Below, in pieces: positions 1-64,000 of a stretch of DNA of 64,000 nucleotides (position 1 is the stretch's first letter; each line of letters begins with the position of its first letter). Position numbers and translations under genes: made by a program. Source of the stretch: Macrostomum lignano (Eukaryota); the NCBI GenBank assembly GCA_002269645.1, contig NIVC01000362.1, positions 310,001-374,000 on the forward strand, written 5' to 3'. The notes beneath the pieces were generated by a model. That model was given only the letters and a program-made list of their open reading frames with translations. It was not told the DNA's origin and did not search any database.

Positions 1-992
1 ACTAGTTATTAGTAACTATTGAGTCTTAGTTGAGCACTGCTCCTAAGTACTAAGTTAGGGTAGCCAACTAAATCTTAGCTATATAACAAACTGTGTTAGT
101 AAGGACACAGGAGGCCGAGCTTATCTTTGTGTTTTGTTTATTACTTTTGCTAAGGTTAATATCATTTTCTGCTGGTGCGCTAGTTTCAATATTTGTTAAT
201 TTATCGTTTAATAATTACATTTGATAGTTTATTAAGTTACTGTTCAACTTAAGCTCAAGTGCTAATTCAAGTTATTCAAGTCTCTTTAATAGCGATTTTG
301 GCTCAGTCATTTTAATCATAGCTTCGATTGGTGGCAGCGAACTACCTTTCGTGACATATTTAGTTTGGGAATTGATTATCGATACATTGGGGAACGTAAC
401 TCATCAAGGCATTGCTCTATCAGACCATCTCAGGGTACCGCTCTTCGACTGGTGCAAAATAAGCAGTTTAGCCTTAGGCCAATTCTCGGAAAGCTACCGA
501 AAGTTAAAGTTATTTGGGACTCTTGTCCACCCGGAAATAGAGGAACCAGTCACTCCGCTCACTAAGAGTTCGCGGACAAGAGGTCCGTCTGAGCAAGGTC
601 AGACGCTGAATCATCAGAGTGCTAGAGTGCGTGTGAGTCATAGTCTACCGACAAACAAAGACTCTAGGAACCACGAGGCCCAGAGAAAAACTATATTTCC
701 GCGGACCATAGGGCCCATAGGAAATTATAGGGCACTCGCGACAGGAGGTCCATTTGAGCTCTGCGCCGGAGTTAATATTCTTGGTAGACTACTCGCCAGC
801 AGTAGCCAATTAAGTTATAGCGTTAGTCGCAATTTCATAGGTAAAGTTAGTAGCCAACACCGGAACCCCTTATTAACGAGCGTAACACCTTTTACAATTG
901 GTTTCTTAGCGGTGGAATTTAGAGGCTACCACCGGAACCATTTATTAAAAATCCACCCGTTTACAATATTCATTACTTTATATCATTATTAG
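1..992 (+). mobile_element. Possible LTR-retrotransposon 5' fragment (LTR end, primer-binding site, leader/degenerate ORF)
   Basis: TGGTGGCAGCG at 329-339 is complementary to the 3' end of eukaryotic tRNA-Leu (...CGCTGCCA-CCA), a known Gypsy-type PBS. It is preceded by an AT-rich stretch with TATATAA (80-86) and followed by a 213-codon ORF (351-992) with no motif I recognise. No second LTR is visible. Confidence 0.3.
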
Positions 993-1222
993 AGTACTAT
1001 ATTATTAACAGTAGAACTACCAAGAGGGGGAATCCCCCATCCCTGCATGACAATTTTTTTCTGCGCGTTCTATAGTTTTTTAGTTGTGTGGTTTTATTTC
1101 TCTAGTTTCGCTGATCGCTCGACTGTGGGCAAGCCTCAACTGCTGGACATCCTCAGCTAGTCTCTCAAGCATTCCGTCATCACCCTGACGCCGCACCCTG
1201 ACGCCGTCGGCACCTTCAACAG

Positions 1223-1360
1223 ATATCGATCTGCCTTATAAAATCACATGTATTTTAAATGGGAGCACATCGAAAATCGGTGCCATTTCGAGCCAGAGTG
1301 ACAGATCGAGCTGAAACTGTATATTTATCGGTTTCTGGTTTGCATTTTTAGTGTATAAAA
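1223..1360. repeat. Left part of an interrupted ~178 bp host tandem repeat (target of the Helitron stack)
   Basis: ATATCGATCTGCCTTATAAAATCACATG...TTTTAGTGTATAAAA matches 20414-20552. The remainder of this copy resumes at 20380. Confidence 0.9.
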
Positions 1361-2879
1361 CTAGCAATCTACGCCCCCCGTTGGGGAGCCAAAGAAATGT
1401 AATACACGTTTTTTTAATAAGCTACTGTAGTCTTGAAATCTTAAAAAATCTCCTGTCAAACTTTTAACACTAACCCTAACCCTAAACAAAACCCTAAATT
1501 CAATATTTTGTCCATGGGTTGTTGCATGATGCTTCTATAATTTTTACATGACGCTTCCATTATTTTTGCATCATGCTTCCATGATAAACATTTTTAATAA
1601 GCTACATGAGCTAAAGTTATAAACTACTCTAACCCTAACCCTAACACGAATCTTAACGCAATAACCCTGAACCTAACCCTAAACCTAAACCATAATACCA
1701 ACCGAACACTAACCCTACAGCCTGACATCTGCATAAGTTTGTAAAGCGCTAGTAGTATTTTTTAGCTTAGTATCTTAGCGTCGGGGAGCCAAAAATGCAG
1801 TACAAGTTTTGTAATAAAGTACATGTAGAATCTTTTTGCAATATATATCAGAAGCCCCTTGTAAGCCTTGACATGTCAGTAATTCCCCCCCCCCCCACAA
1901 GCTTTAACATATCAACTTCCCCCTTGAAATTTCAGCAATGCCCCCCAATAAGCCTTGAAATCTAAAAAAAATCTGTCAAACTTCTAACCCTAACCTTACC
2001 CTAACCCTAACCCTAACCCTAAAGCATTGAAATTTCAGTAATTCTCTCCAACAGTCATTATAGCACTACAGCATTATAGCGATTCCCTGCAAGCCTCGAC
2101 ATTGTAGGGATTCCCAAATGAATCTCTTAACTTCAACATGAAGCTTCTTATTTTTTACATTACGCTTTTTCTATCAGCGATCCCTCCCGTGAGGAGCTAA
2201 CAAATTATGAAAAATAACTTTTTAATAGACTACATGTAGCTTCTGACTTTAGCCTTGAAATCTCATTTATACCCCCGTGAGCCTTGACATCTCATTTATT
2301 CCCCCATGAGCCTTGACATCTCAGCTATTCCCCCCATAAGCCTTGAAATGTCAGCAATGCCCCCCATAAACCTTGATATCTGAAAAATCCCCTGTTAACT
2401 TTGAAACCCGCTAAAATCTAACCCTCAACCCAAACCTGACCTAAACCTAACTTTAACCCAACCTATAAAAGCCTTGAAATCTCAGCAATTCTTCTCCCCT
2501 AAGCCTTGACAATTTAGTGATTCTTTCTTCCAGAATCACAGCACTAATAGCGATTCCCTCCAAGCCTTGACATCGTAGCAATTCCCAAATGAATCTTTTA
2601 ACTTCGACATGAATCTTCTTTTATGTATACATAGTGCTTCTTTTCTTTTTTATATGACTCTTCTTCTATCAGCGCCCCCCCCCCGTGGCGAGCCAACAAA
2701 GAATGTAATAAAAAATTGAGTAAAGTACATGTACTTTGAAGTAGCTTCTGACTTTTGCTTTGACATCTCAGAAACCCCCCTCCGTAATCTCAGTTATTCT
2801 CCGTGAGCCTTGACATCTCAGTAAGTCTCCCCAGCACAGCACAGCTTCATTTAATTTTTACATTACACTTCTTTCATGT

Positions 2880-4178
2880 CTGACATGACGCTTCTTTTGA
2901 TTTTTACATGACGCGTCTTTTATTCTTCCATGACGCTTCTTTTATTCTTCCATGACGCTTCTATGATTGTTTACATGACGCTTCTATGATTTTTTAAATG
3001 ATGCTTCTATGATTTTTAAATGACGCTTCTATGATGTTTTACATGACGCTTCTATGATTTTTTACATGACACTTCTATGATTTTTACGTGACGCTTTCAT
3101 GATTTTTTACAATGCGCTTCTATGATTTTTTACATGACGCTTCTATGATTTTTTACATGACGCTTCTATGATTGTTTACATGACGATTCTATAATTGTTT
3201 ACATGACGCTTCTATGATTTTTTACATGACACTTCTATGATTTTTTACATGACGCTTCTGTGATTGTTTACATGACGATTCTATGATTGTTTACATGACG
3301 CTTCTATGATTTTTTACATGACACTTCTATGATTTTTTACATGACGCTTCTATTATTTTTTACATGACGCTTCTATGATTGCTTACATGACGCTTCTATG
3401 ATTTTTTACATGACGCTTCTATGATTGTTTACATGACGCTTCTATGATTGTTTACATGACGCTTCTATGATTTTTTACAATGCGCTTCTATGATTTTTTA
3501 CATGACGCTTCTATGATTTTTTCCATGACGCTTCCATGATTGTTTACATGACGCTTTAACGATTTTTTACATAACACTTCCATGATTTTTAACATGACGC
3601 TTCTATGATTGTTTACATGACGCTTCTATGATTGTTTACATGACGCTTCTATGATTTTTTCACATGGCGCTTCTATGATTTTTTACATGACGCTTCTATG
3701 ATTGTTTACATGACGCTTCTATGATTTTTTACATGACGCTTTCATGATTGTTTACATGACGCTTCTATGATTTTTTACATGACGCTTCTATGATTGTTTA
3801 CATGACGCTTCTATGATTGTTTACATGACGCTTCTATGATTGCTTACATGACGCTTCTATGATTTTTTACATGACGCTTCTATGATTGTTCACATGACGC
3901 TTCTATGATTTTTTCCATGACGCTTCTATTATTTTTTACATGACGCTTCTATGATTTTTTCCATGACGCTTCTATGATTTTTTCCATGACGCTTCTATGA
4001 TTGCTTACATGACGCTTCTATGATTTTTTACATGACGCTTCTATTATTTTTTACATGACGCTTCTATGATTTTTTACATGACGCTTCTATTATTTTTTAC
4101 ATGACGCTTCTATGATTTTTTACATGACGCTTCCATGATTTTTTACATGACGCTTCTATGCTTTTTTACATGACGCCT
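2880..4178. repeat. 23 bp minisatellite (ATGACGCTTCTATGATT[G/T]TTTAC) inside A1
   Basis: About 55 near-identical 22-24 bp units read directly from the sequence. Confidence 0.97.
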
Positions 4179-4215
4179 TTTGTCCTTTATTTGTCCTTTA
4201 ATAAAAGCTTTTAAT

Positions 4216-4295
4216 AAAAAAACTTTTCACTACTAAGATTCGAACCCAGGTCGCTGCATTTGCAGTCCAGTCTGTTCACATCTAGGCTAGCTATT
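4216..4295 (-). other. tRNA-derived (Pol III A/B-box) cassette inside Helitron A1
   Basis: Minus strand: TAGCTAGCCTAGATGTG (A-box-like), CTGGA-CTGCAAA-TGCAG (anticodon-arm-like, GCA), GGTTCGAATC (B box), then a T7 run (4222-4216). There is no proper acceptor stem. Homologous copies are at ~8110-8190, ~11875-11935, ~16470-16550, ~19805-19873 and ~38100-38190 (+ strand). Confidence 0.6.
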
Positions 4296-4770
4296 ATCGA
4301 ATTTATAAATGAAATTGTAGCACTTATATAATTCAACACCCACTCACGAAGCAGTTATGACATAATAAATTTCCCAGGCAAGTCAGTATCAGTCTCAATT
4401 AAAGTTAACAATATGGTTACACAATTTAAATCAAGTCTGGTGCTACGCTTCCACACTGCATTTTCAATTCAAGTCGGAGTTACAATTCAGTTATGATGCA
4501 ATCTATTTCAGAATCAGAATTCAACCAGTCAGTTTTTTCTCTAGCATTCTTACAATGCATTTCAGGTCGAAAAGTTTGCTTGACCTTTGCAAAAAAGCAT
4601 GTTTTTCGAATATTTAATGCCTCTAGCATCGAGCAATTTCTTAGCCACGATGCATGTACTGTCACGGGAGAATTTCTGATCGAACAGTGCAAGTCTCATG
4701 AAAATCGGTCCAGCCATTTTTTCTTTAATCGATTACAAGCAAGCAAGATTTTCATTTTTAGTATATTGGA

Positions 4771-7700
4771 CTAGCAATCTTCGCCCCCCGTTGGGGGACA
4801 TCTGTATAGAATCTCTGTTCTCTACAAGGAATAAGAAGATAGCCAAATAAAGCTTTCACAAAAGAAACAGACAAACTACTCAAATGAAGTGCAATGCAAA
4901 AAGAAATCATCCCAAGACAGCAAGCATCCCCCAGATGGCAAGCATCCCTCAGATTGCAAGCATCCCCCAGATAGAAAGCATCCCCCAGATAGATAGCATC
5001 CCCAAATAGCAAGCATCCACCAGACAATAAGTATCTAGTGCGACAATTTCCTTAGCAATATAGGGGCTCCTTTAAAATTCGCTCACTTTTATGTTTGAAA
5101 TTGTGTATCTTTTATGTTCGACATGGTGGCTCTTAAATGTTCGACACGATGGCACTTTAATGTTTGACATGGTGGCTCTTTAATGATTGACATGGTAGCC
5201 CTTTAATGTTCAACATAGTGGCTCTTTAATGTTTGAAATGGTCGTTTTTATGTTTTACATTGTGGCTCTTTAATGCTCAACATAGTGGCTCTTTTATGTT
5301 TGAAATAAAGTCTCTTATATGTTTCACATGGTGGCTCTTTAATGTTCGACATGGAGTCACATATATGTTTGACATGGTGGCTCCATAATGTTCGACATGG
5401 AGTCACATATATGTTTGACATGGTGGCTCCATAATGTTCGACATGGTGGCTCTTTAATGTTCGACATGAAGTCATGTATATGTTTGATATAGAGTCACAT
5501 ATATGTTTTACATAGTGGCTCTTTTATGTTTGAAATGGTGGCTCTTTAATGTTTGATGTGGTGGCTCTTTAATGTTCGACATGGTGGCTCCTTAATGTTC
5601 GACACGATGGCTCTTTAATGATTGACATGGTGACTCTTTAAAATTCAAAATGGTGGCTCTTTAATGTTTGACATGGCGACTCTTTAATGTTCAAAATGGT
5701 GGCTCTTTTCTGTTTGACATGATGGTTCTTTTATGTTTGAAATGAAGTCACTTATTTGTTTGACATGGTGAATCTTTTAAATGTTTTACAGGGTGGCTCT
5801 TTAATTTTCAACATGGTGGCTCTTTAATGTTTGACATGGTGGCTCTTCAATGTTTGACATGGTGGCTCTTTAATGTTTGACATTGTGGCTCTTTAATAAT
5901 CAACAAAGTGGCTCTTTATTTTTTGACATGGTGACTCTCTAATGTTCAAAATGGTGGCTCTTTAATGTTTGACATGGTGGCTCTTTAATGTTCAACATAG
6001 TGGCTCTTTTATGTTTTACATGGTGGCTCCTTTATGTTCGACATGGTGGCTCTTTAATGTTCGACACGATGGCACTTTAATGTTCGACATGGTGGCTCTT
6101 TTATATTAGACATGGTGGCTCTTTTATGTTCTACATGGTGGCTCTTTAATGTTTGACATGGTGACTCTTTAATGTTCAAAATGGTGGCTCTTTAATGTTT
6201 GACATGGTGGCTCTTTAATGTTCGACATGGTGGCTCTAATGTTTAACATGGTGGCTCTTTGATGTTTGACATGGTGGCTCTTTAATGTTTGACATGGCGG
6301 CTCTATTATGTTTGACATGGTGGCTCTTTAATTTTTGACATTGTGGCTCTTTAATGTTCGACATGGTGGCTCTTTAATGTTTGACATGGTGGCTCTTTAA
6401 TGTTAGACATGGAGTCACGTATATGCTTGGCGTGGTGGCACTTTATGTTTAGCATTTTGTGTTTTGAAGGTGTTTTAACAAAAAAATTATTATTAATTAT
6501 TATTATTATTTTGCTCTAATTAGATTCGAACCTCTGTTCTCTACAAGTAACAAAAAGACAGCCAAAAAATCCTTCACAAAGACAACAGACAAACTGCTCA
6601 AATGAAGTGCATTGCAAAAAGAAATCATCCCAAGACCGCAAGCATCCCCCAGATAGCAAGCCTCCTTCAGATAGCAAGCATCCCCCAAATAGCAAGCATT
6701 CACCAGATAGCAAGCATCCCTCAGATAGCAAGCATCCCCAGATAGCAAGCATCCCTCAGATAGCAAGCATCCCCCAGATAGCAAGCATCCCCAGATAGCA
6801 AGCATCCCCAGATAGCAAGCGTCCCCCAGACAATAAGTATTGTAGCTAGTTCAACAATTTTCTTAGCTTTATAGTGGCTCCTTTAAATTGGCATGGCGCT
6901 TTATACCTTTACATTTAAAATTGTATATCTTTAATGTTTGACATGATGGCTTTTTAATGTTTGAAATGGTGGCTCTTCTATGTTTGACATGGTGGCTCTT
7001 TTATGTTAGACATAGTGGCTCTTTTAGGTTTGAAATGGTGGCTCTTTAATGTTCGCCATGGTGGCTCTTTAATGTTTGACATGGTGGCACTTTTATGTTT
7101 GACATGGTGGCACTTTTATGTTTGACATGGTGGCTCTTTAATGTTCGCCATGGTGGCTCTTTAATGTTTGACATGGTAGCTCTTTTATGTTTGACATGGT
7201 GGCTCTTTTATGTTGGCATGGTGTCTCTTTTATGTTTAATGTTTGACATGGTGGCTCTTCTATTTTTGACATGGTGTCTCTTGTATGTTTGACATGGTGG
7301 CTATTTTGTGTTCGACATGATAGCTCTTTAATGTTTGACATAGTGGCTCTTCTATGTTTGACATGGTAGCTTTTTAATGTTGACATCGCAGCTCTTCTAT
7401 GTTTGACATGGCGGCTCTTTTACGTTTGAAATGGTGGCTCTTTAATGTTTGACATTGTGGCTCTTTAATGTTTGACATGGTGGCTTTTTAATGTTCGACA
7501 TGGTGGCTTTTTAATTTTTGACATGGTGACTCTTTTAGTTTTAAAATGGTGGTTCTGTAATGTTTGACATGCGGGCTTGTTAATGTTCGACTAGGTGGCT
7601 CTTTAATGTTTGACATGTTGGCTCTTCTATGTTTGACATGGTGGCTCTTTTATGTTTGACATGGTGGATCTTTTAATGGTCGACATGGTGGCTCTTTTAT

Positions 7701-8671
7701 GTTTGACATGGTGGCTTTTTTGTTTGACATGGTGGCTCTTCTATGTTTGACATGGTGGCTCTTTAATGTTTTACATGGTGACTCTTTTATGTTCTGCATG
7801 GTGGCTCTTTAATGTTCGACATGGTGGCTCTTTTATGTTCGTTCGACATGGTGGCTCTTTAATGTTTGATAAGGTGGCTCTTTAATGTTTTACATGGTGA
7901 CTCTTTTATGTTCTGCATGGTGGCTCTTTAATGTTCGACATGGTGGCTCTTTTATGTTCGTTCGACATGGTGGCTCTTTAATGTTTGACAAGGTGGCTCT
8001 TTAATGTTTGACATGGTGGCCCTTTTATGTTCGACATGGTGGCTCTTCTATATTTGACATGGCGCTTCTTTTATGATTAGCAATTTTATCTTTTCAAGGT
8101 GTTTTAATAAAAAATCATTTTGCGCTACTAAGATTCGAACCCAGGTCGCTTTATTAGCAGTCCAGTCTGTTCGCATCTAGGCTATCTTTTTTCAATTGGA
8201 GCACATGAATTGTGGCCCTTATAATTCAATTCTTACAGCAAGTCGGTTAGAGTAAAAAGTTATGACATAATCAATTTCTCAGTCAGCCAGAATCAGTCTC
8301 AATTGAAGTTAGCAATATGGTTACGCAATTTTAACCAAGTCGTGTGTGCATTTCTTCGACACTGTGTTCAATTTGTTGTGATGCAATCTTTATCAGAATT
8401 GAAATTCAGCCAGTCAGTTATTTCTCTAGCATTCTTACAATGCATTTCAAGTCGAAAATTTTGCTTGACCTTTGCAAAAAAGCATGTTTTTCGAATATTT
8501 AATCCCTTTAACATTGGGCAATTTCTTAGCCAAGATGCATGTACCGTGCCAGGAAAATTTCTGATCGAATGGTGCAAGTTTGAAGAAAATCGGTTGAGCC
8601 AATTTTTCTGAAATCTATCGCATACCCACATACCCACATACCCACAGACAACTCATTTTTAGTATATAGGA
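4771..8671 (-). mobile_element. Non-autonomous Helitron unit A2 (internally duplicated)
   Basis: 5' TCCTATATACT at 8671, preceded by A. 3' hairpin at 4783-4797 plus CTAG 4774-4771, abutting the TC of A1. Segment ~4813-6530 is repeated at ~6533-8140. It has 18 bp AGCAAGCATCCCCCAGAT repeats and a 23 bp ATGTTTGACATGGTGGCTCTTTA minisatellite. Confidence 0.85.
5105..8065. repeat. 23 bp minisatellite (ATGTTTGACATGGTGGCTCTTTA), two arrays at ~5105-6440 and ~6930-8065
   Basis: Directly visible tandem units. Confidence 0.95.
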
Positions 8672-8676
8672 TTTCA

Positions 8677-11600
8677 CTAGCAATCTACGCCCCCCGTTGG
8701 GGAGCCAAAGAAATGCAATACACGTTTCTTTAATAAGCTACATGTATCCTTGAAATCTTAAAAAATCTCCTGTCAAACCTTGTAAGCCTTGACATGTCAG
8801 TAATCCCCCCCCACAAGCTTTAACATATCAACTCCCCCCCTTGACATCTCAGCAATGCAATGGATTCCCAAATGAATCTCTTAACTTCGACATGAAGCTT
8901 CTTTTATTTTTTACATTACGCTTTTTTATCAGCGATCCCTCCCCTGAGGAGGCATCAAATAATGTAATAAAAAGTTTTCAATAAACTACATGTAGCTTCT
9001 GACTTTATCCTTGAAATCTCATTTATACCCCCGTGAGCCTTGACATCTCTCAGCTATCCCCCCCGTAAGCCTTGACATGTCAGCGATGCCCCCCATAAAC
9101 CTTGAAATCTGAAAAATCCCCCGTTAACCTTGAAACCCGATAAAATATAACCCTCAACCCACACCTGACCTAAACCTAACTTTAACCCAACCTAAAGCCT
9201 TGAAATCTCAGCAATTCTTCTCCCCTAAGCCTTGACATTTTAGTGATTCCTTCTTTAAGAATCACAGCACTATAACGATTTCCACCTAGCTTTGACATCG
9301 TAGCAATTCCCAAATGAATCTTTTAACTTTGACATGACTTTTCTTTTATGTATGCATAGTGCTACTTTTATTTTTTACATAACTCTTCTTCTATCAGCGC
9401 CCCCCCCGTGGCGAGCCAACAAAGAATGCAATAAAAAAATTGAGTAAAGTACATGTACTTTGAAGTAGCTTCTGACTTTTGCTTTGACATCTCAGAAACC
9501 CCCCCCCCCGTAATCTCAGTTATTTTCTGTGAGCCTTGACGTCTCAGTTTTTCTCCCCAGCACAGCATTATAGCTGCATTTAATTTTTCCATGACACCCT
9601 TCATGTCTGACATGACGCTTCTTTTATTCTACCATGATGCTTCTTAATTTTTTAAATGACACTTTCATTAGTTTTTAAATGACGCTTCTATGATTTTTTC
9701 ACGACGCTTCTATGATTGTTTACATGACGCTTCCATGATTGTTTACATGACGCTTCTATGATTGTTTACATGACGCTTCTATGATTTTTACATGACGCTT
9801 CTATGATTGTTTACATGACGCTTCTATGATTTTTTACATGACGCTTCTCTGATTGTTTACATGACGCTTCTATGATTGTTTACATGACGCTTCTATGATT
9901 CATTACATGACGCTTCTATGATTGTTTACATGACGCTTCTATGATTCATTACATGACGCTTCTATGATTTTTTACATGACGCTTCTATGATTCATTACAT
10001 GACGCTTCTATGATTGTTTACATGACGCTTCTATGATTCATTACATGACGCTTCTATGATTCATTACATGACGCTTCTATGATTGTTTACATGACGCTTC
10101 TATGATTTTTACATGACGCTTCTATGATTGTTTACATGACGCTTCTATGATTTTTTACATGACGCTTCTATGATTGTTTACATGACGCTTCTATGATTTT
10201 TATATGACGCTTCTATGATTGTTTACATGACGCTTCTATGATTTTTTAAATGACGTTTTTTTGATTTTTAAATGACGCTTCTATGATTTTTTACATGACT
10301 CTTCTTCTATCAGCGCCCCCCCCGTGGCGAGCCAACAAAGAATGCAATAAAAAAATTGAGTAAAGTACATGAACTTTGAATTAGCTTCTGACTTTTGCTT
10401 TGACATCTCAGAAACCCCCCCCCCGTAATCTCAGTTATTTTCTGAGAGCCTTGACGTCTCAGTTTTTCTCCCCAGCACAGCATTATAGCTGCATTTAATT
10501 TTTCCATGACACCCTTCATGTCTGACATGACGTTTCTTTAATTCTACCATGATGCTTCTTAATTTTTTAAATGACGCTTTCATTAGTTTTTAATGACGTT
10601 TTTTTGATTTTTATATGACGCTTCTATGATTTTTATATGACGCTTCTACGATTTTTACATGACGCTTTTATGATTTTTACATGACGCTTCTATGATTTTT
10701 TACATGACGCTTCTATGATTTTCTACATGACGCTTCTACGATTTTTTACATGACGCTTCTATGATTTTTTACATGACGCTTCTATGATTGTTCACATGAC
10801 GCTTCTATGAGTTTTAAATGACGCTTCTATGATTGTTTACATGACGCTTCTATGATTGTTTACATGACGCTTCTATGATTGTTTATATGACACTTCTATG
10901 ATTGTTTACATGACGCTTCTATGATTGTTTACATGACGCTTCTATGATTTTTCACATGACGCTTCTATGATTGTTTATATGACGCTTCTATGATTTTAAT
11001 ATGACGCTTCTATGATTGTTTATATGACGCTTCTATGATTGTTTATATGACGCTTCTATGATTTTTTATATGACGCTTCTATGATTTTTACATGACGCTT
11101 CTATGATTGTATACATGACGCTTCTATGATTGTTTACATGACGCTTCTATGATTTTTTACATGACGCTTCTATGATTGTATACATGACGCTTCTATGATT
11201 GTTCACATGACGCTTCTATGAGTTTTAAATGACGCTTCTATGATTGTTTACATGACGCTTCTATGATTGTTTACATGACGCTTCTATGATTGTTTATATG
11301 ACACTTCTATGATTGTTTACATGACGCTTCTATGATTGTTTACATGACGCTTCTATGATTTTTTACATGACGCTTCTATGATTGTTTGTATGACGCTTCT
11401 ATGATTTTAATATGACGCTTCTATGATTGTTTATATGACGCTTCTATGATTGTTTATACGACGCTTCTATGATTTTTTACATGACGCTTCTATGATTTTT
11501 TACATGACGCTTCTATGATTGTATACATGACGCTTCTATGATTGTTTACATGACGCTTCTATGATTTTTTACATGACGCTTCTATGATTTTTTACATGAC

Positions 11601-12441
11601 GCTTCTATGATTTTTATATAACGCTTCTACGATTTTTACATGACGCTTCTATGATTTTTTACGTGACGCTTCTATGATTTTTTACATGACGCTTCTATGA
11701 TTTTTTACATGACGCTTCTATGATTTTTTAAATGACGCTTTTATGATTGTTTACATGACGCTTCTATGATTGTTTACATGACGCTTCTATGATTCATTAC
11801 ATGACGCTTCTTTTAAAAAAGTCTTTTAGTTTTCCTGACGTTGAAAAGCTTTAATTAAAAAAATTATACTCTATGAAAATTCGAACCATCGTCGCTGCAT
11901 TTAGCAGTTCAGTTTGTTCACCTCTAGGCTAGCTCTCATCGTTTTGATAACATCAAATTTTGCACTTATATAATTCAACATTTTAAAATCCAAGCATAGA
12001 GTAAATCACACGAAGCAGTTATGACATAATCAATTTCTCAGTCAGTCAGTATCAGTTAACAATATGGTTACGCAATTTAAATCAAGTCTGGTGCTAGGCT
12101 TCCACACTGCATTTTCAATTCAAGTCGGAGTTACAATTCAGTTATGATGCAATCTATTTCAGAGTCAGAATTCAACCAGTCAGTTTTTTCTCTAGCATTC
12201 TTACAATGCATTTCAAGTCAAAAAGTTTGCTTGACCTTTGCAAAAAAGCATGTTTTTCGAATATTTAATGCCTTTAGCATTGAGCAATTTCTTAGCCACG
12301 ATGCATGTACCGTCACGGGAAAATTTCTGATCGAACAGTGCAAGTTCGAACAAAATCGGTCCAGCCATTTTTTCTCTAATCGATCACATAGATAGATAGA
12401 TAGATAGATAGACACAGACAGACCATTTTTAGTATATAGGA
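8677..12441 (-). mobile_element. Non-autonomous Helitron unit B1
   Basis: CTAG at 8677-8680 with a hairpin; 5' TC at 12441. (GATA)n/(GACA)n microsatellite near the 5' end (12388-12422). Internal duplication ~9380-10298 versus 10299-11812. Same 23 bp minisatellite as A1. Confidence 0.85.
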
Positions 12442-15400
12442 CTAGCAATCTACGCCCCCCGTTGGGGAGCCAAAGAAATGCAATACACGTTTTTTTAATA
12501 AGCTACATGTATCCTTGAAATCTTAAAAAATCTCCTGTCAAACCTTGTAAGCCTTGACATGTCAGTAATTCCCCCCACAAGCTTTAACATATCAACTTCC
12601 CCCCCCCCCTGACATCTCAGCAATGCCCCCAATAAGCCTTGAAAATCTAAAAATATCTGTCAACCTTCTAACCCTAACCCTAACCCTAACCCTAACCCTA
12701 ACCCTAACCTAACCCTAAAGCATTGAAATTTCAGTAATTCTCTCTAAGAGTCATTATAGCACTACTACAGCATTATAGCGATTCCCTGCAAGCCTCGACA
12801 TCGTAGGGATTCCCAAATGAATCTCTTAACTTCGACATGAAGCTTCTTTTATTTTTTACATTACGCTTTTTTTATCAGCGATCCCTCCCCTGAGGAGGCA
12901 TCAAATAATGTAATAAAAAGTTTTCAATAAACTACATGTAGCTTCTGGCCTTAGCCTTGAAATCTCATTTATACCCCAGTGAGCCTTGACATCTCAGCTA
13001 CTCCCCCCGTAAGCCTTGACATGTCAGCGATGCCCCCCATAAACCTTGAAATCTAAAAAATCCCCTGTTAACCTTGAAACCCGATAAAATATAACCCTCA
13101 ACCCACACCTGACCTAAACCTAACTTTAACCCAACCTAAAGCCTTGAAACCTCAGCAATTCTTCTCCCCTAAGCCTTGACATTTTAGTGATTCCTTCTTT
13201 AAGAATCACAGCACTATAACGATTTCCACCAAGCTTTGACATCCTAGCAATTCCCAAATGAATCTTTTAACTTCGACATGACTTTTCTTTTATGTATGCA
13301 TAGTGCTACTTTTATTTTTTACATGACTCTTCTTCTATCAGCGCCTCCCCCCGTGGCGAGCCAACAAAAAATGCAATAAAAAAATTGAGTAAAGTACATG
13401 AACTTTGAAGTAGCTTCTGACTTTTGCTTTGACATCTCAGAAACGCCCCCATAATCTCAGTTATTCTCTGTGAGCCTTGACGTCTCAGTTTTTCTCCCCA
13501 GCACAGCATTATAGCTGCATTTAATTTTTACATGACACCTTCATGTCTGACATGACGCTTCTTTTATTCTACCATGATGCTTCTTAATTTTTTAAATGAC
13601 ACTTTCATTAGTCTTTAAATGAGGCTTCTATGATTTTTCATGACGCTTCTATGATTTTTACATGATGCTTCTATGATTTTTTATATGACGCTTCTATGAT
13701 TGTTTACATGACGCTTCTATGCTTTTTAGATGACGCTTCTATGATTGTTTATATGACGCTACTATGATTTTTACATGACGCTTCTATGATTTTTACATGA
13801 CGCTTCTATGATTGTTTACATGACGCTTCTATGATTTTTTACATGACGCTTCTATGGTTTTTTATGACGCTTCTATGATTGTTTACATGACGCTTCTATG
13901 ATTGTTTACATGACGCTTCTATGATTTTTACATGGCGCTTCTATGATTGTTTACATGACGCTTCTATGGTCTTTACATGACGCTTCTATGATTTTTTATA
14001 TGACGCTTCTATGATTTTTTTACATGACGCTTCTATGATGGTTTCATGGATGAATGAATAGAATGGATTGCTATTCTGGCTCTGGCTATTTTCGTTTTTG
14101 ACTCTTTTGCATCCGGTTCCCCCGTGCCTTTTCATTGGTTGATGATTGCCATAGACAATTTTCGGCCTTCGCCCCTTTCTTTCGATGCACAAGCGCAAAG
14201 AACTGAGAATTTCAGTTACTTGCAGAGAATATCGAGCGCTCGTAGGTCTTCCCCCTTTATTTCAAAACACGAGCGAAAGCGCTTGTGCATCGAAAGAAAG
14301 GGGCGAAGGCCGAAAATTGTCTATGGCAATCATCAACCAATGAAAAGGCACGGGGGGGAACCGGATGCAAAAGAGTCAAAAACGAAAATAGCCAGAGCCA
14401 GAATAGCAATCCATTCTATTCATTCATCCATGGATGGTTTACATGACGCTTCTATGATTTTTTACATGACGCTTCTATGATTGTTTACATGACGCTTCTA
14501 TGATTTTTATATGACGCTTCTATGATTGTTTACATGACGCTTCGATGATTTTTACATGACGCTTCTATAATTGTTTACATGACGCTTCTATGATTTTTTA
14601 AATGACGCTTCTATAATTGTTTACATGACGCTTCTGTGATTTTTTCATGACACTCCTATGATTTTTTCATGACGCTTCTATGATTGTTTACATGACGCTT
14701 CTATGATTTTTTTAAATGACCCTTTTATGATTTTTAACATGACGCTTCTATGATTGTTTACATGACGCTTCTATGATAGTTTACGTGACGCTTCTATGAT
14801 TTTTTACATGACGCTTCTATGATTGTTTACATGACGCTTCTATGATTTTTATATGACGCTTCTATGATTTTTTACATGACGCTTCTATGATTGTTTACAT
14901 GACGCTTCTATGATTTTTATATGACGCTTCTATGATTGTTTACATGACTCTTCAATGATTTTTTACATGACGCTTCTATGGTTTTTTTATGACGCTTCTA
15001 TGATTTTTTTAAATGACGCTTCTATGAGTTTTATATGACGCTTCTATGCTTTTTACATGACGCTTCTATGATTTTTTACATGACGCTTCTATGATTGTTT
15101 ACATGACGCTTCTATGATTTTTTACATGACGCTTCTATGATTTTTTTAAATGACGCTTCTATGAGTTTTACATGACGCTTCTATGATTGTTTACATGACG
15201 CTTCTATGATTTTTTTAAATGACGCTTCTATGATTGTTTACATGACGCTTCTATGATTTTTATCTGACGCTTCTATGATGGTTTACATGACGCTTCTATG
15301 ATGGTTTACATGACGCTTCTATAATTGTTTACATGACGCTTCTGTGATTTTTTCATGACACTCCTATGATTTTTTCATGACGCTTCTATGATTGTTTACA

Positions 15401-17042
15401 TGATGCTTCTATGATTTTTTTAAATGACCCTTTTATGATTTTTAACATGACGCTTCTATGATTGTTTACATGACGCTTCTATGATAGTTTACGTGACGCT
15501 TCTATGATTTTTTACATGACGCTTCTATGATTGTTTACATGACGCTTCTATGATTGTTTACATGACGCTTCTATGATTTTTTTAAATGACGCTTCTATGA
15601 TTGTTTACATGACGCTTCTATGCTTTTTACATGACGCTTCTATGATGGTTTACATGACGCTTCTATGATGGTTTACATGACGCTTCTATGATTGTTTACA
15701 TGACGCTTCTATGATTGTTTACATGACACTTCTATGATTTTTTACATGACGCTTCTATGATTTTTTACGTGACGCTTCTATGATTTTTTACATGACGCTT
15801 ATATGATTTTTTACATGACGCTTCTATGATTGTTTACATGACGCTTCTATGATTTTTTACATGACGCTTCCATGATTGTTTACATGGCGCTTCTATGATT
15901 TTTACATGACGCTTCTATGATTTTTTACATGACGCTTCTATGATTGTCTACATGACGCTTCTATGCTTTTTCCATGACGCTTGGATGATTGTTTACATGA
16001 CGCTTCTATGATTTTTTCATGACGATTCTATGATTTTTTACATGACGCTTCTATGCTTTAAACATGAGGCTTCTATGATTTTTTACATGACGCTTCTATG
16101 ATTGTTTACATGACGCTTCTATGATTTTTTACATGACGCTTCTATGATTGTTTACATGACGCTTCTATGATTTTTTACATGACGCTTCTATGCTTTTTAC
16201 ATGACGCTTCTATGATTTTAGATGACGCTTCTATGATTTTTAACATGACGCTTCTATGATTGTTTACATGACGCTTCTATGATTGTTTACATGACACTTC
16301 TATGATGGTTTACATGACGCTTCTATGATAGCTTACATGTCGCTTCTATGATGGTTTACATGACGCTTCTATGATTTTTTACATGACGCTTCTATAATTG
16401 TTTACATGACGCTTCTATGATTTTTTACATGACGCCTTTTGTCCTTTATTTGACCTTGAATAAAAGCTTTTAATAAAAAACTTTTCACTACTAAGATTCG
16501 AACCCAGGTCGCTGCATTTGCAGTCCAGTCTGTTCACATCTAGGCTAGCTCTTATCGAATTTTATAAATGAAATTGTAGCACTTATATAATTCAACACTC
16601 ACTCACGAAGCAGTTATGACATAATCAATTTCCCAGGCAAGTCAGTATCAGTCTCTATTAAAGTTGACAATATGGTTACGCAATCTAAATCAAGTCTGGT
16701 GCTACGCTTCCACACTGCATTTTTAATACTGTGACGCAATTCAAGTCGGAGTTACAATTCAGTTATGATGTAATCTATTTCAGAATCAGAATTCAACCAG
16801 TCAGTTTTTTCTCTAGCATTCTTACAATGCATTTCAAGTCGAAAAGTTTGCTTGACCTTTGCAAAAAAGCATGTTTTTCGAATATTTAATCGCTTTAACA
16901 TGGAGCAATTTCTTAGCCAAGATGCATGTACCGTCCCAGGAAAATTTCTGATCGAACAGTGCAAGTTCGAAGAAAATCGGTCCAGCCATTTTTTCTCTAA
17001 TCGATTGCGTACAAACAAACAACTCAATTTTAGTATATAGGA
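12442..17042 (-). mobile_element. Non-autonomous Helitron unit B2
   Basis: CTAG 12442-12445 directly abuts the TC of B1; 5' TC at 17042. (TAACCC)n at 12669-12717; 23 bp minisatellite at ~13545-16438, interrupted by a MITE. Confidence 0.85.
14045..14432. mobile_element. 388 bp MITE with ~152 bp terminal inverted repeats and an 8 bp target-site duplication (hAT- or P-like)
   Basis: Left arm 14045-14196 (CATGGATGAATGAATAGAATGG...) is the reverse complement of right arm 14279-14432, apart from a 2 nt G-run difference. GATGGTTT is duplicated at 14037-14044 and 14433-14440. Confidence 0.92.
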
Positions 17043-18735
17043 CTAGCCATTAGCCCCCCGCTGGGGGGCCTTATAAATGACACCAAGTGGTTTTTATTTT
17101 GGTCCAATGGTAACCATAATTACCATTTCCATTAATCAAAAATTACTTTTTCTCATTTTTGCAAAAGCAAAAACTTATCGGCCAAAAGTTTCCATCCGCC
17201 CAAAACCCTTTTTTTATTAGCACAAGGTGCTTATCTTTTGAAGCACAAACTCAGCACCACTCACCTTAACAACACTTTTCCAAGATTAACACCGCTGCTC
17301 AGATTAGCAACGCTCCTCAGATTAGCACTATTTACCCCCCCCCCCCAGATTAGCACCGCTCCTCAGATTAGCACTACTTCCCCCCCAGATTAGCACCGCT
17401 CCTCAGATTAGCACTACTTCCCCCCAGCTTAGCACCGCTACTCAGATTAGCAATGCTCCTCAGATTAGCACTACTTCCCCCCAGCTTAGCACCGCTACTC
17501 AGATTAGCAATGCTCCTCAGATTAGCACTACTTCCTCCCAGATTAGAACCGCTTCTCAGATTAGCAACGCTCCTCAAATTAGCACTACTTCCCCCCAGAT
17601 TAGCACCGCTCCTCAGATTAGCACTACTTCCCTCTAGATTAGCACCCCTACCCCTAAATTAGCACTCCAGATTAGCAACGCTCCTCAGATTAGCAACGCT
17701 CCTCAGATTAGCACTACTTCCCCCAGATTAGCACTACTCCTCAGATTAGCACTACTTCCCCCCAGATTAGCAACGCTCCTCAGATTAGCAACGCTACTCA
17801 GATTAGCAACGCTCCTCAGATTAGCAACGCTCCTCAGATTAGCAACGCTCCTCAGATTAGCAACGCTCCTCAGATTAGCAACGCTCCTCAGATTAGCACT
17901 ACTTCCCCCCCCAGATTAGCACTACTCCTCAGATTAGCACTACTTCCCCCCAGATTAGCAACGCTCCTCAGATTAGCAACGCTCCTCAGATTAGCACTAC
18001 TTCCCCTAGATTAGCACCCCTACCCCTAAGTTAGCACTCCAGATTAGCAACGCTCCTCAGATTAGCACTACTTCCCCCTAGATTAGCACCCCTACCCCTA
18101 AATTAGCACTCCAGATTAGCAACGCTCCTCAGATTAGCACTACTTCCCCCAAGATTAGCACTACTTCCCCCCCCCAGATTAGCACTTCTCCCCCCAGATT
18201 AGCATCGCTCCTCAGATTAGCACTACTCTCGCCCAGATTAGCACCCCTACCCCTAAATTAGCACTCCACCCAGATTAGCAACACTTTACAAGACTTTGTC
18301 AGTAATGGTCTCTGAAAATTAGCGCATACAATAGACTTGCACTGCTGTAGAAGATTAATGCAGTCTCAGAATAATATAACTAAATGAACATTTCGAAAAA
18401 TCTGCGTCAATCTGCATTGGAGGTGACATCAATGTTGTCACAAGTTATGGGGATAAATTTTCTACTTCAATGCAGACTCGAATTGCCCACCATCTGCTTT
18501 GCCTCTACAACGCGGCTATTTTCGAAGAGAAGCCTTTACTGCTCCCTTGAGAATTCTCATTCATCCCCCCAGCATTCTGCAGTTCTCCAAGCAAATATTT
18601 GAATTTTTAAAGTAAAATCCTTGAAGAATTTTGCAAGTTTAGAAAAAAACGCGATCAAATTTGGTTGAGGCATTCAGTATTAAATGCGTCATTCACAAAC
18701 AGACAAACAAAGGTAGGACTTTTAGTATATTAGAA
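17043..18735 (-). mobile_element. Non-autonomous Helitron unit B3 (second family)
   Basis: CTAG 17043-17046 abuts the TC of B2. Perfect 7 bp hairpin GCCCCCC-GCT-GGGGGGC at 17053-17069. 5' end TTCTAATATACTAAAA at 18735. AGATTAGCA-based 17-19 bp minisatellite at ~17283-18285. Confidence 0.78.
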
Positions 18736-20379
18736 AATTATATATTAGCACTATTTCCCCAGATTAGCACCACTCCCCGGATTAGCACCATTCCCCCAAA
18801 AGTAGCACCACTTCCTTAGATTAGCACCACTCCCCCAGATTAGCACTACTTCCTCCAGATTAGCACCACTCCCCCAGATTAGCACTATTAGCACCACTCC
18901 CCAAAAATTACCACCACTCCCCCAGATCAGCACCACCCCCAGATTAGCACCACTCCCCAAAAATTAGCAGAACTTCCCAAAAATTAGCACAGTTTTATAC
19001 AAAATTAGCACCGCTCCCCCAGATTAGCACCGCTCCTCAGATTAGCATTACTGAGCCCCCAGACTTCCCCCCCCCAGATTAGCACCACTACCCCTAATAA
19101 TTAGCACTCCTCCAGATTAGCACCACTCTTCCAGATTAGTAATGCTCTCTGCAAATTAGCACATACTCACAATAGATTGGCACTGATCTAAAAGATTAAT
19201 GCAGTCCCAGAATAATATCATTCAATGAAAATTTCTAAATTTCAAAGTTATAGGGATACTTTTCAGCTTCAATGCAGACTCCAATTGCCGACCATCTGCT
19301 TTGCCTCTACAACGCGGCTATTTTCGAAGAGAAGCCTATACTATTCCCTCAAGAATTCTCATTCATCCCCAAGCATTCTGCAGTTCTCTTAGCTGGCTCC
19401 TCAGTCTCAGCAAACTTGCAATGATCCTTTCAACAATTTAAAACATTTCTCAGCATTTAGTACGACTCATTAATCAGTGTTCGATACATATCGGCGGACT
19501 TTTGCACAACTCAGGATTTAGCTGTGCCTATGCCTTCAGCAGTTTAGCAGCATTGTCTGCATTTTAGCACTTTCATACTTTAAATGGAGCTAGGCAACAC
19601 CCATTGATGAGATCAGCCAGACTTGAAGCAGTTTTACAAATCAACTTTGCTTAGTGGCTTGTGCCGATTAGCAAAAATAATTCATTGCTTTACTTAATAA
19701 AAAAATTTCCATCGCTATTAATCAATATCAATTGAAAGATGTTCTAATTAGTCCATGCATAAGTTACAAATAAATATAAATTAATTCAAATTTAATTGTT
19801 CGCAGCGAGGTGGATTCGAACCTGGGACCTTACGCCTAGCCTAAACCTAGTGCCTACATGCGGCTACTCCGCCTATTGATGGAAAGGCGAGAAAATCAGC
19901 CATATAAGCTTCGACACTGCAGTCAAATACATAGCAGTGATAGGCTGCTCAGTGCGCAGGCAGAGCCAATGCACAGTTGAGTGAAATCTATAAATAGCAA
20001 TTGTCTATGCAGTCCGCCATTCAGCTAGGGTCAGAGGAATGTACACACAGCCACTGAGCATTTTTTCTCTCCCTTGCACACTGTAGCCAGTATTGAAACT
20101 TAGAGAAAAAAGTTATGGCGCAATCTCAATTGGAGTTTCAATTCAGTCAGTCGAGATTTTGACCTTTTCTAGCCTCCCATTAAAAGCATAGGGAAAACTC
20201 GTTTTTCGAATATTTAATCCACTTAGCACGGAAGCAAATATTTGAAAATTTTTAGGTACAATCCTTGAAAAATTTTGCAGGTTTAGAAAAAAACGCGATC
20301 AAATTTGGTTGAGGCATTCAGTATTAAATGCGTCATTCACAAACAGACAAACAAAGGTAGGACTTTTAGTATATTAGAA
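18736..20379 (-). mobile_element. Helitron unit B4 (same family as B3, lacks 3' hairpin/CTAG)
   Basis: The last ~80 bp (20300-20379) are identical to 18655-18735, and 19165-19385 is homologous to 18330-18585. It has ~850 bp absent from B3, including a tRNA-like segment at 19805-19873. No CTAG at the junction with B3. Confidence 0.7.
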
Positions 20380-20690
20380 TGTTGAATGGTCAAGCCAAAG
20401 TGAGCGAACTCGAATATCGATCTGCCTTATAAAATCACATGTACTTTAAATGTGAGCACATCGAAAATCGGTGCCATTTCGAGCCAGAGTGACGGATCGA
20501 TCTGAAACTGTACATTTATCGGTTTCTGGTTTGCACTTTTTAGTGTATAAAATTTCATGTTGAATGGTTAAGCCAAAGTGAGCGAACTCGAATATCGATC
20601 TGCCTTATAAAATCACATGTATTTTAAATGGGAGCACATCGAAAATCGGTGCCATTTCGAGCCAGAGTGACGGATCGAGCTGAAACTTTA
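20380..20690. repeat. ~178 bp tandem repeat (rest of the interrupted copy plus ~1.6 intact copies)
   Basis: AATATCGATCTGCC recurs at 20413 and 20591. The intact copy reads GTGTATAAAA-TTTCA-TGTTGAATGG at 20543-20567. Confidence 0.9.
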
Positions 20691-21623
20691 TTTTTGCAAT
20701 GTTCTTAGTTGCACTTTTTTCCTTTCAAACGGCGTTCTAAAATATTTTTGCAGAGCAGAGATTTTGTTAGTTTCTGAATATCAATCTGAATATCGATCGG
20801 GAAACAAATGCGTATTTTAGATAGGTATATGCCTATAGCTATTTTTCAGATGTAAATTGAATCTTTGCAGAATAAGAATAATAATGTCAATACCAGAAGT
20901 AATGTCATTTTACTATTAACCTTTCTTCTTTAAAAATATCTAAACTATTTTACCACATCATTTAGCTAGCTCAGTTGGCTATGCAGTGCATGTTGCTTCT
21001 CAGTTCTTATCATAATTGTCTAGTCCCTTGGGCATTGCAAGGCCTAGCTTTGTTTTATCTCTTCATCCTACTTCTTAGCTTGAATGCTAGGCCTATATAT
21101 ATAAGTATCAGGTAAAACCTAATGCTTCTCACTCCCTTAAAAGTGTATAGAATAAGTACTATTTTAGAATGAGTAGGGGGCCTACTATACTCTTAGCATT
21201 ATGCAAAAATGCCCTTGATAAAAAAAATCTCATTTACCCTATGATTATTCTTTACAATTTTTGATAAAATATATTAGCTACATTAGAACTTACTTAAAAA
21301 AGCAAAGTAATACTATCTCAATAAATTTCATTTGTAATAAAATCTTAAACTTTTTTCTACACATATAAAGCTTTTATATTATAGGAAGAATCCAAAAAAT
21401 GACCTAAAATTCTATATAGTATACAACACAGTTTTATTATACAACGCAGTATACAACACAGTTAAATGAATATCTTTTTAAATTATATGCAACTTTTATG
21501 CTTACCACTGCCATTTTAACAAGCTCTTTTTTAGTCTTTGAGCCAAACTTTTTAATATTTCTTGTTCTTTAATATGTCCAAGAAACCAAACCATTGACAC
21601 AATAAAAATTATAATGTATAACA

Positions 21624-21646
21624 TACTAACAGCTTCATCATTTCAG
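21624..21646 (+). promoter_or_regulatory. Branch point and 3' splice acceptor just upstream of the LRAT-domain ORF
   Basis: TACTAAC (21624-21630) and TTTCAG (21641-21646), 8 nt before the ATG at 21655. This indicates a 5'UTR intron or a trans-splice site. Confidence 0.6.
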
Positions 21647-21654
21647 AGTTCAAA

Positions 21655-24600
21655 ATGGCAATCAGCTTGCAGAAGCAGACACATCAACCAGAGCTTCAAC
21701 AACTCCAGCAGAGTGGAGACGAGGCTGTAGAGGAGTTGAACACGATACTCAAGGAATATCACGTGATAACCGAAGGCGATCAGGAACTGTTCAACCAGCA
21801 CAAAGATGACAGAAAGGTCCGACTCACTCAGGAGAACATGCACAAGCTGAAGCCAGGAGACGTGGTCGAGCTTCGCTATTACACTCTGGTGCACTTCATT
21901 GTGGTTGAGGGCGTCAGGATTCTGCCGGATACCCCAGCCGACTTTATCATAATCGACGCCATTCACTACGGTCGGCCGAACTTGCTCACACCGAACAGGA
22001 TCATCAGAGAGAAATTCAGCCTGAGACTCAACACAGAAAAGTGCTGGCTTCAAGTGTTTCCTCCCGCCAGCTGCTACCCGTCTCAGACAGTGCTGCAGAG
22101 AGCTCGGAGTAGACTCAATGAAGAAGAGCACAACGGAATCTCCAACAATGCGACAATGTTTGCCTTGTGGTGCAAGGTCGAATCAACAACTCACCGTCCG
22201 AGCTGTCGGGTTCCAATCTACCTGTCAAATAAGCATCCCACTCATACTGTCAAAGAAGGTGATCATATCGATATTGAATGTTCAGTTGGTAAAGCTTCTG
22301 AGATTCATGCAGAGGTCACAGGTGTTGAACAGGTCCTTGATGATTCGTATCTGGTTACAATTGTAACCCGAGAAGCAGCCTGGATTCCATATGTTCACGA
22401 GTGTGAGCACGTGCTCACAGAGCCCGTCAGTCGGGTGATTTCAATGACGGACAAGAAAGAGATCGTCGAGCTGAGTGATCGAACTCAATTTTTGGACCGG
22501 GTTCTTTATCCGGTGTCCAAGCAGTCGAGTTTATCGTTTTGCTCGCTACTGCTGAGTGCTGAGCACCAAGGCGATGAGTGGCAACGAGCTGCTCTGCAAG
22601 GTCCAGTGAAAAAGTGTGAACCCAGAGTGTTGACTGGGAAACAAAATCCTAGCCTCTTAAAGCCAGGTGACATCATTCACTTGAACGGCGTGTACCGAGT
22701 GGTCACTGATGTGAGAGCAGTTGAGTCGGGCATTCGAGTCCGCACCGTGCAGTACTGCCCAGGGCCAGATTCCACCGACAGTGGCGAACTGATGGAGCTT
22801 AAGTGCCGGATTCTAAAACAAGAAAAACGCATTTCGCTGTGCGTTCACAACGAAGTTCACCAGGATTGTGAGCTGTACGGAGGAGGTCGTGAGAAGCCCA
22901 GCTACACAGCCACAAGGGTTACAGATATTAAGCAAGTAAAAAAAGGCTGTGTGATAAGCCTTCGGAATGAGTATAGTTTCTTCAAGCATGCAGTAGTTAT
23001 AGAAACTTTTTCTGAAGAGGCAAAAACTACTCGACTTGTAGAGAACCCAAATCGAAGGCCAAACGCAGGTGATGAAGATGTGGCAGAGTCTCCGATTCCA
23101 ACCGCTTTGACGGATCACGCGAATATTGAAAGCCGTGCAGAGCAGGCTAGAATGGGCGAAGAAGAGGCAGCTGTAGAAAATGATACCGGTACAAAACTTG
23201 TCTGCAAATTGATGTCATTCGTGTTGAGTCTTTCTATCTCAACCCAACAGTTCCAATTAAAAACCCATTGTATGGAAATTGATATTGATGAGCAAAGCAA
23301 GCAGGATGTACACCTCATCGATTACAATGTCGAAGCAAGCAGAAAGTTCTCGCCCGACAAGGTCGTCAAAAGAGCGTTGTCAAGACTTGGTGAGCGAGAG
23401 CACGACTTTCTGTGGAACAGTGATCGCGACTTCGCCAGGTGGTGCAGCATTGAGCACGGAAGCAACCGAGAGCAATGCCGCATCGACATCGAGTGTGCAA
23501 AGGACTTGGTGAACTTCGGTAGAGGTCACATCAAGTTTCTCAAGAGTCCAAACTTGTACACACACGATGCGATCATGCGAGAGTGCAGTAAGTTTGAAGA
23601 TTCCGACGACATAGTAAAGGTTCGCTTGTACGAGAACAATCACCAGTTCAGGACCGTCAGGAAGGAAGTCTTGGTCATCAGTCAGCAGGAGACAGTTCTG
23701 AGAGTAAACTACGATGGGTTCAGACGGTCTGAATCAGTCATGCCTGACAGCAAAGTCATCGATCAGCTCACGGACTGCACCTTTTTGAACGCGGATGATG
23801 ACAGGTACGGTTGGACAGGGAAGGAAGTGAAGTATGACAGCAAAGTCACCAGCCACGACTTCTGCCACTGGCTGAAGTGCAAGAGACAAGGCAAAAGTCT
23901 TGGCGATATTGCAGAACTTTTTGATGCTAAACTTGAAAAAATTCAAAAAGATGCTGCTAGGCTTGATGAGTTGGGTTTTGTGAGTTTGGAGCAAGGCAAA
24001 ATTTCTCAAGAATGCGTGCTGAGGGTTTCCAGTTTGAGGCAGTTTGATCACATTGTGCTGGACCGTAAGGTGCAAGGCAAAGTGACCAAGGTGCACTTCA
24101 TTCTTGTCGAATGGGATGCAGAGTCGTGCACAGGTGTAGGCGTGACTTATGAAGCTCCAGCTGAGAATGTGGAGATGGGATTCAACGAGTTCAATGGATT
24201 TCTTCGAGTGACTGGACCGGGTCAGCTGAAGAAGGTGGTGCACAACACTGAGCTTGACTGGGAGAAGATTGATGCCAAGTTCAAGGACTGTCAAGGCGCA
24301 AGGAACTACGATCTGCTGTTTAATAACTGTGAGCACTTTGTGAACTTTCTGATCTACGGCCGATTCACGAGTCTTCAGCTCAGCGACTGGGCGCTGAGGG
24401 CGACGTCCGCTTTTCCTTCCTTCGCTGTGTCGTTCTTCAAGGGCATCGGAAAGTTCGCAAATTTAATCAACCGAGTTATTCAGTTCTTTGCAGACATTAC
24501 CCCAGCCGTTCCTGATGGCAAAACATTCTGGAGTGAAGGCTTGGGTCTCGTTTTTATCATTGGCTTCAGTGCCTTGGAAGCTGCTGTTTTGAAATTCCGC

Positions 24601-24813
24601 AAAGCCACAACGGGAATGCCTGAAGATGAGTACCGCCAGCGGCGGAAATGTCTGCTGAGCTCACTGGTCTCCACAGTGGTGGGTCTATTGGCTGCCATTG
24701 ACATTGGCACGACAGCCGTGCTGCCTCTGACTGGCATCGCCATTGCGTCGGCGGGGATCGGCCATCTGGCTCCACGGGTGCCTGCCATTGTGGAATCTAG
24801 GTGGAAGCCCTGA
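21655..24813 (+). CDS. Intronless 1052-aa protein with multiple LRAT/NlpC-P60-like (PLAAT/HRASLS-type) domains and a hydrophobic C-terminus
   Basis: Canonical YDLLFNNCEHFV..YG...S.Q motif (Cys codon 24328-24330). Degenerate copies: KPGD...VHF...IHY...VLQRARSRL..EH...NNATMFALWCK (~21850-22176) and KHAVV...VVKRALSRLGEREH..WNSDRDFARWC (~22950-23445). Further GD-x-H starts are present. The C-terminal ~130 aa contain Gly/Ala-rich hydrophobic stretches. Confidence 0.85.
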   Translation: MAISLQKQTHQPELQQLQQSGDEAVEELNTILKEYHVITEGDQELFNQHKDDRKVRLTQENMHKLKPGDVVELRYYTLVHFIVVEGVRILPDTPADFIIIDAIHYGRPNLLTPNRIIREKFSLRLNTEKCWLQVFPPASCYPSQTVLQRARSRLNEEEHNGISNNATMFALWCKVESTTHRPSCRVPIYLSNKHPTHTVKEGDHIDIECSVGKASEIHAEVTGVEQVLDDSYLVTIVTREAAWIPYVHECEHVLTEPVSRVISMTDKKEIVELSDRTQFLDRVLYPVSKQSSLSFCSLLLSAEHQGDEWQRAALQGPVKKCEPRVLTGKQNPSLLKPGDIIHLNGVYRVVTDVRAVESGIRVRTVQYCPGPDSTDSGELMELKCRILKQEKRISLCVHNEVHQDCELYGGGREKPSYTATRVTDIKQVKKGCVISLRNEYSFFKHAVVIETFSEEAKTTRLVENPNRRPNAGDEDVAESPIPTALTDHANIESRAEQARMGEEEAAVENDTGTKLVCKLMSFVLSLSISTQQFQLKTHCMEIDIDEQSKQDVHLIDYNVEASRKFSPDKVVKRALSRLGEREHDFLWNSDRDFARWCSIEHGSNREQCRIDIECAKDLVNFGRGHIKFLKSPNLYTHDAIMRECSKFEDSDDIVKVRLYENNHQFRTVRKEVLVISQQETVLRVNYDGFRRSESVMPDSKVIDQLTDCTFLNADDDRYGWTGKEVKYDSKVTSHDFCHWLKCKRQGKSLGDIAELFDAKLEKIQKDAARLDELGFVSLEQGKISQECVLRVSSLRQFDHIVLDRKVQGKVTKVHFILVEWDAESCTGVGVTYEAPAENVEMGFNEFNGFLRVTGPGQLKKVVHNTELDWEKIDAKFKDCQGARNYDLLFNNCEHFVNFLIYGRFTSLQLSDWALRATSAFPSFAVSFFKGIGKFANLINRVIQFFADITPAVPDGKTFWSEGLGLVFIIGFSALEAAVLKFRKATTGMPEDEYRQRRKCLLSSLVSTVVGLLAAIDIGTTAVLPLTGIAIASAGIGHLAPRVPAIVESRWKP

Positions 24814-25877
24814 AGGCATCGACACAATTGAAGCTGATTTGCTTATCATAGCAAATCCCTATTTTGCAGCGTCGAGTCAATAGTTTTTTATTGGATCGAA
24901 CCTTCTAATCAAAAGATGTCGTTTGTGCTTTGAAGTCGTTTGTGCTTCACTTATCTTTTAAACTCAAACTTATAATCATACATAGTTTTCCATCTCCAAT
25001 GGACCTAACATCTGTGTGTCAAATCTACTTCGATCGATTTTTGTTTTTGTGCACAGTTTATTGACTTGCTTATTAATGCAAACAAGATACAGTTACCAAT
25101 TTGAATCACATGGTATAGAAGTTTCATTATAAAATTATTATTTATCATTGGAGTTTTGGCCTAGCGTTTAATAAGTGTAATACATTTTGACTTAATTTCC
25201 CATGTAGTAGCTACTCGTACTCCATGCAATAAATTTGTTCAAAATAAAGAATTGAAAAAGTAACTACCAACCTAAAATTTGTTTGTTTCATTTCTTAAAG
25301 TCAGATACGTGCAGTAGTAAATGGTCGAGTTTTATCAAATGTAGCTTTTTGAAATGCCTTGATAATTTGTTCCTTCCATAAAGTATTTACAGGTACGATA
25401 GCCTAACTTGGTACATGTATCTATGTATCTAATACACATGTCTTAATTAGATCAACTCACTGAGACCGATAGAACAAAATAGAGACTTTATACATGTACA
25501 TGTACACATATGCTTCCTATATACTTCCCTATAAACCTCTTAGACAAAAGGGGATGATAGGGGGTGGAGAGAGCGGTGTGTGTAGGAGCGATCGAGTCCT
25601 CGAAGTAAAGAGGATTTGTGATCTCAGAGTCTGGACCAAGTATTCTTGTGTTCGCAAACTTGGGATAATGACATTAGGAAAAATGAGAGGCCTCTCTTCG
25701 TGATAATTATTCTGTCTTAATTTTTTCAACAGAGGGATATACTAAGAACTTAACTTGCATGTACAGTACTTAAGTTATTCACATAAGTGTAACATACAGA
25801 AGTAAATAACTTAAGAAAATTCCTGCCTCTTAAAAATGTCTACTCGAATACTTGAGTAGCTACCAGGTGTCTCGTTT

Positions 25878-28607
25878 TAAATCCCAAAGGAAAAACGCAG
25901 AGTAAAAGCAAGTGGCACAAAAGACCGGCACACCGGCTCTAAGCCCCGCACGCAAGCAGGGCACCCGCACCCAACCAACCCACGCACCCAACCAACCCAC
26001 GCACCCAACCAACCCACGCACCCAACCAACCCACGGGTCTAAAACCCGAGGGGGGTTTTAGACCAGTTAAAGTCAGATACCTGCCTCAAACTGACGTATT
26101 AAACCCCAAAGGACAAACGCAGAATAAAAGCAATTGCCGACCGCCGCGCTGCTGTCGACGTAGCAGGCCACCTTGCCGCCGGCCAGCTTATCCTGGAATA
26201 TAATGATGGCGAGCAGCGGCGCAGTACCGTCTCCTTGGCGTTGATACATGTATGCTCGCTCAGGAAGATGTCGCCGGCGTAACTGCAAAAGTTGACGAGG
26301 CGGAACTCGGCGCCGGCCAACAGAGGTGCTCAGGATTATGCCACCGGTACTAACGCAGGCGTCTGTCTCGACCGCTGCCAGCACTCGAGCACGTCGCCAC
26401 AGCTTTTCGGTCAGGAACACTGGAATTGCATGTTGCCAGAACTGCAACTGGGCCAGCAGCTCGCCGCGCACCAGTACTCGATGATTCTGCTCGGGAACAG
26501 CGATGGTAATCTCCATTAGCGCGCGGAGCATGGCCTTTGCAGGTTCGGTCACTTTGCAGAACAGTTCAGTTTGCCGAATAGGTGCTGAAGGCGACGTTTT
26601 TGCAGGCTCCTTGAGTTGGCGCAGTCCTGGAGAATTTATTTAAGGCCGTCCATCTTCTTGGTGGGCATGCAGCGACAGCAGGCCAAGTCGAGCTGCACGC
26701 CCAGGAAGGTGACCGAAGTGGCTGGGCTCTGCGTCTTGACCCAGTTGATCTGAAAGCCGAGGCCCTGCAAGGTGGCCAGCAGAAAATTGTGCAGCTGCAG
26801 ACAGACCATGCAGAATCGTCAAGGTAGGCGATGACGGCGAAGTTCGGCAGATGCGAGAATTGTCTGTACATGTAGCGCTTGACAGCTTGCGTTAGGCGGT
26901 GGAATATGTGGAATAGGACCGATGCCGCCACACCGAATGGGAGTCGCGTGTCAACCAGGTAGGTTGGCTGACCGTCCAGCTCGAACGCCCACCTGAGGCC
27001 CGTTGCCTGGTAGCAGTCTGGGTGCACCTGAACGCTTCGGTGGGCGTGGCGATCGGTCGACCTTGCTGAGGAACCAGGGCTCCTGGTGCCAGCTGCCTGG
27101 TGAGATCCTCGACACTGGCAAACTTCTGCTTCTGGCGGGGCTTGTACAGATCGTTGAGACTGTTGCCCTGTGGCAGCAGGGCCGGCAGCAGGGCTGGCAG
27201 CAGGGCCAGCAGCAGGGCAAGCGACAGGGTGATCGGCAAAGCGAGAGGCAGGGCGAGTGGCAACGCAAGGCGAGCTGTCTCGCATGGAATTAAAATATTT
27301 AACTGTCTAGCAGACGCCGTCCGCTTAGGGCTAAAACTGGTGCCGCCGCGACCCGCCTCTCTGATCAGTTTTTTGATTCGGCAGTCACCGAACTGTGATG
27401 CAGCTTTGAGTGGCTCCCTTCCACAGATGCGGCAGATGTGGGCGAAATTGCAGGTGTGTCTGTGATAGCCTTTGTTGCTATTGAAAAGGCCGCAGATGAC
27501 CTGTCCAGCGGATGACAGCTGACCCTTGCTCCTGTGCCCTTGGACTCCTAGACTGACCCCACTGGGCCAGCAGCTCGCAGGTTTTTGGGCGCCGTCATAT
27601 GCTTGATGATGAGGTTTAGATTGGGGCTGTCCCAGTCGCGCTGTCGCGAGTGCTGCTGCAGCCTCATGTCCTGGCCGTACTGAAGCACCACCTTCCAGTC
27701 GTAGCCAGCGTCGATCAGCTCGCAGATGTGGATGTTGAAGTTGAGATAGGCGCTCAGCCGGGCTGTCCATCCGTACCGAGCGCCACCAGCTGGTCGGTCT
27801 CCAGCAGCCGCTGCATAATGCGCGCGTTGGCAGCCACCCACTGGCCAAAGTTGACTCCAAACACGCTCGGCGTTGCGCCTTTCCGAGTCAGGCGACCACG
27901 TTCCTGCGTCAGCAATCCTCCCGACAGCTGCCTTTTGTCCAGGTAGTCCGGGATGAGCAGCGCTGAGGGGGGCCGCTGGGCTCCGGCCGAATCAAACCTC
28001 GGTTGTCGGCTCTGGCCCCCGAACAGGCTGGCGTAGATGTCCGGCTCTCCTCTGGCCAGCGGGGTCGATGCAGAGCCACCGCGGATCGACTGCACTTCTT
28101 CTCGCTACTGAGACTCAGCCTTCTGCAGTTTCAGCAGCTCGATCCTCTTCTGAGTCTGCCAAATCTGCACCTCTGTGGCCTCCTCCACTGGCGCAGGCCG
28201 GGGCACGTCATCTTTGTCCTGATCGTCGTCGCCGTCGTTGTCGCTGGGAGCGCGTTCGGCCTGGCTTGCAGCGTATCAGCTCTTCTTTATTGCCACTTGT
28301 CGGTAAGGCCTTCTCGCGTAAGCTGCATCTTTGAGGGCCTGCACGGTCATGCTGTCTAGCGTGGAGTCTATTGTGAGTGCAGTGCTTGGAAAGTCAGGCA
28401 GGCGAAAAAAATATTTTGCCAAAATTACGCCGACTCAGCGGCCTATGACTAAATAGCATAGAGTGGTGAGGGGAGGGGTTAGCTCTACCCAGGTAAGCCC
28501 CGCACGCACGCAGAGCACCCAAATAACCCACCAAAGCGAGGATAGGCCGGCGCGGGGGCCGTTTAAAACCAGTTAAAGTCAGATACCTGCCTCAAACTGA
28601 CGTATTA
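25878..28607 (-). mobile_element. Internally deleted Ngaro-like (DIRS-order) retrotransposon with split direct repeats
   Basis: Gag-like fragments (LLIPDY..QWVAANARIM; ELIDAGYDWKVVLQY; zinc finger ICGLFN...TCNFAHICRICG at ~27405-27480). RT: LPFG, AYLDD at 26815-26829, then after a frameshift LLATLQGLGFQINWVKTQSP..TFLGVQLD. RNase H: VETDAC, CINAKE, CYVDS. An identical 40 bp repeat A lies at 28568-28607 and 26062-26101, and repeat B at ~26100-26133 and ~25878-25911, giving A1-ORFs-B1-A2-B2. No tyrosine recombinase is seen. Confidence 0.85.
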
Positions 28608-29088
28608 TCACGTACGAGTATGAAGCGCATGCACTTACTGTACATGTATACATGTAAGCAATCCTTGACTCCTTACCGAGCTGTCGGTTGCACATTTGCC
28701 CATTAAGACAGGTGCATGTACTATAAAATCATCCATTTATTATTATTATACAGCATATGTACAGTTACATAAGTAAATCTTAATTCAGCTAATGCAGCGA
28801 TAGCTACAATAAAAATTATATGTACATTATAATAATTATGCAATGCATGCATGTATCCCGTGTGCGACATCTCCGTGCACGATATCTCCGACATGTCCTT
28901 GATCCGACGTACATGTGTATATGTAAACCCGGTGTCGATAGAACCTTGCAGGCTAATACGTTTTTTACATATTACCGACGGATCCGCCCGTCGAGCTGTG
29001 CTTTCCTTGGCTTATCAGATCTTCCGGGTGGCGCCGGGGATCGCCGAGGCTCACTGTCATTGAGCCCTTAGCCGTACCACAGGGCACG

Positions 29089-29620
29089 CTCCGGGTCAGG
29101 ATGCTGAACTGCCGCACTCTCAAGGCCGCCGCGAGAAGAGGGCTGCTGGCGCAGCTAGCGCTCGACTCGCAGTCAATGTCAAAGTCATCTCCCTGCAAGA
29201 GGTGTCCGTCAGGGCCGACCCGGGAATTCACTGTGAGGACCTAGGCGCCGGTTGGACCCTCTGGTACACGTCAGCGGAGCAACTATAGGCCGTGGAGGAG
29301 TTGTTGGAGCGCTGATCGGACCGAAGCTGCAGCAGAGCTGTCGCTGCATCTTCCCTGTCTGACCGGCTGCTTCGGGTCGACGTCCGGCTTCGTGGCCGGA
29401 ACCCTTGCCTGTTCTAAGAGTACGCGCCTCCTGCCACCCGACCTTGACGAGGCTCAAGTCTTCTTCGAGCAGCTCTCGTGACACAGTGGTCGTCCCTCGG
29501 AGACCTGAACGCGGTTTTGCGTAGGTCCGACCGATCAAGCGGTCGCTGTTTGTGACACCGCGCGCGAGAACAACAACTGCACCGGAGCGCTGGAGGACTT
29601 CCTAGCTGGAGAGGCAGGAC
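29089..29620 (+). mobile_element. Degenerate non-LTR retrotransposon (LINE) APE endonuclease fragment
   Basis: Across frameshifts and stops: LRVRMLNCRTL, VISLQEV, GGVVGALI, LSDRLLRV, YAPP, VFFEQLS, LGDLNA (~29496-29513). This is the ordered motif set of APE/EEP domains of RTE/CR1-like elements. Confidence 0.8.
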
Positions 29621-32498
29621 ATGGCGCCGTCAACTGCCGCACCATCACGCCGCTGGCTCTGCGACCAACCCTCACGGCATAAATTTAAACATGACACCCT
29701 TCGACGCAATTCTCAACGGCTCCCTCGATAGCACGAACACGAACCCTTTGCTGAATTTAGCTTGAAGTGTTAGTTTAGTTAATTATTTGTCCCACTAGCA
29801 ATTGAACAATGGATGGCAGGCTCTGCACTCTGTCTTTCCTATATTTTCTATTCGCCAAGCGATCTAAATGTACCGGTGGGTGCAGCAGCAGGGCCTCCAG
29901 CGAGCCTACTTGGCTGATCCGGCAACCCCGGGAGTTCTGCCGCATGCTGATGGCGCACTGCCCGGGTACCTGCCAGCAGAACACGCCCATGGTAGAAGGC
30001 CTGGCCCAGTCTGTTGCCGCGCGGATGTGCAGTCGACGGGACTCCTCGACCTGGCTGAGTACATTTACGTCGATCGGTCAGCAGCTGCACGTACCTGGCT
30101 GGAGAGTCCATGCAGTGCCATGCGGAAGATCAGTGTGTATCGCCAAGCGATCCGGACAAACAGCGAAGTAGAACGACCGGTGCCTGAATAGCAGAGGATG
30201 GAGCACACTCACGATGACGCTCTACCCGCTGCTGGACGTCCTGCACAAGGATCGTGGCTTATCTGGTTCCAGTTTACTGATCTGCCTTGGTGAGCGAGCA
30301 GGCCGCTCAAGAGTGCCAACACAAGTTGCGTTATCAGCAGCTTCTTCAGGAGTCGGCAGAACGCAACTGGACCAGCTAGATATCAAACCGGCTAGGTCTC
30401 CATGCAACAGCAGCTTTTCTGCTCAGCCGAAGCCGACGACAGCACTGTACACATCCCCACTTTCAGTGAGCTGGTGAACAAAGATGATGAAACTGCATGT
30501 TTTAATCGCCATTCATTTTATTATACTTTTCTTTGACAGCATATACGATTGTCTGCAGCCATATTTATTTTACAAGCGTAAAAACCAAAACAGTTTTTCC
30601 ACTCTCTCTCCGATCCTCTCGGTCCCTACATGTATGCGCAGCTGTCTCGATCCTTGCGTCCTTGCGCCTTTATGTCTTTGTCTTTGTGGCTTTGAGCTTT
30701 TGCGTCTTTGTGTCATAGTTCACGTGTATCTTGCATTTTTGCCCTAAACTACAGCATATTACTTTACATGTACATGTACATGTACAAAACGACTGCATGC
30801 ATGTATTGTAAATCTATAATTGTGGTCTAACTCCGCCAAGTCGACCAGATCTGGTCCCAAGTCCAGAATGAGAAAGGATCAGAGAGGGGAGATTATTTTC
30901 AAAGCCTTGAAGTCTCACAGTTCAGCCTCAGTTTTTACATCTACATGTATACTTGTACTTAGCAGCAACTGTAATTGAGTGTACAATATAGCTTAATTTT
31001 TATTATTGCAGGTTGAATTGAAAAACTGACCAAACTTTAAAGCATGACGATTGGCTGGATGACGAAGTGTCCTATCTTCGAGTGGATTACGAAAGTGTAA
31101 GATGACAAATTTGTAAAGATGACGAAGTGTCTATATAAACTGACAATGTAAGGCAGCCGGTCTCATACTTCTACACTGGTCATGCTGAATACGCCTGCGC
31201 AATCATTGGTAACCATCTATTTTAAGTAAATTATTTTAGGTAGACCGAGTTTAATACATTGCTTTTTAACTGGCACAAAATTGGTTATAAAACAGTAATC
31301 CTAGAGAAAACTTTGTTTAATTGCGAACGTATTTGCGTCCTGTTTTTAAACTATTCATGCTGTTACCGTTATCTGATGCTTTAACAATAACGGGCCCTTT
31401 ACAGACGTGGCAGAAGTTAAGCCAATTAAAGCTGTTTTAACTTTGTTCATTGATGATTTTTTCTTGTCTAGGTCAAGACAAACGTCAAATGCAAATGCCA
31501 GGATGACATGGGTCAGTACATGTTAAATACTGAACTGACCCATGTCATAGGCCTATTGTTTTGTTTAATATGTTAAAAAACGGTGAAATTAATTAAATGC
31601 AGTAAACTAAAAGATTGCCTGTAAATGCAAGGGTCTTGTAAATTTTATGGAAACCAATTCTGTTGACCAACATTTTTTGTTGATACAGGGATTAATCTTT
31701 TCTGGATTAAGATAAAGGTACTAGATAGGAGTCATAATTTATACTTGTAATTGAGGCCTAGTACTAGTAAGGCTAGGCCTAAGCCTTAACATGGCCGCAA
31801 TTACTCATTAGCATTATCAGGCCTTTAGGTTTTGAAAGCTTGTTGCCTTCTCTTTATGGGTGCAGCCCATTTTGATAGAAATTTTTGGCAAAAGATAATT
31901 CATTGAAAGTGAATATTTAATTTATATAGATCATATAGGATGTACATTTCAGCAATAGAAAGTGACCAGTTTTGCAAAAAGATAGGCTACTTATGATTGC
32001 ATTGCAAATATAGTACTTTGATAGCCTAATTATACTTTTCAATAAATTTGTAGTATGGTGCATTTTATTCTAGAATTTAATAATATTTTAATTGTATTGC
32101 TAAATTGAATTCCTGCCAAAAACTTTTTAAAACATGGTCATTTGTGTAACTACATTATTTGAATATTTGTTTTATTTAGGCAAAGTTTGTTTTATTGATA
32201 TAGCTATTTTTGTTATTTAGTCTGCTATGCCTAGCAAGGAATAAGGAGACACAAAGTGTGGCAAAAAAGATTACAAAGCTGGCCAAAACCTAGCACAAAG
32301 CAGAAAGAATGAAAAACAAGACAGAATGAAAGCAAATGACTAGTGTAGGCAACAGGAGCAAAGGTTAGCCAGAGAAGGCACAAACCAAGTTAAAGCAAAT
32401 AGCCAAAACACAAAAATTAAAGCGATGAAAATCAGAAAACAAGCAGACATCGCAGCCAAAAACTTGCATAAGGCAGCAAAACCCAGCTTAAAGCTTGG

Positions 32499-35400
32499 TA
32501 GATAGAACTACATTGCATCACTGTGCGAATCACTGATTTGCTACACTTCTGGATCCAATAGACCAAGGCGAGAGGCCCAAGTAACGCCTCTCCTGTGTAG
32601 GCTATGAGCTATGAGCAAGGAGTTACAACCCACGCCTTGCAACATGCAAGCTATCAAACTGCCTAGCAACCAGAGGCAACACTCTGCCACCTAAGCTGCT
32701 AGACCAAAGATGCTGTTCAGGTCTAGACAGGCAATTAAGGTGGACATGCAGCTGGATCACTGCTAGGCCTACTAAACAGAGCAGATGTCCTAGGTAAAGC
32801 TCTGAAGTAGTAGCACACTATGCCAGCACTCCTTAAACTAGATTGTCTTGTCGTAGCCTAGCTGCAGCACAAGCCCTGCTAGGTGAGGCTGCAGGTTGCA
32901 TAGTAGCACCACCAGTTTGCCACCTGGGGAGCAAGGCAGCAAGCTTGACTTCCTCAGCACACCCCACCAAGCCAAGCACAAAGAGTGAAAGGCGAGAGCC
33001 CAACAGGCTACCCCAAGGACGCTTGATGTATTCAACTGATCTCAAATTGCCAGATCATCCAGAGACAGAGGGAGCTTCTGGCTTGGCTGAAAGCCAAGCT
33101 TGCATTTGGCACCCCTTAGCAGATGCTACATTGAATCTCCCTTTGTATGGTCAATGCTGCAATTCAGATAGAACTGGAGAGACAAGGTGCTAGCATGACA
33201 TCTTAGGCTTCTAAAGCTCTTAAGGTGCGACTCGGTAAGCCCTGCTAGATAGTTTAGAAATGTCATCTCGCAAAACATAGCTGGTCGTGGCCAAGTGTCT
33301 TGCAGTGCAGAAGCCACGATCGAATCTGCAAGCTGATCACAGAGTACAACCAAGGGGCGTAAGCGTAAGAAGCACTTAGAAGCTGGGTGGCGCGTGTGCT
33401 CAAAAGCCTTGGTATAGCCAGGTGACCTGAAAAAGGAGAGAAGTGGCAAAACTGCGGCTGATAACATGGGATAGAAAGGTCAACAAACTCTTTACCAATG
33501 TCCTGCTCTCAGCTGATGTAATGCCAGTCTGTCCAGCCATCAGAGGAGTGGATCACAGCTGCAGCACCCTTTTTGCAGGAGTAAGATTCTTTTGCCACAA
33601 AATTAAAGGGGATTGGCCAAAGCTAGTGCCACTAGGCCATCTGCAGCGCAGCCGTTTACCAGTTCAGCTAAGCACGCAGCCTATCATTGATACAAGTCTG
33701 GTGGTAATGGTGTGCTAGCCAATTGTAGCGCTGGATCAAATCTTTCAGGAAAGATCTCCCATGCCAAAGGACCTGAGCAGCCCAATTCAGCTTGCTGATC
33801 AGTTGCTAGAGGCATTGCTTGGAAACACAGGGCTATAGATGAGACAAGGTTGATAGTTAGCAAAATCTGCACAACCTTCTTGGCTAGTAATCCTATTTCC
33901 CAGTCACAGAGTCAAATTTTATGCCTAGAAAGTTCATACGCTGGGTTGGCCTGATGCACTTGTCCCAGTTGACTATGAAGCCAAGTCTCTGAAGCAGAGT
34001 AGGCAGCTGAGCAAAGAATTGCTTGCAATGGTCCAATGAGCCACAGAAGGATTAATGAGTCATCCAGGTATGCCACAGTTTTAACAAAGCCGCACTTGAT
34101 CATCATCAGTTTAATGGCATTGCTAAGCTCATAAAAACACCTAACTGATGTGGCTGCACCAAATGGAAAGCAGGTGTTGACCATGTAGATATCCAAATGC
34201 TACTTGTCAGGCCAAAATTTGATTCCCGTAAGCGGAAACTCACTAGGATAGAGGCTGCATGACCAGTACACTTCCCAGAGGTCAACTTTGCACATAGAGT
34301 TGCCCAGGAGCAGATGCCCAGTGAAGTCCTGCGCTCTAGCAAACTGCAACTTCCAGTTTTGCATATAATGATAATCATTCAAAGATTTTCCAATTGGCCA
34401 ACTGCTGTCATGAATGAGCCTAACAGAAATGCCGTCAGACTTCTGCACAGCTCCAAAGGCACTAACTATCAGCAATTTTTGTGACAAAAGTACAATTTTG
34501 TAGCACTCAAGAGCGATTTTGTGTTCAATCTAATGTTGGCAAGCAGAGTGCATACAAGAAACAGAACTGTAATTTCCGACCTCAACCTGCTTAGTCAATG
34601 GAGGATTAAAACTCGTGACCAAAAAGCCTTTAGATATTTAGATATTGCTAGCCAAATTGAATAGCTTCAGCAAATCGACACTGCTGATCTCTTCTATCCA
34701 CACAGCACAAACAAGGTCAGACAATAAAACTTTGGGGATAAAATAGTCATCAGGAATTCAAATACTCTGCGTTGCTTCCTCTTTATGGCTGAGTATAAAG
34801 TATAGAGTGTTGGCCACCACACTTGCAGCAGTGATGGGTATACCGGCACACTGCCCTTGTATAGCCGGAGGTTTTGTTGAAATCAAAGCAGATGGTCAGG
34901 TACCAAGAAAGGCATTTTGTTGTTGTCACTGAGTTCTGCCATGGTGGTGCCATCAGATACAAAGCTGCAAAGGTAATATCCAAGCTATGCAATTGCCATT
35001 GAGTAGGGCTGGTCTGGCTAAGCCAATACTCATCATCCAGACAGAATTCGAGAACACTCAAATCCAAGGTCAAGAGGTCACCAATCCAAGCCATGTACCG
35101 CAGGTATTCACAAAGCTCAGATACATCAAAACCACCATCAGCGCTCGACTGGACTAACCTACCATCCCATAGCATCTGCAGCATAGTGTTGGCATTCCCT
35201 GTAATCCAATTGCCCATTGACATATTCTCAACAGCCGCCTTTTTCTGCTTTAGGCTAGTCTTGCTGGGCTTGTCCTGTCCTTCTGGAACACCAAACTGTC
35301 TCAATTTTCTTTGGCTAATGAAATCAATCACGTAGTAGTTCTTGATATATGCTATGCTGTCCTTATACTGCTACTAGTTTTGCTAGTGCCATGGGAAGGG

Positions 35401-35775
35401 TCAACAACTGCATTAAATAACTCACTAGGCTAAACAGCAGTACTGCTATTCAGTTTTGCTTCTAGCTAGAGCAGCTTCTTGTTTGCGTAGTGTGAGCAGA
35501 TAAATCATTTTCTTGGCTTCGTAAATCTCTAGGTCAAGGTCGCCCACTGCACCAGGCTCTGTGCGCGTCACCACTGCAAGAGAGTGTGTTTGCACTTCAC
35601 TGTGTTGGTTTGCTCCAGCTACAATGCTTGAGATCTTGGCCATCTGTCGCCCACTAGGCAGCTCTTTGCTTGTGTGCTGGCTCAGGTGTACTAAGAACCG
35701 TCGTTCCATTAGTTTTTCTTTAGAGCCACACGTTGATAAGCCTAGCTCGTTTAGTTTCTCACGCAAGGCATCCAA
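32499..35775 (-). mobile_element. Decayed full-architecture Ngaro/DIRS-type tyrosine-recombinase retrotransposon
   Basis: SAP-like N-terminus (LREKLNELGLSTCGSKEKLMER). Gag with EYLRYMAWIGDL and zinc finger ICFDFN..G..RAVCRYTHHCCKCGGQH. RT: IVSAFGAVQKSDG..RLIHDSS.P.GKSLND, KVDL, FPFG, AYLDD (34059-34070). YR: TFLNYLAG, LRKSSLLP (~32946), AHSLHRRG.TWA (~32590), SDAM*FYL (~32500). Many stops and frameshifts. Confidence 0.82.
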
Positions 35776-38224
35776 GTCAATGGTTTAGAGTGAAGGCACA
35801 TTGCATGCACTTGATTTGCATTTCAGAGGCATGATTGAGCAAAAATTAAGTGCGGGTGACAGCTACCCTAACTGGAACACCACAGAGTAATAAGCAAACA
35901 GGGCAACCACCCCTGACCAATACCTACCCCAAGACCAAGCTGGGCTAGCTTAATAAAGCTGGTTTGCACTGGCAGCATCAACCTGTACAAAATGGAGTTT
36001 TTGTTTTAATCACAATTTGTTAGCTAATGGTTGAATATTTTTAGCAGTATAAATAGAAGTGAAATAGATGCTAAAATAAATTTCAACCTTGGAAGTTAGC
36101 CTAACCAGTTAATCTTTTCTTTGGTTCAAACTAGATCTAAGTAGACTTTCTGTTCTATTCATTTGAAGAGTATAAGTCAGTGATTGTTGAGTTAAGCAAG
36201 ATTGCAGGATAGAGGAGCTGTGTTGAATAGACAGAGGGCATTTTGCTAGCTAAAGCAGGAGATTGTAAAAATAAGCATTTTATAGAGAAAAGAGTGAAAA
36301 AAGTGGACTAAATAAGCTATTACAGTCAAAATACAGGATGTATTGTTAAAAGTTGGGAGAGACCGTATGAAAGCCAGAATACCCTTCAGTCATTGATAAC
36401 GTCGTGTTGGACTGTGTAATTTAGTATTTAATTTAATAGTCAACAAAGAGGCTTTTCATATTACCAATTCTAGAATCAGAATTGGTTCGGATCTTCCAAG
36501 AAAAACAGCAGTATAACTATTTAATTCTGTTGAATGTTTGACTGCCTTAACAACCTAATTTAGCACAATTTTTTACTTTCTTCTTGGCGATTGTCATTCA
36601 ATAATAAAAACTTTATAGCACATATCTCCCTCTAGTTATGGAGACAAAAAGTTATACTTCACAAATTGGTTCTGGTTCTGGAACCAGAACAAGCAATATG
36701 AAAAGGCCCAAGGTGAAAGTGTCTTGCCACTTGGGCACCAAAGCTACTAGGTAATTTATACTCACAATAGCTAGCTCCCATATACATTTTAATAACAAAT
36801 TATTATACCTAGAGGTATTTTACTTTGAAATCTCATTGTCTATTATAACAGAATGGCACCTAATAAAACAACTTTTTATTTTACCAATCAAATAATAAAA
36901 TTGCTGTAGAATAAAAGCATAACAATAGTCCGTAAAATAGTCTTTAAGGGTCTGACTAGAGTTTTTTTTTTCATTTTGACTTTTTATAAAACAATAAAAC
37001 TCTTTGCTCTTTGGCAAAGCTTGGATCAATCTTATAGGGAACCTAAATTGTTTGCCAAAATAGCATCTAGCTTTAGAAAAAATGGTCACTGTGAAAGTAT
37101 TTTGTCATTAGGCATAGTTCTATTGACTTTTGCCAAAATAGGTTGTTGAAACCCTCTTTATCATATCTAATCCCTTGGCTTCAATTTTTTTAAAATGCCT
37201 TAAATGGCTAATAATAGCATAAGCCATAATTTTGCTATCTTATCATTAATATTATCATGACTTTCTAAATCATAGGCCTAAAATTAGACCTTGGATGAGA
37301 AAATTCTAGTCACTGTCTGTTGCCAACTTGTCAACTTGCAGATGAGTTGACTCTATCAAAAAATAGAAAAGAAAGTTGTTATATAATTAATCTAATATTA
37401 ATAAACTTCTTCAAATATTTGTATAAGTGATTGATATGCCTATGCCTGATATGCCTAATAATAGCTAGGCCTATGTATTATCAGATTTGCACTTTTGTTT
37501 ATTATTGTGCTTTGAGACTTTGCAACCTTTTAGCTTTATATAGGCTTATATAGTATATACAGATAATTTATTTATCCAATTACTAAAAAAGTTGTTTATA
37601 GGGGCCTATAAATATGGGTATGCAATTGATTAGAGAAAAAACTGCTCAATTGATTTTCTTTAAACTTACACAATTCAATTAGAAATTTTCCTGGGATGGT
37701 ACATGCATCATAGCTAAGAAATTACCTAATTTTAAAAGGATTAAATATTCAAAAAACATGCTTCTTTTCAAAGGTCAAGTTGCTCTTTCGGCTTGAAATG
37801 CATTGTAAGAATGCTAGAGAAAAAACTGACTAGTTGAATTCTAATTGTGAAATAGATTGTATGACACCAGGCTTTTTATTTATTTAGTTGGTATATTGGC
37901 TGAATCTTGACATTGAAATGAATTGCATCACAGTGTTTAAAATACAGTGTGGAGGTATAGCACAAGGCTGGATTTATATTGTGTAACCATATTGCTTACT
38001 TTAATAGTGATTGGTTCTAACTTGCTTGAGTAAATGTCATAACTGACTTGGTGTGAGTGTTGAATTATAAGTGCTACAAATTCATTTATAAATTCAATGA
38101 GAACTAGCCTAGATATAAAATAACTAGACTATTACTGCAGCAACCTTGGTTTGAATCTTAGTAGGGCCTAGTGTAATTTTTTTATTAAAAGCTTTTATTA
38201 ATATATTAAATTAAAAGACATAGA

Positions 38225-39640
38225 CACTGCACTTGATAAACCAAGGATTACTGCACTTGATAAACCAAAGATTATTGCATTTGATAAACCAAGGATTATT
38301 GCACTTGATAAGCCAAGAATTACTGCACTTGATAAACCAAGGATTATTGCACTTGATAAGCCAAGGATTATTGCATTTGATAAGCCAAGGATTATTGCAT
38401 TTGATAAACCAGGGATTATTGCACTTGATAAGCCAAGGATTATTGCATTTGATAAATCAAGGATTATTGCATTTGATAAGCCAAGGATTATTGCATTTGA
38501 TAAACCAGGGATTACTGCACTTGATAAGCCAAGAATTACTGCACTTGATAAACCAATGATTATTGCACTTGATAAGCCAAGGATTATTTTACTTGATAAA
38601 CCAATAATTATTGCATTTGATAACATGCTTGGGTGCAACCTTGGGATTCACTCGGCGGTTTCTATTGGCAACACACATGTAAGTCGCTATTGGATGGAAT
38701 AGTAGTCACGTGACTGCTCTCAGCCAATAGCGACTTACATGTATGTGTTGCCAATAGAAATGGCTGGGTGATTCCTAAAGTTGCGCATGCATGTTTGATA
38801 AACCAATGATTATTGCACTTGATAAGCCAATGATTATTGCACTTGATAAGCCAATGATTATTGCACTTGATAAGCAAATGATTATTGCACTTGATAAGCC
38901 AATGATTACTGCACTTGATAAGCTAAGGATTATTGCACTTGATAAGCCAAGAATTATTGCACTTGATAAGCCAATGATTACTGCACTTGATAAGCAAATG
39001 ATTATTGCACTTGATAAGCCAATGATTACTGCACTTGATAAGCCAAGGATTATTGCACTTGATAAGCCAAGAATTATTGCACTTGATAAGCCAATGATTA
39101 CTGCACTTGATAAGCCAAGGATTATTGCACTTGATAAGCCAATGATTACTGCACTTGATAAGCCAAGGATTATTGCACTTGATAAGCCAAGCATTACTGC
39201 ACTTGATAAGCCAAGGATTATCGCATTAGCTTAGAAAGGGACTATTGCACTAGCTGAGACATCAATTTTTGCACTTGATGAGTAAAGGATTATTGCACTT
39301 GATAAGCCAATGATTACTGCACTTGATAAGCCAATGATTACTGCACTTGATAAGCCAATGATTACTGCACTTGATAAGCCAAGCATTACTGCACTTGATA
39401 AGCCAATGATTACTGCACTTGATAAGCCAAGGATTATTGCACTTGATAAGCCAATGATTACTGCACTTGATAAGCCAATGATTACTGCACTTGATAAGCC
39501 AAGCATTACTGCACTTGATAAGCCAAGGATTATCGCATTAGCTTAGAAAGGGACTATTGCACTAGCTGAGACATCAATTTTTGCACTTGATGAGTAAAGG
39601 ATTGTTGCACTAAGATGAGAAGAGGATTATTGCGCTGGCT
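38225..39640. repeat. 24 bp minisatellite (GATAAGCCAA[T/G]GATTA[T/C]TGCACTT)
   Basis: Direct tandem units, with a higher-order duplication 39200-39310 versus 39505-39610. Confidence 0.95.
38633..38786. mobile_element. ~150 bp palindromic MITE-like insertion in the 24 bp minisatellite
   Basis: Arms TTTCTATTGGCAACACACATGTAAGTCGCTATTGG (38659-38693) and their near-perfect reverse complement (38724-38760), with degenerate outer arms. The centre AGTCACGTGACT is itself palindromic. The TSD is not clear. Confidence 0.65.
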
Positions 39641-39764
39641 AAGTCATGGATTATTGCACAACCTGAGAAAGCAATTATTGCATTAGCAGAGGAAATATTT
39701 GCACTAGCTACTTGCTGTCTGGTGGATGCTTGCTTGTTTGCTATTGTATCTGGGGGATGCTTGA

Positions 39765-39910
39765 CCTCAATTACCCCAGCTGGGTGAACTGAAGCAACGC
39801 ATGAGTTAAGTGCTTTGCTCAAGGACACAAATTGTTCTGAGTGGGTTGAGAATTGAACCCCTGACCTTCAAGTTGTGAGTTAAATGCTTAGGCTACAAAT
39901 AGGCTACAAC
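39765..39910 (+). mobile_element. SINE-like 3' fragment (CORE/MIR-like), copy 1
   Basis: CAGCTGGGTGAACT...GAGTTAAG..TTGCTCAAGGACACAAATTGTT..GAAT.GAACCCC.GACCTT is shared with 40765-40925. Confidence 0.6.
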
Positions 39911-40136
39911 CCCCTTTGAAAAAAGGATCTTAGCAACAGTGAAGAATTTAATCATGGCAAATCCACAAAAATTTTGATTTTGATTATAGGCATTGTAAAT
40001 GTAGTACCACTGCTTTAATCCAACATTCCTTAGGATCCTTTTATAAAATTCTATGTAAACATTTTAATAACTTCAATTTTTAATTGAAATAAATATTTTA
40101 ATGCTGAATTTCAGTAGTTGTTATCTGGTTAATTAA

Positions 40137-43100
40137 ATGTCTCTGGCTACACTTCGCCGCTCTCTGCCATTGTGCCGGCTGGCTCTGTACCAGCAGAGAA
40201 GTCATATGAGCGCTGATCATCATGCAAGCTCTTCAATGCAAGCTCCTTCTACGGCATTGTCCAGCACAGATTCAAGTGCAGCCGCAGTCTCTGGGGATGC
40301 CCAACAAGCCCACCGGCTGGCCATATTTAACGAAGAGTTTGAACGTCAATTAAAACGATCCAAACGATCCATTGATAAAATCGAAGTTGTCTATACTGGA
40401 CCAGACGGCCAGTCGCATAGCCTGTTTTTAAACAAAGGCGTCTCAACTCCACTAGACGCTGCTAAGCATCTGTCAGAGGAATTGAGCTCGGAATCGGTGC
40501 TGGCTATAGTTAATGGCAGCACAGCCTGGGACATGCATCGGCCATTGAATACCAGCTGTTCCTTGGCGTTTCTTAACTTTAAAACTCCCGGCAGTAAAGA
40601 GGAAGCTGATGGTAAATATTATTTGGGGTGTATTTAGAGATATGGGAAGAATGAAGAAAGGTAGAAAGGTCGGGAAACTGACAGCTCAGCCGCAGCTATT
40701 GCTTATTGCATCTGATGGCTGCGTACGGCTGTTCAGTCCAAGGACTGGAGGGTCGCCACACACACCCTCAATTGCCCCAGCTAATGCTGGCACCCATTTT
40801 ACAGCTGGGTGAACTAAAACAATGCAGAGTTAAGCGTCTTGCTCAAGGACACAAATTGTTCCGAGTGGGATCGGGAATCGAACCCCCGACCTTTCGGTCG
40901 GGATTTCAACACTAACCGCTAGGCTAGAATCCCCCACTAAGCTACAATCCCCCACTAGGCTACAATTCCCCACTAGGCTACTATTCCCCACTAGGCTACA
41001 ATCCCCCACTAGGCTACTATTCCCCACTAAGCTACAATTCCCCACTAGGCTACAATCCCCCACTAGGCTACTATTCCCCACTAGGCTACAATCCCCCACT
41101 AGGCTACTATTCCCCACTAGGCTACTATTCCCCACTAGGCTACAATTCCCCACTAGGCTACAATTCCCCACTAGGCTACAATTCCCCACTAGGCTACAAT
41201 CCCCCACTAGGCTACTATTCCCCACTAGGCTACAATTCCCCACTAGGCTAGAATCCCCTACTAGGCTACAATTACCCACTAGGCTACAATTACCCACTAG
41301 GCTACAATTCCCAACCCCCATTAGGCTACAAAGATTAATGACGTTAATGTTATGCATTTTCTTCTCACTTCTGTATAACATCAATCAGTTTTTACTGATA
41401 CTAAGAAATTGGTTGAACACAATGCTTTAAATAATTTTCCGATATGTTGTGTGAATAATTTCTTCGTACCCCAAAAGCCACTTTGCTTAACGAAAAAAGC
41501 AAATCGTCTTACGTTGCTATTAAAATTGTTTTCAAAGGTATCAAGTTGTGCAACACAGCGCTTTGGCGATCGGGCTCTCTACTGATTGGCTCGGTATTCG
41601 AGACCGCTTTCAAAGAGGCCTACAATGTCAAGCTGATCAGTTTCCCTATTCCTTACATCAAAAGTGGAAGCTTCGTCTACGACTGTCAGGTATGAGAACC
41701 CGAGATTTTTTTATCCTGACATTGACAAATACAGGTCAGAGAAATCTCCAGATGACCTTAACAGAGACGGGGAAATCCCTAATTGACCTTGGCAGACCGG
41801 TGGGAAAATCCCTAAACGACCCTGACAGAACTAATATGGGCAGAACAGCGGGGAATCCCTATATTGCCGGCGCAGAGTGGCCGGCGGAGAATCTCTTAAT
41901 AACCGGGACAGAATGGTTGGGAATCCCCCAATAAACGGGGCAGAATGGTGGGGGAATCCCTCAATAACCTGGGCAGAATGTTAGAGAACTCCCTAAATGA
42001 CCTGAGCAGAATGACCGGGAAATCCCTCAACGACCTGGCAGAATAGCGGGAGAATCGCTCAACGATCTGGGCAGACTGGTGGGGGAATCCCTCAACGACC
42101 TGGGCAGAATGGCGGGGGAATCCCTCAATAACCTTGACAGAATGGCGGGGGAATCCCTCGATAACCTTGGCAGAATGGCGGGGGAATCCCTCAATAACCT
42201 TCGCAGGATGGCGGGTGAATCTCAATAACAGGGGCAGAAAGGCGGGGAATCCTCAATATCCTTGGCAGAATGGCTGCGAATCCCCTAGTAACCGGGGCAG
42301 AATGGTGGGGGAATCCCTAAATAACCTGAGCAGAATGGCGGTGAAATCCCTCAACGACCTGGGCAGAATAGCGGGAGAATCACTCAACGATCTGGGCAAA
42401 ATGGTGGGGGAATCCCTCAACGCACCTGGGCAGAATGGCGGGGGAATTCCTCAATAACCTTGGCAGAATGAGGGGAAATCCCTCAATAACCGGGGCAGAA
42501 TGGCGGGGGAATCCCTCAATAAATTTGGCAGAATGGCGGGGGAATCCCTCAATAACCTTGGCAGAATGGCGGGGGAATCCCTCAATAACCGGGGCAGAAT
42601 GGCGGGGGAATCCCTCAATAACCTTGGCAGAATGGCGGGGGAATCCCTCAATAACCTTGGCAGAATGGCGGGGGAATCCCTCAATAACCGGGGCAGAATG
42701 GCGGGGGAATCCCTCAATAACCGGGGCAGAATGGGGGAATCCCTAAATGGCCTTGACAAGATAAGAGAACTAATCCGCAGGTGTCGCGGGCTGGCAGCGG
42801 CGAGCCGCTAACATGGAGTCCCAGCCGATCGGAATTGCGTGGCCTCAGCCTAGCAGCCGAGCGGCTAATGGCGGCCGATCACGCCTTCCAACCGATGGAC
42901 GCACCCGGCCCCGTTGTCATGGAGATGTTCAAGCATAACGAAGCAAAACAGGCAGCAATTCGCAGCATACTGCAGTCCAAGCCCGATCAGATTCTAACCG
43001 TGTATCGCGTTGGCAATTTTGTCGATTTGAGCTCCGGCCCAATGATCTCTCGTACCGGCCTGATTGGCAGGTTCGCCTTTGCCGCTGTGCACCAAATCGA

Positions 43101-43302
43101 CGCGCCAGATTTTGGCCAGCTAATGCGAGTGCAGGGCTTCGCTGTGCCGCGCGCTTTTCTGACGCATTTCAGCTCTGTTGAACTGCTGGAACAACGGGCG
43201 GCTGTGTTGAATAGGGCGTTTCTGCCTACTAAGCCTGGCACTCCTAGGAGACCCCAGCAGCAGCAGAAGCAGGACAGGGCTGCTCAGCATGCCGAAGTCT
43301 GA
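40137..43302 (+). CDS. MRPL39: Mitochondrial ribosomal protein mL39 (3 exons, ~382 aa)
   Basis: Exons 40137-40611, 41538-41689 and 42781-43302 join in frame with GT-AG introns. TGS-like KIEVVY.G...LFLNKGVSTPLDAAKHL and WDMHRPL, followed by ThrRS-derived ALWRSGSLLIGSVFETAFK, SGSFVYD, DLSSGPMISRTGLIGRF and RVQGFAVP. Confidence 0.9.
40765..40925 (+). mobile_element. SINE-like fragment, copy 2, in MRPL39 intron 1
   Basis: Homologous to 39765-39910; CACCCATTTTACAGCTGGGTGAAC...GGGAATCGAACCCCCGACCTT...CTAACCGCTAGGCTA. Confidence 0.6.
40915..41325. repeat. 18 bp minisatellite (CTAGGCTACAATTCCCCA) in MRPL39 intron 1
   Basis: Direct tandem units. Confidence 0.95.
41790..42750. repeat. ~33 bp minisatellite (GGCAGAATGGCGGGGGAATCCCTCAATAACCTT) in MRPL39 intron 2
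   Basis: Direct tandem units, more homogeneous toward the 3' end. Confidence 0.95.
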
Positions 43303-43384
43303 CAGTTTTTGTAGGCCGTCTCGTCTTTAAACAATAATAAGCTATATATAGGACCTGCGTTGCTTTAGCTTCTGGCTTGTGTGT

Positions 43385-43930
43385 GTGTGTAGAGATCGGG
43401 TTCTCATATTTCTTAATCCTCAGATTGGGTTTTTATATTTCTTAATCCTCAGATTGGTTTCTCATATTTCTTAATCCTCAGATTGGTTTCTCATATTTCT
43501 TAATCCTCAGATTGGTTTCTCATATTTCTTAATCCTCAGATCAAGTTCTCATATTTCTTAATCCTCAGATTGGGTTTTTATATTTCCTAATCCCCAGACT
43601 GGGTTCCCATCTTAATCCCCAGACTGGGTTCCCATCTTAATCCCCAGACTGAGGTTCCCATCTTAATCCCCAGACTGGGTTCCCATCTTAATCCCCAGAC
43701 TGAGGTTCCCATCTCAATCCCCAGACTGGGTTCCCATCTTAATCCCCAGACTGGGTTCCCATCTTAATCCCCAGACTGGGTTCCCATCTTAATCCCCAGA
43801 CTGGGTTCCCATCTTAATCCCCAGACTGGGTTCCCATCTTAATCCCCAGACTGGGTTCCCATTTTAATCCGCAGACTGGGTTCCTACCTTAATCCTCAGA
43901 CTAGGTTCTCATATTTCTTAATCCTCAGAT
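43385..43930. repeat. 29 bp and 25 bp related minisatellites between MRPL39 and RPS14
   Basis: TCTTAATCCTCAGATTGGTTTCTCATATT units are followed by TCTTAATCCCCAGACTGGGTTCCCA units. Confidence 0.93.
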
Positions 43931-44200
43931 CCTCGAGGTGTGTCTCTTAATCTGTGCACTTTTGCAACGCAGCTAAGCAATGTTCAGGCATGCAATTAAT
44001 TAATTAATTTTGTATTTGTTTAAATACACAAATAACGTTGCAGTTATTTTAAAAAGATCTTTCATGAATGCGTCTTGTTTGTTAGTTTATGTTATCAAAT
44101 TTCGTTGTGTATTAAATTTTTAATTGGTTTATTTATCACGTCGTTCTAATTGTCAGCTTTAACACAATCAATGCATGCTCACTTTCAGCTCAAGTGACCT

Positions 44201-46109
<1,909 letters not shown>

Positions 46110-46369
46110 ACTTGAGCGATGAACCGGCTTAGTTTGTTAATCGGCTGCTAGTGAGACTGTGGTGACTTTTATGTGCGCTTGGCCTAACCGGCTCTGCTGT
46201 GTTGATGCGTTACTGCCGTTAGCAGCTGTAGTAATAATAATAATAAATTTGAGTCGATTAGCAATTTTGGCTGACTGAAGAAAAAAAAATTTTATTAATG
46301 GAGAGTTCTTGTTTAGTCATTTTTAAAAATTGATATTTGACCGCGAAAATCGCCGCTAAACTGCCAGTA

Positions 46370-47100
46370 AGAATCGTCCGAAACCTCCCGTGAGAATCAC
46401 CCCTAAACTGCCCATGAGAATCGCCCCAAATCTTCCCATGAGAATCGTCCCAAACCTCCCATGAGAATCGTCCAAAATCTTCCATGAGAATCGTCCCCAA
46501 TCTCCCAGTGAGAATCGTCGCAAACCTTCCATGAGAATCGTCCTAAACCTCCCATGAGAATCGCCCCAAATCTTCCCATGAGAATCGTCCCAAATCTTCC
46601 ATGAGAATCGTCCCCAATCTCCCAGTGAGAATCGTCGCAAACCTCCCGTGAGAATCGTCCTAAACCTCCCATGAGAATCGCCCCAAATCTTCCCATGAGA
46701 ATCGTCCCCAATCTCCCAGTGAGAATCGTCCCAAACGTCCCATGAGAATTGTCCCCAATCTCCCAGTAAGAATCGTCCGAAACCTCCCGTGAGAATCACC
46801 TCTAAACTGCCCATGAGAATCGCCCCAAATCTTCCCATGAGAATCGTCCCAAACCTCCCATGAGATTCTCAGACTCATCCCCAAAACAAACCTCCCATGA
46901 GAATCGTCCCAAACCTCCCATGAGATTCTCAGACTCATCCCCAAACAAACCTCCCATGAGAATCGTCCCAAACCTCCCATGAGATTCTCAGACTCATCCC
47001 CAAACAAACCTCCCATGAGAATCGCCCCAAATCTTCCCATGAGAATCGTCCCCAATCTCCCAGTGAGAATCGTCCCAAACGTCCCATGAGAATCGCTTCC
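46370..47100. repeat. ~24 bp minisatellite (CCCATGAGAATCGTCCCAAA(C/T)CT) between the RPS14 and kinase 3' ends
   Basis: Direct tandem units with variants. Confidence 0.93.
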
Positions 47101-47281
47101 CAACCCCCGTTGATAATCGCCCTCAACCTAGAATCGGCTATAAATTCTTTTATATTTATATCGGCTTTATAAAAACGCAGGTTCAGCTCTCAGAATCTGA
47201 TCATAGTCTGATTAAAGTAAGTATCAAGTTCACTCAGTGATATTTTTGTCCACTACTCGCTAGCTTGAAAACACGACGAGT

Positions 47282-47672
47282 TCAAAGAAGCCGATGGAAT
47301 TCGCTAATGAGAGGCGACGGCTTGCAGTGAATTGTGTTAACATTGGACACGTCGTACTTGAGAAAGGTCGGGTGCTGCATGAGCGTGTAGATTGTCGGTC
47401 TGTCTTGCGGAAACTTTCTCAGGCACATTCGCAGCACCTCCATCAGGTCTTTTGGCACCGTTGGGTGCGACCTGCCAATGCCCGTGTCGTCCGGGCCGCC
47501 CTCTCGGACTGAGAACACCCAGTGCAGGTCCAGCTTGCGCTTCAGGGCGCGCATCATCACCAGGGTGTTGAGCAGAAGCTCGCCTTCCAGGGTGGCAAAC
47601 GGGTTTGCGATGTTTATGGGTTTGCGATGTGGTAGGGCATTGTGGGGTAACTCTGTCTATCTATCTATCTAT

Positions 47673-47710
<38 letters not shown>

Positions 47711-50700
47711 ATCCTGTCTGTCTGTCTGACTGTCTGTCTGTCTGTCTCTCCATCTAACTATCTGTCTGTCTGTCTGTCTTTCTGTCTGTCTGTCTGTCTT
47801 TCTGTCTGTCTGTCCATATCTGTCTCTCCATCTAACTGTCTGTCTATCTATCTATCTGTCTGTCTGTATATCTATCTGTCTTTGTCTGTCTGTCGGCCTG
47901 TCTGTTTGTCTGTCTGTCTGTCTGTCTATCCTGTCTGTCTGTCTGTCTGTGTGTCTGTCTGTCTGTCTGTCTATCTGTCTCTCCATCCAACTGTCTGTCT
48001 GTCTGTCGGCCTGTCTGTTTGTCTGTCTGTCTGTCGGCCTGTCTGTTTGTCTGTCTGTCTGTCGGCCTGTCTGTTTGTCTGTCTGTCTGTCTTTATCTGT
48101 CTCTATCTATCTAGTAGTATCATCCTGTCTATCCTGTCTTTCTGTCTATCCTGTCTGTCTGTTTGTCTGTCTTTATCTGTCTCGCCATCTAACTGTCTGT
48201 CTGTCTTTATCTGTCTCTCCATCTAACTGTCTGTCTGTCTGTCTATCTGTCTGTCTGTCTGTCTTTCTGTCTGTCTGTCTGTCTTTATCTGTCTCTCCAT
48301 CTAACTGTCTGTCTGTCTGTCTATCTGTCTGTCTGTCTGTCTTTCTGTCTGTCTGTCTGTCTGTCTAACTACCTATCTACACCGAGCCGCAGCAGCAGAC
48401 GCAGCTCACCCAGCAGCACGCCAACGCCCCAGATGTCGCAGTTGACGTAGTGCTCCGGCTCGCATACCCTGGATATTTCCGGGCTGATCACCTCGGGTGC
48501 CCGGCTGGCCAGCTCTGGCAGGAAGGTCAGCCTGGCGTCGCTGCTCTGCATGGTGCCGTAGAAGGTTGCGTAATCAAAATGGAACAGCACGGGCTTGAAG
48601 TCGGCATTGAATAGAACGCATTTGGAGGAGATGTCGCGGTGCACGATGCAGTTTCGATAAAGATATTCGACCGCGTTTATTATGCAGCAAGTGACGTAAA
48701 CGCAGGCTTTCACATCGATTCGCATGTACTGTGCGAATGGGATTGATGGTTGACTTAAGTAGAAGTATGTTGATATATGATCAGCAGTGTGAGGTAATCG
48801 CCTCTTCTATCGCCTCTCCTATTGTGATTAAGTATGATGTAATATCCTCCTATTGTGATGAAGTATGATGTAATCACCTCTCCTATTGTGATGAAGTATG
48901 ATGTAATCACCTAGTGTGATGATGGAGTATGATGTAATCATTTCTACTATTGTGATGGAGTATGATGTAATCACCTCTCCTATTGTGATGAAGTATGATG
49001 TAATCACCTAGTGTGATGATGGAGTATGATGTAATCATTTCTACTATTGTGATGATGTATGATGTAATCATTTCTACTATTGTGATGATGAAGTATGATG
49101 TTATCACCTCCTATTGAGATGATAAAGTATGATGTTATCACCTCCTATTGAGATGATAAAGTATGATGTTATCACCTCTCCTATTGAGATGATAAAGTAT
49201 GATGTTATCACCTCTCCTATTGAGATGATAAAGTATGATGTTATCACCTCTCCTATTGAGATGATGGAGTATGATGTAATCACCTCTCCTATTGTGATGA
49301 TGGAGTCTGATGTAATCACCTCTCCTATTGTGATGATGGAGTCTGATGTAATCACCTCTCCTATTGTGATGGAGTATGATGTAATCATATTTGGGTGACA
49401 GGACAGGAATTGTTGTAGGCGATAAAAGAAACCTCGTGACAACTGCGGCCCAACTCTCACCATGCTGACATTGGTGGCCAGGTTGGCCAGAACGTACTGA
49501 GGAAAGAAATAGTAATACAACGATTGATTCTCGCAGAAGTAGAGCAGCATGGCTACAAACGGATGCGCCAGTTTCTTTAGCACGAGAAACTCGTCCTTGT
49601 TAATAATGGCCGTTTGATTCGTGATCGAATGTCTGCGCTTCATCCGGGATGCGCCGCCAAAGCTGCTGTTTGCCTTCTTGATAATCTTCACAGAGTAGTG
49701 GTGGGTGCTCTGGTTGCACTTGCTCATCAGGAACACCAGATGGCCGCCCTGAACCAGCGGCAGCACCGGCGTCTTCACGGTGAACTCGCTCGACGTGATG
49801 TCGAAGGGAATCTCCGAGTAGCGGTGCCAAACCATCAGGTTGGACACCACCAAAGATTGATGGCGCTCCATCTGTTTCGAGCTGTTGCCAACGCTTTCGC
49901 TGAACATTGAGCTCATGTCGCGAATTCCGCTGCCGCGACTTCGGCCACTGACGCCGACGCCGCCCCAACCTCCCTGCGACTCCATGGTTTCGTTGGTGAA
50001 CACTGTGGTCAAGCCCTGGCGCTGCTCCCAGCGAGACCCAACTATTGGCTCGTCTAATTGGGCGTTGCTCTGATTGGCTGGGCCGCTGGGCGGAGGCGGC
50101 TGCAGCTCGGATGTTGATTGGCTGGTTGAATTGTCCTGCAAAGGTGCATTTTAGGATTATTATGATTATTTGGAACAGAGCCGCTCACGCGATACGACAG
50201 ACGCGCCTGACCCTCGCGCTGCGAGTCCAAGGTCGATCTCCGGCCACATTACTAACTGATTTGGGGCTTTTGCACGAAAACTGTAGCAGCCTCTTTAGCT
50301 GCGTGCTAACCGCTAGCATCTCAGCTTAACTTGCAGAGCTGGCAGCAAATCCACTTGATGTTTTAGACAAGAGCCAATGAATGCAGCCACAAAGTTCAAT
50401 AATGAGCTCAACGAAACAGTGAAGAACACATGAGCACAGGAAAACTTGACTCAAAACTTACTTGCTCTTTCTGAGATTCCTCATCAACTTCAGCAAGGCG
50501 CAGTTTAGCATCGTCAACAGCTCCAAAATCTTCATCTTCGTCGTATTCAGCTTGTTGAACTCCGTGGTCTCCGCTGACTTTCCGACGGCTGTACAGAAAT
50601 GGGAAGCGGCGTCTCCGATGCTCCCTCACGCTCGAGCTCTGGTTCCGCATGGTCTCCTGCTCGGAGACCAGCAGCTTCAGCAGCATCTGCTGCTCAAGCA

Positions 50701-50854
50701 GATCCGGCTGCTGGTGTTCCACATCGCTAGCCTTTGAAGACTCAACAAGCAGCTGAAGATGCTGGTTCACGAGGGCTTCGTGACCGGGAAAGTCCGCTTC
50801 GGATTCGCTGTTGCTGGTCTCTCCTCCCGAGTCAGGCTTCGCCACTGCAGCCAT
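47282..50854 (-). CDS. Divergent Ser/Thr protein-kinase-fold protein, probable pseudokinase (4 exons, ~562 aa)
   Basis: Proposed exons: 50854-50462, 50135-49461, 48728-48410 and ~47583-47282 (the last acceptor is uncertain). Motifs: HYSVKIIKK, KDEFLVLKKLAHPFVAML, IVHRDISSKCVL, VLFHFDYA (DFG position), RAPEVI, DIWGVGVLLGE, CLRKFPQDRPT. Confidence 0.8.
47653..48366. repeat. (CTGT)n/(CTAT)n microsatellite in kinase intron 3
   Basis: Directly visible. Confidence 0.97.
48810..49390. repeat. 33-36 bp minisatellite in kinase intron 2
   Basis: AAGTATGATGTAATCACCTCTCCTATTG(T/A)GATG units. Confidence 0.93.
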
Positions 50855-51044
50855 TTGATTTGATTGCTTGCTATGCTAATTAATGCGACATCACGTGACT
50901 CTCTTTACTTGATAGAACTATGTTGAACCTTGCGAATCAATCACACTCTCGAGGAGCGAAGCATAGCTTAATGTCTCAGAAAGTTAAAATCTGCCGTAGT
51001 CTATGGGTGCCCTTGGGGCAGTGCACCTCGGCAGCTAACCACTG

Positions 51045-51838
<794 letters not shown>

Positions 51839-52446
51839 GGATGTCGATTCATTACCACTGGGTAATTTAAAAGGCTGAGAAGTTTCTCGTGAGCAAATGC
51901 TCTTTTTATTCATACTGCCTATTGAGAAGCATAGCTCAAAATTACATGTCAGGAGCAATTTTCAGAGAGAATTAAAAGGTATTTTTTACACAGAATGGAT
52001 AAGTGCGGATCTTTCTCAATAAAACTCATTGCAACAGAGCCCGTTTGTACAATCGGTGGAACCCGATAATTTGAGTACAATGTTGAGCTGGTTTAACTTG
52101 ACAAACTTATTTAGGTCAGGGTCTAAAGAGTATTCATTTATAACACCTGAAGCTTTTACACTAACACCAGTTAGTGTTTGATAGGGCAGAGCAGCTCAGT
52201 GCGTCTGACTCTCGAATCCCTTCATTTGGGGCTTGTGTGTGCACGAAATTGGCCAAGGGGTTCACAGCCATGAGGGCCAACCCACAAGGCACACAGAGTG
52301 TACATGTCTGACGATTAGACAGTCAAAGGGCCGATGTACACTCTGTGTGAGCGTGTGTACGAGTGCCTGTTTGCGTACAGAGCACAGGTAGTAGTAGTTG
52401 CAATTTACTATCAAAAATCAAAAAACTACTCATGAAGTTTCAGAGT

Positions 52447-55310
52447 TCAACTCTGCTGGAATCTCCAATGCTTCTTGACTTTCCGCGTCAATCCAGCGGC
52501 CGGCGCGATCCTGGCCAGAGACAGCAGCGGCCGGTCTTTGTTCGGAGCCCACACGGGCAGGTAGACCGGCATTGCCAGCGACATGCCAGCTGGTTTGTTC
52601 CCGTTAGCGTCCAAGTTGTAGCAGGCCTCCTTTTTTAGAAACGGCAGCTTGTCCCTGTGCCTGCAGTTGTCCACGAGGCTGTCGAACAGGTGAGGCTCCA
52701 TCACCGGCATGAAGATGGCCGGCTCGGCCAGGGACACGCGGTCCTGGAAGTCGCAGTCAGCCCTCGCCGAGCATTCGTCGTCGTAGGCTGCGACAGCACT
52801 GTTGAACGAGTGCAGCAGGAAGGCCGGCGTGTCCACGTCAAGGACAACAGCCCCAGTCCGGAGCGACACCTCGGTGATCTTGCGCAGGAAATACTCCACA
52901 AAATGGTGCTTCGGTTTGCAGGCTAGAAAAGACAGGCTGGGCAGAGATTCGAAATCGAATTGAAATACCGCTTTCTCTACTCGGTCCTGAGCGATGACGC
53001 AGTTGGAGTCGGTCAGGTAGCTGGTGGAGCTCTGAAGCGAGCGCATGTTCAGGTCGGGTGACAGGCCGCCGAGGCTATGCAGAATCAGCAGGCGGGCGAT
53101 CAGGCTGCGCTCTCTGGAGCTGGCGGTGCCGTTCCAGTAGTATCTGAAATTATTGGCATGAGATCTCCACTGCATCCCCTGACACTCCACTGCATCCCCT
53201 GACACTCCACTGCATACCCTGACACTCCACTGCATCCCCTGACACTCCACTGCATCCCCTGACACTCCACTGCATACCCTGACACTCCACTGCATCCCCT
53301 GACACTCCACTGTCTACCCTGACACTCCACTGCAATCTCTGACATTCCACTGTCTCCCCTGACACTCCACTGCATCCTCTGACACCCCACTGCATCCCCT
53401 GACACTCCACTGCATACCCTGACACTCCACTGCATCCCCTGACACCCCACTGCATCTCCTGACACCCCCGCTGCATCCCCTGACACCCCCACTGCATCTC
53501 CTGACACTCCACTGCATACCCTGACACTCCACTGCATACCCTGACACTCCACTGCATCTCCTGACACCCCACTGCATCTCCTGACACCCCCACTGCATCT
53601 CCTGACACTCCACTGAATACCCTGACACTCCACTGCATCCCCTGACACCCCACTGCATCTCCTGACACCCCCGCTGCATCCCCTGACACTGCACTGCATC
53701 TCCTGACACTCCACTGCATACCCTGACACTCCACTGCATCCCCTGACACCCCACTGCATCTCCTGACACCCCCGCTGCATCCCCTGACACTGCACTGCAC
53801 CCCCTGACACTCCACTGCATCCCCTGACACTCCACTGTCTACCCTGACACTCCACTGCAATCTCTGACATCCCACTGTCTCCCCTGACACTCCACTGCAT
53901 CCTCTGACACCCCACTGCATCCCCTGACACCCCACTGCATCTCCTGACACCCCCGCTGCATCCCCTGACACTGCACTGCATCTCCTGACACTCCACTGCA
54001 TACCCTGACACTCCACTGCATCCCCTGACACCCCACTGCATCTCCTGACACCCCCGCTGCATCCCCTGACACTGCACTGCATCCCCTGACACTCCACTGC
54101 ATCCCCTGACACTCCACTGTCTACCCTGACACTCCACTGCAATCTCTGACATCCCACTGTCTCCCCTGACACTCCACTGCATCCTCTGACACCCCACTGC
54201 ATCCCCTGACACTCCACTGCATCCCCTGACACTCCACTGTCTACCCTGACACTCCACTGCAATCTCTGACATCCCACTGTCTCCCCTGACACTCCACTGC
54301 ATCCTCTGACACCCCACTGCATCCCCTGACACTCCACTGCATACCCTGACACTCCACTGCATACCCTGACACTCCACTGTCTACCCTGACACTCCACTGT
54401 CTACCCTGACACTCCACTGTCTACCCTGACACTCCACTGTCTACCCTGACACCCCACTGTCTACCCTGACACTCCACTGTCTACCCTGACACTCCACTGT
54501 CTACCCTGACACTCCACTGCATCCCCTGACACTCCACTGTCTACCCTGACACTCCACTGTCTACCCTGACACTCCACTGTCTACCCTGACACTCCACTGT
54601 CTACCCTGACACTCCACTGCATCCCCTGACACTCCACTGTCTACCCTGACACTCCACTGCATCCCCTGACAGTCCACTGCATCCCCTGACATTTCACTGC
54701 ATCCCCTGACAGTCCACTGCATCCCCTGACATTTCACTGCATCCCCTGACACTCCACTGCCTCCCCTGACAACCCACTGCATCCCCTGACAACCCACTGC
54801 ATCTTTTTACAGCATGCAGTGAGCAGATGATACTCCAGCTAACCTTTTATATTTGGCGTACTCAACTTTGCTCAGCAGTTTGGTCTCCACACTGGCCGCA
54901 TCCCAATAGTGAATCTCATAATCCGGGTGATTGACAGCCCAGCTGTGAATCTCAGACACCAGTCTAGCTGGAATTCCCGCGACCTCGCCAAAGTAGTGAT
55001 GGATCAGCTTCGGTATGATGAGTTTCCCTTGGTCTTGCGATCGTTTAACTGCCCATGGCGCCTCGTTCACAAATTTATTCGGCCCACCTGCTGGGACTCG
55101 AACCTGGTCCACCGGTGCCATGTCGGCTACGGCATTGGAAAGATTGTCAACCTCTTTGTCGCCATTCCAACCGGGTTGAGTCACAGCTGCTAGGGTTAGG
55201 GTGACCAGAATTACAAACATCAAGCAGTGGATCAATGCGCGATTTCTTCGGTAGAGACGAAATGATTTTTGCTGACAGCGTCGGATTGAGGACTGCGTCG
55301 GTTGCTGCAT
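52447..55310 (-). CDS. Type II membrane glycosyltransferase, GT32/OCH1-like (Gly_transf_sug) family, ~394 aa
   Basis: ATG at 55310, downstream of acceptor TTCTTTCGCAG|55347. TM segment ALIHCLMFVILVTLTLAAV; IPKLIHHYF...SWAVNHPDYEIHYWD; after the intron SLIARLLILHSLGGLSPDLN, FLACKPKHHFVEYFLRKI and AIFMPV. Exons ~55310-54844 and ~53164-52447 (junction uncertain). Upstream 5'UTR exon donor GTAAGT at 56350. Confidence 0.78.
53165..54803. repeat. 20 bp minisatellite (CTGACACTCCACTGCATCCC) filling the glycosyltransferase coding intron
   Basis: About 80 units with subarrays of variants. Confidence 0.97.
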
Positions 55311-55379
55311 TCTGGCTGCGAATTGAAGTGGGTAAGAATGCGACAGTCTGCGAAAGAACAAGACAACAGGTCGGATCGT

Positions 55380-56330
55380 AGAGGACAACATAGCAACCAG
55401 ACAATAGATCAGGGGAGACGACAACGAAGCAACCAACCAGACAACAGACCAGAGTAGAGGACAATCAACCAACCAGACAATAGATCAGGGGAGACGACAA
55501 CGAAGCAACCAACCAGACAACAGACCAGAGTAGAGGAGGATCAACCAACCAGACAACAGACCAGAGTAGAGGACGATCAACCAACCAGACAACAGACCAG
55601 AGTAGAGGACGATCAACCAACCAGACAATAGATCAGGGGAGACGACAACGAAGCAACCAACCAGACAACAGACCAGAGTAGAGGACGATCAACCAACCAG
55701 ACAACAGACCAGAGTAGAGGACGATCAACCAAAAAGACGACAGACCAGAGTAGAGGACGATCAACCAAACAGACAACAGACCAGAGTAGAGGACGATCAA
55801 CCAAACAGACAACAGACCAGAGTAGAGGACGATCAACCAAACAGACGACAGACCAGAGTAGAGGACGATCAACCAAAAAGACGACAGACCAGAGTAGAGG
55901 ACGATCAACCAAACAGACAACAGACCAGAGTAGAGGACGATCAACCAAACAGACAACAGACCAGAGTAGAGGACGATCAACCAAACAGACGACAGACCAG
56001 AGTAGAGGACGATCAACCAACCAGACAACAGACCAGAGTAAGGACGATCAACCAACCAGACAACAGACCAGAGTAAGGACGATCAACCAAACAGACGACA
56101 GACCAGAGTAAGGACGATCAACCAACCAGACAACAGACCAGAGTAGAGGACAATCAACCAAACAGACAACAGACCAGAGTAGAGGACGATCAACCAAACA
56201 GACGACAGACCAGAGTAAGGACGATCAACCAACCAGACAACAGACCAGAGTAGAGGACAATCAACCAAACAGACACCAGACCAAACTACAAGGCGATCAA
56301 CCAAACAGACAACAGACCAGAGTTAGATGA
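55380..56330. repeat. 36 bp minisatellite (AACCAAACAGACAACAGACCAGAGTAGAGGACGATC) in the glycosyltransferase 5'UTR intron
   Basis: Direct tandem units between the donor at 56350 and the acceptor at 55348. Confidence 0.95.
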
Positions 56331-56794
56331 CAACACATCAGAGCACTTACCCTAGCTTAGCAATATAGATCTCTTCTGAGAAGAAGACTTTCGAGAGCAA
56401 GAAATTTGGCAGCCGCAACAAGTGCGCAGAGCTTTGCTCGCACACAGCTATATACTGTATACGGGCCACTGCAGCCCATTCAGAGCAAGCACTGTCTCAT
56501 CCAACTGCACATCTGCCCGAGACGTATAAAGAAAGTTTTTGTGTGCATAGGAAAGCGCCGGACAATGCACGCACGATTGCGATGGCGAGTGAGCCAGACG
56601 AGGCGAGAGGCAGAAAACCCACCGCGGGCGCTGGTCTGTGAATTTTCAAGGTGTAAAGAGAGCTCATTATTGTGCTTTTGTGTGCATAGCGGCCGTTACT
56701 TTATATTTTCTATATCTGGCCTTGACTGTTCAAGAGTTTCCAAGCCTGCGTGGCCTCTGCAAATATTTCACTGCCTTCCTTTGCATTCCACTGT

Positions 56795-58335
56795 GTCCCC
56801 TGACACCCCACTATCTCCCCTGACACCGCACTGGCTCTCCTGACACCCACTGGCTCTCCTGACACCCACTGGCTCTCCTGACACCCCACTATCTCCCCTG
56901 ACACCGCACTGTCTCCCCTGACACTCCACTATCTCCCCTGACACCACACTGGCTCCCCTGACACCCACTGGCTCTCCTGACACCCCACTAGCTCTCCTGA
57001 CACCCCACTAGCTCCCCTGACACCCACTGGCTCTCCTGACACCCCACTAGCTCTCCTGACACCCCACTAGCTCTCCTGACACCCCACTAGCTCTCCTGAC
57101 ACCCTGCTGTCTCTCCTGACACGCTAGTGTTTCTTCTGACATCCTGTCTCCCCTAACACCCACTGGCTCTCCTGACGCCCACTGGCTCTCCTGACACCCC
57201 ACTGGCTCTCCTGACACCCCACTATCTCCCCTGACACCGCACTGTCTCCCCTGACACTCCACTATCTCCCCTGACACCACACTGGCTCCCCTGACACCCA
57301 CTGGCTCTCCTGACACCCCACTAGCTCTCCTGACACCCACTAGCTCCCCTGACACCCACTGGCTCTCCTGACACCCCACTAGCTCTCCTGACACCCCACT
57401 AGCTCTCCTGACACCCTGCTGTCTCTCCTGACACGCTAGTGTTTCTTCTGACATCCTGTCTCCCCTGACACCCACTGGCTCTCCTGACGCCCACTGGCTC
57501 TCCTGACACCCCACTGGCTCTCCTGACACCCCACTATCTCCCCTGACACCGCACTGTCTCCCCTGACACTCCACTATCTCCCCTGACACCACACTGGCTC
57601 CCCTGACACCCACTGGCTCTCCTGACACCCCACTAGCTCTCCTGACACCCCACTAGCTCCCCTGACACCCACTGGCTCTCCTGACACCCCACTAGCTCTC
57701 CTGACACCCCACTAGCTCTCCTGACACCCCACTGGCTCTCCTGACACCCCACTATCTCCCCTGACACCGCACTGTCTCCCCTGACACTCCACTATCTCCC
57801 CTGACACCACACTGGCTCCCCTGACACCCACTGGCTCTCCTGACACCCCACTAGCTCTCCTGACACCCCACTAGCTCCCCTGACACCCACTGGCTCTCCT
57901 GACACCCCACTAGCTCTCCTGACACCCCACTAGCTCTCCTGACACCCACTGGCTCTCCTGACACCCCACTAGCTCTCCTGACACCCTGCTGTCTCTCCTG
58001 ACACGCTAGTGTTTCTTCTGACATCCTGTCTCCCCTGACACCCACTGGCTCTCCTGACGCCCACTGGCTCTCCTGACACCCCACTGGCTCTCCTGACACC
58101 CTACTGGCTCTCCTGACACGCTACTGTCTCTCCTGACACCCTGCTGGCTCTCCTGACACCCTACTGTCTCTCCTGACACCCTAAAGTCTCTCCTGACACC
58201 CTACTGTCTCTCCTGACACCCTACTGTCTCTCCTGACACCCTAAAGTCTCTCCTGACACCCTACTGTCTCTCCTGACACCCCACTGTCTCTCCTGATACC
58301 CCACTGTCCCCCTGACAGTCCCCAGACAGTCCCCT
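56795..58335. repeat. 20 bp minisatellite (CTGACACCCCACT(A/G)GCTCTC) with higher-order blocks
   Basis: Marker GCTAGTGTTTCTTCTGACATCC occurs at 57123, 57435 and 58005. Confidence 0.95.
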
Positions 58336-59154
58336 GACAGTTCCCTGACAGTCTCCCAAACACTTAAATAAAAGATCTGCTAGTCTTACAAACGCAGTGA
58401 AATATTTTCAGATGTAAATTAATCGAATGTAAGTTCAATTATAAAATAAAAAATTGACAACAATAATTGCTTTTACTTCAGCTCTACCAACAGTAGTATA
58501 TAAGATAAATTATGAAATTTTGATATTAAAAGATTCATCAACTCTATCTAGGATCACAACTAAAGATTACAAGACATTACATTAACGTTTTAATAGGGCA
58601 TTTGCGTTCTTGAGATGTTATCGTTGTTATAACAGGTAAATTTTTTATAAAAAATTTAGCCTTTAATTAAATTAAATCTATATAGATTGCGCCTGGCATG
58701 TCCTAGATATGATACAACAGTAACAAGTCAGTGCAACTTGATCATCCGGAGCTGCTAAAAAGCAATCAACTAAATAAAATATCAGATATGAGCGTGATTC
58801 AACCTCAAAACTATATTCCCATACTTATAGATTCATCCTCGCAATTCTATAATGCGGACAGGAAATCAATGTTGACAGGAGGCCCATGAGATGCCATGCC
58901 AAGCTGCAGCTCAAATCTCCACGAGTCTGTCGAAAACTCCGCTGCAAGCACTGCGTTGTTTTTTGGAAATCCAGAGAGCGAGAATTGGGGAAAAAGCGCG
59001 TTCAGAACCAGTTGGGTCACTGAAGCGGGACTGCTTCATGTTTGAAAAAAAACTTCAACAACAATTTTTTCCCTGACAAAATGGCACGCTTTGATGAACC
59101 CGAAATGCGACCCGAAACAAAGAATTGTTAAATATATTTCAACTAACTGATACT

Positions 59155-60095
59155 CCTGTCTAACAGGTGACACTTCTGTTTAACAGGTGACACTTCTGTG
59201 TAACAGGTGACACTTTCTGTGTAACAGGTGACACTTCTGTGTAACAGGTGACACTTCTGTATAACAGGTGACACTTCTGTATAACAGGTGACACTTCTGT
59301 ATAACAGGTGACACTTCTGTATAACAGGTGACACTTCTGTATAACAGGTGACACTTCTGTATAACAGGTGACACTTCTGTATAACAGGTGACACTTCTGT
59401 ATAACAGGTGACACTTCTGTATAACAGGTGACACTTCTGTATAACAGGTGACACTTCTGTATAACAGGTGACACTTCTGTATAACAGGTGACACTTCTGT
59501 ATAACAGGTGACACTTCTGTATAACAGGTGACACTTCTGTATAACAGGTGACACTTCTGTATAACAGGTGACACTTCTGTATAACAGGTGACACTTCTGT
59601 ATAACAGGTGACACTTCTGTATAACAGGTGACACTTTTCTATAACAGGTGACACTTCTGTATAACAGTTGACACTTCTGTATAACAGGTGACACTTCTGT
59701 ATAACAGGTGACACTTCTGTATAACAGGTGACACTTCTGTATAACAGTTGACACTTCTGTATAACAGGTGACACTTCTGTATAACAGGTGACACTTCTAT
59801 ATAACAGGTGACACTTCTGTATAACAGGTGACACTTCTGTATAACAGGTGACACTTCTGTATAACATGTGACACTTCTGTCTAACTGGTGAAAGTTTTGT
59901 ATAACAGGTGACACTTCTGTGTAACAGGTGACACTTCTGTGTAACAGGTGACACTTCTGTGTAACAGGTGACACTTCTGTATAACATGTGACACTTCTGT
60001 ATAACGGGTGACACTTCTGTATAACGGGTGACACTTCTGTATAACGGGTGACACTTCTGTATAACAGGTGACACTTCTGTCAAACAGGTGACACT
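59155..60095. repeat. 20 bp minisatellite (ATAACAGGTGACACTTCTGT)
   Basis: About 46 units; a long run at 59240-59630 is perfectly identical. Confidence 0.98.
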
Positions 60096-61057
60096 GGAAT
60101 CTAACAGGTATCTAAACAGGCTATTCCATCCAAGCGAAGACCTGTAAAAATAATTCACAAAAATGAGAACGAAAGAGAGAAAGTAAAGGTGCACAGAAAA
60201 CTTCTGTTATTAAGAATAGCTGGAAGATTTCATTGACGATCCAGTTTGCTTGGCCCGCAAGCATGCAGTCACATCGATAGCACTTGCAAAGCATATCAGA
60301 ACCCTGACGCGTTGGCTTGAGTGTTTTATTTTTGGTTAAAAATGAAATTCATCAGCGACTTCAGACTTGGCCAACAATAAACACACTGAGACCAGACTGC
60401 TCAAAGTTGGCAGGTTTCTAAGAAATCAATCAAACGCAAAATCAATATTCGGTTTTGCTCCAAAGTCAGAAGAAGCTGTCGCGCACAGAAAGTTGAACAG
60501 TGGATTGCTGAATTATTGAACCAGTTGCTATAGGGAAAAAACAGCAAAGAATGAGAACAGCAGGCCGGGTATGGCCTGGAAAATTGAAAGTGACTCAAGC
60601 ACACAGAAGAAGCAGCTCAAATACCATTGGGGATTTGGAACGGAGGAAAAAGAAAACAAAAGCTGACTTAGGCTTGGCTGGCCGAGCTTACGGGGAGGCG
60701 GCGTTTTGGACGAGAGGGCGACTTCAAATGTTTTGTAGGCCTTTTTATTCCGGTAGTATTCCGGACAAGGAAATCATCTAAGATGGATTTTGCTTTGCCC
60801 AGCAGCCCGTCCGATTAGTGAGATTGCGACAAATGATTTCGCAAATGGATAGCAACTGCAGGGGTTACTACTATAGCTGTTGGCTCCTGAAGAATCGGCG
60901 TGAGCCCCAAGCCAAAACAGCTGTGTAATAATGACCGAAATACTGTTACAGTGGCATCAAAGCTTGATATACTTAATGATCAGGTGTTGTGTGACACACG
61001 TAAAGCTTTAGTTGACGGAAGAATCGAAAAGGATCGAAGAAAAAAGAGAAGGAGATG

Positions 61058-61189
61058 GTTAGCTAGATAATTAATTAGTGAGTGAATAAGTCAGCAAGCT
61101 AATTAGTTGGTTAGTTCGTAAGTTAGTTAGTTAGTTAGGTAGTTAGTTAGTTAGTTAGTGAGTTAGTTAATTAGTTAGTTAGTTAGTTG

Positions 61190-61231
<42 letters not shown>

Positions 61232-61235
61232 AAGC

Positions 61236-61271
<36 letters not shown>

Positions 61272-61327
61272 CGGTCAGTTAGTTAGTTAGTTAGTTAGTT
61301 AGTAAGCTCGTTAGTTAGTTAGTAAGC

Positions 61328-61358
<31 letters not shown>

Positions 61359-61368
61359 CTAGTTAGTC

Positions 61369-61451
<83 letters not shown>

Positions 61452-61452
61452 G

Positions 61453-61483
<31 letters not shown>

Positions 61484-61492
61484 GAGTTAGTG

Positions 61493-61540
<48 letters not shown>

Positions 61541-61541
61541 G

Positions 61542-61579
<38 letters not shown>

Positions 61580-61606
61580 GAGTTTGTGAGTTAGTTAGCC
61601 AGTCAG
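61058..61606. repeat. (TAGT)n microsatellite
   Basis: Directly visible; it is the reverse complement of the (ACTA)n motif. Confidence 0.97.
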
Positions 61607-63495
61607 TCTACTGCAGTGGTCTTCAGTTGCAGGAGAGTCGAAGAAAACCGGTGCCCGAGTATCTCAATCGAACTCAAATTCAGAACGCAGAGACCTCCAA
61701 GCCATCATTCACCGGTCAGATATAAAAGAATCAAATGTGAAAGGGGAAGCCAGTAGAGGATTAGCAAAAAATGTGAAATTTGAGAGAAAATATAAATTAA
61801 GCTCAAATTCAAAACGCTTTTAGAGACCGCAAGCAAGTCAGGGGATTCATGCAAATTGACGATATCAATTTTGCCTCTCCAAACGCTAACCACAGTATAA
61901 AGTTTCATGCAGAACATGCAGAGCCGATCTGAACTGCAGGCATCTTATATCACAATCTAAGAGATTTTATAGCCCTCGCAACCCAGCTACCGCGGTATTC
62001 GAGCATGACAGCACAGCCCCATAAAAGTAGCCGTAGCAAGCGGATTTGGAGAATAAAATAAATATTTCCAAGGCGCGGTGGATTCATCAGGGAAGTCTTC
62101 TCTCTCTCTCCCTGCCTCTGGGTTTAATTCCTTTCCTGAGCACGGCGGGATCAAGGAACTCTTAGAGACAGAATCTGGAATGCTAGCTCTCTACTTTCAA
62201 TCAAAGGCAGCTGTGTAGTATAAACAGGACGTAAAGCTAAAAAACTGGTAATTTTTAGGAGGCCGATTTCCTGTAAAAAACACACTGCGGGAATAGGAAA
62301 CAACATTTCTATCACAAAGTCAAATATTAAATTTGGTCTGGGACACGGAAGATTACCATTCCTTGAATTTACCATGCACAGCATGCTAATCTGTTGTATT
62401 TTATATAGTTGTGCAGTGAAAGTTTCATTTTTATATTGTTGAATCATATTATTTCATAAGCCCAAGCCAAAGTTGTAAATACTCACAAATGAGTGTCATG
62501 AGTAACATTTTATGTATGTTAAAGTACTAATCTTCACTGGCTCATATTGAATGCAATCATTGATTTTGTAATGAAAAAAATATTGTTCAGATGGAATTGT
62601 TCAGAAAAGAATTGGCATTTCAGATTCTGGTTCTAGACTTCCTTGGCCCGGCCCGAGCCCGCGGGCTAATGGCGAGTGGATCGAGTTAAAATTCTGCAAA
62701 GCCAAGGCCGGCATTGAGAAAGAATAGCTAGAGAATGAATGATGAATGCCCTGAAGGACGAGGTGGATGAAAAAATCCGTTAATTTGTTGCCAATGGCAA
62801 CAGAGGCGGCTTGAGAAGGCATCTGTTTCGAGAATTTTTTATTTATTCCAGCTGTTTTTTGTTTCCCCGTTGTTATAGGAAATGTATAATTTTGTTTCTA
62901 CAGGTCTTACAATTAATTCACCTGTCTCTGGACGGAGCGATGGGAACGTGAGGCTGGAGCAGCTGGGCGGGGCTCTTCAGGAATCCAGCGCATAAGTTAA
63001 ACGCCTCCAAGCAGAAGCCTGCCTCCCGCTGCCAAATATCCTAATTTGTCATTTTATCTTTAACAGACACTTGTAAACCCTTTTTTGCCACTCGGCACAT
63101 AAAGTGCTGACTGGGTTACAGTAGAGGTGCTCCAGGTGTCCAGGTGCCAGGTGTCGTGAACGAAAACTGCTGGCTTAGTAGGGCTGATCGTGCGATAAGG
63201 TACAACCACGCCCCCCCCCCCCATCCAGGCACAGATAACTGTACTTGGCTTGATGGTGAAAGTCAGGGCTGCTGCATGTACACCCAAGAACTACTCAAGT
63301 AGAAGGACGGTAAATGACGTTTCTTGGAAATTTAAGGAGGCAAGTTTTACGAAAAAATGCATTACGGAAATAGGTCTTCATTTTTCAGCACAAAAATTGT
63401 TATTGCCTTTAATAGAAGGGAGACCTCTGATAGTTTGTCTTTTGATATTAATAGCCTTTCTTATAGCTCTATTGATATTCAAAAGTATATTAAAA

Positions 63496-64000
63496 CGAGG
63501 GGTGTCCCAGAAGTAGTGTCACTTTTGCTTGCTTCCACAAGTATTAATGCGTGTTAAAAAATCATATGCCTTAAAAGTTAGCGGCTTATTTTAGCTTTCA
63601 TGCCACGAAAGTCCGAAGTGCTTCCTGCTGTAAGCAACATGCATTTGTTCGCATACCCTTGGCCATAGAAATACACACCGCATTGTGCTTCTATGCTCAC
63701 TCAGAAGAGCTGATCAAGCACAGAGTTGCAAGACAGCAGCTGCAAGATTTGTTCCACTCATGGATCCTAACTTTCACTCTACAGAAGGGCGGAGACACGC
63801 AATGTTTACACTTTGGAGTCTTGGTCAGAAATGCCCTGATATTCACGAAAACCTGACCCGCATTCACGGTCCCGATTCCATCAGTCGACGAACGGTTTAC
63901 AGGTGGATCGAACAGTTCGAGGCTGGCTGTAGATATCAAAGGCCAACCACCTTTGGGTAAGTTGGCAAAACATACTGCCGGCCAGCCTCGAGCTGCTGTC
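63496..64000 (+). mobile_element. Mariner (Tc1/mariner) transposon 5' part with a disrupted transposase
   Basis: Mariner-like TIR start CGAGGGGTGTCCCAGAAGT at 63496. Downstream HTH_48-like sequence RRHAMFTLWSLGQKCPDIHENLTRIHGPDSISRRTVYRWIEQFEAG (~63790-63925) is followed by an early stop at 63960. The element continues beyond the window. Confidence 0.75.

Follow-up and report, generated by a model that had tools for sequence, protein, structure and literature searches.

The locus considered here raises the question of whether one long reading frame of the flatworm Macrostomum lignano encodes an array of domains of the lecithin retinol acyltransferase (LRAT) type, how many such domains it contains, and whether any of them could still act as an enzyme. 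The window analyzed is a stretch of 64,000 nucleotides of contig NIVC01000362.1 and is packed with minisatellites. Its longest open reading frame by far encodes 1052 residues (the runner-up, of 425 residues, lies within a satellite); this frame opens with ATG, ends with TGA, is unbroken throughout, and is preceded by in-frame stops. An initial annotation made from the letters alone described it as a poly-LRAT protein in which several cysteine-less modules derived from LRAT accompany one cysteine-bearing module and a membrane anchor, an architecture that the present analysis supports. By its sequence, the protein is built of a repeated domain of the LRAT/PLAAT type, that is, of the permuted NlpC/P60 type, and the frame is best read as a working gene of Macrostomum whose poly-LRAT product is predicted to be membrane-anchored. 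The LRAT fold, otherwise known in LRAT/PLAAT proteins that are small and have a single domain, has here been put to repeated use as a non-catalytic module. The features of the protein are collected in Table 1.

Table 1. Features of the poly-LRAT gene and its predicted product (positions are those of the 64,000-nucleotide window; residues are those of the 1052-residue protein)
Feature	Residues	Positions	Strand	Basis or remarks
Complete single-exon open reading frame, 1052 aa + TGA	1-1052	21655..24813	+	ORF scan; P0001 and P0002 genes likewise single-exon
N-terminal hydrophilic Gln/Glu-rich region	1-54	21655..21816	+	Predicted helical; without signal peptide
Module A, LRAT-like, H80 H104 Ala166 (H-H-A)	55-192	21817..22230	+	Pfam LRAT 20.2 bits; hhalign 99.9-100%
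Module B, divergent, LRAT-derived	193-325	22231..22629	+	hhalign 94-96%, ~100 columns; shuffle maximum score 15
Module C, N-terminal beta half only	326-418	22630..22908	+	hhalign 90-93%, 59-63 columns
Module D, LRAT-like, homologous to A, split by an insert	419-612	22909..23490	+	Pfam LRAT 19.9 bits
Acidic insert in module D	455-515	23017..23199	+	pLDDT <50; dN/dS 1.25-1.6
Module E, divergent, LRAT-derived	613-750	23491..23904	+	hhalign 90.6-95.8%, ~100 columns; shuffle maximum score <=16.3
Linker, predicted helical	751-784	23905..24006	+	Long helix 750-772 in low-confidence model
Module F, canonical LRAT/PLAAT type	785-915	24007..24399	+	Pfam LRAT 31.5 bits; H814, T831, C892
Exact NCEHFV motif, putative nucleophile C892	891-896	24325..24342	+	Motif definition from PMC4624172
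C-terminal tail, amphipathic helix then membrane anchor	916-1052	24400..24810	+	Model and hydropathy
Hydrophobic segment 1, predicted TM helix	960-982	24532..24600	+	Kyte-Doolittle 19-residue windows 1.5-2.0
Hydrophobic Gly/Ala-rich segment 2	997-1040	24643..24774	+	Kyte-Doolittle maximum 2.09 at residue 999

The number of modules is the first issue to be settled. Searched as a whole, the protein matches the Pfam LRAT family (PF04970) at 58.9 bits, where the curated cut-off is 24.3, and the match falls into three stretches, in modules A, D, and F, so that more than one LRAT domain is detected and the initial count of at least three clear repeats is recovered. Taken singly, segment F scores above that cut-off and segments A and D below it, with the match of A spanning profile positions 2-117 and the hmmsearch matches of D lying at residues 421-457 and 508-613. 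For the remaining modules, comparison was made by hhalign with a reference profile of 249 LRAT-like repeats, drawn from non-Macrostomum proteins only, as inclusion of Macrostomum sequences of the B, C, and E types would have made the test partly circular. Against this profile the probabilities are 99.9% for A, 94.4% for B, 90.1% for C, 99.7% for D, 90.6% for E, and 96.3% for F, with scores of 35-182, compared with a maximum of 16.3 among controls comprising 30 column shuffles per module. Across the comparisons of this kind, modules B and E and the half module C reach probabilities of 90-96% and scores of 35-53, with a shuffle maximum of 16 or less. For B and E the scores are 38-44, and the controls stay well below them, column shuffles at 15 or less and reversed sequences at 9-12. 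In the alignments to the LRAT profile, the first catalytic histidine is matched exactly by H637 of module E and to within one residue by H218 of module B, and the F-C-x-W helix motif comes into register with the helix that bears the catalytic cysteine. These comparisons support a protein made up of five full LRAT-derived modules (A, B, D, E, and F) and one half module (C).

An account that limits the LRAT domains to A, D, and F is unlikely, although several results could be cited for it. On this account B, C, and E would be unrelated modules between the domains, such as SH3-like beta barrels extended by helices, and their weak profile likeness would reflect common composition or strand periodicity. 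Pfam scans, run also on the B and E modules of every paralog, and profile searches of the PDB return nothing meaningful for B, C, and E (the best match, of module E to the HamA C-terminal domain at E 0.019, is treated as chance); and iterated hmmsearch at E<=1e-3 detects A, D, and F only. When modules are compared directly with each other, using alignments of 6 or 10 sequences, only the pair A-D is detected (97.9-99.7%), the pairs B-E, B-F, E-F, and A-F being non-significant. This approach has too little power to judge B, C, and E, however, because it fails for A and F even though both match Pfam LRAT. Self-comparison of the protein by BLASTP yields its identity match only and is uninformative. 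Structural models speak on both sides. An AlphaFold2 model of modules B and C together is confident (pLDDT 82.9, pTM 0.81), but Foldseek searches of the PDB and BFVD with it retrieve nothing of the PLAAT, LRAT, or NlpC/P60 kind at E<0.1, so that the fold of these two modules is unconfirmed; its local matches are instead to BAH, Tudor, and small-barrel structures, over 40-70 columns and with probabilities up to 0.87, those of the all-beta module C being weak and SH3/BAH/Tudor-like. The LRAT/PLAAT fold consists of a four-stranded antiparallel sheet and three helices, one of which bears the cysteine at its N-terminus. In the model of module B, five strands precede three helices, S292 caps a helix, and H218 lies in strand 2, the last two placements being those that LRAT topology demands. 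It is this arrangement, together with the scores well above shuffled and reversed sequences over some 100 columns of B and E and the placement of their catalytic-site positions, that favors five and a half modules. The proposal of up to about six repeats is thus supported for B, E, and half of C by profile-profile comparison with shuffled controls and not by structure search. A full-length AlphaFold model built with six sequences is too poor for counting folds or judging triad geometry, its mean pLDDT being 39.5, with values of 25-40 in module F.

Several modules carry features of their own. After the beta half of module C, in which the Cys-helix is missing, alignment of the paralogs reveals a conserved LCVHN-x6-C-x-LYGGG motif at residues 395-411. 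The acidic insert of module D is missing from the paralogs P0003, P0004, and P0005. Module E carries a 16-residue insert, TFLNADDDRYGWTGKE, as well as a helix motif, S-x-D-F-C-H-W-L-K, that resembles the repeats of certain bivalve proteins with the residue pattern H-H-S, and the linker region at 751-790 shows mosaic divergence among the paralog copies. Beyond module F, two or three hydrophobic helices are predicted: segment 2 is long enough for two transmembrane helices or a hairpin, and in the whole protein the Kyte-Doolittle scale identifies hydrophobic windows only at 960-982 and 997-1040, with no N-terminal signal. The hydrophobic tail, noted from the start as rich in glycine and alanine (27% Gly+Ala), is therefore present as described.

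Comparison of the catalytic positions shows how unevenly the chemistry of the fold has been retained. The motifs read from the sequence at the outset are all in place, namely VHF (H80), IHY (H104), and NNAT (A166) in the first repeat, NSD (D590) in a middle one, and VHF (H814), VTY (T831), and NNCEHF (C892) in the last. Among the six modules a cysteine occupies the nucleophile site in F only; the equivalent residue is alanine in A, serine in B (Ser292), aspartate in D, and serine in E. The first histidine is more widely kept, as H814 in F, H80 in A, H445 in D, and H637 in E, with H218 of module B (where H204 is also conserved) within one residue of that position. The second histidine survives in A only, and in F its place is taken by T831, next to the conserved Y832. 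Modules D and E thus read H-D-D (H445, D556, D590) and H-L-S (H637, L658, S733), and module C has Y347 and Q366 at the histidine positions. A cysteine in module A of P0003 and P0004 was considered as a catalytic residue and rejected, as it sits one position ahead of the nucleophile site.

Whether module F is itself an enzyme is less readily decided. In PLAAT enzymes, which have a C-terminal transmembrane anchor and the NCEHFV motif, the cysteine is the nucleophile, the first histidine the base, and the second polar residue a histidine or asparagine (PMC4624172). The threonine of F is polar but is unlisted among the active members described there. Module F may therefore not be a standard enzyme and its activity is not assured, because threonine replaces the second histidine and because P0003 and P0004 have aspartate at the first-histidine position of F. 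The same observations, with threonine rather than histidine or asparagine found in nearly all paralogs (T831 is kept in 8 of 10) and with P0010 devoid of the cysteine, could be taken to mean that none of the six modules, not even F, is catalytic and that the protein serves a structural or adaptor role in the membrane, in the spirit of catalytically inactive LRAT-domain proteins. This seems doubtful in view of the pattern of conservation. C892 and the whole of NNCEH are invariant in the eight of ten paralogs whose module F covers the site, P0007 ending just before the cysteine; H814 is likewise kept in 8 of 10. The third triad residue is, moreover, variable among active members, HRASLS1 having asparagine there (PMC4624172).

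Substitution rates bear on the same point. Measured against the two close paralogs P0001 and P0002, dN/dS is 0.32-0.40 overall, with values of 0.12-0.50 for modules A, C, the second core part of D, and E, and of 0.13-0.26 for F, the most constrained module, these estimates resting on few substitutions (dS 0.13-0.23); the acidic insert of D, by comparison, evolves about neutrally. As these ratios (about 0.1-0.5) indicate, the cysteine-less modules are under purifying selection, which makes an array of pseudo-enzymes with one potentially active domain a fair description of the protein. Of the initial proposal that a sensor or scaffold array regulates one active domain, possibly as an innate-immune effector, the array and the single candidate domain are supported, and the sensing, regulatory, and immune roles stay hypothetical.

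The best explanation of these data, to be given a probability of roughly one half, is that the protein is a C-terminally anchored, cytosol-facing, PLAAT-like acyl-enzyme for which non-catalytic LRAT modules provide a binding or regulatory scaffold, with topology, enzymatic activity, substrate, and pseudo-domain role all taken as inferred. The protein probably originated when a unit of three modules was duplicated (A-B-C, then D-E-F), and F, the copy nearest the membrane, alone keeps both the cysteine of the NCEHFV motif (C892) and the general-base histidine (H814). If F works as PLAAT and LRAT do, C892 would receive an acyl chain from a glycerophospholipid of the membrane and bind it in a thioester, and the chain would then pass either to water, as in a phospholipase A1/2 reaction, or to a lipid acceptor, as in an acyltransferase reaction. 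The five cysteine-less modules cannot form the acyl-thioester intermediate, yet they are conserved, and most likely they serve as non-catalytic binding, spacer, or regulatory units that hold F in place at the membrane or gate it there. If it is true that they bind lipids or regulate F, the protein would offer a natural system for studying the control of a membrane-active acyltransferase or phospholipase by pseudo-enzymes, in an organism, M. lignano, that is amenable to RNAi and transgenesis.

A more far-reaching possibility is that the flatworm and bivalve poly-LRAT proteins form an unrecognized class of membrane-anchored effectors in which ligand-sensing arrays of pseudo-domains switch on one PLAAT-like domain. 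Here the pseudo-domains, with their serine, alanine, or aspartate, would bind either lipids or ligands indicative of danger or of pathogens, and the PLAAT-like domain would remodel or rupture membranes, as might be called for in clearing organelles or in innate defense. The lineage-specific expansions of these proteins in bivalves and in Macrostomum would fit an arms-race role, and the proposal as a whole is nonetheless to be regarded as quite improbable.

More doubtful still is a different chemistry, in which F would be a cysteine peptidase or amidase of the classical NlpC/P60 or PPPDE type, acting at the membrane on peptide, isopeptide, or amide bonds. LRAT is a member of the NlpC/P60 superfamily, F has a weak match to Peptidase_C97 (PPPDE; E 0.022), and bivalve relatives have weak matches to Amidase_6, but these matches fall under the curated cut-offs. 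Against them stand the exact PLAAT motif and the permuted order of histidine then cysteine in F, the direct joining of the catalytic domain to transmembrane helices, as in PLAAT and LRAT, and the identity of its PDB sequence matches, eight of nine being PLAAT2, PLAAT3, and PLAAT4 (PLAAT/HRASLS/LRAT-chimera chains, all weakly matched at E 0.03-1.3).

The locus itself has an ordinary setting. Synteny is shared with contig NIVC01003294 of M. lignano, on which P0002 is located, with nucleotide identities of 86% for the poly-LRAT gene and 91.6% for the downstream gene for a TGS-domain protein, and the start and stop codons are those of the annotated genes of P0001 and P0002. No tandem repeat within the frame accounts for its openness, no second copy of the gene occurs within the 64-kb window, and neighboring long reading frames, mostly in satellites, have no credible Pfam match. 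Origin as a retrogene or from a virus or transposable element is discounted on the grounds of introns in the distant paralogs, the ordinary syntenic locus, and the single copy in the window. That the frame belongs to a duplicate in decay, or is a reading frame associated with the repeats of a satellite-rich region, and not a working gene, is scarcely credible, for although the minisatellite packing of the window, the absence of the exact 1052-residue protein from the protein collections searched, and the many paralogs in the family could be cited in its favor, 1052 codons run without interruption, dN/dS is 0.32-0.40 with constraint differing by module, annotated genes share start, stop, and synteny, and the frame is explained by no internal tandem repeat.

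Among relatives in the same species, the closest are two hypothetical "LRAT domain-containing" proteins, BOX15_Mlig032532g1 (P0001) and BOX15_Mlig011640g2 (P0002), which are 82-85% identical to the window protein over their full length and share with it the order A-B-C-D-E-F-TM, the residue states, and the single exon. Values of dS of 0.13-0.23 mark the gene in the window as a separate paralog, homeolog, or allele; in P0001 a 12-residue unit is tandemly expanded in a loop of module A. The more distant paralogs P0003-P0008 and P0010 all have the same module order with a C-terminal NCEH domain and transmembrane tail; their genes have introns, and one of them lies in tandem with another family member. 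P0003 and P0004 (1379-1382 residues) have an additional N-terminal A'-B'-C' unit along with the aspartate at the first histidine of F. A search for homologous proteins with an 11-sequence profile returned only four proteins, all already known, and 60 of the proteins retrieved overall have at least three LRAT-like domains. No well characterized orthologue with this architecture came to light, every relative of similar architecture being annotated as hypothetical or uncharacterized, and literature searches on the gene identifiers, on Macrostomum LRAT, and on tandem or pseudo-enzyme LRAT proteins found nothing relevant. The spiralian poly-LRAT membrane proteins, of flatworm and bivalves, are an uncharacterized family delineated here, an annotation-level discovery in which function is putative.

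The many bivalve members, exemplified by proteins of Mercenaria (XP_053378500.1), Potamilus (KAK3603616.1), and Mytilus (XP_076105740.1), illustrate the same idea with the parts in opposite order. Like the window protein, they have one cysteine-bearing LRAT domain directly beside two or three transmembrane helices and an array of cysteine-less LRAT-like repeats, and they share with it a RARSRLGE helix and the F-C-x-W motif. Their order is mirrored, however, with an H-H-C domain followed by the transmembrane helices and then the repeats, whereas in the window protein the repeats precede F and the membrane segments. Their repeats are also mostly of a uniform H-H-S type (130 of 380 repeats scored), in contrast to the mixed H-H-A, H-D-D, H-L-S, and half-domain modules of the flatworm protein. 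Other LRAT or H-box/NC members with non-enzymatic or unclear roles include the picornavirus 2A H-box/NC proteins and vertebrate LRATD1/2 (FAM84A/B), which differ from the window protein in having a single domain.

The enzymes PLAAT1-5 (HRASLS) and LRAT provide the closest parallel to module F, with which they have in common the NCEHFV motif, the first histidine, the order of histidine then cysteine, and a hydrophobic anchor directly C-terminal, PLAAT2 and PLAAT3 being its best PDB sequence matches. These enzymes are small, with one LRAT domain, one transmembrane helix, and histidine or asparagine as the third triad residue (PMC4624172). The flatworm protein departs from this plan in placing some 790 residues of cysteine-less, LRAT-derived modules before F, in having threonine at the third triad position, and in being anchored by two or three helices.

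The best-supported reading of the 1052-aa window protein is that of a tail-anchored, PLAAT-like protein. It is encoded by a single unbroken plus-strand ORF of 1052 codons, from an ATG to a TGA with in-frame stops upstream, by far the longest of the 64-kb window, the rest of which is largely minisatellite arrays and AT-rich non-coding DNA. With arrays at many positions (see the table), much of the window is therefore tandem repeat, and the long ORFs at 52-60 kb, which lie within satellite arrays, are probably artefacts.

Features of the window protein (modules A-F in order) and of the window
Feature	Residues	Window (nt)	Pfam LRAT, scanned separately (bits)	First-His position	Second-His position	Nucleophile position	dN/dS
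ORF (+)	1-1052	21655-24813
Module A	55-192		20.2 (nearly whole profile covered)	H80	H104	A166	0.18-0.33
12-aa unit, single copy	85-98	about 21907-21948
Module B	193-325			H218		S292	0.44-0.66
Module C	326-418			Y347	Q366	no Cys-helix	0.12-0.17
Module C end motif	395-411	22837-22887
Module D	419-612		19.9	H445	D556	D590
Module D core 2							0.19-0.28
D insert							1.25-1.6
Module E	613-750			H637	L658	S733	0.23-0.50
Linker ahead of F	751-790	23905-24024
Module F	785-915		31.5	H814	T831	C892	0.13-0.26
Hydrophobic segments	960-982, 997-1040
Related 23-bp minisatellites, up to 129 copies, unit about ACATGACGCTTCTATGATTTTTT		2854-4176, 5086-8062, 9610-11811, 13550-16435
Other satellites		17283-19139, 38228-39659, 44447-45775, 53165-54803, 56788-60095
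Extra repeat-rich DNA		about 25400-40050
Minus-strand ORFs, overlapping		26566-27860
TGS-domain gene (+)		40053-43800

Direct HMM evidence identifies three LRAT domains. Against the whole protein, Pfam LRAT (PF04970) scores 58.9 bits (cut-off 24.3) over three stretches; scanned separately, modules B, C and E give no credible Pfam match. A and D are homologous along their full length (hhalign 97.9%; 99.7% with more paralogs), D being split by an acidic insert of ~60 aa that distant paralogs lack.

More remote relationships emerge from profile-profile comparison. HMMER, run exhaustively over 1.84 billion representatives, returned 114 matches, many aligning to module A several times each, and iterated hmmsearch on the matched proteins collected 373-380 repeats into an LRAT-like profile. 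Run directly on the window protein, this profile recovers A, D and the C-terminal part of F; compared profile to profile, it matches B (96.4% over 104 columns), E (95.8% over 102) and the first 63 columns only of C (92.9%), with scores of 38-64 against at most 18.3 in 40 column shuffles per module and 9-12 for reversed alignments. A small number of B-, C- or E-type segments from Macrostomum had entered that first profile; one rebuilt from 249 strong repeats, whose source proteins resemble none of B, C and E, gives probabilities of 99.9 (A), 94.4 (B), 90.1 (C), 99.7 (D), 90.6 (E) and 96.3% (F), with a shuffle maximum of 16.3. The alignments of B, C and E are also sensible at the residue level: the first His of E falls on the conserved one and that of B at most one residue away, the “F-C-x-W” helix of both aligns with the bivalve “NRS-x-HFCHWAK” helix, and C ends ahead of the LRAT helical half.

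One main rival, that B, C and E do not derive from LRAT, is to be weighed against these alignments. A full-length AlphaFold model from a 6-sequence alignment (pLDDT 39.5) was too poor for use; that of B+C (residues 186-420), built on 10 paralog rows, reached a confident pLDDT of 82.9 and a pTM of 0.81. In it, B consists of five strands followed by three helices, with H218 in the second strand and the nucleophile-aligned S292 at a helix N-terminus, and C is all-beta. Foldseek found no match to this model in PDB and BFVD at E<0.1, returning only local matches of 40-70 columns to BAH, Tudor and small barrel proteins. Thus, where the initial annotation proposed at least three clear and up to about six repeats, three stand by HMM and about 5.5 LRAT-derived modules are suggested by remote homology, but structure search has yet to confirm the larger number. 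The end of module C also carries a motif, L-C-V-H-N-x6-C-x-L-Y-G-G-G, strongly conserved in the window protein and paralogs P0001-P0005 and with no counterpart among LRAT domains; it possibly acts as a docking strand, or as a small site for binding metal.

Catalytic capability, if retained, would reside in module F, which contains the exact PLAAT motif NCEHFV (residues 891-896) and to which a Cys at the nucleophile position is confined in ten Macrostomum paralogs. A Cys in module A of the distant paralogs P0003 and P0004 (IANCGT) was rejected as nucleophile, lying one residue out of register. A second main rival is that F is inactive as well: the module is not fully canonical, its second-His position being a conserved Thr and its first His being replaced by Asp in P0003 and P0004. 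In HRASLS enzymes, the nucleophile is Cys, with the first His acting as base, and the third triad residue, Asn in HRASLS1, merely orients that His (PMC4624172), so that Thr is compatible with putative activity. On the PLAAT-like reading, F would take acyl from membrane phospholipid as an acyl-thioester and then work as a phospholipase A or acyltransferase; the remaining main rival, which makes F a peptidase or amidase, has to be set beside the exact PLAAT motif.

The only hydrophobic windows are two C-terminal segments, preceded by an amphipathic helix; the second is Gly/Ala-rich and long enough for two helices. No signal peptide was found at the hydrophilic N-terminus, and we infer a topology of ~950 cytosolic residues with a multi-helix C-terminal anchor. 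HMM evidence, residue table and hydrophobic segments together bear out the architecture first proposed, of Cys-less LRAT modules, one Cys-bearing domain and a membrane anchor.

The window gene was compared by Nei-Gojobori dN/dS with its closest relatives, P0001 (BOX15_Mlig032532g1) and P0002 (BOX15_Mlig011640g2), at dS 0.13-0.23. The whole-gene ratio is 0.32-0.40, and although per-module values rest on small counts, the Cys-less modules are plainly not in decay. On the PLAAT-like reading, these five LRAT-derived modules would be constrained non-catalytic parts serving binding, spacing or regulation; an array acting as sensor or scaffold, and an immune effector role for the protein, are speculation. 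The linker ahead of F is identical at the protein level to that of P0001 and shows saturated divergence from P0002 (dN 0.52, dS not computable) while flanking modules differ little, a pattern that points to recombination or gene conversion between paralogs. In P0001, a 12-aa unit, VEGVRTLPDTPA, occurs approximately seven times in tandem in the loop (residues about 85-165) that joins module A's two His strands; the window protein and P0002 each have it once.

P0002 (85% identity) and P0001 (82%) are both M. lignano hypothetical “LRAT domain-containing” proteins; the next three paralogs are more distant (36-43%), and the exact window protein is absent from the protein records searched. Because these closest genes are, like the window ORF, single-exon, and because the P0002 contig runs collinear with the window (86% nucleotide identity in the poly-LRAT gene), the window gene is a paralog, a homeolog or an allele of an M. 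lignano gene that is annotated but unstudied. The syntenic downstream neighbour, a TGS-domain gene, is 91.6% identical to M. lignano locus L001 19340-22522, which encodes 382 aa; 18-bp and 33-bp tandem arrays within its region are presumably intronic. Between the two genes, the window has ~15 kb of extra repeat-rich DNA relative to the P0002 contig, missing in the matching interval L001 13802-19249. This extra DNA, possibly a decayed mobile element, has a GC-rich block at 26-30 kb (55-58% GC) whose overlapping minus-strand ORFs have no Pfam match.

A retrogene or mobile-element origin of the poly-LRAT genes themselves is ruled out by introns in the more distant paralogs and by a tandem neighbour; with these features, they are an ordinary expanding gene family. 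On M. lignano contig NIVC01001606, LRAT-family genes of 865 aa and 1379 aa, the latter with introns, lie head to tail (L003 1-1384 and 6001-13101), so part of the family is tandemly arrayed. P0003 and P0004 have an additional N-terminal A'-B'-C' block which, with the A-D homology, suggests a three-module unit as the duplicating element.

Sixty fetched proteins have at least three LRAT-like domains. Named relatives, all annotated as hypothetical or uncharacterised, are nearly all from bivalves (Mytilus, Potamilus, Mercenaria, Dreissena, Ruditapes), the others being additional Macrostomum paralogs and a single amphioxus protein. Of all 380 repeats, 130 are H-H-S, the most frequent state, 63 are H-H-C and 18 are H-H-A. 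Repeats of the bivalve relatives P0009, P0011 and P0014 keep both His with Ser for Cys (N-R-S); they might still be catalytic, and so need not be dead domains. A literature search found no paper on these genes or on poly-LRAT architecture. The window protein represents a new multi-domain form of a known enzyme family, one that databases already list under hypothetical proteins, and its moderate interest lies mainly in offering a natural array of pseudo-enzyme modules in an experimentally tractable animal.

The C-terminal anchor of the window protein has its analogue in the PLAAT tail anchor (PMC4624172). In the main bivalve layout, 2-3 TM helices separate an H-H-C domain from a following array of up to nine or more H-H-S repeats, so that, as in the flatworm proteins, the Cys-bearing domain adjoins the membrane helices, whereas the flatworm order is reversed and its Cys-less modules are more heterogeneous.
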